This document shows, piece by piece, positions 1 through 64,000 of a stretch of 64,000 nucleotides of DNA. The translations under genes were made by a program, and so were the position numbers. Positions within the stretch are counted from its first letter, which is position 1. The number at the start of each line of letters is the position of its first letter. The notes beneath the pieces were generated by a model. It had not been told where the DNA came from. It was given only the letters and a program-made list of their open reading frames with translations, and ran no database searches. The stretch covers positions 64,001 to 128,000 of the forward strand of contig CAVPBK010000005.1 in NCBI GenBank assembly GCA_963701855.1, read 5' to 3'. The DNA comes from Nitrospirota bacterium (GTDB taxonomy: Bacteria > Nitrospirota > Nitrospiria > Nitrospirales > Nitrospiraceae).

Positions 1-513
1 TCCGGCTTGTACAGGACTAGAGTCGACTACGCCCACACCGCAGATGTTCGAGGCGGGTTGCCCGGTGGAGGTGTATTGCCCCGCGAAGGTTGGATCGACC
101 ACGTGGATCGGAACTAATACAGCCGGTTCCCCACCCAAAACGACGTCCACGGTGTGAACGGGCCCCCATTCAGTGCCGCTTCCAAAAAACATGCATTCAC
201 CCAGGTTGCTCGATGCGAGTGGGATCCTCACCGCAGAGGCAAAAATCCGGAGCCCTGACGATCCTGTATCCACGAGAACATCTGCAATGGTTTGACAGTT
301 TGAGGTACTGGGCTGGCAAATGGTGACTTGAGTGCAAAGTATATTGGCAGATGTGCAGACGGCGGCAGAAGAAGGGTCTATTGCGATCGCGAGGACATTG
401 GGACCGGAAGGACCAGAAGGACCGGAAGGACCAGAGCTTCCGGAATTTCCACAACCCAGAAGAACCGTTATGGCAATCCCGAAAAGAACCGATCTGCATC
501 CTGTCAGAATCAT
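1..513 (-). CDS. DUF3443 family lipoprotein (runs off the window; only the 5' 171 codons are present)
   Basis: Hand translation of a frame missing from the ORF track: MILTGCRSVLFGIAITVLLGCGNSGSSGPSGPSGPSGPNVLAI...VTICQPSTSNCQTIADVLVDTGSSGLRIFASA. Lipobox LLGC, DTGS motif, ATGA overlap with the DUF2844 stop. Confidence 0.85.
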   Translation of the reverse strand, partial: MILTGCRSVLFGIAITVLLGCGNSGSSGPSGPSGPSGPNVLAIAIDPSSAAVCTSANILCTQVTICQPSTSNCQTIADVLVDTGSSGLRIFASAVRIPLASSNLGECMFFGSGTEWGPVHTVDVVLGGEPAVLVPIHVVDPTFAGQYTSTGQPASNICGVGVVDSSPVQAG

Positions 514-977
514 TGGATCATCTCTTTTGTCACTCTCGAAGGGAGGAGTGAGGGAATATAGGCTCTTCCTCGTATATCTCCCGGATGACCTCCCGTTTCT
601 ACCACAACACGGGATCCCTGGATGCGGGCCATCCCGCGCATTCTAGGACCATTTGCTGCGGCAGCAGCGGCTGCCTCCTGGTACTCCTGAAAATAGGAAC
701 CCAAAAGCGAGACCAAGTTTGGATGTCTTCTTCCTCTCCAAGCCACAGCAAAGACCGTATCTCCAGACACATATTCCCTCACCATGATCTCCGGTGTAGT
801 GATCTCCTGGATGGTATAGAGCTGTGCCGGGATCATGCTCAATTGTCCGGCAAGTGCCACGCGATCCGTTTCCACAGAACTCACTGCTTCCCCCAAGACG
901 GCCCAGGCTCTTGGGAGATCGACGATCACGATCAGACTGACTGCTACTGCCATCTCAAGCGCAAGCCGATGTTTCAT
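510..977 (-). CDS. DUF2844 family secreted protein
   Basis: Signal peptide ending AWA-VLG; VREYV...VFAVAWRG...P.L..LLGSYF and GRAYIPSLLP motifs; usual pairing with DUF3443. Confidence 0.85.
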   Translation of the reverse strand: MKHRLALEMAVAVSLIVIVDLPRAWAVLGEAVSSVETDRVALAGQLSMIPAQLYTIQEITTPEIMVREYVSGDTVFAVAWRGRRHPNLVSLLGSYFQEYQEAAAAAAANGPRMRGMARIQGSRVVVETGGHPGDIRGRAYIPSLLPSRVTKEMIQ

Positions 978-1620
978 GACATGCCTCTGTCAGAAAAGAC
1001 CTGGCATTCCTAGACCTGGGTCAATTGCATTTGTTTTTGAGCCTGCAGAAGGATACGGCAAATGCCTTGGAAAAACGACCAGGGAATTATGAATTCACGC
1101 GCAGGATTTTGACCCAGCCACAGAGAACCTACCCCAATTGTTCCAGGGCACCACATGAATGCTTCCACAACCCTAGGTTTTGAAACTAGATCAGAAAACC
1201 TGGTTTCCAAGAGGCTGTACCCTCGTTTTGGAGGGGGTGTGCATGCAAGATCCTAGCGTACCAGGTTGCGAAAGGCATAGGCTGAACTGTGCCACTTGAT
1301 CACTTTCCAGCAACAGATCTCGGGTCAGACATGGGTAGTGACCTCTGAGGACCACACGGGGAAATAAAGATACCATTTCGCGGCGCGTGGCGGGCCTGCT
1401 CCTTCCCCACCCTCCCTTCACACAAGACCTCCACAATTTCAACCGTCGGCTCCTTGTCGTGGGACAAATGCGGAGGTGGTGCGGGGCAAGAGATCGATGC
1501 GCCTTATGGGGAAATGGTGAGCGGTCGGATTGCCGTGATCCAGGGTTCGTACCGTTTTCCATACCGCAGGGTCACTTCATAGCGAGGCTCGTTGCCCCTC
1601 CCCGGCCTCACCGTATCGCT

Positions 1621-2942
1621 TGACCCAAAACCCGAAAAGTAGGCCAGGGGGAACGTGAGGAAATGGCCGGCGACGTGGTCTTCTTCACCGGGAAGGAGGA
1701 CCCGACGATGGCACGACGACGAGGGCATACCGAGGAACAAATCCTGGCGGCCTGGCGGCACGCGGAGGGTGGCACAGCCGTAGCGGAGGTCTGTCGAGAC
1801 GTGGGGATTAGTGAGCAGACGTTCTACGTGTGGACACGGAAGTATGCGGGGCTTGGACTGAACGAGCTACGGGAGTTGCGACAATTGCGGGAAGAGAACA
1901 CCAAGCTCAAGCGCCTGGTGGCCGATCTCTCGCTCGATCGGCACATGGTGCAGGAGATGGTCCGAAAAAAGCTGTACGGCCTCGGGACCGGCGGGTCCTG
2001 GCCCGCTGGGCGCAAATGACCTATCAAGTCAGTGAGCGCCGGGTCTCGAGGCTGTTGCCGATGGCGCGGGCCTCGTTGCGGTATCAGGGGCATCGTGATC
2101 CGCAGGAGGCGTTGCGCATGCGGGTGCGCGAGGTGGCGGCGAGCCGAGTGCGTTTCGGCTATCGACGACTCACGGTGTTGTTGCGACGGGACGGGTGGCG
2201 GGTGAACGCGAAGCGAATCTATCGGCTGTACATGGAAGAGGGCTTGATGGTGCGGACCAAAGTCCGTGTACGAGCAGCACGAAGGAACCGCGTGCCCCAG
2301 GCCGTGGCCACGGCGCCGAACCAGCGGTGGAGCATGGACTTCATGAGCGAGCGTGTGGCGGATGGGCGCTGGTTTCGGATCCTGACCGTGGTGGACCAGT
2401 TCACGCGGGAATGCCTGTGTTTGGTCGCCGACCAGTCGCTTACAGGAGAGACGGTGGCGCAGGCGGTAGAGCCGGTGGTGCTCCAGCGTGGAGCCCCACG
2501 GGCGATTACCGTGGACAACGGGAGTGAATTTGCCAGTCGCGTCATGGACGCCTGGGCCTACCGCCACGGGATTCCGTTGGACTTTATTCGGCCCGGCAAG
2601 CCTGTCGAGAATGGCTTCATCGAGAGTGTCAACGGGCGATTACGAGATGAGTGCCTGAACGTCGAGGTGTTCTTCACGCTCGAGGATGTGCGGGAGAAGT
2701 TGGCTCGGTGGCAGGAGGACGACAACCTCTTGCGACCGCACAGCGCGTTGCAGGATCAAGCGCCGGCATCCTTTGCGGCTCAGTGGGCAGCGACCGCTCA
2801 AACCCTCCATGCTCCCCAGGTCTTGTTGGAGACACTCACGTGAGGTATGTTAGGTTTGCATCGCCGCTGAAGCGGCTCAACCCGATCACGCGCAGGCCAA
2901 ATCCTCAGGTGCTAGATCGGTCTAGTTTCGTGGGGCGGGTCA
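1621..2942 (+). mobile_element. IS3-family insertion sequence, copy A
   Basis: Imperfect terminal IRs TGACCCAAAACCCGAAAAGTAGGCC and (rc) TGACCCGCCCCACGAAACTAGACC; orfA/orfB with an A6G slippery site at 1965-1971. Confidence 0.9.
1708..2843 (+). CDS. IS3 transposase OrfA/OrfB (-1 programmed frameshift), with many missense substitutions
   Basis: OrfA HTH (EEQILAA...GISEQTFYVW); OrfB rve core WSMDF, VDNGSEF, PGKPVENGFIES. Confidence 0.85.
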
Positions 2943-2995
2943 AATTCGGCCCGACCCTAACATACAGGGTGGACCGGTTTAAGGGGGCTAGGTCA
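2943..2995 (-). mobile_element. 53-bp remnant of the left end of a second IS3 type
   Basis: The rc TGACCTAGCCCCCTTAAACCGGTCCACCCTGTATGTTAGGGTCGGGCCGAA resembles the left end of the element at 18848-19231. Confidence 0.7.
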
Positions 2996-3025
2996 AGGTG
3001 GAGAGTGTACCGGTGTTGAGCCACA

Positions 3026-4264
3026 TTACTTCTTAGCCCGTAACTCATTGTCCAGGTGTTCTGCTTCTGTGATTTGGGCTGAACTCATCTTGGACGCGAC
3101 AACGCTCCGAAGTTCCATCGCATCCTGATGGCCTTGTCCCCCAGCACGGCTAAACCAGACATAGGCCTGAACATAGTTCTGAACCACTCCATAACCATTC
3201 GCATAGAGGAGTCCGAGGTTGACTTGCGCTGTTGCGTCCCCTTGATCAGCCGCGCGACGGAACCAGTGCTCCGCCTGCCGGTAATCTTGTAAGACCCCTC
3301 GGCCTCTTGCATACAGCAGTCCCAGATTGAGTTGCGCTAGGGGATTCCCTTGATCAGCCGCGAGACGGAACCAATGTTCCGCGTGCTGGTAATCCTGCTG
3401 GACGCCATGGCCTTTGGCATACATGAAGCCTAGGTGGGCTTGCGCTGTAATATTTCCCTTGTGAGCTGCCTGGCGTAACCAGCGGGCGGCTTCCGCATAA
3501 TCCTGTCTGACGCCCAAGCCCTTCGCATAGAGCAGCGCGAGGTTGACCTGCGCAGAATCATTGCCTTGATGAGCGGCCAGTTCGTACCACCGCCTCGCCC
3601 TAAAGTAGTTCTGCGGGACTCCGTCACCCTGCGCATACATGAGGCCGAGGTTGAACTGTGCACGATCATGTCCCTTCTGAGCTGCCTGGAGTAACCAGCG
3701 GGCGGCCTCCGTGTAATTCTGCGGAACACCCAGGCCCTTGGTGTACAAGTACCCTATGTTGATCTGAGCGATCACATTCCCTTGATCGGCTGCTCGGAGG
3801 AACCAATGGGCAGCCTCGGTGTAATCCCGGGCAACACCTTGACCTTGGATGTACAGAAGAGCCAGGTTCAACTGTGCAGGGCCATGTCCCTGGTCGGCTG
3901 CCAGACGGAACCAGCGGGCGGCTTCCGCATAATCCTGTGTGACGCCAAGGCCCTCATCGTAAAGGACCCCCAAGTTGAACTGAGCCGCACTATTTTCTTG
4001 GGAGGCCGCCAGGAGAAACCACCGTGCCGCTTCTGCATAGTCATGCGAGACACCCTCGTGGTGGGCAAACATATAGCCCAGCATGAACTGAGCGAACGAG
4101 TCCCCTTGATTCGCCAGTGAGTGAAACTCCTTGAATGCAGTCTGATACTCATGACGGTCATAGGCTGCTAACCCGGCGGGCATGTCTGCCCAGGATTGCA
4201 TAGCCAGAGTGGTCAAAAGAACAATTGAAGTCATCAATATAGTCACGGTCCGTCGCATCACCAT
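3026..4264 (-). CDS. Secreted SEL1-like repeat protein
   Basis: Signal peptide, then about ten 36-aa repeats AQ.NLG..Y..G.GV.QDY.EA..W...AA.QG. Alternative TTG start at 4276. Confidence 0.92.
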   Translation of the reverse strand: MVMRRTVTILMTSIVLLTTLAMQSWADMPAGLAAYDRHEYQTAFKEFHSLANQGDSFAQFMLGYMFAHHEGVSHDYAEAARWFLLAASQENSAAQFNLGVLYDEGLGVTQDYAEAARWFRLAADQGHGPAQLNLALLYIQGQGVARDYTEAAHWFLRAADQGNVIAQINIGYLYTKGLGVPQNYTEAARWLLQAAQKGHDRAQFNLGLMYAQGDGVPQNYFRARRWYELAAHQGNDSAQVNLALLYAKGLGVRQDYAEAARWLRQAAHKGNITAQAHLGFMYAKGHGVQQDYQHAEHWFRLAADQGNPLAQLNLGLLYARGRGVLQDYRQAEHWFRRAADQGDATAQVNLGLLYANGYGVVQNYVQAYVWFSRAGGQGHQDAMELRSVVASKMSSAQITEAEHLDNELRAKK

Positions 4265-4491
4265 GGTTGGTGCCAATGCGTATGTTTTATAGTGTCATCG
4301 GGCGTGAAGGCGCATCACAGCTCGGATGAGCACTGGATTGAAATGAGCTTGTCTGGGAAGGGAGTGATCCCATGAGCCGGCCTCTATGATTAATCCTGGT
4401 CTTGATCCATGAACAAGTGAGGAACATCTGATTTTGTAGTGGACACGGAGAGTCCTTCCCAATCCACACCCGGTCATGTCGAGAACGTAGC

Positions 4492-5865
4492 TTATCTGGA
4501 TACCTGTGGGTTGTGCCAACCACCCTCGATGAGCCGATCCGCTTCGTGCGGACCCCAGGTGTGTGACTCGTACTCGTGTAAGGGCATCGGGATGTCGAGA
4601 ATCGGCTGCACAACGCGCCAAGCGGCTTCGACCCCATCCGCGCGGGCAAAGAGCGTGGCATCGCCCTTCATTGCGTCTCCCAGGAGACGCGCATAGGGAT
4701 CCATCTCGTCACCGGAGCTCTGTCGCGCGACCAGTTCCACGCGCTCGCCCACCATCGCCTCTCCCGGCACTTTGCTGTTGGCGCCCAAGGCGATTCTCAT
4801 GTCGGGGCTGAGCCGGAAGCGAACAGAGTTCGGGAACGGTGGGACGATCTCATCCAACACCGGCCAACATGGCCGTTTGAACTCCACCAGGACTTCGGTG
4901 GCCGTAACCGGAAGGCATTTCCCAGTGCGCACGTAGAAGGGCACTCCAGCCCACCGCGCATTGTCGATATAGCATCGCAGTGCGGCGAATGTCTCGACCT
5001 GGGAGTCAGGAGCCACGCCACTCTCGTGGCGGTAGCCCTGGAACTGTCCCCGGACCACATTCGAAGGACTGAGCGGCCGGATCAACTTTAGGATGTTCAC
5101 CCGTTCTTCCCGAATCGATGCATGATCTTTCCCTGGCGGCTGTTCCATCGCCAGGCAAGCTATCACCATCAGCAGATGATTTTGCACCACGTCGCGAATC
5201 GCGCCCACCTCCTCATAGAACGAGCCTCGACCGGCCACTCCGAACTGCTCGGCCATGGTGATCTGCACGCGTTGGATGGAGTGGCGATTCCATCCGGCCT
5301 CAACGAACGGATTGGCGAAGCGGAAGTAGATCAAGTTCTGGACCGGTTCTTTCCCGAGGTAATGGTCGATGCGGAAAATGGCGTGATCCGGGAAATAGGC
5401 GCGGAGCATGCGGTTCAGCGTCTGCGCTGAGAGTAGGTTTCGTCCGAAGGGTTTCTCCACAACCACGCGAGCCCCATCAACGCCGCCTGACGCGGCCAAC
5501 CCCTCAATCACGGTCGTGAATAGGCTGGGCGGTATGGCCAGGTAATAGAGGGGCCGCGTAGCGGAACCGAGTGCCGTGCGTAGGCGTGCAAAGGTAGTAG
5601 GGTCCCGGTAGTCGCCGCTGACATACCGCAGCGATTCAAGCAGGCTGGCCGAAGCCTGGGGATCGACGCCCCCATGGCGTTCAAGGTTTTCGCGGACCTG
5701 GGTTCGTATCTGCTCCGGCATCCGCTCGGGCTTGGCGACCCCAATGACAGGTCCCTTGAGATGGCCACGGCGCACTAACGCCTGTAGGGCTGGAAGGATC
5801 TTCTTCGCTGCGAGATCGCCTGTGAACCCAAAGACGACGAGCGCATCCGACGGTTCGGTGGCCAT
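4492..5865 (-). CDS. zwf: Glucose-6-phosphate 1-dehydrogenase
   Basis: GFTGDLA, EKPFG, RIDHYLGKE, RDVVQNH and RTGK motifs; AAGGA RBS best spaced to the ATG at 5865. Confidence 0.95.
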   Translation of the reverse strand: MATEPSDALVVFGFTGDLAAKKILPALQALVRRGHLKGPVIGVAKPERMPEQIRTQVRENLERHGGVDPQASASLLESLRYVSGDYRDPTTFARLRTALGSATRPLYYLAIPPSLFTTVIEGLAASGGVDGARVVVEKPFGRNLLSAQTLNRMLRAYFPDHAIFRIDHYLGKEPVQNLIYFRFANPFVEAGWNRHSIQRVQITMAEQFGVAGRGSFYEEVGAIRDVVQNHLLMVIACLAMEQPPGKDHASIREERVNILKLIRPLSPSNVVRGQFQGYRHESGVAPDSQVETFAALRCYIDNARWAGVPFYVRTGKCLPVTATEVLVEFKRPCWPVLDEIVPPFPNSVRFRLSPDMRIALGANSKVPGEAMVGERVELVARQSSGDEMDPYARLLGDAMKGDATLFARADGVEAAWRVVQPILDIPMPLHEYESHTWGPHEADRLIEGGWHNPQVSR

Positions 5866-6145
5866 AGTCATCTTCCTTTCAGTCCAGCGTCCCCCTCCGC
5901 AGGCTCACTGAGCGCGTACCACATGGCAGAGAAAACGAGGGCGGCGATGATCTAGCATCCTCCATCGAAGCGGGGACGATGTATTGAGGCGGTTGATAGT
6001 CGGCGCCAGATCAACGTGCGGCAACCAGTCACCACGAGCCGACACAGTGAGCGCCTGTAGCACCAGACCGCTGCATTGCACGTAGGCGAGAAGAATGTGT
6101 GACGTTTCTGGCCTTGATCGCTCACCCATCATGTGTATACGACCT

Positions 6146-7363
6146 TCAACGTGAACCATATTCCTGTGGCGCCGGATCTTCCTGTGCTGCGGGCGCGTCC
6201 GCTGTGACGAGGTCGTACCCGCGCTCCGGCGTCACGACGCGCACCTTGGCGTCATCACGCAACGCGGCGCTCGGGTTATTCACGATGCGGTCGCTCGCGG
6301 AAATCCCCTCTGCGACTTCGATGACGTTGTCGAGGAGTTTGCTCACGATGATTGATTTCAAATGCACGCGGTCGTTCTCCGTCACCACGGCCACTTGTGA
6401 GCCATGCTCCTGGAACACCAAGGCGGTGGAAGGAATCGTGGTGACTTGCCTATCGACCGGCGCTGTAAGCTGGACCCGGGCATTGGAGCCGGGCCAGAGT
6501 GTTCGGTCTTCATTCTCGATCGTAAACACCGTTACCGCAGTACGCGTGCTCGCATCGAACCCGCGGGCGACGGCTAGGAATTTCGCGGTGAAATGACGAT
6601 TGGGCAATTGCGGCACGGTGACGACGGCTGTGAGGCCTGGCTGAAGGAAGGGCCCGAACGACTCCGGCACGCTGACGAAGAGGCGCAGCATATGGACATC
6701 AGCCACCGTAAAGAGGTTGGGGATCGCATTGGTGGTACCGAGAGCGCCTTCCGTACTGACCAAGTCACCGACGTTGATGTTGCGCTGGGTCACTACCCCG
6801 TCGAAGGGCGCCACGATCGTCTTGAACCGAATGAACGCCTCGATGTTCTTGACCTTTTGTTCCGCTGCTCTGACTACCGCTGCCTGGACTTTCAAGTTTT
6901 GTTCTCGCACTGCAATCGACTGCTCGGAGCCCGCATGATTTTGGCGCAGTGCCACCCAACGTTTAGCGGTCACCTCGGCGAGCCGATACTTGGCGCGTTC
7001 CGTGTCCAGATCTGCCCTGGCTTGCGCAAATTCTGTGTCGAGATCCGGCGCGTTGATTTCGGCGAGGACCTCGCCTCTCTTGACCTGGGCTCCATAGTCC
7101 TTGAACCACCTCTTCACATAGCCCGTGACTTGTGCATACATCGGAGCCTCATACCACCCCACGATATTGCCGGCAAGCGTAATGGTCTCGGTCGGCAGCC
7201 CCGGCTTTGGATAGACGACGGACACAGTGGGGACGGCGTCTTCGAGCGTCTGCTCGTTCACCAACGTAGCGTCGAGGTTCTCCGCATAGATCCGATAGCC
7301 AAGGAACAGAGCGCATAGCAGGATGGCTGAGATTGTGACGTGTCTTCCTCGAAGGGTCTTCAT
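6146..7363 (-). CDS. RND efflux periplasmic adaptor (MFP), copy 2
   Basis: MKTLRGR start behind AGGAGG; lipoyl/hairpin motifs GYVKRW..DYGAQVKRGEVLAEI and IVAPFDGVVT.RN; paralog of 7670-8881. Confidence 0.9.
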   Translation of the reverse strand: MKTLRGRHVTISAILLCALFLGYRIYAENLDATLVNEQTLEDAVPTVSVVYPKPGLPTETITLAGNIVGWYEAPMYAQVTGYVKRWFKDYGAQVKRGEVLAEINAPDLDTEFAQARADLDTERAKYRLAEVTAKRWVALRQNHAGSEQSIAVREQNLKVQAAVVRAAEQKVKNIEAFIRFKTIVAPFDGVVTQRNINVGDLVSTEGALGTTNAIPNLFTVADVHMLRLFVSVPESFGPFLQPGLTAVVTVPQLPNRHFTAKFLAVARGFDASTRTAVTVFTIENEDRTLWPGSNARVQLTAPVDRQVTTIPSTALVFQEHGSQVAVVTENDRVHLKSIIVSKLLDNVIEVAEGISASDRIVNNPSAALRDDAKVRVVTPERGYDLVTADAPAAQEDPAPQEYGSR

Positions 7364-7376
7364 ATTATGGATCCTC

Positions 7377-7583
7377 CTATTGGCGAATGATTCGCTGGGT
7401 ATAGAAGATCGCATACACGCAGGGCACGAAGAACAGGGTAAAAACGGTGGCGACGAGCAATCCGTCGATGACGGCGAGGCCCAGTGACGCATTCTGGGAG
7501 TAGCCCGTCACCATGGGGACCATCCCGAAAATCATGGCCAGGGCAGTTATGAGGACCGGACGGAAGCGGGTCGTTCCGGCCAT
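7377..7583 (-). pseudogene. Duplicated 3' fragment of the RND permease (last two TM helices)
   Basis: AGTTRFRPVLITALAMIFGMVPMVTGYSQNASLG...VPCVYA closely matches the C-terminus of 8878-10572. Confidence 0.85.
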
Positions 7584-7669
7584 ATCCAGCTGAGGTAGGT
7601 GGAGAGCATTGCTGGTGCCGTTTCCCACGCGAGTGTTACTACCTGTCGGCTGGAATGTCATAGGGGTGG

Positions 7670-8881
7670 CTATGAGTGTTGCTTTGGTACAACTGTTTCT
7701 GCTGCCGTTCCTTCTCCAGTGACGAGGTCGTACCCCGGAGCGGGCGTCACGATGCGTACCTTGGTGTTATCGCGCAATCCGGCGTTCGGGTTGTTCACGA
7801 TGCGGTCGCTCGCGGAAATCCCCTCTGCGACTTCGACGACGTTGCCGAGAAATTTGCTCACGGTGATTGGTTTCAAGTGCACTCGGTCGTCCTCCGCCAC
7901 CACGACCACTTGTGTGCCATGCTCCTGGAACACCAAGGCGGTGGAAGGAATCGTGGTGACTTGCCTATCGACCGGCGCTGTAAGCTGGACCTGGGCATAG
8001 GAGCCGGGCCAGAGTGCTCGGTCTTCATTCTCGATCGTAAACACCGTTACCGCAGTACGCGTGCTCACATCGAACCCACGGGCGACGGTCAGGAAGGTCG
8101 CGGTGAAATGACGATTGGGCAGTTGCGGGACAGTCACGTCGGCCGTCAGGCCCGATTGGAGGAACGGTCCGAACGACTCCGGCACGCTGACGAAGAGGCG
8201 CAGCATATGGACTTCGGCCACCGTAAAGAGGTTGGTCTTCGCATTGGGGGTACTGAGATTGCCTTCCTTACTGACCAAGTCACCAACGTTAATGTTGCGC
8301 TGGGTCACCACCCCGTCGAAGGGCGCCACGATCGTCTTGAACCGAATGAACGCCTCGATGTTCTTGATCTTTTGTTCTGCCGCCCTGACCACCGCTGCCT
8401 GAGCTTTCAGGTTTTGTTCCTGGATCGTGATCGACTGCTCGGAGACCGCATGACTTGAGCGCAACGCCACCCAGCGTCGTGCAGTCACCTCGGTAAGCCG
8501 ATACTTGGCGAGCTCCGTGTCCAGATCCGCCTTGGTCTGCGCATAGTCGGCGTCGAGATCCGGCGCATTGATTTCGGCGAGGACCTCGCCTTTCTTGACC
8601 TGAGCTCCGTAGTCCTTGTACCACATGTTCACATAGCCCGTGACTCGCGCATAGATCGGCGCCTCGAACCAGCCCACGATATTGCCGGGGAGCGTAATGG
8701 TCTCGGTCGGCGCCCCCAGCGTTGGATGGACGACGGCCACGGTGGGGACCGCGTCTTCGAGCGTCTTGTGGAGCAACGCCGTGGCGTCGTCGCCGCTCGC
8801 AAGGATTCGAAGGACGAAATAGAGCACACACAGCAGGATCGCTGAAAGAGCAATGCGTTTTGCTTTGGGTGACTGCATCAT
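7670..8881 (-). CDS. RND efflux periplasmic adaptor (MFP), copy 1
   Basis: MMQSPKAKR start overlaps the permease stop; N-terminal TM anchor and MFP motifs. Confidence 0.9.
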   Translation of the reverse strand: MMQSPKAKRIALSAILLCVLYFVLRILASGDDATALLHKTLEDAVPTVAVVHPTLGAPTETITLPGNIVGWFEAPIYARVTGYVNMWYKDYGAQVKKGEVLAEINAPDLDADYAQTKADLDTELAKYRLTEVTARRWVALRSSHAVSEQSITIQEQNLKAQAAVVRAAEQKIKNIEAFIRFKTIVAPFDGVVTQRNINVGDLVSKEGNLSTPNAKTNLFTVAEVHMLRLFVSVPESFGPFLQSGLTADVTVPQLPNRHFTATFLTVARGFDVSTRTAVTVFTIENEDRALWPGSYAQVQLTAPVDRQVTTIPSTALVFQEHGTQVVVVAEDDRVHLKPITVSKFLGNVVEVAEGISASDRIVNNPNAGLRDNTKVRIVTPAPGYDLVTGEGTAAETVVPKQHS

Positions 8882-10572
8882 GAAGCCTCTCCCTTTTGCC
8901 GAGCGGTTCGCCGGTTGTAAACCAGTGCATACACGCAGGGGACGAAGAACAGGGTGAAGATGGTAGCAACGAGCAAGCCGCCGATGACGGCGCGGCCTAG
9001 CGGCGCATTTTGGGAATAGCCCGTCGCCATGGGGAACATCCCGAAAATCATGGCTAAGGCAGTCATGAGCACCGGGCGGAAGCGAGTCGTTCCGGCTTCG
9101 ATCGCAGCCCGTAGCGCGTCGCCGTGTTCTTGCAGCCGCTCGCGCGCATAGGACACGACGAGGATCGAATTGGCGGTCGCCGTGCCCATGGTCATGATGG
9201 CGCCCGTCAGTGCCGGCTCCGACAGCCGCGTATGGGTCAGGAACAAGGCCCAGGCGATGCCCGCCAGTGCGCCGGGCAGGGCCGTAATGATGATGAAGGG
9301 ATCGAGCCAAGATTGGTAATTGACGGTGATCAGCAGATAGACCAGCACGATCGCGGCAAGCAGTCCTAAAATCAGCTCGGCATACGCATCATACATCAAT
9401 GAGGCCTGGCCATGGATTTCGACCTCCGCACTGCGTGGTTTCTCGCCTTCCATGCTCTTGGCAACCTGCTCGACATCCGCCAGCACCGCGCCGAGGTCGC
9501 GATCTTCAACGGATACATAGATGTCGAACAGCGGCATAATATTCCCGTGCGTGACCACGCCCGGCGTTCCCTCCGGTGTTAGTGTGGCCAAATTGCCGAG
9601 CAACTGGACCTCACCATCCGCCATGTCGTTCGAGGAATCGACCGGGATGGTCTTGAGACTATTGATGCTGTTGATCTGCGACTGCGGTGTATAGACATTG
9701 ATCAGGTACGACATGCCGGTACTGGGATCGAGCCAATAGATTTGATCGACCTGTTGGCTTCCGGCGGTTGTCATGAGAAGATTTTCGGCCATCTCCTTCA
9801 CGGTTCTGTTGACACCGAGTCCGAACGTGCGGTTGCCTTCGACCATGACGGTCGGTGTGCGCATCGTCTGCTGGACCACCACGTCCACGGCGCCGGGGAC
9901 CTGGCGAAACTTGTCGGCCAATTTACGGGCATACTCGTAGCTGGGGTAAATGTCCGGGCCGTTGACCTGCACGTCGATCGGCGCAGGCGCGCCGAAGTTA
10001 AGAATTTTTGCGGTCAGATCGGACGGCTGGAACGTGAATTCGGTTCCCGGATAGCGTTCCTTCAACCCCTGGCGGATAATTTTTCGGAAGTCCCACACCG
10101 GCGATTTTTCATTCTTCAAGAGGATCGTCAGGTCACAATCCTGAGGGCCGATCGTCGGCGTCGGAATGAAAGCGAGGTTATGCGGTCCGACCGGCAGACC
10201 ACAATTGCTGACGATGTTTTCAACTTGACCTGGCAGTAACTCCTCAATGCTTTCGGAGACGAGCGTGGCAATGCGCCCTGACACTTCGATCCGCGTCCCG
10301 AGCGGCGCTCGCATGTGCATCTGAATGACCCCCGACCTGATCTCAGGAAAGTAATCGCGTCCGAGGAAGAAAAAGAGAGACAATGAGGCCAACGCGATGG
10401 CCAGAGAAATCGTGACAAAGATGCCGCGACGGGCGATCGCCTGTTCGAGCAACAGACCATAGCGCTCGCGGATCTGATTGAAGCGGCGTTCGAACCCCTT
10501 CTGAAAGCGGACAAAAGGGTTCCGCGAGGGTTTAGCGCCCGGCTGCTCCTGCTGTTCCTGCGGCTGCGACAT
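8878..10572 (-). CDS. RND permease (AcrB family), C-terminal half
   Basis: TM7, porter domain, TM8-12 with NSILVV and RFRPVLMT; own ATG preceded by GAGGAG. Confidence 0.8.
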   Translation of the reverse strand: MSQPQEQQEQPGAKPSRNPFVRFQKGFERRFNQIRERYGLLLEQAIARRGIFVTISLAIALASLSLFFFLGRDYFPEIRSGVIQMHMRAPLGTRIEVSGRIATLVSESIEELLPGQVENIVSNCGLPVGPHNLAFIPTPTIGPQDCDLTILLKNEKSPVWDFRKIIRQGLKERYPGTEFTFQPSDLTAKILNFGAPAPIDVQVNGPDIYPSYEYARKLADKFRQVPGAVDVVVQQTMRTPTVMVEGNRTFGLGVNRTVKEMAENLLMTTAGSQQVDQIYWLDPSTGMSYLINVYTPQSQINSINSLKTIPVDSSNDMADGEVQLLGNLATLTPEGTPGVVTHGNIMPLFDIYVSVEDRDLGAVLADVEQVAKSMEGEKPRSAEVEIHGQASLMYDAYAELILGLLAAIVLVYLLITVNYQSWLDPFIIITALPGALAGIAWALFLTHTRLSEPALTGAIMTMGTATANSILVVSYARERLQEHGDALRAAIEAGTTRFRPVLMTALAMIFGMFPMATGYSQNAPLGRAVIGGLLVATIFTLFFVPCVYALVYNRRTARQKGEAS

Positions 10573-12055
10573 GGTGGCTCCTCATCATATATATCGCCAT
10601 AGTCGGCACCAGCGTACGCGATAGGATGAAAGAGGCAAGCATCGCGATGATGATCGCCTCCGCCATGGGTTTGAACAGGTAGCCGGCGACGCCGCCGAGA
10701 TCGAAGAGCGGGAGCCAGACGACCGCGATGCAGAGGGTGGCGACGAGCGTCGGCACGACGATCTGATTGGCGGCGTCGATGATGGCCTGCTCCAGATCTT
10801 TGCCCATTTCGATGTGGCGGTCGATATTTTCGATCATCACGGTCGCATCATCGACGAGAATGCCGACGGCCAGCGCCAACCCGCCCAAGGTCATGACGTT
10901 GATCGTCTCTCCGAGCAGATGCAGGCCGATGATGGCGGTTAGAATGGACAGCGGGATCGAGGTCCACACGATGACCGTGGCTCTCCAGGAACCGAGCAGC
11001 AATAACACGATGAGGCCGACCAGCGCGCCGGCGGTCAGCATTTCGTGCAGCACGTCCGAGATCGAATCCTTCACGAAGGTCGAGGCGTCGTCAAGGAGCC
11101 TGATCTCCACTCCCTCCGGAGAGATTTGCTTGGCGCGCGGGATCATCTTTTTTATCCCATCGACCACGTCGAGAGTCGAGGCCTCCGTGCTCTTCATCGC
11201 GATGATGATGACGGTCTGTTTCCCTTTCACCAGCACGGCGTTCTGTTGTACCCGGCCCATGAGGCGCACTGTGGCCACGTCGCGCAGGTAGACGAACGCA
11301 TTGCCTTCCCGCTTGATCGGAATATCGTTGAAATGTGCAATGTCCAACGGTGACGCGTTCGTCAGGACCACCCAGTCGGTCTGCTTGATCTTGATGTCGC
11401 CGGACGGCAACACCATATATTGTTTCATGAGGGCATCGTGGATGTCCGACGGGGTGAGATGCCGGGCGAGCAACTTCTGTTGATCGAGGTTGACCATGAC
11501 CTGCATGTCCTGCCCCCCGTATGGATGCGGGAGGACGATCCCCGGTACCGTCACGAGTAGAGGGCGGATTCGCATGTAAGCGAGGTTATAGAGTTCCGCG
11601 GGCGTCATGTGGTCGGAGCTGATTTGGAGCATGGCCACCGGGATAGAAGATGGCGCGAGACGCATGACCATGGGCGGAGAAATATCGGGGGGGAGAGCCT
11701 TGACGACGTTCTGCGCAATGCCCACGATATCCGCTTCGGCTCTGGCCACATCGACTCCGTCCTGGAGATAGATGTTGGTGATGCTGCTGCCGTTGTAGGA
11801 ATGGCTATGGATATATTTGATGCCCTCGACCGTCGAGGTCAAAAAGCGTTCGAATAGATACGTGATGCGCCCTTCCACCTGCTTTGGGATCATGCCGGAA
11901 TAGATCCAGACCACGGAGGTGACCGGAATCGTGATATTCGGAAAGACGTCGGTCGGCATGTGGAGCAACATCTTGGTGCCTAGTATAATAATAAGAATGG
12001 ACATGACGACGAAGGTGTAGGGTCTGCGGAGGGCAATGAGAACGATCTGGTTCAT
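10532..12055 (-). CDS. RND permease (AcrB family), N-terminal half
   Basis: MNQIVLIALRRPYTF start; TM4 GILVDDATVMIENI; ends shortly after TM6, out of frame with the C-half. Confidence 0.8.
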   Translation of the reverse strand: MNQIVLIALRRPYTFVVMSILIIILGTKMLLHMPTDVFPNITIPVTSVVWIYSGMIPKQVEGRITYLFERFLTSTVEGIKYIHSHSYNGSSITNIYLQDGVDVARAEADIVGIAQNVVKALPPDISPPMVMRLAPSSIPVAMLQISSDHMTPAELYNLAYMRIRPLLVTVPGIVLPHPYGGQDMQVMVNLDQQKLLARHLTPSDIHDALMKQYMVLPSGDIKIKQTDWVVLTNASPLDIAHFNDIPIKREGNAFVYLRDVATVRLMGRVQQNAVLVKGKQTVIIIAMKSTEASTLDVVDGIKKMIPRAKQISPEGVEIRLLDDASTFVKDSISDVLHEMLTAGALVGLIVLLLLGSWRATVIVWTSIPLSILTAIIGLHLLGETINVMTLGGLALAVGILVDDATVMIENIDRHIEMGKDLEQAIIDAANQIVVPTLVATLCIAVVWLPLFDLGGVAGYLFKPMAEAIIIAMLASFILSRTLVPTMAIYMMRSHHVAAAGTAGAAGR

Positions 12056-12253
12056 GCGTGAAGACTCCAACAGATTGTGCGATGTTGATTCTCCGAGACG
12101 TAGCTCACTTTCATAAAGCTCAGTTTTGGTTGGATTTTGAGTAGCCTATGCCGCATGCCGACCGGCCAGCCTTCAGCCATTGGGAGTCTGAATCGGATAG
12201 CGGAATAATTTTGAGACGCTAATTTCATGTAACGGATCATGCGCAATATGCCT

Positions 12254-12270
12254 TGCAAGGTATTTGCCTG
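12254..12270 (-). promoter_or_regulatory. Candidate sigma-54 (-24/-12) promoter of the RND operon
   Basis: rc CAGGCAAATACCTTGCA has GG-N10-GC spacing, about 200 bp upstream of the permease and next to an NtrC-family system. Confidence 0.5.
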
Positions 12271-12691
12271 GCTTATGAGAATCGAAATTACGAAGATTGG
12301 CTAGGTAATCTGCGGAATGCGGTAGTGTGCTGGAGTCGAAGGGATGAGCTCCACATGTGCCACAATTACACATGTGTGACAAAGGTATCCGGTCGACGAT
12401 AGGTTACTTAGATAATAAATGGCTCGCCGATAGACTCTTCTCAGAGGGTGATCATTCTCCGTGGAATTCAACTCACCTCCATTCCTTAGCGCATACCATG
12501 CGCGGCCTTTTACCGTCGACGCCACACGAGCACATAACCAAATACTGATCGGCGATTTAAGGCAGAGCGAGTTTGCTGCGAAGTTCTGAAACTTCCTTAA
12601 TCAATTAATACATGCGAGCGACGAGTGACGATCGGACAGGACCATGATTTGCATGATCTCACTTCGTGGTATCGCTGATGAACTGGGGTAT

Positions 12692-12719
12692 GAGAATCTA
12701 GGGTTTTCCCTAGGTTCTC
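12692..12719. promoter_or_regulatory. Palindrome or putative operator upstream of the sensor kinase
   Basis: GAGAATCTAGGG-TTTT-CCCTAGGTTCTC inverted repeat. Confidence 0.4.
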
Positions 12720-12783
12720 GCTTGATTCGACCTAGGCCATCTCATAGAAAATCGAACCCCTCACATAGTAGGATGGTAGGAGG

Positions 12784-14430
12784 ATGGCGGACCAATTCAA
12801 CGAGAGCGAGATGTCTAAAAGGTGGTTCAAGCTCAATGGTATCATGGCCTGGGTCACGGTCACCGCAGCTATCCTCGTCGGATTGTCGATCGTCGTCACT
12901 GGAATCATCGAAAGCAAAGTTGTTGATCAGGCGGGAGCACACGATCGACAAGTAGCATTTCTTCGCGTCTCCGAATTTTTGGGTAACATGATCGGCCAGA
13001 CGGGCGGAATCCGAGATCATACGGTGTTGCAAGAACTTATCAAAGAGGTTCGCGAGCTCCGACCAGGAATCCAACGTCTTTCGGTGTTTGAAATCACGCC
13101 CGGATCGAGCTCCCTCATATTCAGCACGGATCCGAAGATGATTCCCCGAGTCCTGGATCCACTGGAACGGATCGAGATTGAAGCGGGACGCTCAGTTATG
13201 CAGATCGATGAATCATCGGCAGAACGGGCTTGGCGCATCACAGCGCCGGTTACAATCGACGGCAAGGTCGTCGGTGCGTTGCGCGGTCTCTTCTCGGTAA
13301 AGGAGTACGATGATCTTATCGGACAAGAAATTGCGCTGACCCAAATGATCGGCATCGGCGTCGTTCTCCTCACATCGTTGGTCTTTTTGATGCTGATACG
13401 GGTCAAGGTCCATCAACCGATTCACCGACTGCTCTATGCCATGCGAACTGTGGAGGGCGGAGATCTATCCGGTCAGGCATCGGTGACGGGTCCCTCTGAG
13501 ATTCAAGAGTTGGTGGCCCAGTTCAATCGCATGCTTGATCGCGTGCGGGAAGACCGAATAGAGAAAGATCGCCTATTGGGGGATGTCCGGCATTTCAACG
13601 AAACGCTTCAGAAGCGGGTCGTCGAAGCCACCGAGGAACTGCAGCAAGCGAACGATGAACTCGTCGAGGCGAGACTTGCGATAGAGCGAAGTCACCGCTT
13701 GGCGTCTCTGGGAGAGTTGTCCGCGACGGTGGCCCACGAATTGGGCAACCCCTTAAACGCCCTTTCCGGCCATCTGCAGATGCTCACCTATACCCGCGAT
13801 TCGTCAAATCGACAGCGACATCTTGCCATCATTCGCTCCGAGGTCGACCGCATGGTCGCGATCATCAGACAACTGTTGGATCAGACCCGTGTGCATCTCC
13901 AGCCAGTTCCCATGAATCTCAACGGCATTATCCGCGAAGTGCTGTCCCTGCTCTTACCGGGTCTGCCTCGGCAGCACGTTACTCTGAAAACAGACTTACA
14001 AGCCGATCTTCCACTGGTCGCCAGCGACCCCGGCGCCCTGCATGGCCTACTGTTTAACCTGGCCACCAACGCAATCCAGGCAATGCCATCCGGCGGGGAA
14101 TTGATTATCCGGACACGTGCTGTCTACAGTACAGAACTTCCTGGAACGGTCATAGTGAGTGAAGGTGCTCTAGTCAACGGCACTTCGGTCCGCTTAATCA
14201 TCGCCGACACGGGCAATGGGATTCCTCCAGAGCACTTAACCCGAATATTCGAGCCGTTCTTCACGACCCGACACGACCAAGGAGGAACGGGATTGGGGTT
14301 GGCGATCTGTCACCGCGTGGTGACAGACAGCGGCAGCAGGCTCGCCGTGAAGAGTGAAGTGGGACACGGAACGGAGTTCACTGTGGATCTGCCCATCTGG
14401 AATGAGTGGGAGATACGGAGACATCAATGA
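12784..14430 (+). CDS. HAMP-domain sensor histidine kinase (NtrB-like)
   Basis: Two TM segments, HAMP, H-box VAHELGNPL, NAIQAM, DTGNGI, FEPFFTT, GTGLGL. Confidence 0.92.
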   Translation: MADQFNESEMSKRWFKLNGIMAWVTVTAAILVGLSIVVTGIIESKVVDQAGAHDRQVAFLRVSEFLGNMIGQTGGIRDHTVLQELIKEVRELRPGIQRLSVFEITPGSSSLIFSTDPKMIPRVLDPLERIEIEAGRSVMQIDESSAERAWRITAPVTIDGKVVGALRGLFSVKEYDDLIGQEIALTQMIGIGVVLLTSLVFLMLIRVKVHQPIHRLLYAMRTVEGGDLSGQASVTGPSEIQELVAQFNRMLDRVREDRIEKDRLLGDVRHFNETLQKRVVEATEELQQANDELVEARLAIERSHRLASLGELSATVAHELGNPLNALSGHLQMLTYTRDSSNRQRHLAIIRSEVDRMVAIIRQLLDQTRVHLQPVPMNLNGIIREVLSLLLPGLPRQHVTLKTDLQADLPLVASDPGALHGLLFNLATNAIQAMPSGGELIIRTRAVYSTELPGTVIVSEGALVNGTSVRLIIADTGNGIPPEHLTRIFEPFFTTRHDQGGTGLGLAICHRVVTDSGSRLAVKSEVGHGTEFTVDLPIWNEWEIRRHQ

Positions 14431-15830
14431 GCGGTCCGCCATCAATTCTCGTCGTGGATGACGACCAGCGAAACCGGGAGATGTTGGCCGAGGCATTGAG
14501 CCAAGCCGGCTTTGCGGTCGATATGGCCTGTGATGGCACAGAAGCCCTGAGCAAGGCCAATGCGGGAACGTACGATACTGTGTTGAGCGATATCCGCATG
14601 ATCCCGTGTTCCGGTTTGGACCTTTTGGATTCGATTCGCAAGACCATGCCGGAGCTGCCCATCGTGCTCTTGACCGCGTTCGGCTCGGTCGACACTGCCA
14701 TCCAAGCCATGAAGCAAGGAGCATTCGATTACATCGCCAAGCCCGTGAATCTTGACGAACTCATCCTCACCATAAAGCGAGCCGTCAAGCATCGGCGTCT
14801 GATAGAGAACACTCGCACGCCTAAGCGTGCGTTTAATGAACAGTCGCGGGCCGCCTCTTTGATCGGACAAAGCAAGCAAATGGTCGAGGTCTTCAAACTT
14901 ATTGGAAAGGTCTCTCACAGCCGGACAGCCGTACTGATTCAGGGTGAGAGCGGCACCGGCAAAGAATTAATCGCCCGCGCAATCCACGATAACAGCCCGC
15001 GTGCGACTTACCGATTTGTCCCCATCAACTGTAGTGCGATTCCAGATACCTTGCTCGAAAGCGAACTCTTCGGTCACACGAAGGGTTCGTTCACCGGTGC
15101 TCACACGATGCGGCGTGGATTGCTTGAGGACGCGAGCGGTGGCACGTTCTTTTTGGACGAAGTCGGCGATCTCTCTCCGGCCGGACAGGCAAAACTTCTC
15201 CGCGTCCTCCAAGAAGGTGAAATCCGAAGGATTGGAAGCAACGAGTCGGTACGCGTAGATTTGCGGGTTATTGCAGCCTCGCGCCGAAATCTCGCCCAAC
15301 TGGTAGCGACCGGCCGGTTTCGTGAGGATCTGCTCTATCGGCTGAACACGGTCATGGTTCTCCTGCCTCCACTTCGGGAACGGCATGAAGATATTCCCTT
15401 GCTGGCAGAATTCTTTCTCGCAAAGTATGGCGACAAGAAGGAAGTTCCTGTCACGTCTTTTTCATCCGCCACGATGAGCGCGCTGACTGAATATTCCTGG
15501 CCGGGGAACGTGCGTGAGTTAGAACACGTCGTTGAACGGGCAGTGGCGCTGGCCTCGCAGGCTATTCTCTCAATCGAGGATCTCCCACCTGAAGTCATTC
15601 GGAAAGACGGAGAAGCTTCGGATCAGAGTGACATCTTCCCCGGCACGCTCAAAGCGCTGCGGCGGGAACAAGTGCTAAAAATTCTGGAATCAACCCATGG
15701 CAACAAAGAGCGGACGGCTCGTTTACTCGGTATCAGCAGACGAACGCTCTACCGACTCCTCGAACAATACGGGCTCGGCAAAACTAAATCTTCGACCGAA
15801 GCTGACACTTCGAATCCTGTCGGTTCCTGA
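14427..15830 (+). CDS. Sigma-54-dependent response regulator (NtrC family)
   Basis: Receiver domain, GESGTGKE, GSFTGA, WPGNVREL, Fis-type HTH. Confidence 0.93.
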   Translation: MSGPPSILVVDDDQRNREMLAEALSQAGFAVDMACDGTEALSKANAGTYDTVLSDIRMIPCSGLDLLDSIRKTMPELPIVLLTAFGSVDTAIQAMKQGAFDYIAKPVNLDELILTIKRAVKHRRLIENTRTPKRAFNEQSRAASLIGQSKQMVEVFKLIGKVSHSRTAVLIQGESGTGKELIARAIHDNSPRATYRFVPINCSAIPDTLLESELFGHTKGSFTGAHTMRRGLLEDASGGTFFLDEVGDLSPAGQAKLLRVLQEGEIRRIGSNESVRVDLRVIAASRRNLAQLVATGRFREDLLYRLNTVMVLLPPLRERHEDIPLLAEFFLAKYGDKKEVPVTSFSSATMSALTEYSWPGNVRELEHVVERAVALASQAILSIEDLPPEVIRKDGEASDQSDIFPGTLKALRREQVLKILESTHGNKERTARLLGISRRTLYRLLEQYGLGKTKSSTEADTSNPVGS

Positions 15831-15939
15831 TATCCGCCCGCCTATCATTTCGATGGAGTTTCACCGTCTCATGTGCACGCCAGGGATAAAACCAGGGGCA
15901 ATGAATTTGCGTTCATTAGTATCCTCTCAAGGGGACGAT

Positions 15940-16242
15940 ATGCAGCCGTTTGGGCCTCTCGACTATGTCCTTGATCTTGGAGATAGAGCGTGCTGTTCAA
16001 GCATTGAGAGTGCCACGCCAGGAGTAGCGTGCAAAGTTCTGGTGTATCCAGAAGGTGACCCCTCTGCTGAGCGAATACTGGCTACCGGCACCCTACGCCA
16101 GATGGTACGCAAGATTCCTATCCCTTGGAGTACTGGAAGCTTAAGCGGACAGTCTCGATCCGCGCCGCAGGTTGACCACATTCATTCGAGCAACGGGCAT
16201 CTTCTGGTCTTTGCCGACAATTATCAACGTACTAAAACTTGA
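15940..16242 (+). CDS. Hypothetical protein
   Basis: ATG behind AAGGGG; 100 aa; no recognised motif. Confidence 0.35.
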   Translation: MQPFGPLDYVLDLGDRACCSSIESATPGVACKVLVYPEGDPSAERILATGTLRQMVRKIPIPWSTGSLSGQSRSAPQVDHIHSSNGHLLVFADNYQRTKT

Positions 16243-16315
16243 GTGACTATCTCGATGACTATCATACGGGCTGCCCCCCTTTGCCACCTTCTTTTGAGGG
16301 TGAAAGGAGTCGAGT

Positions 16316-16615
16316 ATGACTAATGAGGAAAATCGGGAGGCAATCCGTCCGTGGATTGATCCGAAAGAACGGGTCACGGTGAACTTCCTCGACGAGCAGG
16401 GCTTGAATGCGGAGGTGACCGACTGCAACGACGTGGTCGTGGACCTCTCACTCGAAACTCAGATACCGCATATCAAACAACACATCTCGATTCCACTGCG
16501 ACGCGCTCAAGTGCCGGAAGATCCGTCCCACTGTACTCGGAACCCTGATCGGCCACTGAAACTCATCCGTTTGATGCCGATCATTGATGAAAAGCGTCCG
16601 CCGATCGTCTACTAA
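16316..16615 (+). CDS. Hypothetical protein
   Basis: AAGGAG RBS; 99-aa soluble ORF with protein-like composition. Confidence 0.7.
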   Translation: MTNEENREAIRPWIDPKERVTVNFLDEQGLNAEVTDCNDVVVDLSLETQIPHIKQHISIPLRRAQVPEDPSHCTRNPDRPLKLIRLMPIIDEKRPPIVY

Positions 16616-16853
16616 TGGACGACAAAGGTGGGAGTATCCTGGCGAGGCCGTCCGTGTGGAAGCGTCAAGGCTCTCGGGCGTATACGGGCACCGACTTATC
16701 AGGGTATGCACAGCGCGAGTCGACCGCCATCACTCATGGCCTAAACATCCGCTGACACGCTGTCTGAACTTCGCCATGCCCCCGAAAGTCGGTGCCCACT
16801 ACGTCCTCATGAATTACCGCTGTCCTTGGACCTGAGAACCACCCTGCAGTTCA

Positions 16854-17213
16854 CTAGTTGATCTTGTGAATGGACAGCACGCGTTCCTCATGATTCACTT
16901 CGGCGAGTTTCGCCTCAATCTGATCTCCTGGCTCAATAGCACTGCCATTCTTGAGGGTGGGCGTGAGAGGCAACTCCACTTCCTTCCCATTATATCGCTC
17001 CACGATCAGCCTATCGCCGTCCACGCGCAACACCTCGCCCTTGATGGTTTTGATGCCCTGCTGATTCTCTTTGCTACACAGCAGGAGATTCGGGAGTCCG
17101 CCTTTCCTCGTCGCACAGGGGTTCGGTTGGAATGCCTGCGTGACACTGGCCAGACTCAGGCACAGCACGACACCACATGAGATGACCCCGATGATTTTAG
17201 GAAGCGATACCAT
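16854..17213 (-). CDS. Small secreted beta-rich (OB-fold-like) protein
   Basis: AAGGAGG RBS before MVSLPK; signal peptide; KGEVLRVDG...GKEVEL...GDQIEAK is shared with 22237-22539. Confidence 0.75.
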   Translation of the reverse strand: MVSLPKIIGVISCGVVLCLSLASVTQAFQPNPCATRKGGLPNLLLCSKENQQGIKTIKGEVLRVDGDRLIVERYNGKEVELPLTPTLKNGSAIEPGDQIEAKLAEVNHEERVLSIHKIN

Positions 17214-17485
17214 GTGAGCCTCCTTGGTTGATGGTTTGTGGTTCGAGAACCGTGGCTCCGACACGTCCTCATGTCTCAGCCGTTAGTGTGACTCTACCGC
17301 CCCCACATGAAGGAACTATGAACGAATGATGAAAATTTTTTCATTAATTGCGGGTCACAAACAGACCCGTGAAATTCCTAGTGGTTCCCAGAGGCATGAT
17401 CCACAACACGCGCTTGAATACTGCACGCCTCGTCTTCTGGGGACGATCTAGTCGGCCGCCTTCTTCCTACTGGATGTACGAAGTC

Positions 17486-17560
17486 TCATTTATCGATCTC
17501 GCGAATGGACACCACATGTTCCTCGCAATTCACTTCAGCGAGTTTCACCTCAACCCAATC
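17486..17560 (-). pseudogene. Degenerate copy of the 3' end of the 16854-17213 gene
   Basis: GAATGGACACCACATGTTCCTCGCAATTCACTTCAGCGAGTTTCACCTCAA resembles 16868-16918. Confidence 0.55.
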
Positions 17561-17602
17561 GTTTTGTGTCTGACGCTGCCGAGGAGAAGAGAAAGAGAAA
17601 CA

Positions 17603-18040
17603 CTAGATAGGTTGGAGCCGATCTTCCTTGGGCATCTGGTCGACAGACGCCAATGCACGCTGAATGACGTTATCCAAACCACTCCCCGTTGTGTGTTGTT
17701 TAGCCAAACAGACATACGCCCCGTAGAGAATCGCTAAGTCCCATACTTCTCGCTGTGTCATCTGGGTCAGCACTATCACGGCAACCTGCGGTCTGGTGGG
17801 GATCGGAATCAAATCTAGCAACAGTTGAAATCCCAATTGATCAGGCAGTGCGAGTTCGAGCACGACGCAATCGAATCGCCGAGACCGGTAGAGTTTGAGG
17901 GCGGACTCACGGTCCTCGACTTCTGCGATCAGATATTCGGCGGAGTGATGCTTGAGCTGATTTGCCCAGTAGGTTCGCTGCGCCTGGCTCCCATCGACGA
18001 GAAGAATGGAAGTGGTGCGAGGGTCGTGGTTCGACAGCAT
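17603..18040 (-). CDS. Single-domain response regulator (atypical receiver)
   Basis: ILLVDG...FDCVVLELALPD..GFQLL; the phosphoacceptor position is E rather than D. Confidence 0.75.
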   Translation of the reverse strand: MLSNHDPRTTSILLVDGSQAQRTYWANQLKHHSAEYLIAEVEDRESALKLYRSRRFDCVVLELALPDQLGFQLLLDLIPIPTRPQVAVIVLTQMTQREVWDLAILYGAYVCLAKQHTTGSGLDNVIQRALASVDQMPKEDRLQPI

Positions 18041-18847
18041 ACCCGAATCCTCTTGATTATGGGGGGGGAACTCGATCAGGAACCACATGAGGCGGTCAAG
18101 AGAGGACAAGATGGCGCTCTGTCGCCTGTTGCCGAGAGCCCCCTCACTCTCAGCATTTCCACCGCACCTTGTACAGTCAGTGGTGCATCGCCTTCAGCCC
18201 TCTTGTTGGTGGATCACGTTGGCACATTTGGGCTCCAAGACCAGGGCAGTTCTCACTGACCAGCGGTGCATTCCTGGACAGATTGGGGACCCTCGCGGGA
18301 GTACTTCACACTTCAAGCCGAGGGCGGTCGCCATGCTGCCTATCGGATGCGCCAAGATTTCGAACGACTCATGAATCACGCGACGGCTCGTGATGGCAAC
18401 GCGATGGCTGTTTTATTGTGACGAGTGTCCGCGTCCTTGCGTTATGGGAATCCACTCCCGGTCATAGTGTATGGATCCTCATCCGAAGACGGCGGCTTGG
18501 CTGTCTGCGCATGAAGGAGTTGAGTGTCGGACTTGGAACATGTATCGGTCAGTGTGGCGTCACTCGGCGTGGTCTGCAAAATACCGCACGCTTGGAGCGG
18601 TAGAGCTATAAGAATGAGACCGCTAACAAACCCTCGTATAGATGTTATGGCGACCTCCGTTGATAATGAGCAATTCGGTTAGCGACCTGCGAGCCTCCAT
18701 GGTGCTGGCGACACACATTCCTGGCACGTCTTATTCTACGCGGCCCATAGACTGAAGGAATCTGTGAAGATTACGAGTCTTACACCTATGAAAGTGCCAG
18801 GCGGTGCTGTCGAGTCGCTGTCGATAGTTTGGTCGGACCGGCGCGTG

Positions 18848-19231
18848 TGACCGGCCCCCCATGGTTGTACCGGATCGAATGGCACTTACGCACACCGCTG
18901 GGGTGCGATCGTTTCAGGAGCGGGTGGTCGCAACCCCTGTGCCCGATAGGGACCAATCTAGTTGTAGTGTCGTCGCCAACGTTCCACGAGCACGTGCACC
19001 TCCCACAGTGTAGCCAACAGTTCCTCCGATTCAACAGTTCATCGCGTAGCTGTTCCGTAATCCCCAGTGTGCGGCAGGCCTGCGCGACGGGCTGGGCTTT
19101 GCTTATGGCCACTCCGGCTTCGCGCAGCATGGTAATGATCTGCTCGACGGTGTGACGGATGCGGGGCATACGGCCCTCCTTTCGGCTCGACCCTAACGTA
19201 CAGGTCGGATCCGGTTAAGGGGAGCCGGTCA
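18848..19231 (-). mobile_element. Internally deleted IS3 derivative (MITE-like, 384 bp)
   Basis: IRs TGACCGGCCCCCC and TGACCGGCTCCCC; OrfA N-terminus (MPRIRHTVEQIITMLREA...GITEQ) joined to an OrfB C-terminal piece (LRDELLN). Confidence 0.8.
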
Positions 19232-19342
19232 AACCCTGAAAACATTTAGGATTGTGCTGAATCCATCAAACCCGATCTCTCGGCGCCATAGGCCAGCCCG
19301 CCACGAGGAAACCGGCGACTTCGAAAGTCTGGCCGCAGCGCC

Positions 19343-20554
19343 TCAGTTCGGAATGAACTTGAAGAGGCCACCGCCTTGAGTCATGACGTAGAGCTCGCCA
19401 TCAGCGTCCTCGCCGAAGCTCGTCACAGAATTGCCCGGCGGACTGAGTAACGGCCATTCTGTCTGCTCTGTGGGCTGGCCATTCTGATAACGGAAGCTCT
19501 TAACAAATCCCGCGCAAAAATCTGCATAGAAGTAAGTGCCTTGCAGCACCGGCATCGCGGATCCTCGGTAGACATACCCACCCGTGACTGCACATGCTCC
19601 GCTCAGGTGGGGATAATCGAGCACCGGCAACGTCAGGCTACCGGAGTTGCAATTCATGGCGGGGTTGAAACACAGAACCCCTTCCATCAACCGCCAACCG
19701 TAATTGGCCTGGCGCCCTGCGTTGGGGGCCACGGCGACATCGATCTCTTCTCTCGCATCCTGCCCCACATCGCCGATGTAGAGGTCGCCTTTTATGCGGT
19801 CAAAGGAGAAACGCCACGGATTCCGTAAGCCCAAACTCCAAATTTGTGGCGCGCCGCCGACGAGAATAAACGGATTAATAATGACCTTGCTGCAGGCCCC
19901 TCCTGTGCTGGGATCGAGCCGAAGGAGTTTCCCGAGCAACGAAGCTAGATTCTGCCCGTTGTTATTTGGGTCGCCGCTATCTCCCCCATCGCCGATCCCG
20001 GCATACAGACACCCATCCGGACCAAATGCCAGCATGCCGCCGTTGTGATTTGAAAAGTTTGGGTGTGCGACTGTCAGAAGCAGCGTACCTGAAGAGGCAT
20101 CGGCAAGGTTTGGGTCCGTGGCATTTCTCAGGTAACGAGCGATGACAATGTCACCAGTGGTGTTCGTGTACAAGATGTAGAATTGGTGATTCGCAGCATA
20201 CTGGGGGTCGAATGCCATCCCCAACAACCCTCGTTCACCACCTGTCGATAGAAGGCTGCTGACATTGAGGAACGCGTCCGCGAGGAGCGAACTGGTTGTG
20301 ACATCGAAAATTCGAATCTGTCCACCCTGCTCGACAATGAAGAGCCGGTTGGTGCCATCGGCAGGCGCGGTCATGAAGACCGGTGAGCTGAGAGTGGTAT
20401 TGATCGGTTGGAGGCGCAGACTAGTGGAATGAGGTAACGGTGCTAACGAGTCTTGGTCCGATCCGTTGCCGGAGCACCCAATCAGGCCTCCTGTACTGAC
20501 AAGGACCAAACCAGTTATCAACAGGAGCTGAATCGGTACCACTAGCCCCCTCAC
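19343..20554 (-). CDS. PQQ-dependent glucose/sorbosone dehydrogenase family lipoprotein
   Basis: Lipobox LIGC; GERGLLGMAFDP, NHNGGMLAFGPDG, GLRNPWRFSFD, GDVGQ and TSFGED motifs. Confidence 0.9.
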   Translation of the reverse strand: MRGLVVPIQLLLITGLVLVSTGGLIGCSGNGSDQDSLAPLPHSTSLRLQPINTTLSSPVFMTAPADGTNRLFIVEQGGQIRIFDVTTSSLLADAFLNVSSLLSTGGERGLLGMAFDPQYAANHQFYILYTNTTGDIVIARYLRNATDPNLADASSGTLLLTVAHPNFSNHNGGMLAFGPDGCLYAGIGDGGDSGDPNNNGQNLASLLGKLLRLDPSTGGACSKVIINPFILVGGAPQIWSLGLRNPWRFSFDRIKGDLYIGDVGQDAREEIDVAVAPNAGRQANYGWRLMEGVLCFNPAMNCNSGSLTLPVLDYPHLSGACAVTGGYVYRGSAMPVLQGTYFYADFCAGFVKSFRYQNGQPTEQTEWPLLSPPGNSVTSFGEDADGELYVMTQGGGLFKFIPN

Positions 20555-20737
20555 GTGATGCCAGGCTGTATCTATACGATGAAAAAAACATCAATGCCCC
20601 CTATGAAGATCCCTAGGTGACTGGGTTGCATAAATGATCAAGTGTAATGATCAGGAATGAAATAACCACCGGTCGATGTTTCCGTTGCGTGTGTCATGAA
20701 TCAAGGCGGCGTCACATCAACTGGTTGCCGACCAGAC

Positions 20738-21975
20738 TGGTCGGCCCCCTGATTTTAGGACCAATCTGAGGGAGCGTTTCCGGCATCCTGGCCCCCAGGA
20801 TGGGGAAGGAGGAGGCCATGAAACGGACACGATTCAGTGTCGAGCAGATTGTGGCGGTACTCACGCCGGCGGAGAGGGGACCCCCCGTGGCCGACCGCAT
20901 CCGCCCTCTCGGGATTGCGGAGCAGACGTGCTCCCGGTGGAAGCCGCGGGATGCGGGACTGGAATCGGAACAGGTGCGGGAGTGCAAACCGCTGCAGGAC
21001 GAGAACCCCAAGCTGACGCGCGTGGTGGCGGACTTGTCGTTGGACAAAGTCAGGCTGCAGGACGTCCTCGCAAAACAAGTCTACGGCCCTCGCGGACGCG
21101 GAGTGTGGTGACGTCTCTGTGCCCCGCGTATGCGGTGCGTGAGCGGCGCGCCTGCCGAACCGTCCGCGGTGCGAGGGCCCCCTACGACTATCGGAGTCAG
21201 CGCGATCCCCGCCCCGCACTCCGGCCGCGGCGCAGGGAGATGGCCCAGACGCGGGTCCGGTACGGGTATCGAAACATTCGGGGGCGCCTCAATCGGGACG
21301 GGGGGGCTGTGGGCAAGAAGCTCGGGTCTCGTCTCTCCCGAGAAGAAGGCCTGAGGCTGCGTCGCCGGAGCCCCCGGCGGCGAAAATCGGTGGTGCCCCG
21401 AGTGCACCGGCCGACGGTAACGAGACCGCAGGACGCGTGGCCACGAGACGGTGTGGCGGATCAACTGGTCGAGGGGCGCCGATTTCGCGCCCGCACCGGC
21501 AGCGCTGTGTATACGCGCGAGGGTGTGGCCATTGAGGTGGGCCAGCGTCTTCGCGGCGCGCACGTCGTGGCGGTGTTGACTCGGCGCAACCTCCATCGAG
21601 GCACGCCGAGGAGGCGCTTCTGTGACAACGGGAGTGAGTTCAGGAGTCAGCGAATGGACCGCTGGGCGTATCACAACACGGTCTCCATCGACTGCTCTAG
21701 ACCAGGCACGCCGACGGACCATGCGCACGTGGAATCGTGCCATGCGACGGTGTGACGGGAGGGCCTGAATGCGCACGGGTTCGAGTCACTGCGGGAGGCT
21801 CACGACCGGATCGAGGCCTGGCGGCGTGAGGAGAACGGGAGTCGGCCTCACCGGGCGCTCCAGGCTCGCACGCCCGAGGAATTCGCTAGGGCCCACGCGG
21901 AGAATCAGCGCTGTGAGCCCCGCATCACGGCGGGAAACGCTCCCTAGCAATGGCACAAAATTAAGGAGCCGACCA
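20738..21975 (+). mobile_element. Heavily mutated IS3-family element (pseudogene)
   Basis: IRs TGGTCGGCCCCCTGATTTT and (rc) TGGTCGGCTCCTTAATTTT; degraded OrfA (20818-) and OrfB with DNGSEF; slippery site disrupted; stop at 21753. Confidence 0.85.
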
Positions 21976-22236
21976 AGGCTACGCCTGACTTACATTGCGG
22001 CTGGTACAACTACAGGGGGCAGCGGTTACAAGGGGCTTTCATTGTCTCGTAGGGTAGCTGGAGGTGGTCTAGAGACGATGAACTGGAGATACCCAAAACG
22101 CAATAGCTTACTGCTGACCTTCCGGCTTCTAATCGATTTTGAAGGTTTTCTCTCAGCCTTCTTCAATACGAATGAGGCCAGTCCTCAGGACTGGCCTCAT
22201 CTCTGGGTCTGAACGTCGATCGTCGTATCCTAGGAC

Positions 22237-22539
22237 CTACTTTGCCGACTGTGCGTGCTTAATCATTAGTGCGTGGTCGGTTTCCGTGGTCTTAGCCTCG
22301 ACCGTGTCGCCTGCCTTGAAGGTGCCTTCCAGCTTAGTGGTCTTGTCCACGTGCAGACGAACTTCCTTGCCCGCATCCCTGTGATTCTTCACCACATAAA
22401 ACTCCCCGTCGATTTTCAGCAGGTCCCCATTGACCATCTTCGGGGTGGGTGACTCGGTCACGTCAGCCGCATATAACATGGGTACCATCCCGATACTGAG
22501 GACCAGTGCGAACATGATCAGACCGATGAGCTTCTTCAT
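22237..22539 (-). CDS. Small secreted beta-rich (OB-fold-like) protein
   Basis: AAGGAGG RBS; MKKLIG signal peptide; paralog of 16854-17213. Confidence 0.8.
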   Translation of the reverse strand: MKKLIGLIMFALVLSIGMVPMLYAADVTESPTPKMVNGDLLKIDGEFYVVKNHRDAGKEVRLHVDKTTKLEGTFKAGDTVEAKTTETDHALMIKHAQSAK

Positions 22540-22653
22540 GACGGAACCTCCTTGTTTGTGATTGTGTTGTAGGACAGAACGTGTGTGTATGAGCTTCTCC
22601 TCCACTGAAATGTGAACTTTCTCAGTGATCCTCTTTCTCTACAGTACTTCTCG

Positions 22654-22881
22654 TCAGTACGGCTTTCCCTGCATGGCTTCCGGCTGAGTTCGCTGATGCC
22701 ACTGGTTCGCCCACTTCATGATCTCATCCTTTTGATCGCCATACCGTTCCTGGGCTTTGCCGACAAACTTGTCATAGTTGCCTTCGATCTGCGTCAAGTC
22801 ATCATCGGTAAACTTTCCATACTGTTTTTTCAGCTCGCCTTTGAACTGCATCCATTTTCCCTTGAGTTGATCCGCGTTCAT
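22654..22881 (-). CDS. csbD: CsbD family general stress protein
   Basis: MNADQLKGKWMQFKGELKKQYGKFTDDDL...GKAQERYG; GGAGGAG RBS. Confidence 0.9.
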   Translation of the reverse strand: MNADQLKGKWMQFKGELKKQYGKFTDDDLTQIEGNYDKFVGKAQERYGDQKDEIMKWANQWHQRTQPEAMQGKPY

Positions 22882-22994
22882 GGTGGCTCCTCCTGTGTGA
22901 GATACGCTGTCTCCGTTTTCTATCGATCTGGTCCCTTCATCTCCACACTCGCTCTTCCATTATTCAAACGACAGAAAAATGGTCATGCAGCCGT

Positions 22995-23276
22995 TCAGAC
23001 TTTCCGGAAGTACTGCGTCATCGTCTCCTGAGCTTTCGTGAAACACTTAGGGCAGTAGGTGTGAGTGAGAGGGAAATCGGCCGAATTCACGCCATGTGTC
23101 GTTCGATACGCTCGCGGCGTGACCCAGCGCTCACGCCCAGGGAAAGGTCTGGTCTCGTCTCGAATACGTCTGCAGATACAACAGACGGCGAGCATTTTCC
23201 GGGCGATGCACGTCTCTCTCATCGGAGTAGACGGTGCCATCCGAGTGGTCTCAGTGACTAGTTTTCCCAGAGACAT
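22995..23276 (-). CDS. Hypothetical Cys-rich (possibly Zn-binding) protein
   Basis: CCIC...THTYCPKC motif. Confidence 0.55.
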   Translation of the reverse strand: MSLGKLVTETTRMAPSTPMRETCIARKMLAVCCICRRIRDETRPFPGRERWVTPRAYRTTHGVNSADFPLTHTYCPKCFTKAQETMTQYFRKV

Positions 23277-23716
23277 ACGCGAACTCTTTCATTCGTTTAT
23301 TGTTTCTAATATGCCAAAAAGACAGAGTGTCGTCTGATCACAATTGCTCACTTTCTATAAATTTTCGAAGTACGGAGGCAATGCCCTCTCTGGGCATCCT
23401 CTTTCTTTCATTGATGCAACTGAGAGCGGCGTATTTGGCGGGTTCAAAAGGCCTGTGAAATTCTTAACAGATAGCGTTCTGATTTCCTTGAGGATCAAGA
23501 CTAGAATCGCGTGGGGTCAAAAACAAATGATTTTGGCTTTGCGAGACCTGTATAATGCACTCGTTTCGGGAACTCCATTATTCGACATTGGCACCAAAGA
23601 GCAACATGGCCCTACCCGTACCTCGGATCTACACGATGAATCGTCTCCTGGCTGGCCTTTCGGCAGGATGGAGAGGCCTCTATTACAACTGAAGTGAAAG
23701 AGTTGGAGTAGAGCTC

Positions 23717-24046
23717 ATGACGACGAAACCTGCCTTTATCCGAAAGGGTGTGGTGGTGTGGTGGGGCGTCTTATTGGGGATGTCAGGTTGTATATCCGTC
23801 GATCCTCTCCCTAGTTCCTCTGCGTATTGGGAAAGGAAGGAGGTGCCGTACTCGCAGGTGATCACGGATTACAATGCTTGTAAGATGTGGTCCACCGTGA
23901 AGTATGCAGAATCTGAGAAAAGAGAGGAAGTCATCACAGACGGGTTGGGCTATTGGATCCACGTCCCTCTTCTGAAAGAGTGCATGGAGCATAAGGGCTA
24001 CAAGTACGTCGGTCCGGAGGCCGGAAGCCGGTTACATCCTCAGTAA
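23717..24046 (+). CDS. Hypothetical lipoprotein
   Basis: GGAG RBS; lipobox MSGC; C...ECME.KGY motif. Confidence 0.7.
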   Translation: MTTKPAFIRKGVVVWWGVLLGMSGCISVDPLPSSSAYWERKEVPYSQVITDYNACKMWSTVKYAESEKREEVITDGLGYWIHVPLLKECMEHKGYKYVGPEAGSRLHPQ

Positions 24047-24089
24047 TCACGGTCGTGAGAAGCCAGCCGACACAAGTCTGACGGGAGAT

Positions 24090-24788
24090 CTACCTCCCAA
24101 AATGCCACATCAGCCCCGCGACAAAATTTTGGGAGTTGTAATCTCCTTTGATCCCGTTAAACCTGACCTCCGTGTTGTTGTACTTGAATTCGCCAAAGAA
24201 TGCCCATTCCGGTGTCAGCACATACCGGGCGCCTGCGACGAACTGAAACCCAGGATTAATTTGGGTGTTCGACAGTCCGTCTTCTGAGCCAGTAGCAAAG
24301 AACAATCCGTACCCGATGCCGCCATAGGGTTGAAAGACCTCGCTCATGGACGGCGAGCGGATGATCAGGTTCACAGCCCAAACACTAAGCCGAAGGGAAC
24401 TGGGCCCGATGCTATCGGCAAACACACTGCCTGATGCCGTCCCGCCCACAATCGTCTGTTGCTTCACGTCTGGTTTCAGGGTGTACAGATCTGTTTCTAC
24501 TCCCAACCAAGGACGCGACTCAAAGAAATAGCCCCCCTTTACACCCCCAAGAAGACCAGACTTGAGTGCAAGATCATTGATGCGGGCGTTTGTGACGCCG
24601 CCTCCCAGGGTTGGATCGGAGATGGTAGTATTCGAGAGCCCACCAGGAGCGGCAATGCCTCCATACCCAGCGAGATACCACTCCGCCTGAGTCGTAGTTG
24701 TCAGAAGGTCACTCACCGTGGCACTCCATGCCAGGAGCAGTCCACCAGTGAGCTAAAGCCTTGCGGAACTCAAACGGATTGTTTTCAT
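24090..24788 (-). pseudogene. Outer-membrane beta-barrel protein with an in-frame TAG in its signal peptide
   Basis: MKTIRLSSARL*LTGGLLLAW...AEWYLAGYGG...QPYGGIGYG...FGEFKYN...GLMWHF; stop at 24753-24755. Confidence 0.7.
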
Positions 24789-25212
24789 GATGCCGCTTCC
24801 GTGAAAGCTCACCACAAATCCGCAAATCTTTAGTCGCTAGCGTAGCGTAACTCTGTTCCTAGATCAAGAATCCGGAATGCGTATCCATGCTCCCGTGTCC
24901 GATGCGATGACTGGCTCAATTGGAGTAGGCTTGCGCTGTCACCAAGGATCAATAACAGTTGCTTTTGGACCCTTCGAAACGATTCTGCTGATCTCTGGTT
25001 AATCCATAGGATAGCGGTTAGCTTCTCAAATGGTTTTTGATACCTCACGCACAGTAATCTCGGAAGTTGGCTGAATTCAGACCGGAGTTCAAACAAACCG
25101 CAGGTCGAGGTGAAGAAAGTCTGGTCCGACGATGCGTTGTATGTTCGCCCTGTAAAACCCAGAATGTGAATACGTAGCAGCGATGCGACCAGGAGTTCTG
25201 GCCATTCAGCTG

Positions 25213-25596
25213 TCAGCTTGTGTGGGGGGAGGGTAGGACCTCCTGCAATGCCAACCCGAGTTGATCCAGCGAAAATGCCTTCTGAATAAAGGCCGTGGCG
25301 CCCTGGTTCAGCATCTCTTGCTCAACCTCTTCAGTGCTGTGTCCACTAAAAACTACGACCGGTAGGGTGGGGTGTAGTATCCGAAATTGCCGCAGTAAGC
25401 TCCGACCGTCTATTCCAGGCATGTTGAGGTCCAACACGACAGCATCAGGAGTTCGCCGGTGACATAACGTCAACCCTGCCCCACCATTGTCTGCCAAAAT
25501 AACTTCATATCCTCTTTCTTCTAGGACGGCAACTAGGAGGCCCCGGTCGCGGGCATCATCGTCTATGACTAGAATCTTCGTCATGTGAGCCTTCAT
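25213..25596 (-). CDS. Single-domain response regulator
   Basis: KILVIDDD, VVLDLNMPGIDG, FSG, FIQK; may start at 25584. Confidence 0.88.
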   Translation of the reverse strand: MKAHMTKILVIDDDARDRGLLVAVLEERGYEVILADNGGAGLTLCHRRTPDAVVLDLNMPGIDGRSLLRQFRILHPTLPVVVFSGHSTEEVEQEMLNQGATAFIQKAFSLDQLGLALQEVLPSPHTS

Positions 25597-25962
25597 CCGC
25601 TATTTGATTAACCTGCTGTTTCATCGTCTTTCTGGCGGATCCACTCCTGATAGGCGCCCCGACCGTCCCAGCTCATCCCTACACTGTGGATGAACTCATC
25701 AGCGAAGACGGCACGGTCACGACCAGTAACCCATCATGTCAGTGGAGGCAGCGACGATCCATCATTATCTGCATCTGCTACCACTACCAGGACAGGAGAA
25801 ACCAGGCCCATCAGGGCCCATGTCGAGAGGATCCTGCGTTGTGGTTGCTTGTGGGCTTAGTGGTCTGAAGTTGGGTTTTCGGAAATTCGTAAACCGCAGG
25901 TCACCCGTTCCATCCGGGTTGTCGGCTTAAACTAACCCCGCATTACATCTTTTGAACATCTC

Positions 25963-27376
25963 TGGACTGACCCCCTAGATTGAGACACGGCGAATTGGCA
26001 CACTTGACACACGAAAGGGGGTGGCAGGTGGCCAAGAAACGCGTGGGCAAGTTTCCGAAGGCTTTTCGGCAGATGGCCGTCGAGCGACTGAACCAGTGCG
26101 AGAACATCGTGGCACTCGCGAAGGAACTGGGGATCAGTCGGCGACTGCTGTATATGTGGCGCGAGAAGCTTGAGCCGGTGGCGAGTGGCAACGGTCCCCC
26201 AGCGACTTCGCGGGAATCGACCCTGCGTCACGAGGTGAGTCGCCTGAAGCGGGTGTTGGCCGAGAAGGTCTTGGAGGTGGATTTTTCAAAGGGGCCTTGC
26301 ACACCGTCGAGGCGCGACGCCAGCGGAGCGGAAAAGCTGGCGCGCAGGCCTGGACGCCCACATCCGGGACGTGATGTCGAGGCAAGGCTCATTGAGTATC
26401 GCACGGATGTGTCAGCTGGCGCAGGTCAGCCGGGCGGGTTTTTATCGGTCGCTGCACGCACACCAGCCCATGGAAGAAGAGATGGCGGTGCGGTCGGCCA
26501 TTCAGGGGATCGCTGTCACCCACCGGCGTCGGTATGGCTACCGGCGCATCACAGCGGAACTCCGTCGGCGCGGCCTCCTAGTCAACCACAAACGAGTAGT
26601 GCGGCTCATGCGCGAAGACAACCTGCTGGCGGTCCAGCCACGGGCCTTTGTGGTGACGACCGATGCGCAGCATGACCTGGAGGTGTATCTGAATCTCGCC
26701 CATCGACTGACGTTGACCGGGGTCAATCAACTCTGGGTGGCGGACATCACCTACATTCGGTTGAAGGGCGAGTTCGTCTACTTGGCGGTGCTGCTCGATG
26801 CGTATTCCCGCAAGGTCGTGGGCTGGGCGCTGGACCGCACGCTGGCCGCCCGATTGCCGATCGCGGCGCTGGCGCACGCCCTTGCGGAGCGGCACCTGCC
26901 GCCGGGGTTGGTCCATCATTCCGATCGCGGCGTGCAGTATGCCTCCGAGGCGTACGTGACCCTGCTGCGGACGCACCACATGATTCCGAGCATGAGTCGG
27001 CCGGCCAACCCCTATGACAACGCCAGTTGTGAGCGCGTCATGAAGACGCTCAAGTGGGAGGAGATCTATGCCAATACCTATCGAGATCTCGACCACCTGC
27101 GCGCGAACCTTGCGGCGTTTATCGAGCAGTACGACAATCGCGACCGGTTGCATTCGGCGCTGGGCTACCACTCACCGGACGAGTTCGAGCAGGTGGCCAG
27201 TTCGGCGACCCCTGCGACCGGAACCACCATGCGGTTTTTCAGGCCTCGAGCGCTCGCTCGAGCGGCATCATCAGCCAGGGATCAGGCTGAAGCAACAGAG
27301 GCGGGGTGAGCAGCAACATGCATTAAACTACCAGGTGTGCTAATTCCAAACTGTCTCAGTAGAGGGGTTCACCCCA
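25963..27376 (+). mobile_element. IS3-family insertion sequence
   Basis: 25-bp IRs TGGACTGACCCCCTAGATTGAGACA and (rc) TGGGGTGAACCCCTCTACTGAGACA; OrfA from about 26028 and OrfB 26371-27309. Confidence 0.9.
26371..27309 (+). CDS. IS3 transposase OrfB
   Basis: YGYRRI, WVADITY, HHSDRGVQY, NPYDNA, LHSALGY. Confidence 0.85.
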   Translation: MMSRQGSLSIARMCQLAQVSRAGFYRSLHAHQPMEEEMAVRSAIQGIAVTHRRRYGYRRITAELRRRGLLVNHKRVVRLMREDNLLAVQPRAFVVTTDAQHDLEVYLNLAHRLTLTGVNQLWVADITYIRLKGEFVYLAVLLDAYSRKVVGWALDRTLAARLPIAALAHALAERHLPPGLVHHSDRGVQYASEAYVTLLRTHHMIPSMSRPANPYDNASCERVMKTLKWEEIYANTYRDLDHLRANLAAFIEQYDNRDRLHSALGYHSPDEFEQVASSATPATGTTMRFFRPRALARAASSARDQAEATEAG

Positions 27377-27711
27377 CTTTGCTGTGCTAAATTTGCGCTA
27401 AAAATCTACACAATGGATCGCATTCTACAGAATCAATGGAATGTATAGAATCATCTCAAACCCTTGTTAGCAAAGAAAAAACGGGGAGACCATTTGAAAC
27501 ACCGAGCCTTTTTAAAAACGTCTTGTTGCCATTCCTAAACCGTTTGTCGTACGTTTAATTCGTATCGGGGGTACCAAATCACACCGCTTGTCCCTACTAC
27601 CGTTCTACTCAGGAATAATCGTCCTCTGCTCAGATGACCCACGTGCCTCGGTCTGCTTTCCCATGTTTTCTTGCCACGTTGTGAAGGCTGAGCTAGACTT
27701 TCTCCACACCT

Positions 27712-29088
27712 ATGGCACGAGCAAAAATATCAGAACCGTCTCGCATGCGGTCCAAAGTTGCCACGATTGAAGAACTCACGCGTGGCGTCGGAGAGCTCCA
27801 GGAGTTCCTCGCACAGGTGGAAGACCTTGGTCGTGAGGGATTCCCTTATCTCGACGCAGCCAGGGCCAGAACAGAGCTGCAATTCCGTGAATGCATTCGC
27901 CGCACGTTTGGTGAGAGATCCCCGGAATTCCAAGAGCATCGTCATCACAGGCTTCTCATGGACACCCCTGAGGAAACGCGGCAGAGCATCGCCCTGATCA
28001 AGACGTTTATTGCCACACTGGAACAGAAAAAACTTAACTTGCAAGGAGGCCCACCTCCTCAACAAATCTCAGCAACGCCAGTGGCTCCACCAATGCCTAC
28101 GCGTCCACAGATGACCATAGTGCCGGCATCGATTTCGACGGTTCAGGTGACCATGACGCAAACAGGACCGATTACGCCACCGCCGGTGGCAACGAACCTC
28201 AACCGTGCTCCAGCCACCGCCGCATCGAATCTACCTCAGCCCCCTCTGGCCCCCGCAGTTTCTTTGCAGCAGTCTGAGCCCCTGAGCCCATCTATAACTC
28301 GGTCTGAACCATCACCGATTTCACCAGCCCCGATTGCGACGGCAGTGCCACATGCCCCGCTGCAACCGGTAGATCTAGGTGCTCAGGAGCCCCAGCCACC
28401 GCCAGCACAAGCGGCACAGATTGCGCAGGTAGATGTATCCCATGTCGTTGGGCCACAGCAGACACTACAACCTGAACCGGAGTCCATCGTGCATCCAATT
28501 CCTTCCGTCAGCCAACAGCCTAAGACACAGGAAACGCCTCCCGTCCTTCCGCATCTGCAGCCTCCTTCCTCGATGTCGATCGGCTCCTCTTTTCCCCAGG
28601 AGGCCGCATCGCAGCTTGCTCAGAACGGATCAACCCCTGTCGAACTTGTGAAAACACTCTGTCATCGATTCCACTCCGTTGCCCGGCAGCTGCGACTCCG
28701 CGGGGAGCATCGAGCCACGTTAAGTGTGGAAGACGAGATCGATGTGCAGGATCTGCTGCATGCATTGCTGCGAATCCAGTTTGACGATATCGATACAGAG
28801 GAATGGACGCCGAGTTATGCCGAAGGAGCCCCTCGCACAACATTTCTACTGAACGACAATCAGCTTGCGGTGCTCGTCAAAAAAACGCGAAATGGTCTCA
28901 CAGCCAAAGACCTCACTGAACAATTACGGATCGATACCGAGCGCTATCTCACCAAAAGCCGATGTACGTCGCTCTTGTGCTTTATTTACGACCCCGATGG
29001 CCGCATCGGTAATCCGAGGGCTTTCGAAACCGCGCTCACCACGGTGAACGGTTCCTTGACCATTGGTGTACTGATTGCTCCGAAATGA
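27712..29088 (+). CDS. Protein with N-terminal helical domain, long Pro-rich linker and C-terminal PD-(D/E)XK (DpnII/MboI-like) fold
   Basis: C-terminal EDEIDVQDLLHALL...EEWTPSYA...LCFIYDP.GRI.NP; catalytic acidic residues appear substituted. Confidence 0.75.
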   Translation: MARAKISEPSRMRSKVATIEELTRGVGELQEFLAQVEDLGREGFPYLDAARARTELQFRECIRRTFGERSPEFQEHRHHRLLMDTPEETRQSIALIKTFIATLEQKKLNLQGGPPPQQISATPVAPPMPTRPQMTIVPASISTVQVTMTQTGPITPPPVATNLNRAPATAASNLPQPPLAPAVSLQQSEPLSPSITRSEPSPISPAPIATAVPHAPLQPVDLGAQEPQPPPAQAAQIAQVDVSHVVGPQQTLQPEPESIVHPIPSVSQQPKTQETPPVLPHLQPPSSMSIGSSFPQEAASQLAQNGSTPVELVKTLCHRFHSVARQLRLRGEHRATLSVEDEIDVQDLLHALLRIQFDDIDTEEWTPSYAEGAPRTTFLLNDNQLAVLVKKTRNGLTAKDLTEQLRIDTERYLTKSRCTSLLCFIYDPDGRIGNPRAFETALTTVNGSLTIGVLIAPK

Positions 29089-29243
29089 GGTAAGACATGA
29101 AGAAGTCTAAATCTGTTGTCGCTACGCGTCCCCTATCGTCTGCGGGCTCTCTCGCATTGACAGCGGAGACGGGCATCCGCTACGTTGACGGGAATCCTGC
29201 GGTGCCTTGTACGATTCACGCTCCAGTCGATGGTGGAAGAATC

Positions 29244-29498
29244 ATGTCGGATCGAGCCTACGTGCTTATCAATGTACAGCCAGGGCGCACGAGCGATGTG
29301 GTTCGGGCGTTGTCCGGAATCAAGCAGATCAAGACCATCGATCCCTGCTGGGGCAAGCCCGATATTATTGTGGTGGTGGAAGTGTCGGACCAGGATGCCC
29401 TGACCCAGTTAGTGCTGAGCCGGATTCATGAGATCGATGGCGTCCTCCAAACAGACACCCATCTTGTCTATCGATTAAAGGTCGGTAACGCCAAGTGA
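29244..29498 (+). CDS. Stand-alone Lrp/AsnC ligand-binding domain protein
   Basis: AYVLINVQPG...G.PDIIVVVE...IHEIDGVLQTDT. Confidence 0.85.
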   Translation: MSDRAYVLINVQPGRTSDVVRALSGIKQIKTIDPCWGKPDIIVVVEVSDQDALTQLVLSRIHEIDGVLQTDTHLVYRLKVGNAK

Positions 29499-29573
29499 CC
29501 GACACTCTTTGCGAATTCAACCTCGCCCTCTTAGCAGGCTGCTGAAAAATTCCTCCAGCGGAAGAAGACCGTC

Positions 29574-29678
29574 ATTTGGTTTATTTTGTTTGTCTTGTTT
29601 GTTTGGTTAAACCAGACTAACCTGATCAACTAGATGAACCAAATAAACCAAATGGACCAAATAGACCAAATAACAGAC
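29574..29678. repeat. Inverted pair of degenerate 9-bp tandem arrays (consensus about AAACCARAT)
   Basis: About four units ATTTGGTTT-like followed by about eight units AAACCAAAT-like. Confidence 0.75.
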
Positions 29679-29685
29679 TTGTTTC

Positions 29686-31089
29686 CTACTCTAACTCTCC
29701 GCTGTCGGCATCATCGCCAAGATCCAAACCAAACCGGTCAGCCATTCGATAGAGCGTGCGCCGATCGATGCCGAGAATCTTTGCGGCTTTGACTTTATTC
29801 CCCTTGGTTTCCTTTAGCACGCGGGCGAGATGGCGTTTTTCGACCTCTTCAAGCGACAAACATCCCTCATCGCTATCGCCGACCGCCCCGGCGGTCTCCT
29901 TTACTGGCAGACCTGTCCGACGCAGCGACGCCGGCAGATCGTCCGGGGTGAGGAGGGGCCCGTGACTCAACGAGACAGCCCGCTCGATGGCGTTTTCCAA
30001 CTCGCGCACATTGCCGGGCCACCGGTATTGCATCAACAACGTCATGGTCTCCGGCAGCACCCCGCGCACTGCATGCGCCGCCCCCGCCGCGCATTTCTGC
30101 AAAAAGTGATGCGCCAACATTGGAATATCCTCCCGCCGCTCCATAAGCGGCGGCAAGGTGATACGCACGACATTAAGCCGATAAAATAAGTCGTCCCGAT
30201 ACTTTCCCGCCTTGACGAGCTGCTCAAGATCTCGGTTTGTCGCTGCGATGATGCGGACATCGACTTTCGTCGACGTCGTGCTGCCGACACGGCGGACCTC
30301 GTGATCTTGCATCACCCGCAACAACTTCACTTGCACGGCCTGCCCCAACTCGCCGATCTCATCGAGAAACAACGTGCCCTCGTTCGCGGACTCAAAGAGG
30401 CCGACTTTGTTTCCCACCGCGCCGGTAAAGGCTCCCTTCTCATATCCGAACATTTCCGACTCCAGCAGGGCATCCGGTAACGCTCCACAATTCACCGGAA
30501 TAAATGGCTTGTCCCGACGCGGCCCATTGGCATGGATCGCCCGCGCAATCAGTTCCTTGCCGGTCCCGCTTTCCCCTTGCAGGAGCACTGTGCTCTTGCT
30601 CTCGGTCACCCGCGCCACCAGCTTATACACTTCCAGCATGGCAGGACTGCTCCCCACCAGCGGAGACCATTCATCTTTGCTTTTCAACTCTTCACGAAAC
30701 CGGGCATTTTCTCGGATGAGTCGGCAGTGATCGAGACTTCGCTTGACTACCAGCGTGATATCCTCTTTCTTAAACGGCTTGGCGAGATAGTCGTAGGCCC
30801 CTTGCTTGATCGCTTCGATTGCACCTTCAAGAGATCCGAACGAGGTCAGCACCACGACCTCCGTGTCAGGGCTCATGCGTTTAAATTCGCGCAAGACGGT
30901 CAGTCCGTCGACCGCGCCCATGCGAATATCTGTCAGCACTAGATCCACTCGTCCCTGGCGTCCACGAGCGATGACCTCTTCTCCACCGGCGAAGGTTTCA
31001 ACGGCATAGCCTTCTCTCTTTAAGGCCTCAGCCAAGAGATCGCGCGCGACCGCATCGTCGTCGACTACGAGAATATTCGCTGGTTCCAT
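29686..31089 (-). CDS. Sigma-54-dependent response regulator (NtrC family)
   Basis: Receiver domain, GESGTGKE, GAFTGA, WPGNVRELEN, HTH. Confidence 0.93.
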   Translation of the reverse strand: MEPANILVVDDDAVARDLLAEALKREGYAVETFAGGEEVIARGRQGRVDLVLTDIRMGAVDGLTVLREFKRMSPDTEVVVLTSFGSLEGAIEAIKQGAYDYLAKPFKKEDITLVVKRSLDHCRLIRENARFREELKSKDEWSPLVGSSPAMLEVYKLVARVTESKSTVLLQGESGTGKELIARAIHANGPRRDKPFIPVNCGALPDALLESEMFGYEKGAFTGAVGNKVGLFESANEGTLFLDEIGELGQAVQVKLLRVMQDHEVRRVGSTTSTKVDVRIIAATNRDLEQLVKAGKYRDDLFYRLNVVRITLPPLMERREDIPMLAHHFLQKCAAGAAHAVRGVLPETMTLLMQYRWPGNVRELENAIERAVSLSHGPLLTPDDLPASLRRTGLPVKETAGAVGDSDEGCLSLEEVEKRHLARVLKETKGNKVKAAKILGIDRRTLYRMADRFGLDLGDDADSGELE

Positions 31090-32252
31090 CAGTTCCTCTC
31101 TGTCACGCGCGTCGGCTCAGTTTTCAATCCAGGTAAGGTTACGGTGACGGTTGTGCCGCGTCCGGTCTCGCTCTCGAGCACAAGACTGCCTCCATGAGCC
31201 AGGACGGTTTCGCGGCTCAAGAATAGCCCTAATCCGGTGCCCTTGCCAACCGCCTTAGTCGTAAAAAATGGTTCAAAGGCTTTCTCCACATCAGCCACCG
31301 GCATGCCGCATCCCGTATCCTGCACCGCGACCGTGATCACCAGAGGCGACATCGCGTCGGCCACCCGGCGGCCGCGGTCGAGTTCGTCGGATGAGGCCTC
31401 ACGAGCTCCTACTAATACCTTCACTGCTCCCTGTGGCGGGGTAGCGGCTAAGGCATTGGCGAATATGTTCACCAACACTTGATGCATCTTTTCCGCATCG
31501 GCCCAGATGAGCGGGAGGTTCCCGGGAATCTCGATCGTCAATGCGATCTCTTTCGCATGGAAGGCCGGCTCCATGAGCACAGCTGCCGGGCTGATCACCT
31601 TGTCCACGGGCAACCATGTCGGTTCAGGTAGGCGCTGTCTGGTTGAGGACAGCAAATCCTGAATGATCCGAACCACCCGCGTGAGCTGCTCATCGATCAC
31701 GGTCACCCGCTTCTTCATCTCAGGTGTGACGCCCGGCTCTTCAGCCAATGCTTGTACATGCCAGGCAATCGAGTGTAACGGCGTTCCGATCTCATGCGCT
31801 ACGGAAGCCACCAATTGCCCCACCGCAGCTAAGCGTTCTGAGCGATTCAACTGGTCTTTCGCTTCAACCAGCTGTGTATTGGCTTTCAGGAGATTTTCCG
31901 TTTCCCGGGCGAGAGCGGCGCGTGCCGCTGCCTCTCTCGTCTTGCGTTCCTCCCACGTCATACCGATATACGCCACGACCAGGAGTACTCCTGCAACCAC
32001 ACTGCGGTTGATCACCGCCGATTGAAACCGCCCCGGTTTGGTTGGTTGCATCAACCCCATATAGGTCGCCACGATACAGGCCACTACGGTTACGAGCATC
32101 AGGCTGCGACTGCGCACTGTGGCAACCAACAGAATCGGCACCACAAAACCGTACGCGCCAACAACATTCGCCGGGGCGGCCATTTCAAGCACGACGATCG
32201 CCAGGAACACCGCCCCTGCGATCGCCAGCACAATGCGATTTTGTTTCAACAT
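31089..32252 (-). CDS. Membrane sensor histidine kinase
   Basis: Four N-terminal TM helices, [29 protein letters not shown]; alternative TTG start at 32294. Confidence 0.9.
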
Positions 32253-32334
32253 GGGAGTGGGAGATACGTAAATTGCCGATGAACCATGGTCCAATCCCTA
32301 GCAGGTTGAGAAAAACCGCATTGTGATATAGTTG

Positions 32335-32459
32335 CCGGATGCTCAAAAAGGCCGTCCAGCAAGGCCGCAGGCGAGTCGAAACCGGAGGCGTACCCTCAGG
32401 GGTACGTTGAGGATTTCGATGAGCCGAGAACGAAGCAGGCGGACTTTTTCAGCATCCGG
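32335..32459. repeat. 125-bp palindromic intergenic element (MITE/REP-like)
   Basis: TIRs CCGGATGCTCAAAAAG...CTTTTTCAGCATCCGG with a central CGTACCC-TCAG-GGGTACG hairpin. Confidence 0.75.
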
Positions 32460-32469
32460 ACAGAGGGTC

Positions 32470-34714
32470 TTACCCTAGCGGACGGGTGGAACGCAAGGCA
32501 GCCCCAAGCTGCCGCAGACGTTCATCACCCAACATCTCATCCACACGAACCGCATACTTCCTGGTCCAGTTCGGATGGGTATCGACCGTTCCGGGAAGAT
32601 TGGTTTGCGAAAGTTCGTCCAAGCCGTCTTCGAGATTTGCCAGGACGAGACAGGACGGTGTGCGGGCCAGGTAGAGATGGATCGCTCGGCAGAGTTCAGT
32701 CGTCATGGCGGGAGCGGTGGCTGGGTCCTCCGTTACGCCAGGTGGCAGAAGGTTTTCCCGTTGAAGCGCACAGAGGATGTGTGACTTGTCGCGCCGACGC
32801 TCTTCCCAGGCGCGCCAGCGCGTTTCGTCATCTGGAAAGGCGCCCAATTCCGCCCGTACGAGTAGATCCTCGCCGGACCAAAATCCGGTGAGCGTCGGCA
32901 AGTCGTGCGTCGTGGCTACAGCCAGGGATTGTGCGGGATAGTCGCCGGGCGGCTTCATGGCGCCGTCTGCGCCGCGCTCGAAGTAGAACACACGATACGA
33001 CAGTACTCTCGCCTTCGCCAACTGTTCTCTGACCCAATCGGGGACCGTGCCGAGGTCTTCTCCAATGACTAGGGTTTTGGATCGAACGCTTTCCAATGCC
33101 ACGATCGCCAACAAATCTTCAAAGGGGTACTGCACATAGGTGCCTTCGGATGCAGGCCTCCCGCGCGGGATCCAGAAGAGCCGGCAGAACGCCATCACAT
33201 GGTCCAATCGAATGGCTCCGCCGGATCGAAAGTTGTTGTGAAATAGCTGGATCATCAGCTCATAGCCACTGGCGCGTAGCGCGTGAGGATTGATCGGAGG
33301 TAAGCCCCAATTCTGTCCCGCTGGCGCAAATGCGTCAGGCGGGGCGCCGCAGTCGGCTCCGAACGCCAACACCGATTGATAGATCCAGGCTTCAGCCCCA
33401 TTCCGATCGGCGCCGAGAGCCAGGTCATGATAGAGCCCGATCGGCATTGGCAGATGCTCCGCTGTACGTCGGACCTCGTTCAGCTGTTCGCTCGCCACCC
33501 ACTGAAGGTATTGAAAGAAGCGAATGCGTGTCCGGTGGCGTTTCGCATACTCACGAACCGGTTGGCCAGGCGTCAACAATTGCTTGGGCCAATCGTGCCA
33601 AGAGACCGGCGAGGATTGAATCAGTCGGCGTTCTTCTTCCAACGTCTGGAAGGTGGCATACAACTCAAGCGGTGTGCCCTCAGCCTGGATAAACCGCTCC
33701 AAGAACAAGCCGCGAGCTGTGCGGGGTTGGAGATTTGGCTCCTCTCCGCTGTAGGCATCTATGAGGAATTGTTGGTAGGCCAGATCGAGCATGGTGCGCT
33801 TGACGGTTGCAATGGCACCGTAGTCTACCCGCCGACTTTCTCGCAACGCCTGAAGCTTGGTTTGAAACTCGGGAGCATGGAACTGTTGCTGCGCCTTCTC
33901 CGATCCATAAAACTCCGGCAGCCGCTCGAGATCGATATAGAGTTCATTGAGGTATAGTCGGCTGTCCGGCGCATAGGGACTAATGTGATAAGGTAGAGTA
34001 TTTCGCAGTGCGTGCAACGGATTGAGCCCGATGAATCCGGCGCCGAGCTCTTTCCCAGCCCACTCCACAATATGACCGAGATCGGTGAAATCGCCGCACC
34101 CCCAGTTACGGTCGGAGGACAACGAATAGAGTTGCAAGGCCAGTCCCCACAGCCGCTGGTTCCCCTCAAGCGACGGCGGAACATAGCACTGGCGTGGAGC
34201 CACAATGACACGCATCGTTCCCACGTTTCCCCCGACCAAGCCTTCGGCCCGCATCATCAATTTGTAGTACCCGAGCGAGAGACCATTCGGAGCCGGTATT
34301 TCGATACGCACATGCCGTTGACCTTTGAGAAAACGGACCTCCATGGCGGAAAGCCCAGGCCCTGCCTGTCCTTCTTGCACCATGGTGTTCGCTTCATCGA
34401 AGATCTGCCACGCCACTACGACGGACCCTTCTCTTCCGTCCTCGATCGCGAGATAACAGGAGACAGAAGGTCCCGTTTCATTGTCACGCAGGATCTGCAC
34501 TGCGCTGCAGGGGTGTTGCCACGGTGCCTCATCCCAATCTTGCAGCGCTTGTGTCAGCGATTCGGTCGAATCGACCGAAAAGCCCATGGCAGTCAGTATG
34601 GCGCGCCGGGTGTCATCGGAGGTGAGGTGAAAATTACCGGCTATATCGTAATAGTCAGTCGCGATACCGGCACGTTCGGCGAGTTTGGCAAGAAGGGTCC
34701 GTCTGGTCTTGCAT
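32470..34714 (-). CDS. malQ: 4-alpha-glucanotransferase (amylomaltase, GH77); apparent frameshift near the start
   Basis: WGCGDFTDL, SPY.P, DLALG, GQNWG, RLDH, GEDLG, THD, NLPGT. The frame continues upstream of 34587 (LLAKLAERAGIATDYYDIAG) but the ATG at 34714 is off-frame by one base. Confidence 0.85.
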
Positions 34715-34907
34715 GTAGGGGAGTCTGCGTGAAGACCTCAGGCATGTCAAGCTATCTCATTGTTCTTGAAAGCAAATTTGTGCAATTGTGTCTCCTGTCT
34801 GGCGGACTCAATTACGTTCGACTCGGTACCATTTCTCACGTTCCGTCCGCAGGAGTTCATTCTGTCGTGGTAACGGAAGTGACTCCGGAAATTTGAATAA
34901 ACCGATA

Positions 34908-35025
34908 TGTGATGGATCTGCTGCTCTTGATAGTTTTCCTGATCGATGAAAGTGCGCAGAAGATGGCAAAGAGAACGAGACGAACTCACTCGGCGGTGTT
35001 TAAAGCCAATGTGGCGTTGGTTGTG
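34908..35025 (+). pseudogene. IS3-like left-end/OrfA remnant
   Basis: MAKRTRRTHSAVFKANVAL resembles IS3-family OrfA N-termini. Confidence 0.5.
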
Positions 35026-35481
35026 ATGGCTGGGATTATGTTGCATCCGAAGCGCTGGCTGGTGGCTCGATTCGTGGATTGTCCTCCCAGGGCATAGCGC
35101 ATACCCGAGACGTGATCGCCTCATAACGCCATCTCGTCGCTTCGGTGAGTCTGGAGGTCGTGCTACACCGTCACGAGCGACACCTAGACGTTTCAAGAAA
35201 GTTCGGCGAGTCCACGACCGAGAATCTGGGTGCTTCGAGAAGCCACTCTGGAAGAAGGTTGCTATAGCCTGTCAGAATAATGAGGCTTGCATTAAAGACA
35301 CCGAAGAGCAGTCAACTCCGTCCATTGGTTTTATCGAGCCACAGTATAAAAGTTATTGAGGTTTATTGACTCCCCCCATTTCATTTTGTTAGCCTCAAAC
35401 CCCACCGCCGCGTGACTGTCGATAGAAAAGACGAGAAAAGTCAGGCAGTATCCTTGGCATTCAATCCCGAAAGGAGTTCCA

Positions 35482-37347
35482 ATGGCTAGCTCAACCGCCT
35501 CGCCCGAATTGCTTACTGAACTGCAGAATAAGGCGACACAGCTTCGGATCGAGAGCGTTCGCGCGACGAGTGAAGCCGGAAGCGGGCACCCCTCTAGCTG
35601 CTGCTCTGCTGCGGACATTGTCGCGGCCCTTTTCTTCTCAGTCATGCGATACGATCCCACAAATCCGAAGGCGTACAATAGCGATCGGTTCGTGCTGTCA
35701 AAAGGCCATGCTGCCCCCTTGCTCTATGCCGCTTGGGCTGAAGCTGGTCTCTTTCCCAAGAGTGAACTGCTCAAACTCCGAACGCTGACGTCCGATCTCG
35801 AAGGCCACCCGACGCCTCGCTTATCATTTGTCGATATGGCAACGGGTTCGTTGGGGCAAGGACTTCCGGTTGGTATTGGAATCGCCCTCAATGCAAAATT
35901 CATCGACAAACTGGATCACCGTACCTACGTCTTGATGGGCGACGGAGAGTCCGTCGAGGGATCCGTATGGGAAGCGGCCGAAGTCGCGCGCCATCACGAA
36001 CTGGATAATCTCTGCGCCATTGTGGATGTCAATCGACTCGGTCAAAGCGATCCCACCATGCTGCAACACGACATGGAGGGCTATCGTTCCCGATGGGCTG
36101 GCTTTGGCTGGCAAGCGCTGGTGGTTGACGGGCACGACCTTTCAGCTTTGCTCGCAGCCTTTGATGCCGCCGCATGCACCAAAGGCAAACCGACGGTGCT
36201 TCTCGCCAAAACATTTAAGGGCAAGGGCATTTCCTTCATGGAGAACCATCCTAGCTGGCATGGGAAGCCGGTCGCCAAAGGTGAGGAAACTCAGAAGGCG
36301 ATCGATGAGTTGACCAATCAGTTGAAGCCGAGCAGGACCGCCATAGCATTGAAGAAGCCAGCGGCGCCGGTTCAAGGGCCGTCGTCAATCAGCCCTCTCC
36401 CACCTTCGCCCTACAAAGTAGGCGACGCTGCCGCTACGCGTGAAGCGTTCGGCAATGCATTTGAAGCACTGGGCGCGGTCAATTCACTAGTCGTGGGACT
36501 GGATGCCGATGTAAAGAATTCGACCTATACCGATAAATTCGGCAAGAAGTTTCCCAATCGATTCTTTGAAAATTTCATCGCGGAGCAAAACATGCTCGGG
36601 GCTGCAGCCGGTTTAGCCGCCTGCGGGAAAATTCCGTTTGTCGCCACGTTTGCGGCATTTTATACGCGAGCCTACGACTTCATTCGCATGGCTGCCATCA
36701 GCGGCTCGAACATCAAACTCGTCGGCACACACGTCGGCGTGAGCATCGGAGAAGACGGTCCCTCGCAAATGGGATTGGAAGATATTGCGATGATGGCTGC
36801 ACAACCGGGCGTGACCGTGTTGTATCCGTCCGATGCGACCTGTATGTATCGGCTCGTTGAAAAGGCTGCTACGCACAAAGGGATGGTCTACATTCGGGCT
36901 GGTCGCCCAAAATCTCCGGTCCTATACGGACCAGATGAAGCCTTCCAGATCGGCGGATCGAAGGTCATTCGCCAAAGCGCGTCAGATGTCCTTACGATTG
37001 TTGCGGCCGGCGTCACGCTCTTCGAGGCCTTGAAGGCGTACGACACATTGAAAGGCGCGGGCCTCTCCGTGCGGATCGTCGATCTTTATAGTATTGTTCC
37101 CATTGATCGCATCACATTGCTGGACAGTGCCAGAGCCACTCAGGGGCGCATCCTCACCGTTGAGGATCATTATGCGCACGGCGGTCTCGGAGATGCAGTG
37201 CTCAGCGCGGTCGGACCAGAAGGCATTAAAGTGCATAAGCTTGCCGTTCGCACGATCCCACACAGCGGAAAACCGGACGAGCTTGTCGATCACTTTGGCA
37301 TCGGAGCACGATCGATTGTGGAAGCAGCTAAACAAATCACAAAGTAA
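35482..37347 (+). CDS. tkt: Transketolase
   Basis: SGHP, DRFVLSKGH, EGHP, TGSLGQG, TPP motif GDGE...N, GEDGPSQ; AAGGAG RBS. Confidence 0.95.
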   Translation: MASSTASPELLTELQNKATQLRIESVRATSEAGSGHPSSCCSAADIVAALFFSVMRYDPTNPKAYNSDRFVLSKGHAAPLLYAAWAEAGLFPKSELLKLRTLTSDLEGHPTPRLSFVDMATGSLGQGLPVGIGIALNAKFIDKLDHRTYVLMGDGESVEGSVWEAAEVARHHELDNLCAIVDVNRLGQSDPTMLQHDMEGYRSRWAGFGWQALVVDGHDLSALLAAFDAAACTKGKPTVLLAKTFKGKGISFMENHPSWHGKPVAKGEETQKAIDELTNQLKPSRTAIALKKPAAPVQGPSSISPLPPSPYKVGDAAATREAFGNAFEALGAVNSLVVGLDADVKNSTYTDKFGKKFPNRFFENFIAEQNMLGAAAGLAACGKIPFVATFAAFYTRAYDFIRMAAISGSNIKLVGTHVGVSIGEDGPSQMGLEDIAMMAAQPGVTVLYPSDATCMYRLVEKAATHKGMVYIRAGRPKSPVLYGPDEAFQIGGSKVIRQSASDVLTIVAAGVTLFEALKAYDTLKGAGLSVRIVDLYSIVPIDRITLLDSARATQGRILTVEDHYAHGGLGDAVLSAVGPEGIKVHKLAVRTIPHSGKPDELVDHFGIGARSIVEAAKQITK

Positions 37348-37539
37348 GCCCGCCCGCGCCAGCCTTCCTCATGAGTTGGTGCGGTATTTCTTTTCTGAAC
37401 ATTCTGAGAGGACCGGTGCGCCAACGTCTGCTTCAGGAACTGACAGAAGCCCGCTATGGCAGTGACTGTTCGTGGAGAAACATCAGTCCGGCGATGATTT
37501 CGCATGGCGTGCGAAACTGGTTGGATTTCAATTGCCCAC

Positions 37540-38004
37540 TCATGGTGCGTTTATTCCAGTATGGGGGGCCAGGTCTGCCGTGATGCAGGACTGCATAATT
37601 TCAGCGCGGCATTGCCATGACGTGGCCGCCGTATTGAGATGGTGAACCAGTTCTTCCGGCACGATTATGCCAACGGTGATATCCACCAAGACGTGATCGG
37701 GTATGCGATGAAAATGCGCGGCGTTCACACCCTGAAGGGTGAGCAACGCCCTGCTTAGCTCGTTCTCATGGGTGTAGCAGCCAGGTCCTATCAGCACGAC
37801 GGGAACTCTCTCCATGGCAGCGTGGCTGGCTGCGGCTGGCTGAAATACGGCAAGACCCACGGTGAGCGCCATCGCAAGCATCAGACGGTTGTGTCTAAGC
37901 GTGGCCTTGCCGTCTGCATGAGGCTGTGGGCAGGTTGCGGCTACGCTCTTCGCGAAGGGCGTCTGCGTCCGGTTTGCGTATCCGCGATGAGCTGTTCGCG
38001 TCAT
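37540..38004 (-). CDS. Hypothetical exported protein, possible HMA-like ferredoxin fold
   Basis: Hydrophobic segment, then GPGC...L.GV...H...DH...C....SC; start uncertain. Confidence 0.5.
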   Translation of the reverse strand: MTRTAHRGYANRTQTPFAKSVAATCPQPHADGKATLRHNRLMLAMALTVGLAVFQPAAASHAAMERVPVVLIGPGCYTHENELSRALLTLQGVNAAHFHRIPDHVLVDITVGIIVPEELVHHLNTAATSWQCRAEIMQSCITADLAPHTGINAP

Positions 38005-38196
38005 CGGAATACCTGTCTGCAGGGAGGCGATCTGAAGCCCTTGGGTAGGTTCATCGATTTGTCTTAAGATCTCATGGTAGACGGTGATGCGAGTTGTCGG
38101 ACCATGCGAATCTCCGGTTCGGCTGGGTTGCAGTGTTCCTCTCTTGAACGCGTTCACGGGCAGGCGGCGAGGATCTCACCGCCTGCCCGTCGCCCT

Positions 38197-38643
38197 TTAC
38201 GGTACTTCGACGATGTCCTTCTTCATAGGACCCAGCACAGCAAGGAGTTCGTTCTTTTCCCTGGCTGGCACGTTGAACGTATCCAATGCCTTGACGAGGT
38301 CTTCAACCAGGGCATTGAAGGCAGCCGTCGTGATTTTCATGCCGGCATGCGTTGTTTTCATGTCTTTCCCATCATAGGTGCAGGGGCCTCCGCTGGCTTG
38401 GCAGACCTGGTCGACCAGCTGCTTCTTCAGGTGCGGCAGATCGGCATGGGCAAAATACCCGTTGATGCGGGTGTCTTGGCCCACGATGCTGACGAACTTG
38501 CCGACGACGGCCGTGATAGGGCCGGTTCCGCCGAGCCGTTCATATAGTGAGGGCAACGGAGCATCGGCTGCCCACACCGGCGATGAGATCAACAGCAAGG
38601 AGACGGTCAGCATAGTCTTGATGGCGCAAGAAAGTTGTTTCAT
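38197..38643 (-). CDS. Group I truncated hemoglobin with signal peptide
   Basis: SLYERLGG, ASGGPCTYDG.DM...H(F8)AGM, F.ALV; N-terminal signal ending VWA; AAGGAG RBS. Confidence 0.88.
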   Translation of the reverse strand: MKQLSCAIKTMLTVSLLLISSPVWAADAPLPSLYERLGGTGPITAVVGKFVSIVGQDTRINGYFAHADLPHLKKQLVDQVCQASGGPCTYDGKDMKTTHAGMKITTAAFNALVEDLVKALDTFNVPAREKNELLAVLGPMKKDIVEVP

Positions 38644-38715
38644 GAAAGGCGCTCCTTTTTGAGAGGTAATTGAGGGCTTCCTTCGAGTGCACAGCTCTAT
38701 CATATTTCAGGTCGT

Positions 38716-39663
38716 TTAGGGCTTCCAGGGCGTCAGTGGCATCAGCGGAGCATCCTTGGCTACCGGTGTAATCGTCAGCGCGGCAATGGCTCCACGAAGG
38801 GCTCCAGTGAGCGAATGCGTCACAATCGGATAGACCCCGGGTGATTCGGAGACCAAGTCGAATGTGGCGGCGCTTCCGGGTCCTACGACATAGGTTTGTA
38901 CCCCTGTGAGTTTGTTGGCAGGGTTCCCGCTCTCGTAGACGTTGTCCCAAATCTCGCCGATCGGGTGGAGCGAGGAAAACTCGTTGGGGCCCGCGTTCAC
39001 AAAATAGATCCGGACCCGCTCATTCGGTTTCGCCTCTAGCGCTTCCGCGCCGATGAAGAAGGGATGATACTTGAAGATCCCTCCGTTGAAGACCGTATAG
39101 TCGAACTTCCGAGCGAACATGGCCTCGACATCGTCGGGGTTCTTCCAGAGCTCAGATTGGACCAACAAAAACTCCCGGTCCGCTTTCGGCCAGACCTTCG
39201 GATCCTTGGGATCGACGATAATCGCGCCGAACATGCCGCGCGCGACGTGCTGAATCATGGGTGCTGCGCCGCAATGATAGAAAAACACGCCGGGCTTCTT
39301 CGCCACAAAGGTGAAGGAAATGGTTTCTCCCGGATTGATGGCCCGGTAGTTCTTCAGGAAATCGATTTCCGCCGCATGGAAGTCCATGGCGTGTGGAAAA
39401 ACATTGGTCTTGGGATTCTCCAGCGTGAAGTTGACAGTGTCACCTTCCGTGACCCGCACGGCCGGCCCCGGCATCTGGCCGTTGAACGTCCAGGCCTTAT
39501 ATTTCGTTCCCGTTCCTTCAATCACGATTTCCGTTTCGAGCGCCGTCATCTTGACGTCATGGGTCTTCGCGGATGCCTCGGAGGGCAATCCCATCAATCC
39601 GGCAATCGCAAGGGCCGTGGCCCCTGCGATGGCCATGAGTTGAGGTGATCGTCTTTTCATCAT
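38716..39663 (-). CDS. nirK: Copper-containing nitrite reductase
   Basis: HAMDFH, YHC...QHVARGM, SSLHPIG and VTH copper ligands; signal peptide. Confidence 0.9.
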   Translation of the reverse strand: MMKRRSPQLMAIAGATALAIAGLMGLPSEASAKTHDVKMTALETEIVIEGTGTKYKAWTFNGQMPGPAVRVTEGDTVNFTLENPKTNVFPHAMDFHAAEIDFLKNYRAINPGETISFTFVAKKPGVFFYHCGAAPMIQHVARGMFGAIIVDPKDPKVWPKADREFLLVQSELWKNPDDVEAMFARKFDYTVFNGGIFKYHPFFIGAEALEAKPNERVRIYFVNAGPNEFSSLHPIGEIWDNVYESGNPANKLTGVQTYVVGPGSAATFDLVSESPGVYPIVTHSLTGALRGAIAALTITPVAKDAPLMPLTPWKP

Positions 39664-39853
39664 GGTTGGACTCCTCTCTGAAATGGTTGGGCGAACTTCT
39701 CCGGGCAAATGTGCAACTGGTCTTTTCTTATGTGAAGGGTCTCACTGGCACTTCGTCTGTATGTGAGGAAAAGAATAACAGAGCAAAATTGTCTAGTGTA
39801 TATCGTAGCGTTCGGTTAAGAATCAAGCCCTTTGTTAGTCCCAAATGAGCCTG

Positions 39854-41047
39854 TGACCCAAAACCCGAAAAGTAGGCCAGGGGGAGCTTGAGGAAATGCC
39901 CCGCGACGTGGTCTTCTTAACTCAGAAGGAGGACCCGACGAGGGCACGACGACGAGGGTATATCGAAGAGCAGCTCCTGGCGGCCGTGCGACACGCGGAG
40001 GGCGGGACGACCGTAGTCGAGGGCTGTCGAGAGGTGGGGATCAGTGAGCAGACGTTCTCCCGCTGGAAACGAACGTACGTAGGGCTGGGGCTGAGCGAAC
40101 TCCGCGAGCTCCGGCAACGCCGAGAAGAGACCACGAAACTGAAGCGGCTGGCGGCCGATCTCTCACTTGATCGGCATAGGTTGCAGGAGATGGTGCGAAA
40201 AGAGCGGTACGGCCTCGGGACCGGCTGGCGCTGGCCCGCTGGGCGCACACGACCTACCAGGTCAGTGAGCGCCGACTCACGGTCGTGTTGCGGCGGGAGG
40301 GGGGCACGTGAATGCGAAACGGATCTATCGGCTGTATACGGACGAAGGGCTGACGGTGCGGACGAAACACCGCACGAAGGCCGCAGGCCGAGCCCGTGTG
40401 CCGCAGGCCCGAGCCACGGCGCCGAACGAGCGGTGGAGCATGGGTTTTATGAGCGAGCGTGTGGCGAATGGCCGCTGGGTTCGGATTCTGACCGTCGTGG
40501 ACCAGTTTACACGGGAGTGTCTGTGCTTGGTGGCGGATCAGTCGCTCACCGGAGAGACGGTGGCGGAGGCGGTAGAGCCGGTGGTGATGCACCGGGGCGC
40601 ACCGCGTGCGCTCACCGTGGACAACGGCAGCGAATTTTCCAGCCGCGTCATGGATGCCTGGGCCTACCGGCATGGGATCCCGCTGGATTTTATTCGACCG
40701 GGGAAGCCGGTGGCGAATGGCTTCATCGAGAGTGTCAATGGGCGGCTCCGTGATGAGGGTCTGAATGTGGACGTGTTCTTCACGCTGGACGAGGTGCAGG
40801 AGAAATTGGCGCGATGGCGGACGGACGATAACCTCCTACGCCCGCACAGTGCGTTTCAGGATCAGGCGCCAGTCTCTTTTGCGGCGAAGTGGTTCGCCGC
40901 CCGGCCGACGGCTCCGGCCTCTTCCGAATTGCTGGAGCCACTCACGTGAGCGATGCGAGCGTTGTAACGCTGCATGGGCGGCTCACACCGATCACGCGCA
41001 GGCCAATTCCTCAGGGCTCGATCGGTCTACATTCGCGGGGCGGGTCA
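39854..41047 (+). mobile_element. IS3-family element, copy B (relative of 1621-2942), internally deleted with start codon lost
   Basis: Same first 32 bp as copy A; right end GGGCGGGTCA; ATG->AGG; about 125 bp missing after GTGAGCGCCG. Confidence 0.9.
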
Positions 41048-41736
41048 GAAAGCCACAACATCGATTTTCATGCGGTCACTGGACCGGGTGGTGGAGCAGC
41101 AAGCCTCAATACCGACCAGGGGAGGAAAGTGAGTTACGATTTAAGGCCCTCAATGCTGGCCTCCATTTCTATCACTGTGCCACCGCATCGCCATCCATTC
41201 CTGAACACATTGCGAATGGAATGTATGGCGGGATCTTAGTTGAGCCGGTTGGCGGGCTTCCCAAGGTAGACAAAGGGTTTTATGTCGTGCAGAGCGAGTT
41301 TTACACCAAGCCTGGCAAGAAGGGCGAGACCTTGGAATTTTCGTTCGAAAATGGGTTAACGGAGCACCCGTTACATGTGGTGTTTAACGGCATGGCGGGT
41401 TCGCTTATCAAGAATCTTCTGATGGCCAAGGTGGGCGACACCATTCGAATGTATTATATCAACGCAGGACCCAATCTGACCGAAAATTGGCACGTCATCG
41501 GCGAGATATTTGACAGGGCGTACCCCAAGGGTTCCTTGATTATGCCTCCATTGCAGAACGTCCAAACCACTGTCGTGCCGGCTGGTGGCTCTTCCATGGC
41601 AGAGTTTAAGATCGAGGTGCCTGGAACCTATATCAATGTGGACCACGCAATCTTCCGCATCGCAAAAGGCGCCGTTGGCCTGATAAAGGTGGAAGGTGCG
41701 GAGTAATCGGACATCTACAAGAACCTCCTGAAGTAA
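41048..41736 (+). pseudogene. nirK: Second nirK (AniA-type), 5'-truncated by IS3 and frameshifted
   Basis: HNIDFHAVTGPGGGA, then after a frameshift YHCAT...HIANGMYG, WHVIGEIFD, VDHAIFR; premature stop at 41704. Confidence 0.85.
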
Positions 41737-41837
41737 TCGGAGGAGATTACACCGCTGTGACCTCAAAACACAGCGGTGTAAATCTGTAGCGGTCAGGCAT
41801 CATGGTTTGATGAATGTGACGCAGTAACCTAGTCTAG

Positions 41838-41870
41838 GGGAGGGAGAGGCATTGCTTCTCCCTCTTTTTA
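41838..41870 (+). terminator. Rho-independent terminator candidate
   Basis: GAGGGAGAGGC-ATT-GCTTCTCCCTC-TTTTT; a second hairpin TTACACCGCTGTG...CACAGCGGTGTAA lies at about 41747-41781. Confidence 0.6.
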
Positions 41871-42084
41871 TTCGAAAGGGTGAGTTAATGGGGTGATCGC
41901 AGAGCATCTGGTTCACAGCATATCGACGTCACGAAGTTCCCGGTAAGATCGCTGTCAGCCCATCTCCAGTTGCGTGTGGATCATCTTGCGTGTGGGTCAT
42001 CGTCCGTTCTGCAAGACTCAACTGCATGTAGATGTTTCCCATGCAACATTTTCCCTCAAAAATGTTGCACTTGGAGTTAGTACT

Positions 42085-42870
42085 CAAGACCATTTTTACG
42101 TCAGGAAAACCTCACGGAACTGGATTGGGGATGGCTATCTGCAAGAACATCATCGAGGGCCATCATGGAGATATCCATCTGACAAGCGAAGTCGGAACAG
42201 GCACCACCGTGAATATTTGGCTGCCGTTATCCCAAGATAGCCAGCTGGTGAAAGGCTAGCCCCTGCAGGCATCATCTTTGTGGTTGACGAAGAGCAGGCG
42301 ACCCGCTCTGCCATTACCAAACGGCTGACTCGGCAAGGCCACCATGTGGTGGTTGGGCATGAAACCGGTGAAGCGTTGCTGGAGGGGCTTCAATACAACC
42401 TTCCTGACCTTGTGTTGCTCGATGTGAAAATTCCATTTCTTCAACGGTCTGAAGCACATGCTTTAACGCATCTAGCTGGCTCAGGAGTTCAACAAACCAA
42501 TTTCTGATATTGCTCCAGCAGCGCGTGCGATACTGGAGCGATACCAATATCCCGGAAACGTTCGTGAGCTTTAGAATATTCTCGAACGGGCTTTGATATT
42601 TTGCCAGGGACGGACGCTTAAGCTCACTTGTTTGCCAAGTGAATTGTGTGAGATCTCACCGCATGTGGCAGTGGCCTCAGAAACTGTGACAGATTCGGTG
42701 GTCCGGATCGATATGAAGCTCGGACAATAGACCCTCGCTGACATTGAGCGGATGATCATCGCTGAAGTCTTGCGGCTGACGAGCTACAATAAGACGTTGG
42801 CTGCCAAGCAGCTAGGTCTCACTCGTTTTTCGCTCGATCGACGGTTAAAGAAGGTTGCAGACTGATGAGG
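42085..42870 (+). pseudogene. Decayed histidine kinase plus sigma-54 response regulator remnant
   Basis: Fragments GTGLGMAICKNII..HHG, IFVVDEE...VLLDVK, YPGNVREL*NILERAL and NKTLAAKQLGLTRFSL. Confidence 0.75.
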
Positions 42871-43120
42871 CGAACTTTTTCACTTGGCTGCCGAGTTTCT
42901 GGTTTGTCCTTGTAGGGAGATATCGACGAGGGTCGCCGCTTGATTGCTCAGATCCACAACTCTTCCGGTGTTATTTTCTGATCGTGGGTTCATTCCAGCG
43001 ACTGCCTATCCGTGAAGACGGCGCTCGAGAGAACGAGCGGGAGAATGTCATGCACTTCGTGCCTGACAGGCGTGTTGCGCCGTCTTCGAGATGTCCATAT
43101 AAGCATTCTTCTCGTTCCAT

Positions 43121-43166
43121 AAAAAAGCCGATCCGCCGGCCCGTCTCACGACGGCGGCGGATCGGC
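43121..43166 (-). terminator. Rho-independent terminator after amoB
   Basis: GCCGATCCGCCG...CGGCGGATCGGC stem followed by U6 on the minus strand. Confidence 0.8.
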
Positions 43167-43189
43167 GTCACGCTTACGTGACTAAACCC

Positions 43190-44455
43190 TTAGCTTGCTG
43201 AGGCCCTCGTGAAGACCGGGATGATGTTACCAGCAATACTGTTGATGTGGCGATTGCCGGATTCGTCCCAAGCCATGATGAGACCTCCGAAGCGCTGATC
43301 AGGATCGTGGACCAGGTCCATAAGTCTCTGTATTTCCCAGAGCGAGTCTCTCGAGTCGAGCTTGACCTCTTTGCTTTCGCCCGGGTTGATTGGTGACTCA
43401 TCCTCGATATGCAAGCCGTCTGTTGCCATAATCTCCGCTGGGTAGTCCGGGTCCATGTTGTTGGCTACGCCAACCTTGTTGAGGAACCGGATACCTGCTG
43501 TTGTGAACTCTCCAATCCTGAGTGGCTGTTCACCGCTGTTGGTCACCTGCAGGGTCATGCGCAGGGCGCGACCAGGAACATCGTAATCTGCGGCGAGCAC
43601 CTTTACCGTAAGATCCGACTTCAAATGAGTCGCCTTGATCTTTGGTTCACCCGCCTGGAGCGGGATGGTATACGGATACTGACTGTCCGTAACGAAGAAA
43701 CCAATGGCAATCAAAACAAAGACCACTCCTAGCATCCCAAAGGCCACTACGCGATCAACTGGATCGTTCAACAGTGCGTCTCCACCCTCTTGGGCCAACA
43801 CACGCGCACGAATGAGGAACATTGGTCTGATCATGAACCAGCCGATCCAGGCAAATCCAAGCCCACCCCATAACAAATGCCAGAAGAGCCCGGCCGCTAG
43901 GCCTGCGGTTTCTGTATCGATGGTTCCTCCAACCAACAGCTTTGCTGGGTTGGTGAAATCTTTATAATTGCCTGTGATATCCATCCAGCCTCCAGGTCCG
44001 GCGATAGGCCCGGCCCCATTGACTGCCAACATCGGGTGGATGTGGTGGTGGCCAGGTAACCGGCCCCTCAGTTTAATCACGTATTCGTAGTCCCCACCGA
44101 TCTCCACCGGGCCCGAGGTGAACATCGGAACCCCGTTCACTTTCGAGCTGAGACGTGTGAACACCGAACTTGGGCTCCCCACGTTGATGAACGTACGATT
44201 GGGCTTGACGACGGCCCGAGGCCAGTCTTCCGATATGTGCAACTTCCCCGACAACATCGCTTCATCGTTGACGGCGGTTTTCGACGGATTCCACCTTGTG
44301 TCGTACCATTGAGCGGTACGCATCCGCAGGAACGGTTCCTGAGAGCGCTCCCCGTGGGCGGCAGCGGGTGAGGCATTGAACACCAGGGTGAGCCCCAGCG
44401 TCGCCATCCCGAGGGAGCCAATCACGCACAATTTGAATATGTTTTTAGCGTTCAT
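43190..44455 (-). CDS. amoB: Ammonia monooxygenase subunit B
   Basis: Signal peptide, then HGERSQEPFLRMRT; HHIHP copper site; RIGEFTTAGIRF. Confidence 0.97.
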   Translation of the reverse strand: MNAKNIFKLCVIGSLGMATLGLTLVFNASPAAAHGERSQEPFLRMRTAQWYDTRWNPSKTAVNDEAMLSGKLHISEDWPRAVVKPNRTFINVGSPSSVFTRLSSKVNGVPMFTSGPVEIGGDYEYVIKLRGRLPGHHHIHPMLAVNGAGPIAGPGGWMDITGNYKDFTNPAKLLVGGTIDTETAGLAAGLFWHLLWGGLGFAWIGWFMIRPMFLIRARVLAQEGGDALLNDPVDRVVAFGMLGVVFVLIAIGFFVTDSQYPYTIPLQAGEPKIKATHLKSDLTVKVLAADYDVPGRALRMTLQVTNSGEQPLRIGEFTTAGIRFLNKVGVANNMDPDYPAEIMATDGLHIEDESPINPGESKEVKLDSRDSLWEIQRLMDLVHDPDQRFGGLIMAWDESGNRHINSIAGNIIPVFTRASAS

Positions 44456-45345
44456 GATTTCCCTTCCGCTAATGTAGCTCCGCCCGACAATCTAGGTGCA
44501 ACTCCATCCGGCGTACCATGTCTCGCTGCATACTCATCTGTACCGACGATCATGATGTCGTTCTTCCGTGACATAACGCCACGTCTACCCTTAACCCAAA
44601 AGAATGCTTGCCCGACAAAGTGCCCCACTTGCCACCAAATGGTGAACATCAACATGGAGATGAAGGCCGAGAAGAACGCGGAAATCCAGACGGTGTGGCC
44701 GCCAAACGTACGCAGCGATCCCACCTCGATGATCCGGATATATTCAGGTGTCCCCGTACGGACATAGGTGAATCCCATGTAGTCTGCCAGAGATAGCAGC
44801 TGACCATCCACCACCATCGGTTGATGGCTGTACCCGAATAGGGCATAGTTTGTCGGATTAAACATCATCGCGAACGCCCATACCCCGAATATCGCTGTGA
44901 GCATCCAACTCCGAGTCAGCAACAGGGTACAGTCGAGGATCAGCGCACTGGAGACCATGGTGGCCGGCATGACGAAGTTTGCCGGAAAGTTGGCCCACCA
45001 GTACCAGGCAAACAGAACCGTGATCCATTTCCCGACAAGGAGCCCCGTGATGCTCAACGTGGCACCAAACGGTTGCCGATAGAATGTCCAGAAGTAGTAC
45101 ATGATCGCTCCGGGATACATGACCTCTACAATTGGTGTGACCGTCACCCAAAACTGCCGGTCCTTCCAATCGATCCAGAAATCCCAGTCTCCTGCAAGCA
45201 GGTCGAAGTGCATATGAAAGGTTGCGAACACCCCTAAATACGCAATCGGAAGAAAATACACCGCGTCTATCATTCTTGACAGCTTGACGCCTTCCGGCGG
45301 AAGCTTGCTGGCTTTGATAATCTCAGCGGTTCTAAACAGTGCCAT
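44452..45345 (-). CDS. amoA: Ammonia monooxygenase subunit A (comammox clade B type)
   Basis: HMHFDLLAGDWDFWIDWKDRQFW and YVRTGTPEYIR; clade-B primer-site motifs present. Confidence 0.97.
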   Translation of the reverse strand: MALFRTAEIIKASKLPPEGVKLSRMIDAVYFLPIAYLGVFATFHMHFDLLAGDWDFWIDWKDRQFWVTVTPIVEVMYPGAIMYYFWTFYRQPFGATLSITGLLVGKWITVLFAWYWWANFPANFVMPATMVSSALILDCTLLLTRSWMLTAIFGVWAFAMMFNPTNYALFGYSHQPMVVDGQLLSLADYMGFTYVRTGTPEYIRIIEVGSLRTFGGHTVWISAFFSAFISMLMFTIWWQVGHFVGQAFFWVKGRRGVMSRKNDIMIVGTDEYAARHGTPDGVAPRLSGGATLAEGKS

Positions 45346-45466
45346 TTGTCCCCTCCTCGCTCGTTCTGAACATCTGTTCCCTCCCTAAATTTCCAACTGG
45401 CTGGGCGGCCCCGCTCTTTCCGGCATCCGGAGTACGGGGCCAGCCCGCCAAAGTCGACGGCACGAC

Positions 45467-46264
45467 TTAGTACGGGATCACGTGCAAGCAGTCCTTGCTC
45501 TCGTTGTTCCAGACCACATCGCACAGGTTCGACATGCGCGCGACGATCTGCGCCGCGACGCCGCCCGTGCCCCCGAACAATCCGCACCAGCCCAGAGTCA
45601 CAAAGCCCCAGTGCAATGGCGCCGCAAAGAGTTCATCGACGAACCAGAACGCATGCCCCCACTCATTGAGGCCCACGTTGGGAAGAATCATCATCGGCCC
45701 CACGATCGCCCCCACCAAGGGGAACGACACCGCCTTGCTGAACTGCGGCAGCCGGGTCATGGCATACAGATAGCTCGCCACGCCACAGGTGATGTACAAC
45801 GGGAAGGTGAAGTAGAAGGCAATGATATGGCTGGCCGTGAAGCTGGTGTCGCGGATGATCACCTGGTGCCACGACGCATCCTGCTCCAAAGTGTACGAAC
45901 CCGCCCAGTACACGCCGAACACGTATACCGCAAGCCACATCATCCAATAGAAGTACCGCTTGAGCTCGGTCTTGGGATCCACGTTGGCAATGTTGCGATC
46001 CCGGGTACTCCATATCCACCCAAGGGTGGAGGCCGAGAAGATGATGTTGGAAATCACGTTAAAGCGCCACAGCCCCATCCAGACATTTTCGAACTCCGGC
46101 GTCATGGAGTCCAAGCCGTGGGAATACCCAAAGACGCGCTGAAAGACGACCTCGGCCCCTACCGCCGCCAACATCGTAAACCAGCCGATCTTGAGGGGCC
46201 GGGAATCGTACCAGAGCGACATGTCGTAGCCCCGATCCGCCCCTCCCCATGTTGTACTAGCCAT
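45467..46264 (-). CDS. amoC: Ammonia monooxygenase subunit C
   Basis: [49 protein letters not shown]. Confidence 0.97.
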
Positions 46265-46370
46265 ACACTGACCTCCTTGTTAAGTGATTGAGACCCACCG
46301 CTTACTTCCAGAGAAAAATTCTCCGGCGAAACATTGATACTGGTTGCTGCCGTTAGATCTGCGTGGCGGG

Positions 46371-46400
46371 AGATTAGCGGATACAGTTTCTTGATGTCAA
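46371..46400 (-). promoter_or_regulatory. Candidate sigma-70 promoter of amoCAB
   Basis: TTGACA-N18-TAATCT, about 105 bp upstream of the amoC ATG. Confidence 0.55.
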
Positions 46401-46451
46401 GTAGAATATCCAAGGTGGAAGCCTTGTCTCGCCTGCAAAATGCGTGCAACG

Positions 46452-47455
46452 ATCTATGCACTTAACTCCAGTTTATCGCCTACTATTTATGAGGTGGCTG
46501 CAGTCAGCCTCGAGTAGGGGATAGGCTCAATCGCGACGGTTTGTGCGACAAGTTTGTAGAACAGTTTCCAGCGGTATCTCGACGTTCGACGATTGAACCG
46601 AAATGTGAATTCGTCGAGATAGGAGTCCAGTTGCTCACGGGACAATGCACCTTTATGGGTACCCATTAACCAACGTTTCAATAAGGAAGACACCTGGTGC
46701 ACGCGGGGTAGCAAAGCCGACGTTATTTTGCCGCTGGTGTTGATCAGACGCGGTTGGTGCTTGAAGCCTTCCTGCTTCAAGCCCGCATAGGCCTTCCATC
46801 CATCTGTAACGACCACGGAACCAGGCTCGACAGCGTATTTCACGAAGGCGACGAGCGAGCTCGGAGAGGCAGAGGGAATCCGTCGCAGGCAGATGCGTCC
46901 AATCCCCTTCCCGTCGACCTGTGCCGCGATCGCCACCAGGGCCTTGCTTCCCATGTGCCGACGGCTTCGTCCAGCCTCGACGCCCACCACATATGTTTCG
47001 TCCACTTCAATCTGGCCTCCCAGGCTGTCCCAGCCAGGCCGCACTACTGCGCGTCGCAGTTTCTGCAGCCACAACCACGCCGTCCTGTAACTGCCAAAGC
47101 CCAGTAGGCGCTGTAGCCCCAAGGCGCTGAGCCTATGTTTCTGATCGGTCATCCACCACATGGCTCGGAACCAGTCCTGCAGAGGAAGGCGGGTTCGATG
47201 AAAGATCGTTCCAGCCGTTACTGAGGCTTGGTATCCACACCGGCGGCACATCAAAAGGCATCGTGTGGTTGTCCAACTGCCGCTGGTCATGCATTGGGGG
47301 CAACAGAACCCGGTCGGCCACCGCAGCCTGGCCAGATAGGCACGGCAGGCACCTTCTGTAGCGAAGCGCTGTTCGAACTCGGAAAGGGTTCGCATATAGT
47401 CCTCCACGGTATAACTCCAGCACGTCTGGCGCGAACTGGAGTTAAGTGCATAGCC
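46452..47455 (-). mobile_element. IS1595-family element
   Basis: Perfect 20-bp IRs CTATGCACTTAACTCCAGTT at 46454-46473 and 47434-47453. Confidence 0.9.
46487..47407 (-). CDS. IS1595 transposase
   Basis: Zn ribbon CPQC...CRRC, SVTAGTIF, EVDETY, TDGW, YLDEFTFRFNRR. Confidence 0.9.
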   Translation of the reverse strand: MEDYMRTLSEFEQRFATEGACRAYLARLRWPTGFCCPQCMTSGSWTTTRCLLMCRRCGYQASVTAGTIFHRTRLPLQDWFRAMWWMTDQKHRLSALGLQRLLGFGSYRTAWLWLQKLRRAVVRPGWDSLGGQIEVDETYVVGVEAGRSRRHMGSKALVAIAAQVDGKGIGRICLRRIPSASPSSLVAFVKYAVEPGSVVVTDGWKAYAGLKQEGFKHQPRLINTSGKITSALLPRVHQVSSLLKRWLMGTHKGALSREQLDSYLDEFTFRFNRRTSRYRWKLFYKLVAQTVAIEPIPYSRLTAATS

Positions 47456-47791
47456 TAATTCGCATGCAAAAAAATATACAAAGTTGTATTAAAAATCAAG
47501 CTTACTGGGAGATCTATGCGCCAAGCAATATCCGTGCCGGCTTGGCCATGAACGATCAGTCACGCTTTCTCAATCCTGTGCCCACCGTACCATACTGGAC
47601 GTAACTGACTCATCCGATTGTTCGCGTGTATTCACGAGTGGCGCTGCGAACCACGACTTCAAGGACCACGGTCACATGGGTCTGACACGCTCGGGTTGTC
47701 GGGAGCACAGCCTCCATTCCACTTCCTGATAATGACTGTTGAAAATCTAGCTGCGCAATCCACGCCACACCCCGTTACTTCCACACGAAGC

Positions 47792-49813
47792 TCAGTGCAC
47801 ATGGTCGTCTGGTGGCGGACGGAGTTCCTTTTCCCGATTGAGTTGTTCGATCTGCCGCGTCAGTTCGCCGATGTCTGTCCACCCCGCCCCGTCCGCGTTA
47901 GGAATCCAGCGCGCTCGCAAATAACCGTAACGATCTATGAGGAACTCCATGTGCTTGGGTGATGTTCCCTCACCAGCCAGATCAGGGTTGCTGAGAGTCC
48001 TACGGAATAGAGCATAGCTGCGTGCGATCTCTGGCGCTCCTTGTGTCGCCACTGGAAAAGGCATGTCTGCTGTGATCGTCGCCAGGTCTTCTGGGTTGAG
48101 ATCATTCACTGGTGCCGCCAAAATCACCGTATTGGCGGCGCTTAGTGTGGCATAAGCCAGCCGCAGCTGATCGAGCCTCGCGCGTGACTCCGGCCACGAA
48201 AACAGGACTAGCAGTACCGCTTTCTGCCGACGGAAGTCCTTCAAGGTACCGCTCGTACCGTCATGCGCGGAGTAGGAGAAATTCTGCGGGGCCATGTAGG
48301 GCTGATTGGGAGCGACGTAGGGATTAATGAGGCGAGCTTGATAGCCGCGGGATGTGGCATGGAGAAAGTTCACGACATCCCAACGATCCTCTTCCGAGAG
48401 TTTGTCCGCAAATGCCGGCATGCCGGTACCGGGAATACCATGGGTCAGCCAGTGGAAAAAGTCTCCAGCAGTGTGCTTGGCCGTGTGCGGTTCTGTGAGC
48501 AGATCCACCGGTGGTATAGCGAAGGTCTTGGCCAGAACGCCATTGCCCTTGGCTTGGGGTCCGTGGCAGAGCACGCAATTCGTGGCAAATATGGTCGCAC
48601 CGTTGGCAACGGAAATGGCGTCGAACGGGACCGGTGTCTTGCGGTAGGTTTCCGGAAAAGCTTGAGTGGCAAGGGGAGGCAGCGCCGCAACCAGTGCACA
48701 GAGTGCCAGTAGGGCTGGGATGGCAATGCGCCACTTCGTTTCCCAGAGCTTGGTTCGACCGAGGACAACTGCCCCGCCTGCCAGGGTAAGCAGTGCGATT
48801 CCGACCCCCCCGCCGATCATTACGCCCAACCCGCCCCAAGTGGCGTCGATGGAGAAGCGGAATGGATAGGGCCAGTCCTCAATGACGGCATGTTTCGCCG
48901 GCACGGCGTTGGCTAGCATTGTCGCCACCAATACCAGTACCAACGCGATTACGAATTCGATGGTGACCCACTTTCGAAGTCCCTGTTTGCCGACTGCAGC
49001 CACGTCCGTGTTCTGGTCGAGTGACGGAATCCAGATGCGGCGCGCACACGCGCCGATCACGAGAATCGGCGCGAGCAACGCAAGCTTTGTATTGAGAAAC
49101 CAGCCCCAGCTCGTTGCGACCAATGCGGCGTAGCTCGTGTCCACCATGTCATTCGCAACGATGATGCCGGTGCCCACGACAGCGACCATCACAGGAAGCG
49201 CTATTGCAGAGAATCGCTTCATGGTCTGGATGTCGAACCGATCCACTTCCTCGTGTGATCGTTTCCCGACGGTGGCGAACATTATTGAGAGAATAGCCGG
49301 CAGCCCTCCGAGCCAGACGCTTGCCAGAACAATATGCAGCGCGTAAGGCAGCACCGATATCACGGATAGTTCTCCGGCTGCGGAATGGCTTGCGAGCGAT
49401 CCTGCAGCCAGCGTGAGTGCAGCGACGGTCGCGCACAGCACATACCGCCAGCGTGCCCAAGGTGAGAAGCGAATGTAGAGAGCCATTCCGAGCACGAGCA
49501 GCGCAAGGGCCGCGCGCGCCGTCCAGATGAGTCCTATGCGGGTTTTTTGTAAGAGTTCTAGCCAGGCTCCCGGGTGCCAAGCATTTTCAGCCAAGCCCGT
49601 AGCCTGCGCGGTAGTCGTGGCCAGCAAGCCTAGTAACCCCAGCAGAAGCGTGGCCGAAAGCCACGGTAACGCCCGTTCCAGACGGGCTAGCCATGGGCTG
49701 TCGAGTGCGGTTTTCGCATGCACCGCAATTGCAAGAAAAACGCAACTGCCGATCAGGATCATGTTGGACGCAAGCTGCAGCCAGCGGAGCAGCGCGCCGA
49801 TGACCTCGATCAT
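47792..49813 (-). CDS. copD: CopD family copper uptake protein fused to cytochrome c and redoxin-like domains
   Basis: CopD TM region (SHSAA, HIVLASVWLGGL), CVLCH heme motif with GMPAF, C-terminal EFLIDRYGYLRARW. Confidence 0.88.
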   Translation of the reverse strand: MIEVIGALLRWLQLASNMILIGSCVFLAIAVHAKTALDSPWLARLERALPWLSATLLLGLLGLLATTTAQATGLAENAWHPGAWLELLQKTRIGLIWTARAALALLVLGMALYIRFSPWARWRYVLCATVAALTLAAGSLASHSAAGELSVISVLPYALHIVLASVWLGGLPAILSIMFATVGKRSHEEVDRFDIQTMKRFSAIALPVMVAVVGTGIIVANDMVDTSYAALVATSWGWFLNTKLALLAPILVIGACARRIWIPSLDQNTDVAAVGKQGLRKWVTIEFVIALVLVLVATMLANAVPAKHAVIEDWPYPFRFSIDATWGGLGVMIGGGVGIALLTLAGGAVVLGRTKLWETKWRIAIPALLALCALVAALPPLATQAFPETYRKTPVPFDAISVANGATIFATNCVLCHGPQAKGNGVLAKTFAIPPVDLLTEPHTAKHTAGDFFHWLTHGIPGTGMPAFADKLSEEDRWDVVNFLHATSRGYQARLINPYVAPNQPYMAPQNFSYSAHDGTSGTLKDFRRQKAVLLVLFSWPESRARLDQLRLAYATLSAANTVILAAPVNDLNPEDLATITADMPFPVATQGAPEIARSYALFRRTLSNPDLAGEGTSPKHMEFLIDRYGYLRARWIPNADGAGWTDIGELTRQIEQLNREKELRPPPDDHVH

Positions 49814-50214
49814 TTCTTTTGCACTTTGCCCTTTACCGTGAAGTCGAAGGACGACTCCACCACGTGACCGTCTACCGACAGTACTCGAAACTTTACTGAA
49901 TACTTTCCGGGCGTCAACTCCGGCAATGGGAGAACGATGGACTTTGGGTCATCTGGAGTAAGTTGAGGCTTGATCTCGGTAACGGGATGTTTCTCGGCGT
50001 CGAGTACAACAAGCGACGCGTACTCGCCTTCGAGTTCCTCGTTGAACCAGAGTCGCACCTGCGCCGGCGCCTTGGCGAGGACAGCCCGGCGTGGCGGCTC
50101 TGCCTTGACCAGCATTGAATGCGCCAGCGCTGGGGCGGCATGCGCGCCCATCGCCATCAGCATCGCTACTCCTATCATGACGCGCTTGAGTGCATGAACC
50201 GCCCATGATTCCAT
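49810..50214 (-). CDS. copC: Periplasmic copper-binding protein CopC
   Basis: ALA-HSMLVKAEP...VLSVDGHVV; GGAGAGGGG RBS. Confidence 0.9.
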   Translation of the reverse strand: MESWAVHALKRVMIGVAMLMAMGAHAAPALAHSMLVKAEPPRRAVLAKAPAQVRLWFNEELEGEYASLVVLDAEKHPVTEIKPQLTPDDPKSIVLPLPELTPGKYSVKFRVLSVDGHVVESSFDFTVKGKVQKK

Positions 50215-50308
50215 TGGATCTCCCCCTCTCCTTGACTGCTGCGTTCGAGTAAAGCAGCCGGTCTTTTGCACGCCTCGGTTCGGCGTACTGCTCTCAGTGA
50301 CTGGCTGC

Positions 50309-50896
50309 CTAAGAAGCGGTGCGAACCGACGGCTTGCGACGACTGCGCAGGAAAAAGAATATCGCCGCTCCACCGGCAATCGCTGCAAGCGGGACTATGA
50401 CCATGATGTAGTGCATGAAGTGCGAAACCACTCCCGATTCTCCTACCGAGATCGGGAATCGCGCGATATGTTCCTCCTTGCCGCCAACGGTGACTACACC
50501 GATGAAATTGCCTGGCTGGGTGAAGTTATATTCGAAATTAATGAACCCCCCAGGGTAGACCTTGGCCGGCAGGTGAAGGACCGTGTTGGCCTGAAGATCC
50601 TGTTCCGAACCCGTATCCTTGATGACCCGGACCTCGACGGGCAACGAGCGGAGTTCCCCTTCTATATAATCGAGCACCAACACCGTGCGTCCGATCGACG
50701 GAACATCCCCGCAGAGTTCCCTCGAGGCTGAGGTATCAGGTTGATATTCTGTAAGATGCATGCCGTAGGGTCCGAGCTTGAGTATGCAGAAGTTTTTGTC
50801 CAATTCGTGAAAGTGCTGGGCCTGTGCGGAGAGCGGAGCTCCGATCGCCAATATCAAGAAGCACACGCAAGCAGGTTTGAGAAATTGCAAAGACAT
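50309..50896 (-). CDS. amoD: AmoD/PmoD family protein, copy 2
   Basis: C...GPY.MH, ELCGDVPSIGRTVLVLDY, C-terminal TM; paralog of 50990-51568. Confidence 0.8.
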   Translation of the reverse strand: MSLQFLKPACVCFLILAIGAPLSAQAQHFHELDKNFCILKLGPYGMHLTEYQPDTSASRELCGDVPSIGRTVLVLDYIEGELRSLPVEVRVIKDTGSEQDLQANTVLHLPAKVYPGGFINFEYNFTQPGNFIGVVTVGGKEEHIARFPISVGESGVVSHFMHYIMVIVPLAAIAGGAAIFFFLRSRRKPSVRTAS

Positions 50897-50989
50897 CGTC
50901 AGTATCCTCATCATTATCATCTTTTAGACAGCTCAATTTTCTCGTTGAACCAGAGTTGCAACTGCTCATTGGACCGGATGGCCGGTCGC

Positions 50990-51568
50990 TTACGAAACGG
51001 TATTGCTCGACGTTGTGCCACGCCCGCGCAGGGCAAAGAAGATCACTCCGATAACGGCAACCCCTGCGAGCGCAATCAAGAAGTAGGTAGGGGGTAACCA
51101 TATTTTTGTTTCCCCTACCGAGAACGGAAATCGCGATACATGTTTATCACCTACGGTGACCAGACCAACGAATTTGCCAGGCTGGTCAAAGTTATATTCG
51201 AAATTAACCGAGCCGGCAGGGTAGACCTTGGGCGGTAGGTGAAGAATCGTGATGGCCTGAAGGTCTTGCTCCGACCCCGTATCCTTGATGATCCGAACCT
51301 CGGTGGGCAACGGGCGCAGTGCATCTTCCATATAATCGAGCACCACGACTGTACGGCCCGTCGCGGGAATGTCCTCACAGAATTCCTTATTGCGGGTGTT
51401 GTCTGGCTGATAGCCGGTAAAGTGCATGTTGTACGGGCCGATCGTGAGTCTGCACATGTCCTCGGCCAGTGCCAATCCTCCGTGAGCCTGGGCCTGTGTG
51501 GAGAATATAACCCCCATCGCCAGCATCAAGAAGCACAAGCCAGCAGATTTCACCAATTGCACAGCCAT
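50990..51568 (-). CDS. amoD: AmoD/PmoD family protein, copy 1
   Basis: AQAHGGL...DMC..IGPYNMHFTGYQP...EFCEDIPATG; GGAGG RBS. Confidence 0.85.
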   Translation of the reverse strand: MAVQLVKSAGLCFLMLAMGVIFSTQAQAHGGLALAEDMCRLTIGPYNMHFTGYQPDNTRNKEFCEDIPATGRTVVVLDYMEDALRPLPTEVRIIKDTGSEQDLQAITILHLPPKVYPAGSVNFEYNFDQPGKFVGLVTVGDKHVSRFPFSVGETKIWLPPTYFLIALAGVAVIGVIFFALRGRGTTSSNTVS

Positions 51569-51621
51569 TGTCAGTATCCTCCCTCTCGAATGTTGAACCA
51601 TGTGCTCGCGGGCCGGAGCGC

Positions 51622-52215
51622 CTAGTTTCCCGTACGGCGGACTGCCCACCAATTCCGCAGCCATTTCGATCGTATGAGTATGTATCCAATGAATGCAACT
51701 ACCAGCACTCCTATCGCCGGTCCTGTCATGGTACGTATAAGCTTCTGGTAGTCGATCATGTGTACCCGCAAGAGATACTGCGGGTGCTTCATGAGATTCT
51801 GCTTCTCCGCCGAAATAGTTACCGTATACAGGCCCTCATCCAATCTGACTTCGCCTCTGAGCACTCCGTCCGGGTGAGTGCTTGGGCGAAAATCTGCCAC
51901 AATCTGATCTTCTGTCGCATTGTTCCCATTGCCCTTCATAATCCGCATACCGATAGGCTCGCTGCGTAACGCCGGGTCCACGAGGTCTACGACTAGGAAG
52001 GTGTCGCCTTCCTTGGGAATGTCTGTGCAGTATTGACCCTTCAGCTCGTATTGAGGCTGGTAGGCGCTGAAATGCACCATGCGCTCACCTACTCGGCGCA
52101 AGCATGGGTCGTCTTCTCCGCTCGTTGTTCCATGTGCAGAAGCGACTCCAGGATGGTCCAGTGCGGCAAGAAGAATGAGCACCATAAGGCCTGCTCTTGT
52201 CACTTGCCTAATCAT
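51622..52215 (-). CDS. amoE: AmoE (Orf4) family protein
   Basis: AHG...DPC...MVHFSAYQPQ...YCTDIP.EG.TFLVVDLVD; C-terminal TM. Confidence 0.8.
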   Translation of the reverse strand: MIRQVTRAGLMVLILLAALDHPGVASAHGTTSGEDDPCLRRVGERMVHFSAYQPQYELKGQYCTDIPKEGDTFLVVDLVDPALRSEPIGMRIMKGNGNNATEDQIVADFRPSTHPDGVLRGEVRLDEGLYTVTISAEKQNLMKHPQYLLRVHMIDYQKLIRTMTGPAIGVLVVAFIGYILIRSKWLRNWWAVRRTGN

Positions 52216-52910
52216 ATATGCGTGATCCTCCTGTTTGGAACCTCACGGTGCTCCGTTGCTTCGTATAGCGAAGCGGCCTCACCGCATAGTTGCGTATCTA
52301 GCCACATGTCCTATCAAGTACAATCACCATGATGCCACTAACGCAGGGCAAGATTCTAGCCCCCCTCGCAAGGGAAGAGAAAATCTAAAAATGTGTTTCT
52401 GCTGGGCTGGGCCGAGCTCTGGCTATCCGAGTATGGAGCAGGCCTGATTGAGAGGATGTCTCGCATGGCGACAGCTTTCCCACGGGTGTTGGTGAGCAAC
52501 GGTTTCTGCTGTTGCAGATGCGGTTGGACTGGTTGCTTGGGGGGATCTGTCCTGGTTCATTCTCGGTGTGACGTGCTAGAAGAGAGTACACCGAATTGTG
52601 TTCTGGGACCCCCGAGTTCGAGCAGCGAGCTCGGAGATGCGTTCATGCCATATTAACTCCAAACCATCTTTGACTTGCCAGTGTCAGATGGGCGACAATT
52701 ATTACTGACGTGAGTGCATTCTCTTTCATGAGGCCTCCAATTGCCATATAGCGACATCAATCTTGTGGATGGGTTTGCGTTTCAGCGACAGCTGGATCTC
52801 TGTATGCGACGTCAGGCAGGGTCGAGAAAGTACTCACGAGCAGCACGACCCATGAAGATCCGATGCTGTGGCAATTTTGTTTCTTCGGCCCCAGTAGGAT
52901 TTCCCTGAAT

Positions 52911-53531
52911 ATGTTCCAAACCGTCGCACTGAGCGGCAGTCGCGGAGAACGACAGCTGTTCTCCGGCGTCAGCGTGACGGTCAAGCCAGGAACGCTATTG
53001 GCTGTGACCGGTGAAAACGGCAGTGGGAAGACCAGCTTTCTCCGCATGCTGTGCGGTCTGTTATCTCCTGATGGAGGTACGATCCTTTGGCAGGGGAAAG
53101 ACATCCGCCAACTTAAGGAACTCTATAGCGCCCAGCTTACCTATGTAGGGCATCTCAATGGAATTAAGGACGAACTAACCCCGGTCGAAAACCTCAAAGT
53201 CTCAGCTTCCCTGGCCGGCGATAAAAATTCCGGCGCAGTCGTGCAACAGGCATTGGAGGCCGTCGGTCTTGAACCGCGAGTTCATCGTCTGTCGACGAGG
53301 GTGCTGTCGCAAGGACAAAAACGCCGCGTGGCATTGGCTCGTCTCTGGCTTTCCACACGTCCGTTATGGCTCTTGGATGAGCCGTTCGCTTCACTCGATA
53401 CTGCAGCCACCAATTACTTAACCCAACGCTTGCAAGCGCATCTGAGTCATGGCGGCATGGTGGTCGTCGCTACGCACCAGGATATCGCTCTCCCAAGTGA
53501 TTCCATCCAGCACCTGAGGCTGACTCGATGA
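52911..53531 (+). CDS. ccmA: Heme exporter ATP-binding protein CcmA
   Basis: GENGSGKT, LSQGQKRRVALARL, LLDEP. Confidence 0.93.
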   Translation: MFQTVALSGSRGERQLFSGVSVTVKPGTLLAVTGENGSGKTSFLRMLCGLLSPDGGTILWQGKDIRQLKELYSAQLTYVGHLNGIKDELTPVENLKVSASLAGDKNSGAVVQQALEAVGLEPRVHRLSTRVLSQGQKRRVALARLWLSTRPLWLLDEPFASLDTAATNYLTQRLQAHLSHGGMVVVATHQDIALPSDSIQHLRLTR

Positions 53532-54211
53532 GTCAGCCCAGCATGAGTGCGGCGTTGCGCGGAGTTGTCCGGCGGGATTTTCTGCTGGCCATGCGGCACC
53601 GTTCGGATGTGGCGATGTCGGTTTTCTTCGTCGTCATCGTCGCTAGCCTCTTCCCTTTGGGAGTTGGGCCGGAGCAGGCGGTTTTGAGGGTGATCGCCTC
53701 CGGTGTGCTCTGGGTCACGGCCCTGCTTGCGTGCCTGTTGTCACTGGGGCGTCTGTTTACCGCTGATTATCTCGATGGGGTGCTGGAACAGACGCTTTTG
53801 GTACCTCAGCCTCTGGCTGTCCTGGTCGTTGGCAAGGTATTCGCGCATTGGGTAATCTCCGGTTTGCCAGTCGTTCTGCTCTCGCCTCTCCTCGGTTTGC
53901 AGTTCGGCCTGAGTGGAGACTCGCTGGTGGTGTTGACGTTATCGCTCTTGCTTGGTACGCCGACGTTGAGTATGATTGGAGCCATCGGTGCTGCGCTGAC
54001 TCTTGGATTGCGGGGGAGCGGTTTACTCGTTGCCCTCCTAGTGCTTCCTCTCTTTATTCCGGTACTGATCTTTGGGGCTGGCGCCGTTACGAATAGTTTG
54101 GCCGGAATCGGCAGCGAAGCGAATCTGTCGTTACTTGGAGCCTGTTTCATGCTGTCACTCGTTTTTGCGCCCTGGGCCACGGCTGTTGCATTACGCATTG
54201 CGTTGGAATAA
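53528..54211 (+). CDS. ccmB: Heme exporter permease CcmB
   Basis: LFPLGVGP, DYLDGVLEQ, LLVLPLFIPVLIFG. Confidence 0.93.
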   Translation: MSQPSMSAALRGVVRRDFLLAMRHRSDVAMSVFFVVIVASLFPLGVGPEQAVLRVIASGVLWVTALLACLLSLGRLFTADYLDGVLEQTLLVPQPLAVLVVGKVFAHWVISGLPVVLLSPLLGLQFGLSGDSLVVLTLSLLLGTPTLSMIGAIGAALTLGLRGSGLLVALLVLPLFIPVLIFGAGAVTNSLAGIGSEANLSLLGACFMLSLVFAPWATAVALRIALE

Positions 54212-54223
54212 GACAATTACGAG

Positions 54224-54985
54224 ATGAGCGCCACCGGCATTAACTGGTTCAAGTATTCCTCGCCGCAGGCCTTTCACCCTTTGGCCGGGCGGCTGATTCC
54301 GTGGTTCGCCGCGGCGGCGCTTGGATTGAGCGGTGTCGGCCTATACATGGGGTTTTTCGTGGCACCGACCGACGCGACACAAGGTGATGCGTATCGCATT
54401 ATCTTCGTCCATGTGCCGGCCGCCTGGATGTCCATGTTCCTCTACGTCATGATGGCCGTGTGGGCCGGGATCGGACTGGGATTGAATGCACGCCCGTCGT
54501 TCATGATGGCGCAAGCCATCGCCCCCACCGGGGCGATGTTTACGTTTTTGGCGCTGCTCACCGGGTCGATGTGGGGAAAACCGACCTGGGGGGCCTGGTG
54601 GGTGTGGGATGCCCGGCTGACGTCGGAACTGATTCTGCTGTTTCAATATATTGGGATCATCTTGCTTCGGTCGTCGATTGATGATCTACGCCGTGCTGAT
54701 CGCGCGAGTGCCGTGTTGGCACTGGTAGGAGTGGTCAATGTCCCAATCATCTATTTTTCTGTGCGCTGGTGGAACACGTTGCACCAGGGGGCGTCTGTCA
54801 GCATCACCGCGGCGCCGAGCATGGCCGGGAGCATGGTGACGGCCATGCTCGTGATGACGCTCGCGTTTTGGATGTACAGCTTCGTTGTGACGCTAGCCCG
54901 CATGCGGTGCGTGATTGTCGAGCGGGAGCGACAACCTTCGTGGGGCAAGCCGGCCGCGATCCCAGACGTTGCGGAGGCGCGCTGA
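54224..54985 (+). CDS. ccmC: Heme exporter protein CcmC
   Basis: HVPAAW, WGKPTWGAWWVWDARLTS, WWNTLHQ. Confidence 0.95.
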   Translation: MSATGINWFKYSSPQAFHPLAGRLIPWFAAAALGLSGVGLYMGFFVAPTDATQGDAYRIIFVHVPAAWMSMFLYVMMAVWAGIGLGLNARPSFMMAQAIAPTGAMFTFLALLTGSMWGKPTWGAWWVWDARLTSELILLFQYIGIILLRSSIDDLRRADRASAVLALVGVVNVPIIYFSVRWWNTLHQGASVSITAAPSMAGSMVTAMLVMTLAFWMYSFVVTLARMRCVIVERERQPSWGKPAAIPDVAEAR

Positions 54986-55140
54986 TGCAGTGGGGAAGTC
55001 TGGCAGAGTTTGTCGCGATGGGCGGGTACGGTCTCTACGTGTGGGTCTCATTCGGGGCCACGGCCCTGTGTATGGGGGGAGAAGTCCTCGCGGTGTGGCG
55101 GCGGTCTGTCGCCGCAGCGGCGAGTCGTGACGAGTTGTAG
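54985..55140 (+). CDS. ccmD: Heme exporter protein CcmD
   Basis: MQWGSLAEFVAMGGYGLYVWVSFG, between ccmC and ccmE. Confidence 0.85.
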   Translation: MQWGSLAEFVAMGGYGLYVWVSFGATALCMGGEVLAVWRRSVAAAASRDEL

Positions 55141-55155
55141 GAGGAAACTGAGACG

Positions 55156-55623
55156 ATGACACCTCGACGGAAACGGTTTGTTCTCATCGGGCTGGGACTG
55201 ATTGCCTTGGCCGTGGCGTCGGCCCTCGTGTTGAATGCGTTCCAAAGCAACCTGGTATTCTTCTATACGCCAACGCAGGCGGCCAATGGGGACGTGCCCC
55301 AGGGGCGCAGCTTCCGTATCGGCGGGATGGTTGAAGCCGGCAGCCTCACCCGCGAAGGCGATGGCCTCACTGTGCATTTTGTTGTGACCGATATGGCGAA
55401 GCGTGTGCCTGTGACGTTCAAAGGGATACTCCCAGATCTCTTCAAGGAAGGGAAGGGAGTAGTAGCCCAGGGTCAACTCGGTGCTAATGGGGCATTTCTG
55501 GCAAGTGAAGTGCTAGCGAAGCATGATGAAAACTATATGCCACCAGAAGCCGCGGATGCGCTCGCCAAGGCCAAGACCGTAGGGGTGCAGAGCAGCGGCA
55601 CCTTGGTCGTCAATCCACGGTAG
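55156..55623 (+). CDS. ccmE: Heme chaperone CcmE
   Basis: [21 protein letters not shown]. Confidence 0.95.
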
Positions 55624-55632
55624 GGAGCCTAC

Positions 55633-57627
55633 ATGATTCCAGAAATTGGTCATTATGCCTTAATTCTCGCGCTCTGCGTGGCGGTGGTGCAGGGGAGCCT
55701 GCCCATCTATGGTGCCGCAGTGGGAAACGCGTCGCTGATGGCTGTCGCGAAGCCAGCGGCGCGCGGGCAATTCCTCCTTGTTCTACTGGCTTTTTGTTGC
55801 CTGGGGTATGCTTTTGCGGAGAAAGACTTCTCCGTACTCTACGTCGCGGCCACGTCAAACTCGCAACTCCCGCTGCATTATCGCCTTGCAGCCATCTGGG
55901 GTGCGCACGAGGGCTCGTTGCTTCTCTGGATGTTCATCCTTAGCATTTGGATGGTCGCCGTCTCATTCTTCTCCACTCATCTGCCCGATGCGATGCGTGC
56001 ACGCATCTTGGGCGTCATGGGCCTCGTCAGTGTGGGATTTCTTTTATTCATGTTGACCGTCTCCAATCCGTTTGAGCGGTTGATTCCGGCGGCTCTCGAT
56101 GGGCGCGACTTGAATCCGCTGCTGCAGGACCCAGGTATGGTAATCCACCCGCCGATGCTTTACATGGGGTACGTGGGGTTCTCCGTGGCGTTTTCTTTTG
56201 CGATCGCCGCGCTCTTGGGGGGCACGCTGGACGCGGCTTGGGCGCGCTGGTCTCGCCCCTGGACCACAGTCGCCTGGTGTTTTATGACCGTGGGGGTTGC
56301 GATGGGCAGCGGCTGGGCCTATTACGAGCTGGGCTGGGGTGGTTGGTGGTTCTGGGATCCGGTTGAAAATGCTTCCTTCATGCCCTGGCTGGCCGGCACT
56401 GCGTTAATGCACTCGCTGGCGGTTACCGATAAACGGGGCGGGTTCAAAGCCTGGAGTGTGTTGCTCGCCATTATGGCGTTCTCGCTCAGTTTGCTCGGAA
56501 CCTTCTTAGTCCGCTCCGGCGTGTTGACTTCAGTGCATGCGTTTGCCACCGACCCTAAGCGTGGCTTATTCATTCTCGTATTCCTGGCCGTGGTGATCGG
56601 CGGCTCGTTAGTCTTGTACGCGTGGCGGGCGCCCCGCGTGGGTTTAGGCGGGAGCTTTGCTCTGATCTCGCGTGAAGGAATGTTGCTGGCGAACAATGTG
56701 TTGTTGGTTGCGGCTTTGGGATCGGTGCTTTTGGGCACGTTGTATCCCTTGTTCTTGGACGCGCTGGATCTCGGAAAAATCTCGGTCGGTCCGCCGTATT
56801 TCGACACCGTCTTTCTTCCTCTGATGACCCCCGCCATCTTTTTGATGGGGGTCGGGCCGCTGGCTCAATGGAAGCAGACGAGCCTGCCGGCGTTGGCCAT
56901 CCGCCTGCGCTGGGCCTTCGGCGTCAGTCTGGCGACCGCTGTGGTGGTGCCGTGGCTCATGGGCCAATGGACGCCGCTGATCAGTCTAGGGCTGTTGCTG
57001 GCCTTCTGGATTCTGGCGACGATCCTGGTGGATTTGCGGGAGCGGCTGCTCCAGGCCGAGGGCGGCGGCAGCATTGGAGGCCGTGTGGCCACGCTGCCCC
57101 GTGCATATTGGGGCATGGTCCTGGCCCACTGTGGTGTGGCCCTGTTCATCGTTGGTGTGACTATGGTGAAGGGCTTCGAAGTGGAGCAGGATGTTCGGAT
57201 GAACGTCGGTGAGACGGCCATGCTTGGCGGCTACACGTTCCGTTTTGACGGGACGCAACAGGTAAATGGCCCGAACTATGTCGCGGCGCGGGGAACGTTT
57301 CATGTGAGCCAGGATGGCCGAGAGGTGACGGTGATGTATCCCGAAAAGCGACGGTACTTCGTGCAGAACCAGACGATGACCGAAGCGGCGATTGCACCGG
57401 GGTTATTGCGCGATCTGTACGTGTCATTGGGCGAGCCGATCGAGGGCGGAGCCTGGAGCGTGCGGCTCTATCACAAGCCCTTTATAGATTGGATCTGGGG
57501 AGGCTGTTTGGTCATGGCTTTGGGTGGCGTTCTGGCCGTCAGTGATCGGCGCTATCGGCTGGCGTGGCGGCGAAAAGAGGCCGCGGTACCGGCTGCGACG
57601 CAGATGGCGCGCACGACCGTCTCATGA
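55633..57627 (+). CDS. ccmF: Cytochrome c heme lyase CcmF
   Basis: WGAHEGS, HPPMLY, WAYYELGWGGWWFWDPVENAS, SVHAF. Confidence 0.96.
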   Translation: MIPEIGHYALILALCVAVVQGSLPIYGAAVGNASLMAVAKPAARGQFLLVLLAFCCLGYAFAEKDFSVLYVAATSNSQLPLHYRLAAIWGAHEGSLLLWMFILSIWMVAVSFFSTHLPDAMRARILGVMGLVSVGFLLFMLTVSNPFERLIPAALDGRDLNPLLQDPGMVIHPPMLYMGYVGFSVAFSFAIAALLGGTLDAAWARWSRPWTTVAWCFMTVGVAMGSGWAYYELGWGGWWFWDPVENASFMPWLAGTALMHSLAVTDKRGGFKAWSVLLAIMAFSLSLLGTFLVRSGVLTSVHAFATDPKRGLFILVFLAVVIGGSLVLYAWRAPRVGLGGSFALISREGMLLANNVLLVAALGSVLLGTLYPLFLDALDLGKISVGPPYFDTVFLPLMTPAIFLMGVGPLAQWKQTSLPALAIRLRWAFGVSLATAVVVPWLMGQWTPLISLGLLLAFWILATILVDLRERLLQAEGGGSIGGRVATLPRAYWGMVLAHCGVALFIVGVTMVKGFEVEQDVRMNVGETAMLGGYTFRFDGTQQVNGPNYVAARGTFHVSQDGREVTVMYPEKRRYFVQNQTMTEAAIAPGLLRDLYVSLGEPIEGGAWSVRLYHKPFIDWIWGGCLVMALGGVLAVSDRRYRLAWRRKEAAVPAATQMARTTVS

Positions 57628-58151
57628 ACCGATTTCTCATCCCGTTTGGGCTCTTCGTCGTCGTGGTTGGTTTTCTTGCTGTCGGACTGACGCTCAACCC
57701 GCGTGAATTGCCGTCTCCTTTAGTCGGGAAGGCGGCTCCTGAATTTTCGCTGCCGCAGCTCCACGATCAAGAGAAAACGATTTCGTCAAACGATCTCAAG
57801 GGCAAGGTCTGGCTGCTCAATTTCTGGGCGTCCTGGTGCGGGGGCTGCAAGGACGAGCACCCGGTACTCATCCACCTTGCACAATCCGGAGTGGTGCCTA
57901 TCTATGGCATGGACTATAAGGATCATCGGAGCGAAGCGCTGGCGTGGTTGAAGGAGTGGGGCAATCCCTATTCGGTCGTCGCGGTGGATGAGCCGGGGCG
58001 CGTCGGCATTAATTATGGAGTCTACGGGGTGCCGGAAACCTACGTGATCGATAAAGCCGGCGTCATCCGCTACAAGCAGATCGGCCCGCTTCGCGAGGAC
58101 ATCTTGGAGAAAAAGATTTTGCCTCTAGTCAGGGAGTTGCAAAACCAGTGA
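57624..58151 (+). CDS. ccmG: Thiol:disulfide interchange protein CcmG/DsbE
   Basis: NFWASWCGGC, YGVYGVPETY. Confidence 0.93.
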   Translation: MNRFLIPFGLFVVVVGFLAVGLTLNPRELPSPLVGKAAPEFSLPQLHDQEKTISSNDLKGKVWLLNFWASWCGGCKDEHPVLIHLAQSGVVPIYGMDYKDHRSEALAWLKEWGNPYSVVAVDEPGRVGINYGVYGVPETYVIDKAGVIRYKQIGPLREDILEKKILPLVRELQNQ

Positions 58152-58609
58152 GCTGGCTGTGGTTGCTCATGCTGCTACTCCCAAGTTTCGCGACGGCGTA
58201 TGAGGCTCAGCCGCTCGCTGTGAACCCGCAGGCGGAGGCGCGATTGAAAGCTCTTGCCGTCGAGCTGCGCTGTCTGGTCTGTCAGAACCAAACCTTGGCC
58301 GACTCAAACGCGCCCCTGGCTGAAGACTTGCGCAGAGAAGTGCGTGAGATGATCGCAAAAGATATGAGCGACAAGGAGATTATCGATTTTCTCGTCACTC
58401 GATACGGAGATTTTGTCTTATACCGACCGCCCTGGAAGCTCACGACTACGTTGCTCTGGCTGGGGCCGTTTCTCTTATTGGGAGTTGGCGCAACGGGATT
58501 AGTGTTTGCGCTACGCAGGAGACAGAAAAAGGTTACCGACGTGACATTGTCTGAAGCTGAGCATAACCGTGTCGCAAAACTGCTTTCCGAAGGAGTTCAT
58601 CGCCCTTGA
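58148..58609 (+). CDS. ccmH: Cytochrome c maturation protein CcmH
   Basis: LRCLVCQNQ, RYGDFVLY.PP. Confidence 0.93.
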   Translation: MSWLWLLMLLLPSFATAYEAQPLAVNPQAEARLKALAVELRCLVCQNQTLADSNAPLAEDLRREVREMIAKDMSDKEIIDFLVTRYGDFVLYRPPWKLTTTLLWLGPFLLLGVGATGLVFALRRRQKKVTDVTLSEAEHNRVAKLLSEGVHRP

Positions 58610-60270
58610 CCATCATATTCTGGCTGATCGCATCGAGCATGACCCTTCTCATCCTCGGTCTCCTGCTGTGGCCACTGCTGAAACGCACAGTCGCCGTAAC
58701 GGGAGAGCAGGAAAAGACGTTGTCTATTTTCCGGCAGCAGTTTGCAGAATTGGGGCAAGATCGCGCCAACGGTGTGCTCACCGACGAATTGTATGAGCAG
58801 GCGCGACGTGAGCTTGAACGCCGTTTGCTGGAGGAAACAGGCACCACAGAGACGACGCCAAAAATGGCACGTCGACAGGTGAGTAGCAGGCCTGTGGCTC
58901 TTGCTCTTGCCATCATCGTTCCGACTGCCAGCGGGTTGCTCTACTGGCAACTTGGAAATCCCCTCGCCATGACGGAGCCAACCGCGGCTTCTTTGTCTGC
59001 GCAAGGGGGGCCAGAAGGTGCGAGTCCATTTTCTGACGGACTTGGCCCACTGATCGAGCGACTCAAGCAGAAAATGCAGCAGAATCCGAATGATGGCGAG
59101 GGATGGGCATTGCTCGCACGTTCGTACATGGGAATGGGGCGTTACGCCGAAGCCGCACTGGCATATGAGAATGCCACAAAACTAATTCCTGATGATGCCC
59201 AGTTACTCGCCGATTATGCCGATGCCATGGGAGTCCTCCATGGCCGTAAGTTGGAGGGAAAGCCTGAGGTCTTGATTCAACAGGCGCTGAAGATCGATCC
59301 ACGCAATGTGAAGGCACTGATGCTGGCAGGGACTGTGGCGTTCAACCGAAAAAACTTTGCTCGTGCAGCGAAGGACTGGGAGCAAGCTCGTGCCAACCTT
59401 CCTGCGGACGTAGATCCGGAGATGACACAGCAACTGACAGCCGCTATCGAAGAGGCCCGAAGCCAACTCGGTGGTGGCCAAAGCATGATGTCTGGGCTTA
59501 CGGAACCTGCGGCGCCAGCTCAGCCAGCCGGGCAGCCGCGCGTAATCAAGGGCACGGTGGCGATGGCGCCAAGCTTGGCTGGCAAGGGATCACCGACGGA
59601 TACATTGTTTGTGTTTGCACGCGAAATGAATGGACCACCCATGCCGGTGTCGATCGTGCGGGCGTCGAGAAAAGATTTGCCCTTCACGTTTCAGCTTGAT
59701 GACTCAACCAGCCCGATGCCCTCCAGAAAACTTTCCAGCGCAGGCCCTGTAGTGATTGTCGCTCGTCTCTCGAAGTCTGGCCAGGCCATGCCTCAGAGTG
59801 GAGATCTAGAGGGGACGAGTCAGCCGATACAATCAGGGGGGGAGGGGATCGCAGTTGTCATCGATCATGAGAGAATGGATAAAGAATCGGCAGCGCCGGC
59901 TCCGCTAGCCAGCCAGACGGGACAACCGCGTGCGATCAGAGGTACGGTGACTGTGGCGCCGAGCTTAGCCGGCAAAGCATCCGCGACAGACACATTGTTT
60001 GTCTTTGCCCGCGAGATGAATGGGCCACCGATGCCGGTGGCGATCGTGCGGGCGTCGAGAAAAGATTTGCCCTTCACGTTTCAGCTTGATGACTCAACCA
60101 GCCCGATGCCCTCCAGAAAACTTTCCAGCGCAGGCCCTGTAGTGATTGTCGCTCGTCTCTCGAAGTCTGGCCAGGCCATGCCTCAGAGTGGAGATCTAGA
60201 GGGGACGAGTCAGCCAATACAATCAGGGGTTGATGGGATCACCGTCGTCATCGATCGTGAAAGACCGTAA
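58606..60270 (+). CDS. ccmI: CcmI/CycH with TPR region and two tandem C-terminal Ig-like domains
   Basis: N-terminal TMs, LY.QLG.P, TPR (GWALLARSY); C-domain LFVFARE..GPPMP...ARLSKSG present twice. Confidence 0.9.
   Translation: MTIIFWLIASSMTLLILGLLLWPLLKRTVAVTGEQEKTLSIFRQQFAELGQDRANGVLTDELYEQARRELERRLLEETGTTETTPKMARRQVSSRPVALALAIIVPTASGLLYWQLGNPLAMTEPTAASLSAQGGPEGASPFSDGLGPLIERLKQKMQQNPNDGEGWALLARSYMGMGRYAEAALAYENATKLIPDDAQLLADYADAMGVLHGRKLEGKPEVLIQQALKIDPRNVKALMLAGTVAFNRKNFARAAKDWEQARANLPADVDPEMTQQLTAAIEEARSQLGGGQSMMSGLTEPAAPAQPAGQPRVIKGTVAMAPSLAGKGSPTDTLFVFAREMNGPPMPVSIVRASRKDLPFTFQLDDSTSPMPSRKLSSAGPVVIVARLSKSGQAMPQSGDLEGTSQPIQSGGEGIAVVIDHERMDKESAAPAPLASQTGQPRAIRGTVTVAPSLAGKASATDTLFVFAREMNGPPMPVAIVRASRKDLPFTFQLDDSTSPMPSRKLSSAGPVVIVARLSKSGQAMPQSGDLEGTSQPIQSGVDGITVVIDRERP
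59651..60215 (+). repeat. 175-bp identical direct repeat inside ccmI (59651-59825 = 60041-60215)
   Basis: Direct comparison; offset 390 bp. Confidence 0.85.
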
Positions 60271-60398
60271 CGCCGAGAAGTCCACGGGCTGCTCTCTTCC
60301 ATTGCCTCGCATGCTGCACTCCTGCCGCTGATCCGTCACGTATCGTTAGGGCGCTCTGTTTATTGCAGTAAACCGCCAGATTTATTGCACAAGCCCAC

Positions 60399-60448
60399 TT
60401 GACATATTCCGATGTATGCTGAGATATATATGTGCGCTGTTCGCTAAT
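60399..60448 (+). promoter_or_regulatory. hao-like promoter block upstream of the stand-alone CcmI-domain gene
   Basis: TTGACA...ATGCTGAGATATATATGTGCGC...GCTAAT matches 61101-61145. Confidence 0.6.
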
Positions 60449-60503
60449 CGATAAGTTTGCTCAGGAGCGTAGTGATGTGTTTTTACAAACGGGGAGTACG
60501 CAC

Positions 60504-60959
60504 ATGGTCAACAAGTTTTGGCTGAGGTGTAGTCTGCTGGTCTGCGGCGTGCTGCTTATTTCAATGGGAACTGGATATGCGGAACCGGCAGCGCCGGCCA
60601 AATCGTCAGGACAGTCGCTTGCGATCAGCGGCAAGGTCAGTATTGCGCCGAGCCTTGCCGGCAAGGGGTCCGCAACGGACACGTTATTTGTGTTTGCCCG
60701 TGAGACGAATGGCCCACCGATGCCGGTGGCGATCATGCGGGCGACGAAGAAAGACTTGCCCTTTACGTTTCGGCTCGATGACTCGAACAGCATGATGCCG
60801 TCCAGAACACTCTCCGACGTCGCAATGGTGGTGATTGTGGCTCGTCTGTCGAAGTCCGGCCAGGCTATGCCGCAAAGTGGAGACTTAGAGGGGATGAGTC
60901 AACCAGTGAAGCCTGGAGTAGATGGGGTCACCGTCGTCATCGATCGCGAAAGACCGTAG
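60504..60959 (+). CDS. Secreted stand-alone CcmI C-terminal domain with an HAO-like signal peptide
   Basis: GGGGAG RBS; MVNKFWLRCSLLVCG leader (Hao[16 protein letters not shown]); third copy of the CcmI C-domain. Confidence 0.85.
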   Translation: MVNKFWLRCSLLVCGVLLISMGTGYAEPAAPAKSSGQSLAISGKVSIAPSLAGKGSATDTLFVFARETNGPPMPVAIMRATKKDLPFTFRLDDSNSMMPSRTLSDVAMVVIVARLSKSGQAMPQSGDLEGMSQPVKPGVDGVTVVIDRERP

Positions 60960-61100
60960 TCTCAAGAATCAAGGGAGCTCTCCCTCATTACTACTATAAC
61001 GCGTGATAGTTTGCCTCTGACCATACACGAATACTAATGGCACTAGACTTGCTCGGTTCAGAATATATGAGACTTTTTTATACCAAACGCACTTAATATA

Positions 61101-61145
61101 TTGACATCGAATATATGCTGCGATATATATGCGCGGCACGCTAAT
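61101..61145 (+). promoter_or_regulatory. Candidate sigma-70 promoter of hao
   Basis: TTGACA-N17-TATATAT in an AT-rich intergenic region. Confidence 0.55.
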
Positions 61146-61259
61146 TAATGACCGCTAATATCAACAATAGTAGATGCGAATACCGTCACATACACACGTA
61201 CGATCATTAGAGTGGCTTGATTTATAAATAGGGCAATTATCATCTGTGGGAGGGTTAAG

Positions 61260-62969
61260 ATGACCAATAAATTCTGGTTGAGATGTGGCCTGGTAGTTTG
61301 CGGGGCGTTGCTTACGGCAACAGCTCAGGCAGACTTCCCCAGCGTCCCCAAGGAAACCTACGAGGCGCTGAACCTTGATCGGTCCGCCAGCCCCAAGCAA
61401 TTGCATGAGGCGTTGACGAAGCGCTTCGTGGATCCAGGCAGAGGCGCGGGGAAAGGGCAGTACGGCCAGTATTGGGAGCCGATCCCAATGAGCAAGTATT
61501 TCGATCCAATGTCGTTCTACAAGCCCCCGACATCGGTCAAGGAAATCGCGACACGCGAGCAGTGCGTGAAATGCCACACCGATGAGTCGCCGGGGTGGGT
61601 GGAACTTTGGAAAAAGAGTGCTCACGCCAATCTTGACAAGATTCGCAAGCTTACCCCAAAAGACGACACTTTCTACAAGAAGGCGAAGTTAGAGGACGTG
61701 GAAAATAACCTTCGCTCGATTGGCAAGCTCGGACCAACAGAGAACTTGAAGGAAGTCGGCTGCATCGATTGCCACGTTGACATCAACACGAAGAAGAAGG
61801 CCGATCACCGGGTCGACCTGAAGATGCCCACTTCCGATGTGTGCGGCAACTGCCATCTACAAGAATATGCCGAGCGCGAGTCCGAGCGCGACACGATCTT
61901 ATGGCCGAAAAACCAGTGGCCGAGGGGCCGCCCGTCGCACGCGCTGGATTACAGGGCCAACGTCGAGACGGATATCTACGCCGGAATGTCGCAGCGCGAG
62001 ATCGCTGATGGCTGCACAATGTGCCACACCAACCAGAACAAGTGCGATAATTGCCATACCAGGCACGAATTCTCGGTGGCCAACTCCCGCAAGCCTGAAG
62101 CCTGCGGCACCTGTCACAGCGGCGCCGATCACAACAACTGGGAAGCCTACAACGGGTCGCAGCATGGGCTGGGGTACCAGGCCTCTAAAAATCAATGGAA
62201 TTGGAATGTACAGCTCAAGGATGCAGTTGCCAAGGGCGGGCAGCGCTTCCCTACCTGCCAGAGCTGTCATATGGAGTATCAGGGCAAATTCACCCACAAC
62301 ACGGTGCGTAAGGTTCGCTGGGCGAACTATCCCTTCGTGCCTGGCATTAGAGAACCTGTATTTGGCGAATGGGGCCAGAAGCGCCTGGATGCGTGGGTCA
62401 AGACCTGCACAACGTGCCACTCCGAGAGCTTCGCGCGCGCATGGTTGGAGTTTATGGACAACGGCACCTCTGAGGGACTCGATAAATACGATGAGGCGCA
62501 CAACGTAGTCCGTAAGCAGTATGACGCTAGACTCCTCACCGGTCAGAGGAACAACCGGCCTGCTCCTCCAGCGCCGGCTAAGGCCCAGTTCGACCAGTTT
62601 TGGCAGATCTACTGGTCGAAGGGCAACAGCCCTACAGCGATCGAGCTCAAGCTCTTCGAAATGGCTGAGGACCATCTGGTGCAACTGCACGTCAGTCTCG
62701 CGCACCAATATCCAGGGTTCACCTATACTGTCGGCTGGGCAGCGATGAACCGGGCTTATGTCGAAATCATGGACGAGGACACCAAGCTTAAGGAAAAGCT
62801 GATGCTGATGGAACGGGTGGCCAAACTCGAGCAGAGCAAGACCAGTAGCCTGCTGGATTTCGATAGCACGGACGGGAAGCTTACGCTCGGCAGCGTGGGC
62901 GGCGGATTGTTGCTGACCGGCACCCTCGCGCTCGCCGGATGGAGCAGACGCAAGAAGAACCAGCGGTGA
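61260..62969 (+). CDS. haoA: Hydroxylamine oxidoreductase (octaheme)
   Basis: Eight CxxCH motifs, RKVRWANYP, cross-link Tyr context GFTYTVGW, C-terminal TM. Confidence 0.97.
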
Positions 62970-64000
62970 CAACTGGCGCAGCGCAAACGATGGAAGCAGC
63001 GCTGACGCGATCAAGTAGTAGAGTCCTCCCGTCGCTAGGAATAGTCCTAGTGGCGGGAGGACTTCTTATGCTTGGTTGGTTTGCATTTATGTGGCTCAGT
63101 CCAGGCCCAGCGCCGTATCACTACCGCATGGTGGAAGAGGGCGGTATTGATAAGTTCAGCAAGCTCGGACTAGATGCTTGGCCTGACCTTGGCATCAGCA
63201 AGCAAGAGATTCGAGTAGAGGGTGTGGACGAACCGGTAGCTGTAGCCTATCTTGCCCGCCGCGGAAATTCAAAACCCGTTATGCTCGCTTGGGAAAATTA
63301 CATCGGCGATCCATTGGTTTTCGTCGACAGTAAGCTCTCCGAGCTGACCCTGTTGGCACCAGCGATTGCTAAGCATGTGCCGAAAGGCGCTGCCATTCTT
63401 GCCTGGTGGGACACCTCGCGTCAGATTCAGCTCTTGACTGGGTTAGAGACGGTGTTCACCTCTCATCTCAGTGGACCTATTATCACGCCGTCGCTCTGGC
63501 GACCGCGAATCGAGGCGATCGAGAAATACGAACGCGAGTTCTGGGGCTCTACGGTAAGTGCAGAAGAGAGGGGGAAATTCCAACGCTTTGCTGACGCCCT
63601 GTCGGCAGAGTCGACAGAAGGTGCAGCGATGCTGCGTGAACTGACTGGCGGGCGCGAAGCCTATGTCGTGGTTCACGTCTCGGACCTCTACAAACTCGGG
63701 CAGATGCGCCCCGATCGCATCGGTGTCGCCTACAAGGACTTCCCCTTGAAGGGTGGGGATGTGCATGGTCTAAGCGCGATGGTGAAGCGTTGGCAAATGG
63801 ACAACAACTACACTTCCCAAACGGTGTATGGACTCTCGGAGAGTTTAGTGCGCGCCTACTTCCTCACCGATGCGAAGAGCGATAATACGCTGCTCGCACA
63901 GATGCTGCCCATGACGACCTCGAAGCCTCTCGAATTCAAAGCCCTCCAGTTGGTCCATAAACAGGGAGGCTATTGGGTGTATAAGATTCTGTCTGCGCAG
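62966..64000 (+). CDS. haoB: Hydroxylamine oxidation protein HaoB (runs off the window end)
   Basis: GTG overlapping the haoA stop; TM, then [13 protein letters not shown] and [10 protein letters not shown]. Confidence 0.88.

Follow-up and report, generated by a model that had tools for sequence, protein, structure and literature searches.

The window, a stretch of 64,000 nucleotides that spans positions 64001-128000 of contig 5 in a draft assembly (4.30 Mb, 15 contigs, GC 55.6%), carries a dead insertion sequence (IS) of the IS3 family. Among annotated sequences it comes closest, at ~67% DNA identity, to ISBvi7-like IS3 transposases of proteobacterial plasmids; the best annotated plasmid match is an ISBvi7-family transposase (67% identity over 41% of the query). 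tblastn against ISBvi7-like proteins gave 63% identity for OrfA and 55% for OrfB. The anatomy is that of an IS3/IS407 element, with consecutive OrfA (HTH) and OrfB (rve/DDE) frames recognised by Pfam and with inverted repeats ending in 5'-TG...CA-3' (Table 1). The terminal TGGTCGGC is conserved in 7/7 of the full-length copies listed. The element is preceded by the 4 nt AGAC and followed by AGGC, and a clean target-site duplication was seen at none of the seven copies listed. An intact gene for a glucose/sorbosone dehydrogenase homologue (GSDH, 403 aa) ends 183 bp to the left. The element has a GC content of 67.0% (A.184, C.302, G.368, T.145) compared to 55.6% for the genome, and its flanks are not enriched in GC.

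Table 1. Coordinates of the window element, its parts, the other IS3-family elements of the window and the second copy on contig 6 (C6)
Feature	Position	Strand	Remarks
Dead, hypermutated IS3-family (IS407/ISBvi7-like) element	20738..21975	+	1238 bp; 90% identity to near-intact G216 copies (same genus)
Left terminal inverted repeat	20738..20762	+	starts TGGTCGGCC..., read directly
OrfA-homologous frame (HTH)	20818..21081	+	open, many substitutions; Pfam HTH_Tnp_1 39.5 bits on 20800-21111
Lost -1 frameshift site	21072..21079	+	AAAACAAG compared to seven A's in sister G216a; alignment column 342
Former OrfA stop codon	21082..21084	+	TAC here; TAA in G216 and G176 sisters
OrfB-homologous frame (rve/DDE integrase core)	21078..21947	+	terminal TAG 21945-21947; Pfam rve 33.9 bits, cut-off 32.6
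Sole in-frame OrfB stop, TGA	21753..21755	+	CGA in second copy, hence C>T private to window copy
Right terminal inverted repeat	21951..21975	+	ends ...GGAGCCGACCA
IS407-group relic, different lineage	39854..41049	+	moderate A:T>C:G excess; ~120-bp internal deletion
Sister relic of the 39854 element	1620..2944	+	weak/no A:T>C:G excess; ESV and DDN common to both
IS3-family element, other group, apparently intact	25963..27309	+	open frames, rve 82.6 bits
Second copy of the window element	C6:361910-362872		truncated at element position 275; 97.7% identity, other flanks

Judged against its sister sequences, the window element is a dead member of the IS3/IS407 group in which the frameshift A-run has been lost by mutation. 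A preliminary description of this DNA, made from the sequence alone, had reported that the slippery A-run and the OrfA stop codon were altered, and both alterations are confirmed by the A-run and TAA of the sisters. Substitutions in the OrfA frame include K>T, Q>P, M>R, L>R, H>P, F>C, Y>S and Y>D. The ancestral residues that had been assumed there from the family pattern proved largely correct; the exceptions include PGTPTD and NAH in the catalytic region, which occur in intact sisters too, indicating that they are family traits and not products of hypermutation. The genetic code allows changes of the A:T>C:G class to turn only TAT and TTA codons into stops, which explains why the frames are still open.

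Relatives of the element were sought in 85 genomes of the genus, most of them metagenome bins. Genome G216 has two copies, 99.4% identical to each other and 90% to the window element (GC 60.7-61.3%). Both are near-intact, one with OrfB open over 402 codons and one with the seven-A frameshift run intact. A single copy in G176 has 88.5% identity to the window element, and remoter copies were found in G166, G169, G212, G131, G124 and G025. A genome-wide self-comparison revealed no unmutated partner of the element within its own genome, the maximum one-directional A:T>C:G share being 34% per pair. Neither synteny around the window element nor an empty site was found in the five nearest genomes.

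To reconstruct the changes on the window-element branch, a change was counted only if the three close sisters (two from G216, one from G176) concurred and at least one of six outgroups agreed with them. Direction was assigned by parsimony on tip sequences, and the counts are of differences among existing sequences, polarised by outgroups. This yielded 89 changes, of which 70 were A:T>C:G (T>G 39, A>C 31), in agreement with the earlier observation that the element departs from its family mainly by A>C and T>G. The remainder comprised A:T>G:C (5), G:C>A:T (9) and G:C>C:G (5), with no A:T>T:A or G:C>T:A. Expressed per site, A:T>C:G affected 70/428 ancestral A/T sites (16.4%), with rates of 39/200 at T and 31/228 at A, while other changes numbered 19 in 1137 sites. 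The A:T>C:G share was 23/26 at first, 35/36 at second and 9/16 at third codon positions and 3/11 in non-coding sequence. These changes affect both strands alike, are unclustered and are spread evenly along the element. As polarised here, the dead IS of this soil nitrifier has taken ~70 A:T>C:G changes alongside ~20 others, and the load ends at the inverted repeats. A cruder polarisation by distant relatives alone gave 73/204 A:T>C:G and 52 G:C>C:G changes; 39 of the latter fall at third positions and read as older synonymous-type divergence. The A:T>C:G changes have a modest sequence preference. A C 5' of the T raised the rate to 33/127, compared to 9-14 of 78-128 for the other neighbours (p = 0.005), and among trinucleotides the rates were CTT 8/19, TTC 5/31, GTC 3/42 and GTT 0/21.

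A>C and T>G changes often arise as errors in short reads, through a known instrument bias, and the genome is a 15-contig draft, so an artefact of sequencing or assembly was considered. Contigs from four soil metagenome studies (X1-X4) match the stretch, with the same sequence and junctions, although these are contigs rather than raw reads. The left junction is bridged by X2 record 9 (20400-21558, with 13 other letters) and X1 record 2, and soil metagenome contigs likewise span the two junctions of the second copy. Across 14 studies, twenty runs contained between 0.14 and 0.57 of the words sampled from the stretch. One metagenome run may be the source sample of the assembly. Because the contigs from four studies carry the same mutated sequence with its junctions, and the genome itself has it at two loci, we regard an artefact as hardly credible. 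Among the differences listed between the window and the contigs of other soils that bridge its left junction, those that fall inside the element are mostly transitions, which weakly suggests that the A:T>C:G burst is not running in place now.

To compare the load with the spectrum of the host, 40 kb around rpoB was aligned with the nearest genome, G162 (96-98% identical), with G190 and G185 as outgroups. On the branch of this genome, A:T>C:G made up 6/225 changes at four-fold sites (19 ORFs) and 35/661 at all aligned sites, the latter equal to 0.25% per A/T site compared to 16.4% in the element. Host spectra consisted mainly of transitions. Singletons in four short non-coding repeat families of this genome gave 29/226 (a fifth family, with only 7 copies, was left out), and an intergenic control in the core region, with 1 change in 553 sites, held too few changes to inform. 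Truncated and equally dead relics of the same lineage in G162 and G190 had 1/32 A:T>C:G, compared to 28/38 for the element over the same stretches. Fisher tests of A:T>C:G against other changes separated the element from four-fold sites (p = 1e-44), from the non-coding repeats (p = 5e-29) and from the sister relic fragments (p = 6e-10). By these comparisons the load of the element is shown not to be the neutral spectrum of the host, and the claim that the excess is one-directional and limited to IS copies rather than genome-wide held. Ordinary decay, whether by neutral drift, the composition of a GC-rich donor or GC-biased gene conversion, might be argued for from the relics of this IS family, which are generally transversion-rich and in which G:C>C:G is common at third codon positions. 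However, it is already contradicted by the four-fold, all-site, repeat and relic spectra as tallied here, and we consider it very improbable. Biased conversion would favour all AT>GC changes, and neither it nor amelioration predicts 5 A:T>G:C next to 70 A:T>C:G; 35 of the A:T>C:G changes lie at second codon positions; and the nearest relatives of the element all belong to the same genus, with GC of 60.7-62.0%.

The mutT status of the genome, which the preliminary description had named as a check, was resolved in favour of an intact gene. The mutT-like NUDIX gene is a 157-aa ORF with a NUDIX box and a TIGR00586 score of 97.9 bits, exactly the cut-off. Such a protein is present in 78/85 genomes of the genus, including those with dosed copies, and the gene carries no internal stop here or in G176, G195, G069 and G216. 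A short mutY-like ORF with a score below the family cut-off adjoins it, and this genome also has two Y-family polymerase genes.

The second copy of the element in this genome provides a date for the burst. The two copies differ at 22 sites and share their mutated states, so the burst predates duplication into the second locus. Among the polarised differences that arose after duplication, A:T>C:G still accounts for 6/16, compared to the 29/226 of the non-coding repeats (p = 0.016). The preliminary description had suggested, as a possibility, a RIP-like inactivation targeted at the element. A process triggered by duplication would strike each copy independently, and the shared mutated states of the two copies do not support this reading; the IS3 element at 25963 is also free of the pattern. 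The insertion sites of the window copy, the second copy and the G176 copy all differ, so the mutated element was moved by its ends. Had the second copy and the G176 copy been orthologous, inside and outside could have been compared there, but the ~48 nt of flank that they share is the end of another multi-copy repeat, and orthology was dismissed.

The load of this lineage was gained step by step. Among the window element, the G216 copy and the G176 copy, the differences outside the A<>C/G<>T class number 39, 46 and 39, so that the three are equidistant, while those within the class number 87, 96 and 34. Since ordinary differences are equal among the three lineages, the extra A<>C/G<>T load is the result of a separate process. 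By arithmetic it amounts to ~75 changes on the window-element branch and ~21 on the G176 branch. Of 21 derived states common to the window element and the G176 copy, 10 are A:T>C:G, and the own branch of the G176 copy has 15/40. A fragment in G195 shares 5/18 of the hypermutated sites that it covers. Where the two G216 copies differ, the change is A<>C or T<>G in 7/7 cases, and at least five polarise as A:T>C:G in one copy; flank singletons of that host are A:T>C:G in 0/4 cases. One of the two, G216b, begins at a contig start, and its five private changes could be assembly errors. Taken as polarised counts, these data show A:T>C:G again, in smaller doses, in copies of this IS lineage from other genomes. 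Ordinary divergence among the IS copies is 3-4%, far below that of their hosts (rpoB identity 91-99%), so the lineage moves between strains.

The preliminary description had extended the pattern to three further IS3 elements of the window, where its recurrence is graded. The relic at 39854 has 14/39 A:T>C:G singletons (5.7% of A/T sites). The relic at 1621 has 4/19 (1.6%), a weak excess or none. For the element at 25963, comparison with its partner on contig 13 revealed no asymmetry (12 and 10 by direction, with transitions 38/90). Among near-identical pairs of the 25963 group in this genome, A<>C/G<>T made up 13/37 differences, and a further pair matches at 100% over 1251 bp. The two relics were compared with seven copies of their lineage from other genomes, and the copy in G069 stood out with 21/37 A:T>C:G singletons, the other six having 2-6 of 21-37. 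In a third IS407-group lineage, a decayed copy (C6:843k) had 12/46 over 355 bp and an intact-looking sister (C5:16k) 0/13. The relic at 39854 also stands beside this left flank in G197, G210, G179 and G123. In G157 the site is precisely empty, and for G162 and G216 the match to the flank runs no further than the left end of the element. A comparison of inside and flank at this locus (flank 0/17, IS 6/37 A:T>C:G) was set aside. The IS diverges 11x more than the flank from its orthologues and, with 14 G:C>C:G changes against them, was probably overwritten by a paralogue, which makes the comparison unclean.

The class of change points to a fault in the nucleotide pool, in which a wrong G would be placed opposite A, as with 8-oxo-dGTP. 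The CTT context, where the T>G rate of the element is highest, is also that of the human signature SBS17b; REV1 is not known from bacteria. In human cells, SBS17b-type T>G changes arise from uracil-derived abasic sites (bioRxiv 10.64898/2026.08.21.746158). That process resembles the present one in that T>G follows wrong nucleotide incorporation during synthesis, and differs in needing REV1 to place C opposite the abasic site. The load of the element, near-pure A:T>C:G on both strands with few other changes, resembles the spectrum of MutT-deficient (8-oxo-dGTP) mutators, and in Pseudomonas aeruginosa mutT lines this class alone is raised (PMC12318082). In such mutators, however, the changes are genome-wide, while here they stop at the ends of a 1.2-kb element in a genome whose mutT-like gene is intact. 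That source gives the hot contexts of oxo-dGTP and Pol IV as GAA+TTC, GAC+GTC and AAC+GTT, a MutT/8-oxo-dGTP trinucleotide preference that differs from that of the element. The regional targeting by Pol IV that it reports is alike in that A:T>C:G is concentrated on genes by a low-fidelity polymerase using a damaged pool. It is unlike in concerning mutT-deficient laboratory lines and 5'G/3'C flanks, whereas the target here is mobile, its GTC and GTT rates are low and its CTT rate is high. A T>G hotspot after G-runs (bioRxiv 10.1101/2022.10.28.514265) was discarded as a model, since a 5' G gives the lowest T>G rate in the element (14/128).

The marking of the element and nothing else suggests that the DNA synthesis behind it had the element as its sole template. 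In the copy-out-paste-in mode by which IS3-family elements move, replication is limited to the element. We therefore put forward, as a leading guess to which we give somewhat less than an even chance, that the load comes from mobility-coupled, error-prone synthesis limited to the element. A:T>C:G changes would arise during copy-out replication at each mobilisation of an IS3 element, in a synthesis that is of low fidelity or fed by a damaged nucleotide pool. The lineage would collect such changes with each move until its transposase was dead, and dead copies with intact ends could then be moved by a helper copy. The load would in that case be a by-product of mobility rather than the work of a silencing system that senses repeats. 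The preliminary description had also named mutagenesis of a transposition intermediate, and this part of it fits the data best, while staying an inference. In its favour are the near-pure spectrum, the confinement to the element, the contrast with the host spectrum, the stepwise accumulation along the lineage, the equal numbers of ordinary differences, the differing insertion sites and the G216 pair, whose differences are all A<>C or T<>G. Against it, no intact helper of this IS lineage is present in the genome, and at least the last move copied an already-dead template and added few changes. The identical 1251-bp pair of the 25963 group indicates that mobility is not always mutagenic, and the sequence context is unlike the oxo-dGTP/Pol IV hot contexts of PMC12318082. 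Stated more broadly, that IS407-group IS of Nitrospira undergo A:T>C:G showers confined to the element, either through copy-out synthesis or through a host activity aimed at IS DNA, is a proposition that we place just short of an even chance.

The main rival is the passage of the lineage through a mutator. The element would once have resided in a MutT-deficient or 8-oxo-dGTP-loaded strain, or on a mutagenic replicon, where all neutral DNA took A:T>C:G changes, and would then have been exported by helper transposition or gene transfer into ordinary genomes, in which it alone would bear the scar. The spectrum is the textbook mutT signature, and in P. aeruginosa mutT lines A:T>C:G alone is raised, by 617-fold (PMC12318082). 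By our own arithmetic, 16.4% A:T>C:G against ~1.9% ordinary change fits part-time residence in a mutator, and the movement of the lineage between strains, seen in the small ordinary difference between IS copies compared to that of their hosts, would provide for export. Against it, the mutT-like gene is without internal stops in this genome and in all four of the others named above, and the branch of this genome has a very low A:T>C:G rate. The doses within one genome are unequal, at 16.4% (from the branch), 5.7% for the 39854 relic and 1.6% for the 1621 relic (the latter two from singletons). Dead copies would have had to leave an unsampled source again and again, and the G216 pair, in one host, has all seven differences in the class while the flank singletons of that host have none of four. 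On balance we hold a mutator passage to be unlikely, though clearly less so than a dedicated host system that mutates IS DNA in place as a counterpart of fungal RIP or APOBEC editing, which we judge improbable. The restriction of the signature to IS copies, in three IS407-group lineages and several genomes, is what such a system would leave, and the differences that arose after duplication are still enriched in A:T>C:G. Yet the two copies share almost all of their mutations and were not struck independently, the sister relics of G162 and G190 have hardly any such change, and the intact IS3 at 25963 has none. The soil contigs that bridge the left junction, with mostly transitions among the listed differences inside the element, give no sign of a fast in-place process, and we know of no enzyme that converts A:T directly into C:G.

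Hypermutation that kills mobile elements is known from fungal RIP and from APOBEC-edited retroelements. In full-text searches of literature open without subscription, we found no report of A:T>C:G-hypermutated IS or of a RIP-like process in bacteria. If our reading is correct, bacteria would here provide their first example of hypermutation confined to transposons, one that puts a built-in brake on the spread of IS as elements mutate themselves to death yet stay readable. A DNA synthesis step limited to the element and of very low fidelity would then be implied, and IS lineages would gain a new clock and tracer that can be read from sequence. Loading of IS copies by mobility or by a host activity would explain the many readable but dead IS3 relics in these genomes, and metagenomic "transposases" that are GC-rich and have open frames may likewise be dead remains of hypermutation. 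Two known systems invite comparison. RIP acts by C>T at duplicated DNA and strikes each copy separately. The present case is similar in that transposon copies are killed, and their base composition is shifted, by a heavy load of one type of mutation, but the class is A:T>C:G (G:C>A:T being 9/89) and the changes are common to both copies. Diversity-generating retroelements, which use a template repeat and a reverse transcriptase to turn the adenines on one strand of a ~100-bp variable repeat into any base, are likewise a case of localised, base-specific hypermutation in bacteria. In the window element, in contrast, T>G (39) and A>C (31) are about equally frequent, A>G is rare (3), A>T is absent (0), and the changes extend over 1.2 kb.

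The IS relic at 39854-41049 is an IS407-group element of another lineage than the hypermutated IS3-family copy. It was found with the same left flank in four same-genus genomes (G197, G210, G179 and G123). In G157 the site is precisely empty, with the flank joined at query 1852/3052, and the flank matches of G162 and G216 end at the left end of the IS (query 1859 and 1847, respectively). Compared with its orthologues, the IS part of the relic in the source genome, G000, is 11 times more different than its flank, so this part was probably overwritten by a paralogue.

Features of the window and of two other stretches of the source genome (L038, contig 4; L091, contig 10)
Feature	Coordinates	Remarks
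IS relic	window 39854-41049	upstream of amo region
Left flank of relic	window 38000-39853	
mutY-like ORF, short, 260 aa	L091 649-1431 (contig 10, within 51649-52832)	TIGR01084
mutT-like ORF	L091 1359-1832 (contig 10, within 51649-52832)	
458-aa ORF, DpnII/MboI-type restriction endonuclease domain at C-terminus	window 27712-29088	Pfam 175 bits
Five non-coding repeat families, 150-240 bp	L038 (contig 4, 186001-206000) 7029-7244, 9350-9593, 11357-11509, 16147-16352, 19249-19439	
GCCGACCA-GAC-TGGTCGGC arrangement	window 20727-20745	

At the left end of the hypermutated copy in the window, the first 8 nt of the element recur as their reverse complement, GCCGACCA, 3 nt upstream of the left inverted repeat. 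From its sequence, the GCCGACCA-GAC-TGGTCGGC arrangement looks like either a right-end/left-end IS junction or the leftover end of a second copy. The second genomic copy (contig 6) is inserted ~8 nt from the terminus of another multi-copy repeat (flank at 361510-361909, outside the window), copies of which lie at C9:507838, C13:97275 and C12:14047 and are 98-100% identical. The same kind of repeat end adjoins the sister copy in G176. The position of both copies beside ends of this kind suggests a target preference for the terminus of the repeat. The DpnII/MboI-type ORF lies directly beyond the IS3 element at 25963.

The mutY-like ORF scored 239 bits against TIGR01084, below the cut-off of 286.5, matched only model positions 2-216 and extends over the beginning of the mutT-like ORF. 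As judged from this match, MutY of the source genome may be without its C-terminal domain. Across contig 4, 166001-206000, 661 changes were assigned to the G000 branch compared to 398 on the sister branch (G162), and the surplus was mainly of G:C>A:T changes (350 vs 184). The L038 repeat families, used as a neutral control, had 26-120 matches in the source genome and plentiful copies in every relative searched, and are REP- or MITE-like.

Elsewhere in the source genome, contig 6 carries a ~11-kb tandem array (1189068-1200066) with self-matches at >99.9% identity and offsets that are multiples of 354 bp. The paralogous pair C9:494814-495927 and C14:74596-75710 is 75% identical, and among its 274 differences those of the A:T<>C:G type are strongly one-sided (83 vs 11).

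Follow-up and report, generated by a model that had tools for sequence, protein, structure and literature searches.

Gene content and insertion sequences of the window

The window considered here, meaning the whole 64-kb stretch of DNA that was analysed, is a region of the Nitrospira type, with amoCAB (43190-46264), a multihaem hydroxylamine-oxidoreductase-like gene (61260-62969), ccm genes, and nirK. Among relatives of its host proteins, the nearest carry the names Nitrospiraceae or Nitrospirota, and the surroundings of amoCAB and hao are rich in insertion sequences (IS). A Pfam domain scan of 53 open reading frames (ORFs) of the window found no reverse-transcriptase domain among them, and neither a polymerase, mutT-related or defence candidate nor an IEE-like gene was found within the window. 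An IS1595 transposase is encoded at 46487-47407; its relatives in the plasmid collection all share at most 50% identity with it and were judged too distant for a consensus. A split RND pump gene and a frameshift at the 5′ end of the MalQ gene are possible indel errors in the window.

Four IS3-family copies, all on the forward strand, are the subject of this analysis. Copy A (1621..2942) and copy B (39854..41047) both run from TGACCC to GGGTCA, as the initial annotation had placed them, and share 80.4% identity over 1194 aligned bases. In copy A, orfA (1708-2019) is followed by orfB in the -1 frame (1971-2843), with an intact A_AAA_AAG slippery site, read in the zero frame, at 1965-1971. The same AAAAAAG is found in all nine full-length outgroups aligned at this position. 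Copy B is dead. Its orfA starts with AGG (39941-39943) where copy A has ATG (1708), its slippery site has been altered to AAAAGAG (40198-40204) and is thereby lost, and it has suffered a 126-nt deletion (junction at about 40272/40273) and a 1-nt deletion (near 40297-40302). A third and more distant relic, rel3 (20738..21975), is bounded by inverted repeats at 20738-20784 and 21930-21975 that start with TGGTCGG and end with CCGACCA. It contains orfA (20818-21111) and an orfB frame (21090-21945) that is interrupted by a single TGA at 21753 and is free of indels. The fourth copy, which belongs to another subgroup, spans approximately 25970..27330, with orfB at 26371-27309.

Membership in the IS3 family is evident from several features. 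The two-frame layout is present, with orfA matching HTH_Tnp_1 in all four copies, and orfB matches the rve domain with 82.5 bits in copy A, 75.3 in copy B, and 34.6 in rel3, as well as in the fourth copy; copy A further matches HTH_21, and rve_3 is matched by orfB of both A and B. The programmed -1 frameshift of the family is represented by the slippery site and the orfB frame of copy A and has been lost in copy B, while 5′-TG...CA-3′ terminal inverted repeats close copies A, B, and rel3. Direct target duplications of 3-4 bp are absent, as the left and right flanking bases of both A and B differ, which would fit old or rearranged copies and has no bearing on IS3 membership. The left flank of copy B is not the missing part of nirK.

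Relationship of copies A and B

Outgroups were obtained by scanning genome_contigs with the orfB of copy A, which returned 80 loci. The full-length outgroups from Nitrospiraceae are L052, L001, L002, and L003, with nucleotide identities to copy A of 86, 84, 82, and 79%, respectively; L045 is a partial copy, and the more distant outgroup copies come from other phyla. In trees of the copies, from which L014 and L045 were left out, the grouping of A and B as simple sisters receives a weak support of 62 over the whole alignment and is contradicted in the middle and 3′ parts. In the 3′ part, copy A joins L052 and not B (support 100). The copies are mosaics of lineages present in other Nitrospiraceae genomes.

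Copies A and B differ at 234 sites. Transitions account for 111 of these, C<>G exchanges for 50, A<>C for 34, G<>T for 32, and A<>T for 7, a mix that is unremarkable as a whole. The A<>C and G<>T sites are asymmetric, since A carries A or T and B carries C or G at 49 of them and the reverse holds at 17. Transitions are symmetric (52 vs. 59). The initial annotation had expected A<>C and G<>T exchanges to be enriched among the non-synonymous differences, and this is what the full comparison gives: such exchanges make up 37.5 of 83.5 non-synonymous differences, compared with 19.5 of 121.5 synonymous ones (Fisher P about 1e-5). Transitions account for 28.5 of the 83.5, so that the predominance of transitions that would have spoken against the idea is not found.

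All codon pairs that the initial annotation had singled out are in the sequence, including the loss of the orfA start codon in B. For the pairs TAC/TCC (1825), AAG/ACG (1840), AAC/ACC (1897), GTC/GGC (1789), GAG/GCG (2607), and ACA/AAA (1834), given as A/B at their positions in copy A, the outgroups indicate A>C or T>G in B for five of the six, and A>C in A for ACA. The remaining two examples are polarised in one copy each. At the Leu codon that is TGG in A (1753-1755) and GTG in B (39986-39988), the change in A is T>G at position 2, where all nine outgroups have T. The origin of GTG in B is ambiguous between T>G and C>G, as the outgroups are split between TTR and CTN. Similarly, in the dicodon that is ATG-GTG in A (1945-1950) and AGG-TTG in B (40178-40183), AGG in B is a T>G change, and GTG in A may derive from T>G or C>G for the same reason. 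Nearly all of these codon examples are changes of the B lineage.

Polarised changes in copies A and B

Changes were polarised by the unanimity of the close outgroups L052, L001, L002, L003, and L045. L014 was dropped, as its 5′ half does not align; an earlier count with L014 included gave A:T>C:G shares of 18/47 for B, 3/21 for A, and 1/51 for L003. Under the final rule, A:T>C:G makes up 21 of the 54 changes private to B (16 of 31 non-synonymous and 1 of 15 synonymous changes), 4 of the 33 private to A, and 6 of the 12 shared by A and B, among which all 5 non-synonymous changes are of this class. The corresponding shares are 4/33 in the L002 lineage, 4/72 in the L003 lineage, and 4/14 among the changes shared by L052 and L001. 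Taken together, the window copies carry 31 A:T>C:G changes among 99, as opposed to 12 among 119 in the outgroup lineages (Fisher P = 1.3e-4). A real A:T>C:G-biased process has marked copies A and B.

Within B, hits per possible target are equal at non-synonymous (21/342) and synonymous (2/33) sites, at 0.061 each, which indicates that the hits were not filtered by selection. The six A:T>C:G hits that are identical in A and B compare with 0.6 expected (hypergeometric P = 4.6e-6). They comprise the orfA stop TAA>TAC, AAG>ACG at 2452, TTA>GTA at 2466, CAG>CCG at 2575, TTC>GTC at 2628, and TAC>GAC at 2721. The last of these, a Y>D hit (2721/40827), lies in a block that is otherwise identical to L052, with differences between A and B no more than five bases off on each side. 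Since A groups with L052 there and the hit is nevertheless shared with B, either parallel hits or very short gene-conversion tracts are needed to account for it. In the 3′ block, where copy A and an L052-like sequence separated very recently, three hits in copy A postdate that separation.

These counts revise the initial annotation. It had proposed that the two copies were struck independently at the same codons. Non-synonymous changes over the 334 codons number 9 in A alone and 31 in B alone, for which 0.84 coincidences would be expected, and the one codon and one adjacent pair that were observed are at chance level. It had also proposed that the process acted separately on each lineage after the copies diverged. 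Separate action is borne out by the 21 A:T>C:G changes private to B and the 4 private to A, with very unequal loads. For the six hits common to both, and at least for the Y>D hit, parallel hits at the same sites or short gene-conversion tracts have to be added to separate action after divergence.

The more distant IS3 copies

The same class of change is far more prevalent in rel3. Compared with a consensus of 33 relatives out of 116 found, rel3 orfB differs in 45 residues at 229 conserved positions, and 40 of the 49 inferred nucleotide changes, in about 850 nt, are A:T>C:G. A homologous internal fragment of 193 nt in L052 shows 18 differences from rel3, 15 of which have G or C in the window and T or A in L052; the others are one reverse change, one transition, and one C>G. 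In the fourth copy, whose orfB was compared with 150 representatives, there are 5 deviations at 137 conserved positions, 4 of them A:T>C:G. Across these four copies from three IS3 lineages, the A:T>C:G load is thus highest in rel3, followed by B, and then by A and the fourth copy. Two residues are struck in all four copies, one being the Phe adjacent to the catalytic Glu and the other the Tyr within the Y-N motif.

Both strands are affected. The 72 hits over three copies comprise 40 T>G and 32 A>C, and within single copies A>C and T>G occur on one strand 15 and 20 times in rel3 and 11 and 16 times in B. No sequence motif was found around the 72 hits, as C precedes T in 31 of 72 against a background of about 30%, and GGT was considered as a context and is not dominant. 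A runs test found no strand patches in rel3 (14 runs vs. 18.2 expected, P = 0.10) or in B (P = 0.58). The hits are scattered over the full length of the elements, including the non-coding ends. The GC content is 67.0% in rel3 and 63.9% in B, compared with 56.2% in the window. In the genetic code, A:T>C:G creates stop codons only from TAT or TTA, and for this reason the frames of the mutated copies have stayed open.

Host DNA next to the elements

The controls from host DNA consist of one dead gene fragment (20 changes), MalQ at the protein level, and one block of 310 nt; host synonymous and intergenic sites are not among the polarised sites. The nirK remnant and MalQ were scored by the same protein-consensus method as the IS copies. 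The dead nirK remnant (41048..41706, forward strand) is truncated exactly at the right end of copy B and carries a frameshift near 41126-41140 and a premature stop at 41704. Compared over 41140-41703 with 44 of 120 listed relatives, it shows A:T>C:G in 3.5 of 20 changes and G:C>A:T in 8. At positions kept by at least 43 of the 44 relatives, none of 9 changes is A:T>C:G, compared with 12 of 22 at the strictly invariant sites of B (P = 0.005). At the hit rate of B, 13.4 hits would be expected in the remnant, compared with the 3.5 found (Poisson P = 0.003).

MalQ, a 4-alpha-glucanotransferase encoded on the reverse strand (32470..34714), has a short frameshifting deletion just past its canonical start at 34714. 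Relative to 63 of 119 listed relatives, A:T>C:G accounts for 9.2 of 52 changes, and for 2.8 of 25 at a threshold of 0.9. The third control is a small host gene on the reverse strand (22647..22956), which we take to be CsbD-like from our own reading and which is common to the window and locus L001 over 310 nt. The two versions differ at 51 sites, 35 of which are transitions, and the A<>C and G<>T sites are without asymmetry (6 vs. 4).

Changes other than A:T>C:G serve as a measure of age. Such ordinary changes number 9 in 229 codons of rel3 and 16.5 in 171 codons of the nirK remnant (binomial P about 0.03-0.04), and since rel3 has fewer of them, it looks no older than the nirK remnant. Copy B carries 15 ordinary non-synonymous changes in 334 codons.

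The signature in public relatives

For orfB of the A and B family, a baseline was drawn from 78 of the 80 loci, with two dropped for short matches. A:T>C:G amounts to 82.8 of 681 changes in loci from other phyla and 19.2 of 106 in other Nitrospira-type loci, compared with 12.5 of 22 in A and B of the window. L014 alone has 8.8 of 27. For the rel3 family, 101 of 116 public proteins (at least 200 residues) were taken and unambiguous changes were counted, and A:T>C:G is the sole possible origin of 147 of the 989 changes in the pool. Changes of this kind are most numerous in P0041 (11/18), P0005 (10/14), P0044 (9/11), P0050 (7/10), and P0002 (6/8). Members of this family are struck at the same codons at different codon positions, giving F>V or F>C, Y>D or Y>S, and N>H or N>T. 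For comparison, the 12 NirK relatives richest in changes of this kind reach an A:T>C:G share of at most 8/15.

A proposed origin of the hypermutation

It is proposed, with a probability of roughly 0.55, that the IS3-family copies underwent a nearly pure A:T>C:G hypermutation that was confined to the elements and followed the chemistry of oxidised-dGTP misincorporation, perhaps coupled to copy-out synthesis. The specificity of 8-oxo-dGTP, and of mutT mutants, for A:T>C:G is established, and to our knowledge no well-known route other than the incorporation of 8-oxo-dGTP opposite template A leads to a nearly pure A:T>C:G spectrum. In the elements, oxidised dGTP (8-oxo-dGTP) would pair opposite template A and so produce A:T>C:G changes. 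MutT is described as hydrolysing 8-oxo-dGTP and thereby sanitising the nucleotide pool, and MutY as excising A opposite 8-oxoG (PMC12273949). Confinement to the elements would follow if mutagenesis were tied to a DNA synthesis that only the element undergoes, for which the copy-out step of IS3 copy-out-paste-in transposition is the most economical candidate. Copy-out would re-synthesise one strand of the element each time a transposase fires on its ends, whether the transposase is its own or acts in trans. A low-fidelity polymerase, or an escape of this synthesis from mismatch repair and pool sanitation, could then let hits accumulate inside the inverted repeats while sparing the DNA beyond them. 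Variants of the same element-confined explanation would be one burst when a copy is born, or a host system targeting repeats. A precedent for an IS-associated polymerase may be IEE, an error-prone PrimPol whose described targets are copy-out-paste-in IS elements in the presence of an active transposase (bioRxiv 10.1101/2023.06.07.543989).

Several observations weigh against confinement to the elements or against copy-out as its source. The host controls are few, and host synonymous and intergenic sites lie outside them. The junction at nirK could stem from a later deletion mediated by the IS end, and the death of nirK could then postdate the hits in B. The 9.2 A:T>C:G changes of MalQ come close to the number that would survive purifying selection after an episode of the size seen in B. 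From one copy-out event, hits on only one strand are expected, and each copy shows both A>C and T>G; since the hits on the two strands form no patches, the copy-out model needs many rounds or synthesis of both strands. The model also leaves unexplained why identical residues, the F beside the catalytic E and the Y of Y-N, are struck in independent copies. Nor did the window yield a polymerase, mutT-related or defence candidate.

The main alternative dispenses with confinement. In a past genome-wide episode of the mutT type, during which sanitation of 8-oxo-dGTP was lost or overloaded, the signature would have been fossilised first in the dead rel3 and then in B, purged from working genes, and missed by nirK, which would have died later. 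Such an episode would have exactly the spectrum of mutT deficiency, the graded loads of rel3, B, and A suit different times of death, and the share of 9.2/52 in MalQ is roughly what purging would leave; host synonymous sites lie outside the controls. The order of deaths that this requires is contradicted by the ordinary changes, which are fewer in rel3 (9 in 229 codons) and B (15 in 334) than in nirK (16.5 in 171), and the nirK remnant, cut at the end of B, holds 3.5 hits in 20 changes where 13.4 hits would be expected. The small host gene is likewise without asymmetry (6 vs. 4), and in public sequences the signature marks single IS copies but is not seen in the NirK relatives examined. A genome-wide episode is accordingly considered unlikely.

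The hits may instead have been acquired elsewhere, if the copies were mutated in another host or replicon with a strong A:T>C:G bias and arrived by transfer of a larger segment or by mobilisation in trans. The setting lends itself to this, as insertion sequences abound in the window around amoCAB and hao, the copies combine lineages from other Nitrospiraceae genomes in mosaic form, and a related transposase could move dead copies with intact ends. Such a history would nonetheless require that a host of this kind had harboured four copies from three IS3 lineages but not the flanking DNA of the nirK remnant, and in the 3′ block three hits in A are younger than its very recent separation from an L052-like sequence. 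Import would also merely shift the question to another host, and it is regarded as improbable.

In Illumina two-colour chemistry, T is read as G and A as C when the green channel is lost, which agrees with the class of change seen here; repeats are hard to polish, and the split RND pump gene and the MalQ 5′ frameshift are possible indel errors. A sequencing or assembly artefact is nevertheless very improbable, given that the changes stand at the consensus level, up to 40 in about 850 nt of rel3, with adjacent host sequence not enriched, that GGT or another context motif is absent, and that read errors would not respect IS boundaries. The same signature also recurs in independent public sequences, namely L014 (8.8/27), P0041, P0005, and P0044. 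Finally, ordinary divergence of two old IS copies, from whose 234 differences the A/C and T/G pairs would have been picked by chance, would agree with transitions being the largest single unpolarised class (111/234) and with same-codon coincidence at chance level, and it is hardly credible in view of the 49 vs. 17 asymmetry at A<>C and G<>T sites where transitions stand at 52 vs. 59, the polarised excess (Fisher P = 1.3e-4), and the 40/49 A:T>C:G changes of rel3.

Comparison with known mutational systems

Apart from its extent in the genome, the element-confined hypermutation proposed here resembles a mutT mutator, which shares the nearly pure A:T>C:G spectrum (40/49 in rel3 and 16/31 of the non-synonymous changes private to B), the involvement of both strands, and the lack of a strict motif. 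A mutT defect acts genome-wide, whereas the host DNA tested near the elements is without excess. In this limited sample, neutral DNA is not all marked alike, as the A:T>C:G counts of nirK (3.5/20) and MalQ (9.2/52) and the 6 vs. 4 of the small host gene indicate.

Confinement of hypermutation to mobile elements is a classic form of genome defence in eukaryotes, represented by repeat-induced point mutation (RIP) and APOBEC. In fungal RIP, copies of transposons are peppered by one class of point change and killed with few indels, while single-copy neighbours are spared; the pattern in the window is alike, with four IS3-family copies struck and the flanking nirK remnant not. RIP differs in being a C:G>T:A change in a dinucleotide context that takes place in the sexual cycle and lowers GC content, whereas the IS copies show a transversion that has no context motif and has raised GC content (67.0% in rel3 vs. 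56.2% in the window), in a bacterium. A literature search found no bacterial counterpart of RIP. APOBEC3 likewise causes element-confined hypermutation tied to a replication intermediate, with a few copies heavily struck and most not. It acts by deamination of C on single-stranded cDNA and yields strand-specific G>A, in contrast to the A>C and T>G on both strands of a DNA transposon observed here.

Two further systems are comparable in part. Diversity-generating retroelements also direct mutagenesis to adenines, yet they change A to any base, on one strand, in a short variable region beside a template repeat and a reverse transcriptase. In the IS copies, A>C and T>G share one strand along the full 1.2-1.3 kb of the elements, and the Pfam scan of the window showed no reverse transcriptase. 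IEE resembles the proposed mechanism as an error-prone polymerase that is borne by the host and needs an active transposase and a circle-forming IS, IS3 included, though the outcome described for it is excision at microhomologies and not base substitution (bioRxiv 10.1101/2023.06.07.543989).

A full-text search, judged at the level of titles and abstract openings, found no published description of A:T>C:G hypermutation of bacterial insertion sequences. We know of no work that establishes element-confined hypermutation as a fate of bacterial DNA transposons. What would be new here is element-confined hypermutation in a bacterium, on DNA transposons, and with a transversion chemistry, the known kin of which are RIP and APOBEC editing.

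Significance for Nitrospira and its insertion sequences

As a tentative suggestion, held with something less than even confidence, the Nitrospira lineage may subject IS3-type elements to a hypermutation confined to the element, either as a RIP-like defence triggered by repeats or by the transposase, or as a cost of copy-out-paste-in transposition with an oxidised nucleotide pool. Either would kill copies through A:T>C:G changes while their frames stay open. If confinement to IS elements holds genome-wide, this would reveal a new means by which insertion sequences are disarmed, be it by bacteria or by the transposition mechanism itself; alternatively, the copies would naturally record oxidised-nucleotide mutagenesis at a single class of DNA synthesis. 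Such confinement would also account for the transposases in public protein sets that are full-length yet crippled and rich in Gly, Arg, Pro, and Ala, because A:T>C:G changes rarely make stop codons, and would provide a simple sequence signature by which IS decay could be dated and classified. With the copies lying beside amoCAB, hao, and nirK, the finding bears on the IS-rich region of the ammonia-oxidation genes in comammox-type Nitrospira.

Start and Stop Codons of orfA

The stop codon of orfA, located just past the slippery site, has been replaced by TAC in the two related IS3-family copies, copy A at 1975-1977 and the dead copy B at 40208-40210, and TAC likewise occupies the corresponding position (about 21084-21086) in rel3, a third and more distant IS3-family relic. 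Among the outgroup copies aligned at this site, the stop codon is TAA in 10 of 11 and TGA in the remaining one. In copy A, the TAC codon adds 14 codons to orfA. The alignment also places AGG instead of ATG at the orfA start of the copy at L002, a locus from another Nitrospiraceae genome; copy B, in a different genome, shows an identical change.

Recurrent Residue Changes in orfB

Two residues of orfB are altered in all four IS3-family copies. The Phe adjoining the catalytic Glu (E-S-F) is changed to Val or Cys, and the Y-N motif has Asp or Glu in place of its Tyr. The Phe and Tyr sites lie at 2628 and 2721 in copy A, 40734 and 40827 in copy B, and 21738 and 21831 in rel3, and correspond to orfB residues 223 and 255 in the fourth IS (25970-27330). 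This last copy adjoins a gene (27712-29088, + strand) whose 458-aa product has a DpnII/MboI-type restriction-endonuclease domain.

Insertion Sites and Neighboring Genes

A second, truncated copy of nirK (41048-41706, + strand) is cut exactly at the right end of copy B. Its reading frame shifts near 41126-41140 and stops prematurely at 41704. On its left, copy B is flanked by the region upstream of another nirK-like multicopper oxidase gene (38716-39708), which is intact; DNA beside copy B has thus been lost. At L052, a locus in another Nitrospiraceae genome, an A-type IS is directly abutted by 193 nt from the interior of a rel3-type IS (3978-4170). This fragment retains the unmutated state, and nested IS insertions are thus recurrent in this lineage. 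An apparently intact IS1595-family transposase gene (46487-47407, - strand) lies beside amoC, and the relatives found for it are all distant.

The canonical start codon of MalQ (5′ end at 34587-34714, - strand) is the ATG at 34714, and a short deletion past codon 5 then shifts the frame; the open frame resumes at 34587, giving 705 aa, while all 119 relatives among the matches listed span 745-771 aa. An RND (AcrB-type) transporter gene on the - strand is split by a frameshift into frames 8878-10572 and 10532-12070, which overlap at 10532-10572, and could be a pseudogene or reflect an assembly indel.

Public Transposase Proteins

Five public proteins of the rel3 family (P0005, P0041, P0044, P0050, and P0002) are full-length transposases bearing the same residue changes of the A:T>C:G type (A>C or T>G transversions), namely F>V/C, Y>D/S, W>G, L>R, and N>H/T. 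Hypermutated IS copies thus enter public sets under annotation as ordinary proteins.

Follow-up and report, generated by a model that had tools for sequence, protein, structure and literature searches.

A hao-type leader joined to the last Ig_CycH domain of CcmI: a chimeric gene between ccmI and haoA of clade B comammox Nitrospira

Between ccmI and haoA of a Nitrospirota bacterium lies a small gene (60504-60959; referred to as S), which raises two questions: how did it arise, and what does its 151-amino acid product do beside the gene for hydroxylamine dehydrogenase? Coordinates are those of the window, i.e., the whole stretch of 64,000 nucleotides analyzed, and the features described from ccmI to haoB are on the plus strand. 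The upstream neighbor, ccmI (58606-60270; 554 aa), encoded an N-terminal membrane part, a TPR_CcmH_CycH region, and two tandem Ig_CycH domains (59500-59877, by the hmmsearch envelope, and 59890-60267); the Pfam matches were PF23914 (E 1.9e-21) and, in two stretches, PF23892 (E 7e-69). The downstream neighbor was haoA (61260-62969; 569 aa), encoding octahaem hydroxylamine dehydrogenase (Pfam Multi-haem_cyto, E 1.2e-133), the end of which overlapped haoB (62939-64000, continuing past the window end). HaoB had no match in the Pfam search, and haoB followed haoA in other loci also.

S consisted of a HaoA-like leader, a Pro/Ala linker, and one Ig_CycH domain. Residues 41-147 matched all positions (1-108 of 108) of the PF23892 model (E 2.3e-36), with a score of 124.2 bits against a gathering cut-off of 27, and this was the sole Pfam match at E <= 0.01; no TPR was found. 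A Shine-Dalgarno-like GGGGAG (60491-60496) was located 7 nt ahead of the start codon, and a GGAG-type element was also aligned at the S start in other loci. A CcmI-type N-terminal membrane segment was not found in S, the first 26 residues of which aligned with the HaoA leader, and tblastn with CcmI residues 1-298 returned ccmI genes only and no S. One source named S automatically as CcmH; tblastn with the CcmH of the window (58148-58609) matched ccmH genes only, and the labels "CcmH" and "hypothetical protein" for S are misleading.

As a sequence-only reading of this DNA had proposed, the N-terminus of S (MVNKFWLRCSLLVCGVLL) resembled that of HaoA. The DNA encoding the S leader (residues 1-26; 60504-60581) was identical to that encoding the HaoA leader (61260-61331; ...AQA followed by DF) at 49 of the 72 aligned positions (68%; z 8.4), a level reached by none of 200 shuffles, so that the likeness is real. 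A six-frame search with S through the 4.3 Mb genome returned only S itself, the two Ig domains of CcmI, and the HaoA N-terminus (residues 1-31; E 2.8e-4); since HaoA was the only other leader match in the genome, the S leader is not a generic secretion leader. By eye, it had K4 and R8, a hydrophobic core, and GYA ahead of EP, with AQA, AYA, or AFA in orthologues. Based on these features and homology to the HaoA leader, it would direct Sec export and be cut after residue 26. Residues 1-26 were unstructured, with low pLDDT, in the predicted model. The product is probably a soluble periplasmic Ig_CycH domain of ~125 aa.

The remainder of S was derived from ccmI. The DNA encoding the Ig domains formed a three-copy direct repeat: 59530-59829, 59920-60219 (91%), and 60609-60908 (77%), the first in CcmI Ig_CycH domain 1. 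Domain 2 of CcmI and the S domain were 80% identical at the DNA level (z 39), and the S protein was 72-77% identical to the two neighboring CcmI Ig domains. Both genes had the same end (...VVIDRERP-stop). The earlier match at the 3' ends thus stands as a likeness, but its extent was underestimated: the entire ~125-aa Ig_CycH domain and the Pro/Ala linker were shared. Between the stretch from the ccmI tail to the S start and that from the S body to the haoA start, three segments matched colinearly, and the repeat spacing was equal for the Ig linker and the upstream block described below (698-699 bp). The distal intergenic segment was 63% identical (z 4.1), and four of the five compared segments scored above all 200 shuffles. 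A single tandem duplication of ~0.7 kb therefore explains the similarities of the Ig domain, block, and leader together, and the proposed duplication of ccmI tail, intergenic region, and hao 5' end was borne out by the colinearity and equal spacing. The left breakpoint fell where the last Ig_CycH domain of ccmI begins (with the linker, from 59884, the start of unit A), and the right one directly after the signal-peptidase site of haoA. In S, unit A ended with the leader of haoA 5' origin, and unit B began with the linker and Ig_CycH domain (60582-60959); the junction was at 60581/60582, where the third repeat copy began. The resulting order was ccmI, a hao block and hao leader joined to linker, Ig_CycH, and ccmI stop, and then a second hao block and haoA.

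The existence of this gene had been noted before. In the passages concerned, Palomo et al. (bioRxiv 10.1101/138586) describe a "duplication of CcmI" that only clade B has, and place CG24A and CG24C in this clade; this is the same gene as S, which was found in both (85% identity in Nitrospira sp. CG24A). These passages speak of a duplication of the protein, whereas the actual copy comprised the last domain with a hao leader and a hao block. The gene was therefore not new as such, as had been assumed, while its chimeric make-up is absent from those passages, and an origin from the hao promoter and leader was not found in our literature search.

Full-length S was present in 9 of the 25 genomes of the genus searched and at 10 of 61 loci in a species-representative scan, and was located between ccmI and haoA wherever the contig permitted this check. 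Among 120 listed metagenome clusters, 115 covered 100% of S, with identities of 79-99%. The frame was intact in 16 of 17 distinct comammox loci. The dN/dS value of the mature part (120 pairs from 16 genomes) was 0.123, close to that of HaoA (0.108), and was 0.395 for the leader; 72 columns were invariant among 27 S sequences. The suggestion that the intact frame reflects selection was thus confirmed, in the form of purifying selection. Assemblies often broke in or beside the repeat (G002, G004, G014, G015, ELA165, and SMAG_U16271), and the copy of CG24C (L050) lost its frame after ~residue 108, as expected if S were a neutral by-product of duplication or if the repeated Ig region had been misassembled. 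This explanation is scarcely credible because numerous assemblies made independently share the architecture and their S differs from the CcmI copies by 20-30%, and it is contradicted by the 16 intact copies and dN/dS of 0.12. The chimeric gene S of clade B comammox Nitrospira is real and under selection.

The duplication was old. In the tree, the Ig domains of CcmI from lineages with S (35 in all) formed one clade (99/93), with S outside; the AU test did not reject S monophyly (p 0.69), and the lnL of the constrained tree was 7 higher. Within genomes, S and the last Ig of CcmI were separated by a dS of 0.27 to 1.6, the between-species dS was 0.82, and the number of Ig copies in CcmI varied from 1 to 3 across these loci. 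At seven near-fixed differences, S matched the CcmI of other Nitrospira at four, and clade B CcmI matched it at one. The duplication thus predates both the radiation of the S-carrying genomes and the later tandem multiplication of Ig within CcmI (1 to 3 copies); older residues were mostly kept by S, and the CcmI-resident copies are more derived.

The intergenic part of the duplication carried a putative promoter. Copy 1, the candidate S promoter (60399-60436), comprised TTGACA (60399-60404), 18 nt, GATATA, and then TATGTGCG; copy 2, the candidate haoA promoter (61101-61135), comprised TTGACA (61101-61106), 17 nt, TATATA, and then TGCGCG. The TTGACA...GATATATATG.GCG block was 79% identical between the two sites (z 8.4), the sole two in the genome, and identity reached 88% between 60412-60436 and 61111-61135, as expected from the reported common block upstream of S and haoA. 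TTGACA was perfect in both copies, and the spacer from TTGACA to the AT-rich element was 3 nt longer in the S copy. The 21-nt pattern ATGCTGNGATATATATGNGCG had two exact sites in the window against 0.01 expected (at least two in 0 of 100 shuffles), and two exact sites plus one site with three mismatches in the whole genome, where the reversed-pattern control also had one. A simple sigma-70 scan called no site at either copy, GATATA and TATATA failing the -10 rule of the scanner. The block was kept ahead of S in 16 of 17 loci and ahead of haoA in all 15. Since haoA of the S-lacking loci ST-bin4 and UBA6909 also carried a TTGACA...GATATA/CTATAG-like element upstream, the block was originally that of hao. 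It is plausible, as far as sequence can indicate, that the duplicated block places S under co-regulation with hao, with S being made from its own copy of a hao-type promoter. Of the words sampled from the 4.4 kb stretch, a fraction of only 0.21-0.32 was present in the RNA runs found.

Conservation of the blocks, together with the lack of a convincing terminator between S and haoA, may also be read as selection for a second hao-type promoter reading into haoA, the S protein being incidental. We regard this as very improbable: the protein was strongly constrained (dN/dS 0.12 and the 72 invariant columns), and S remained intact both in G023, where the block was missing and ccmI was separated from S by an IS5-like transposase gene, and at L048, where S retained its own block and hao was inverted and ~2.5 kb off.

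The question of what the protein does starts from its only domain. The C-terminal Ig-like domain of CcmI/CycH (PF23892, system I) was matched by S over the full model, and the family-wide invariant loop AR.S.SG.A.P..GD..G was present; S differed from CcmI/CycH in having neither membrane anchor nor TPR, and in its cleavable-looking haoA leader and own upstream block. A literature search did not find the name Ig_CycH. Thousands of CcmI proteins carry the domain (5359 representatives at E <= 0.001). Among the best 150 representatives at 50% identity, no full-length stand-alone form other than the S cluster (P0124) had such a leader; the remaining short entries examined among these 150 were fragments of CcmI or a membrane form without TPR.

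The sequence-only reading had suggested a dedicated HAO/multihaem maturation factor, i.e., one for HAO (or c554/cM552) that binds the apo- or holo-enzyme as a chaperone or stoichiometric partner. S was directly upstream of haoA with the block in 15 loci, its constraint was similar to that of HaoA, and dedicated CcmI-like helpers are known: NrfG of E. coli is a CcmI paralogue and helper for NrfA, a maturation part encoded beside the multihaem enzyme gene it serves (PMC12285233). However, reviews place the apocytochrome-chaperone function of CcmI/NrfG in the TPR region (PMC3884852; PMC12285233), and NrfG is this TPR part, binding the C-terminal helix of NrfA (PMC12285233), whereas S is the non-TPR part; the suggestion is therefore unsupported as it was stated. 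Furthermore, HAO does not need S because haoA occurred without it in ST-bin4 and UBA6909, in which a ccmI with one Ig was followed directly by haoA, and at L052, while L048 kept S away from hao. An HAO-specific factor is thus unlikely.

We favor instead the view that S is an additional, soluble Ig_CycH module acting in the periplasm in system I maturation. S could supply in trans the activity that the C-terminal Ig_CycH exerts in cis, within CcmI, during haem ligation by CcmFHI, a specific role that we hold tentatively, at somewhat less than an even chance. S would raise the dose of the module when the haem-rich hao operon is turned on, which would fit the multiplication of the Ig domain inside CcmI of the same lineage. 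As a whole, the chimeric origin combined with an in-trans module role is the best explanation, toward which we lean slightly.

A stand-alone Ig_CycH protein of other Nitrospirales (referred to as IgX; e.g., L104:1477-1926, 150 aa, Pfam Ig_CycH E 5e-17) offers another possibility. Like S, IgX had ~150 aa and a single Ig_CycH behind a hydrophobic N-terminus; it differed in this N-terminus, which was unrelated, in its sequence (35-37% identity), and in its genomic context (SirC-like, HNH, and Rieske neighbors), and its origin is independent of S. IgX was found in 10 of 16 S-lacking genomes of the genus and 9 of 16 genomes of other families; in the nine S-bearing genomes there was no intact IgX, short remnants were detected in G013 and in G004, the latter 76% identical and containing a stop, and the best IgX match in G000 was S itself. 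Because IgX was present in genomes otherwise without a CcmI-type match, Ig_CycH can work outside CcmI. S may thus have left cytochrome maturation for another periplasmic role, such as that of IgX. We consider this improbable: clade B is one lineage, which makes the complementary pattern a single event, the SirC-like and HNH neighbors of IgX were also not found in G000, so that the whole region may be gone for unrelated reasons, and the S/IgX identity is low. A combined and bolder reading, which we think is probably wrong, makes S a recently born periplasmic protein that is coexpressed with hao, acts directly on the cytochromes of ammonia oxidation, and has replaced a lost IgX; in clade B comammox it could then help HAO/HaoB to assemble or be their stoichiometric partner. 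If true, this would give the Ig_CycH domain its first function, and a physiological difference between clade A and B comammox would be traced to one duplication that can be dated.

Apart from function, the birth of a gene can be read clearly from S: a single duplication that crossed two gene boundaries supplied a promoter-like block, a ribosome-binding region, an export leader, and a folded domain at once, and purifying selection has since maintained the product in many species. S is also a clade B-specific marker inside the hao operon for nitrification biology and, as a natural soluble single-domain Ig_CycH, a possible bait for the unstudied CcmI domain.

The AF2 model of S was a 7-strand beta-sandwich with pLDDT >90 over residues 40-151. 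No sequence relative was found in PDB, and Foldseek with the model gave no match at E <= 1e-3. Fold matches were generic beta-sandwiches, the best being the pilotins AspS (5wec; Z 8.8, rmsd 3.3, 103 aligned) and ExsB (2yjl; Z 8.5, rmsd 3.3, 98 aligned), followed by FN3, with Z values for the pilotins in the range that the tool gives as common for unrelated models. By eye, S had no Cys (pilotin lipobox) at the predicted cleavage site, and there was no secretin context within the S locus. AspS and ExsB are, like the predicted S product, small periplasmic beta-sandwiches, but at 13-14% identity the likeness of the predicted model to pilotins is one of fold only.

The gene at 60504-60959 (forward strand, 151 aa; referred to as S) is located in the order ccmF-ccmG-ccmH-ccmI, S, haoA, haoB on contig C5 of a 4.3 Mb genome (G000; 97% complete). 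While ccmI (58606-60270) encodes a TPR_CcmH_CycH domain followed by two Ig_CycH domains in tandem, the sole domain of S is Ig_CycH (PF23892; E 2.3e-36, full model length), preceded by a HaoA-like leader and a Pro/Ala linker. The product of haoA (61260-62969) is a typical octahaem protein, and the longest reading frame of haoB (from 62939 onward) begins 31 nt ahead of the haoA stop, giving an overlap (62939-62969) if that start is used. The nearest relatives with a name were the comammox Nitrospira MAGs ELA165, CG24A, and RSF11 (S at 100, 85, and 84% identity, respectively). Palomo et al. (bioRxiv 10.1101/138586) placed CG24_A and CG24_C in clade B in their text, and recorded this gene as a "duplication of CcmI" specific to clade B. 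In the text of the literature searched, no account was found of the hao-derived leader or block, single-domain nature, selection, or age of S; its chimeric origin and expression were not found described in literature on comammox, CcmI, and Ig_CycH.

The sequence-only reading had described S as a chimera with the 3' end of ccmI and the upstream block and leader of haoA, and repeat and shuffle comparisons confirmed that all three similarities are real. Ig-domain DNA was present as a direct repeat of three copies: 59530-59829, 59920-60219 (91%), and 60609-60908 (77%). The Pro/Ala linker starts at 59884 and 60582 (spacing 698 bp), and a 25-nt core of the TTGACA-type block (60399-60436 upstream of S; 61101-61135 upstream of haoA) occurs at 60412 and 61111 (spacing 699 bp, 88% identity). 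The two halves of the proposed duplication, unit A (59884-60581) and unit B (60582-61331), were compared segment by segment against shuffles, and similarity was found in the Ig domain (302/378 identical, z 39), distal intergenic segment (68/108, z 4.1), block (45/57, z 8.4), and leader coding region (49/72, z 8.4), with the likeness of the 5' UTRs being no better than shuffles. The block pattern had two exact sites in the whole genome, plus one site with three mismatches, which is the level of the reversed-pattern control. Beyond the Ig copies, the N-terminus of HaoA was the only match to S in a six-frame genome search, and the matches confined to the leader (query residues 1-31 or 1-40) that were listed for five relatives (G004, G012, G018, G020, and G023) were each located a few hundred bases 3' of S, the position of haoA. 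Since the listed matches to the leader of S, in this genome and these five relatives, were at haoA, the likeness is not generic to secreted proteins, a possibility raised together with the original claim.

The order of these parts is explained by a single tandem duplication, the left end of which was the start of the last Ig domain of CcmI and the right end just past the signal-peptidase site of HaoA. The product consists of ccmI, the hao block and leader in frame with the linker, Ig domain, and ccmI stop, followed by the other copy of the block and an intact haoA. Within S, the junction falls at residue 26/27 (...GYA followed by EPAAPA...; 60581/60582). The colinear segment similarities thus support the chimeric origin originally proposed, which can now be dated relative to other events (see below). 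In loci without S (ST-bin4 and UBA6909), a one-Ig ccmI is followed directly by haoA with its own TTGACA-type upstream element, indicating the direction from hao to S. A further locus (L052) contains a one-Ig ccmI with an S-like Ig domain, an insert of 1.25 kb, and, before haoA, a block with an S-type short 5' UTR; this arrangement either precedes the duplication or results from a secondary loss. Both L052 (1180-2300) and G003 (contig C10; L033, 4217-6666) have an inserted ORF with a 4Fe-4S-like CxxC motif 3' of a one-Ig ccmI. The remnant behind this ORF in G003 (L033, 6438-6666), considered as a possible clade A relic of S, is not S but part of the 3' end of the G003 ccmI, copied and frameshifted.

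Full-length S was found in 9 of the 25 genomes of the genus searched and in 10 of the 61 loci of a species-representative collection, an eleventh (CG24C) matching only to residue 120. It was always 3' of ccmI wherever contigs permitted checking, and 244-568 bp 5' of haoA in 15 loci. Sixteen of the 17 distinct copies were intact (148-154 aa). In the CG24C copy (L050, 4001-4450), the frame is lost after approximately residue 108, and the genes that come next are unrelated ones rather than haoA, the cause being a rearrangement or else a contig that is chimeric. In Nei-Gojobori comparisons of 120 pairs from 16 genomes (three duplicates and CG24C left out), median dN/dS values were 0.123 for mature S, 0.395 for its leader, 0.108 for HaoA, and 0.092 for the last CcmI Ig domain. 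A collection of 5.8 billion proteins contained 415 clusters matching S at E <= 0.001; among the 120 clusters listed, 115 spanned 100% of S with 79-99% identity, and the names they bear are "hypothetical protein" and "cytochrome c-type biogenesis protein CcmH". The dN/dS values, intact copies, and cluster coverage together argue against neutral evolution, and the intact frame under selection suggested by the sequence-only reading was borne out. S is very probably a real, selected, chimeric gene. Contig ends fell inside or beside the Ig repeat in eight loci (L025, L026, L037, L038, L043, L056, L064, and L065); short-read assemblies often split ccmI from S-haoA at this repeat, and, therefore, surveys of fragmented MAGs will undercount S. 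In MAG 337R (L048, 4001-8437), haoB-haoA is on the opposite strand approximately 2.5 kb 3' of S, which is kept with its block without an adjoining co-oriented haoA.

A careful ML analysis of 79 Ig domains grouped the 35 from CcmI of lineages with S in a clade (99/93) that left S outside. S was not recovered as one clade in the free ML tree of these domains; its monophyly was not rejected (AU test, p 0.69), and the constrained tree was better by 7 log-likelihood units. The dS values of S against the last Ig domain of CcmI in the same genome were 0.27-1.6 (low in L027 and L047: 0.27 and 0.36, respectively), about equal to the between-species value of 0.82, and those between tandem CcmI copies, which were often closer to each other, were 0.19-1.1. 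S and the CcmI domains of clade B had seven near-fixed differences, at four of which (R90, D105, K136, and P137) S had the state of other Nitrospira CcmI, while at one (M97) it was derived. By the tree, dS, and polarity, S is therefore old and conservative, and the domain resident in CcmI changed after the duplication and then multiplied to two or three copies. CcmI of S-bearing comammox had one (L027 and L047), two (the window, 59500-60267), or three (L045 and L046) Ig_CycH domains in tandem. Multi-Ig CcmI is common elsewhere: many distant representatives of 530-715 aa had 2-3 matched stretches.

The block, with the consensus cTTGACA-N(15-18)-ctGAGATAyATGyGCGc, was aligned 5' of S in 16 of the 17 loci and 5' of haoA in all 15. 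The exception was G023, in which an IS5-like transposase gene is located between ccmI and S, the S block is replaced, and S is intact; this transposase-like ORF (contig C12; L029, 5161-6315; 323 aa) was IS5-like by eye. The -35 hexamer of the block is perfect, the AT-rich -10 candidates fail a simple promoter scanner, and the spacer of the S block is 3 nt longer than that of the hao block. A promoter scan of 58000-63200 called neither block, and gave one unrelated minus-strand site against 2.9 expected. The GC-rich stretch that directly follows the -10 is similar to the discriminator found in promoters under growth-rate control, and a GGAG-type ribosome-binding element is present 7-8 nt 5' of the S start in aligned loci. 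Rfam (0 matches at E <= 1 in 60200-61400), folding (two 5' UTR and two post-stop folds, which did not improve on shuffles; z +0.6 to +2.2), and the scan revealed neither a riboswitch or leader structure nor a clear terminator between ccmI, S, and haoA. Of the words sampled from 58600-63000, twelve RNA runs contained a share of 0.21-0.32, which is no measure of S expression. The duplicated block makes the co-regulation of S with hao plausible at the sequence level.

Among the 150 best representatives, a leader-bearing stand-alone form of Ig_CycH was confined to the S cluster. Other short Ig_CycH proteins, outside Nitrospira, were considered as secreted stand-alone forms, which none of the nine non-S rows inspected proved to be; eight were CcmI fragments, and P0227 was a TPR-less membrane form. 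An independent, older stand-alone Ig_CycH protein (referred to as IgX) is found in other Nitrospirales (L104, 1477-1926; L105, 1568-2095; Pfam E 5e-17); it has approximately 150 aa, and its gene is flanked by SirC-like and HNH/Rieske genes. Within the genus, 10 of the 16 genomes lacking S had IgX, as did 9 of the 16 genomes of other families, and intact IgX was found in none of the nine S-bearing genomes, with short remnants in G004 (contig C28, 4615-4716) and G013 (C281, 12073-12153). The SirC-like and HNH neighbours used as queries had no match in G000, an empty result that shows little.

AlphaFold2 (37-row alignment) predicted a seven-strand beta-sandwich at residues 40-151 (pLDDT above 90), with a disordered leader and linker. 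Neither Foldseek against the PDB (E <= 1e-3) nor a PDB sequence-profile search (E <= 1) gave a match, and a wide fold search (VIA) gave generic beta-sandwiches only: the pilotins AspS (Z 8.8) and ExsB (Z 8.5), and then FN3 domains. Reviews assign the binding of apocytochromes by CcmI and NrfG to the TPR region, and refer to the C-terminal alpha/beta region only as a prediction (PMC3884852; PMC12285233). In contrast to CcmI and NrfG, S carries only this non-TPR C-terminal part, leaving the earlier proposal of a dedicated maturation factor for HAO or multiheme cytochromes unsupported. An HAO-specific role appears unlikely. A complex prediction for HaoA (25-535) and mature S (27-151), each entered as an alignment, scored 0.00 in both runs, which speaks neither for nor against an interaction. 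The most conserved feature of the family, the loop AR.S.SG.A.P..GD..G, is intact in S, the CcmI copies, betaproteobacterial CcmI, and IgX, and, therefore, S probably still does what the Ig_CycH domain does. A role outside maturation is rather improbable, and minor alternatives share the remaining odds. As a tentative best reading, S would supply the Ig_CycH domain in trans, in the periplasm and from a hao-type promoter, in a lineage that also raised the Ig copy number inside CcmI. G000 has no extra ccmI paralogue; such paralogues, which have 435-448 aa and a single Ig domain and are located away from ccmF/G/H matches, were observed in G018 (L039 and L040), G012 (L041), G002 (L042), and G024 (L017).
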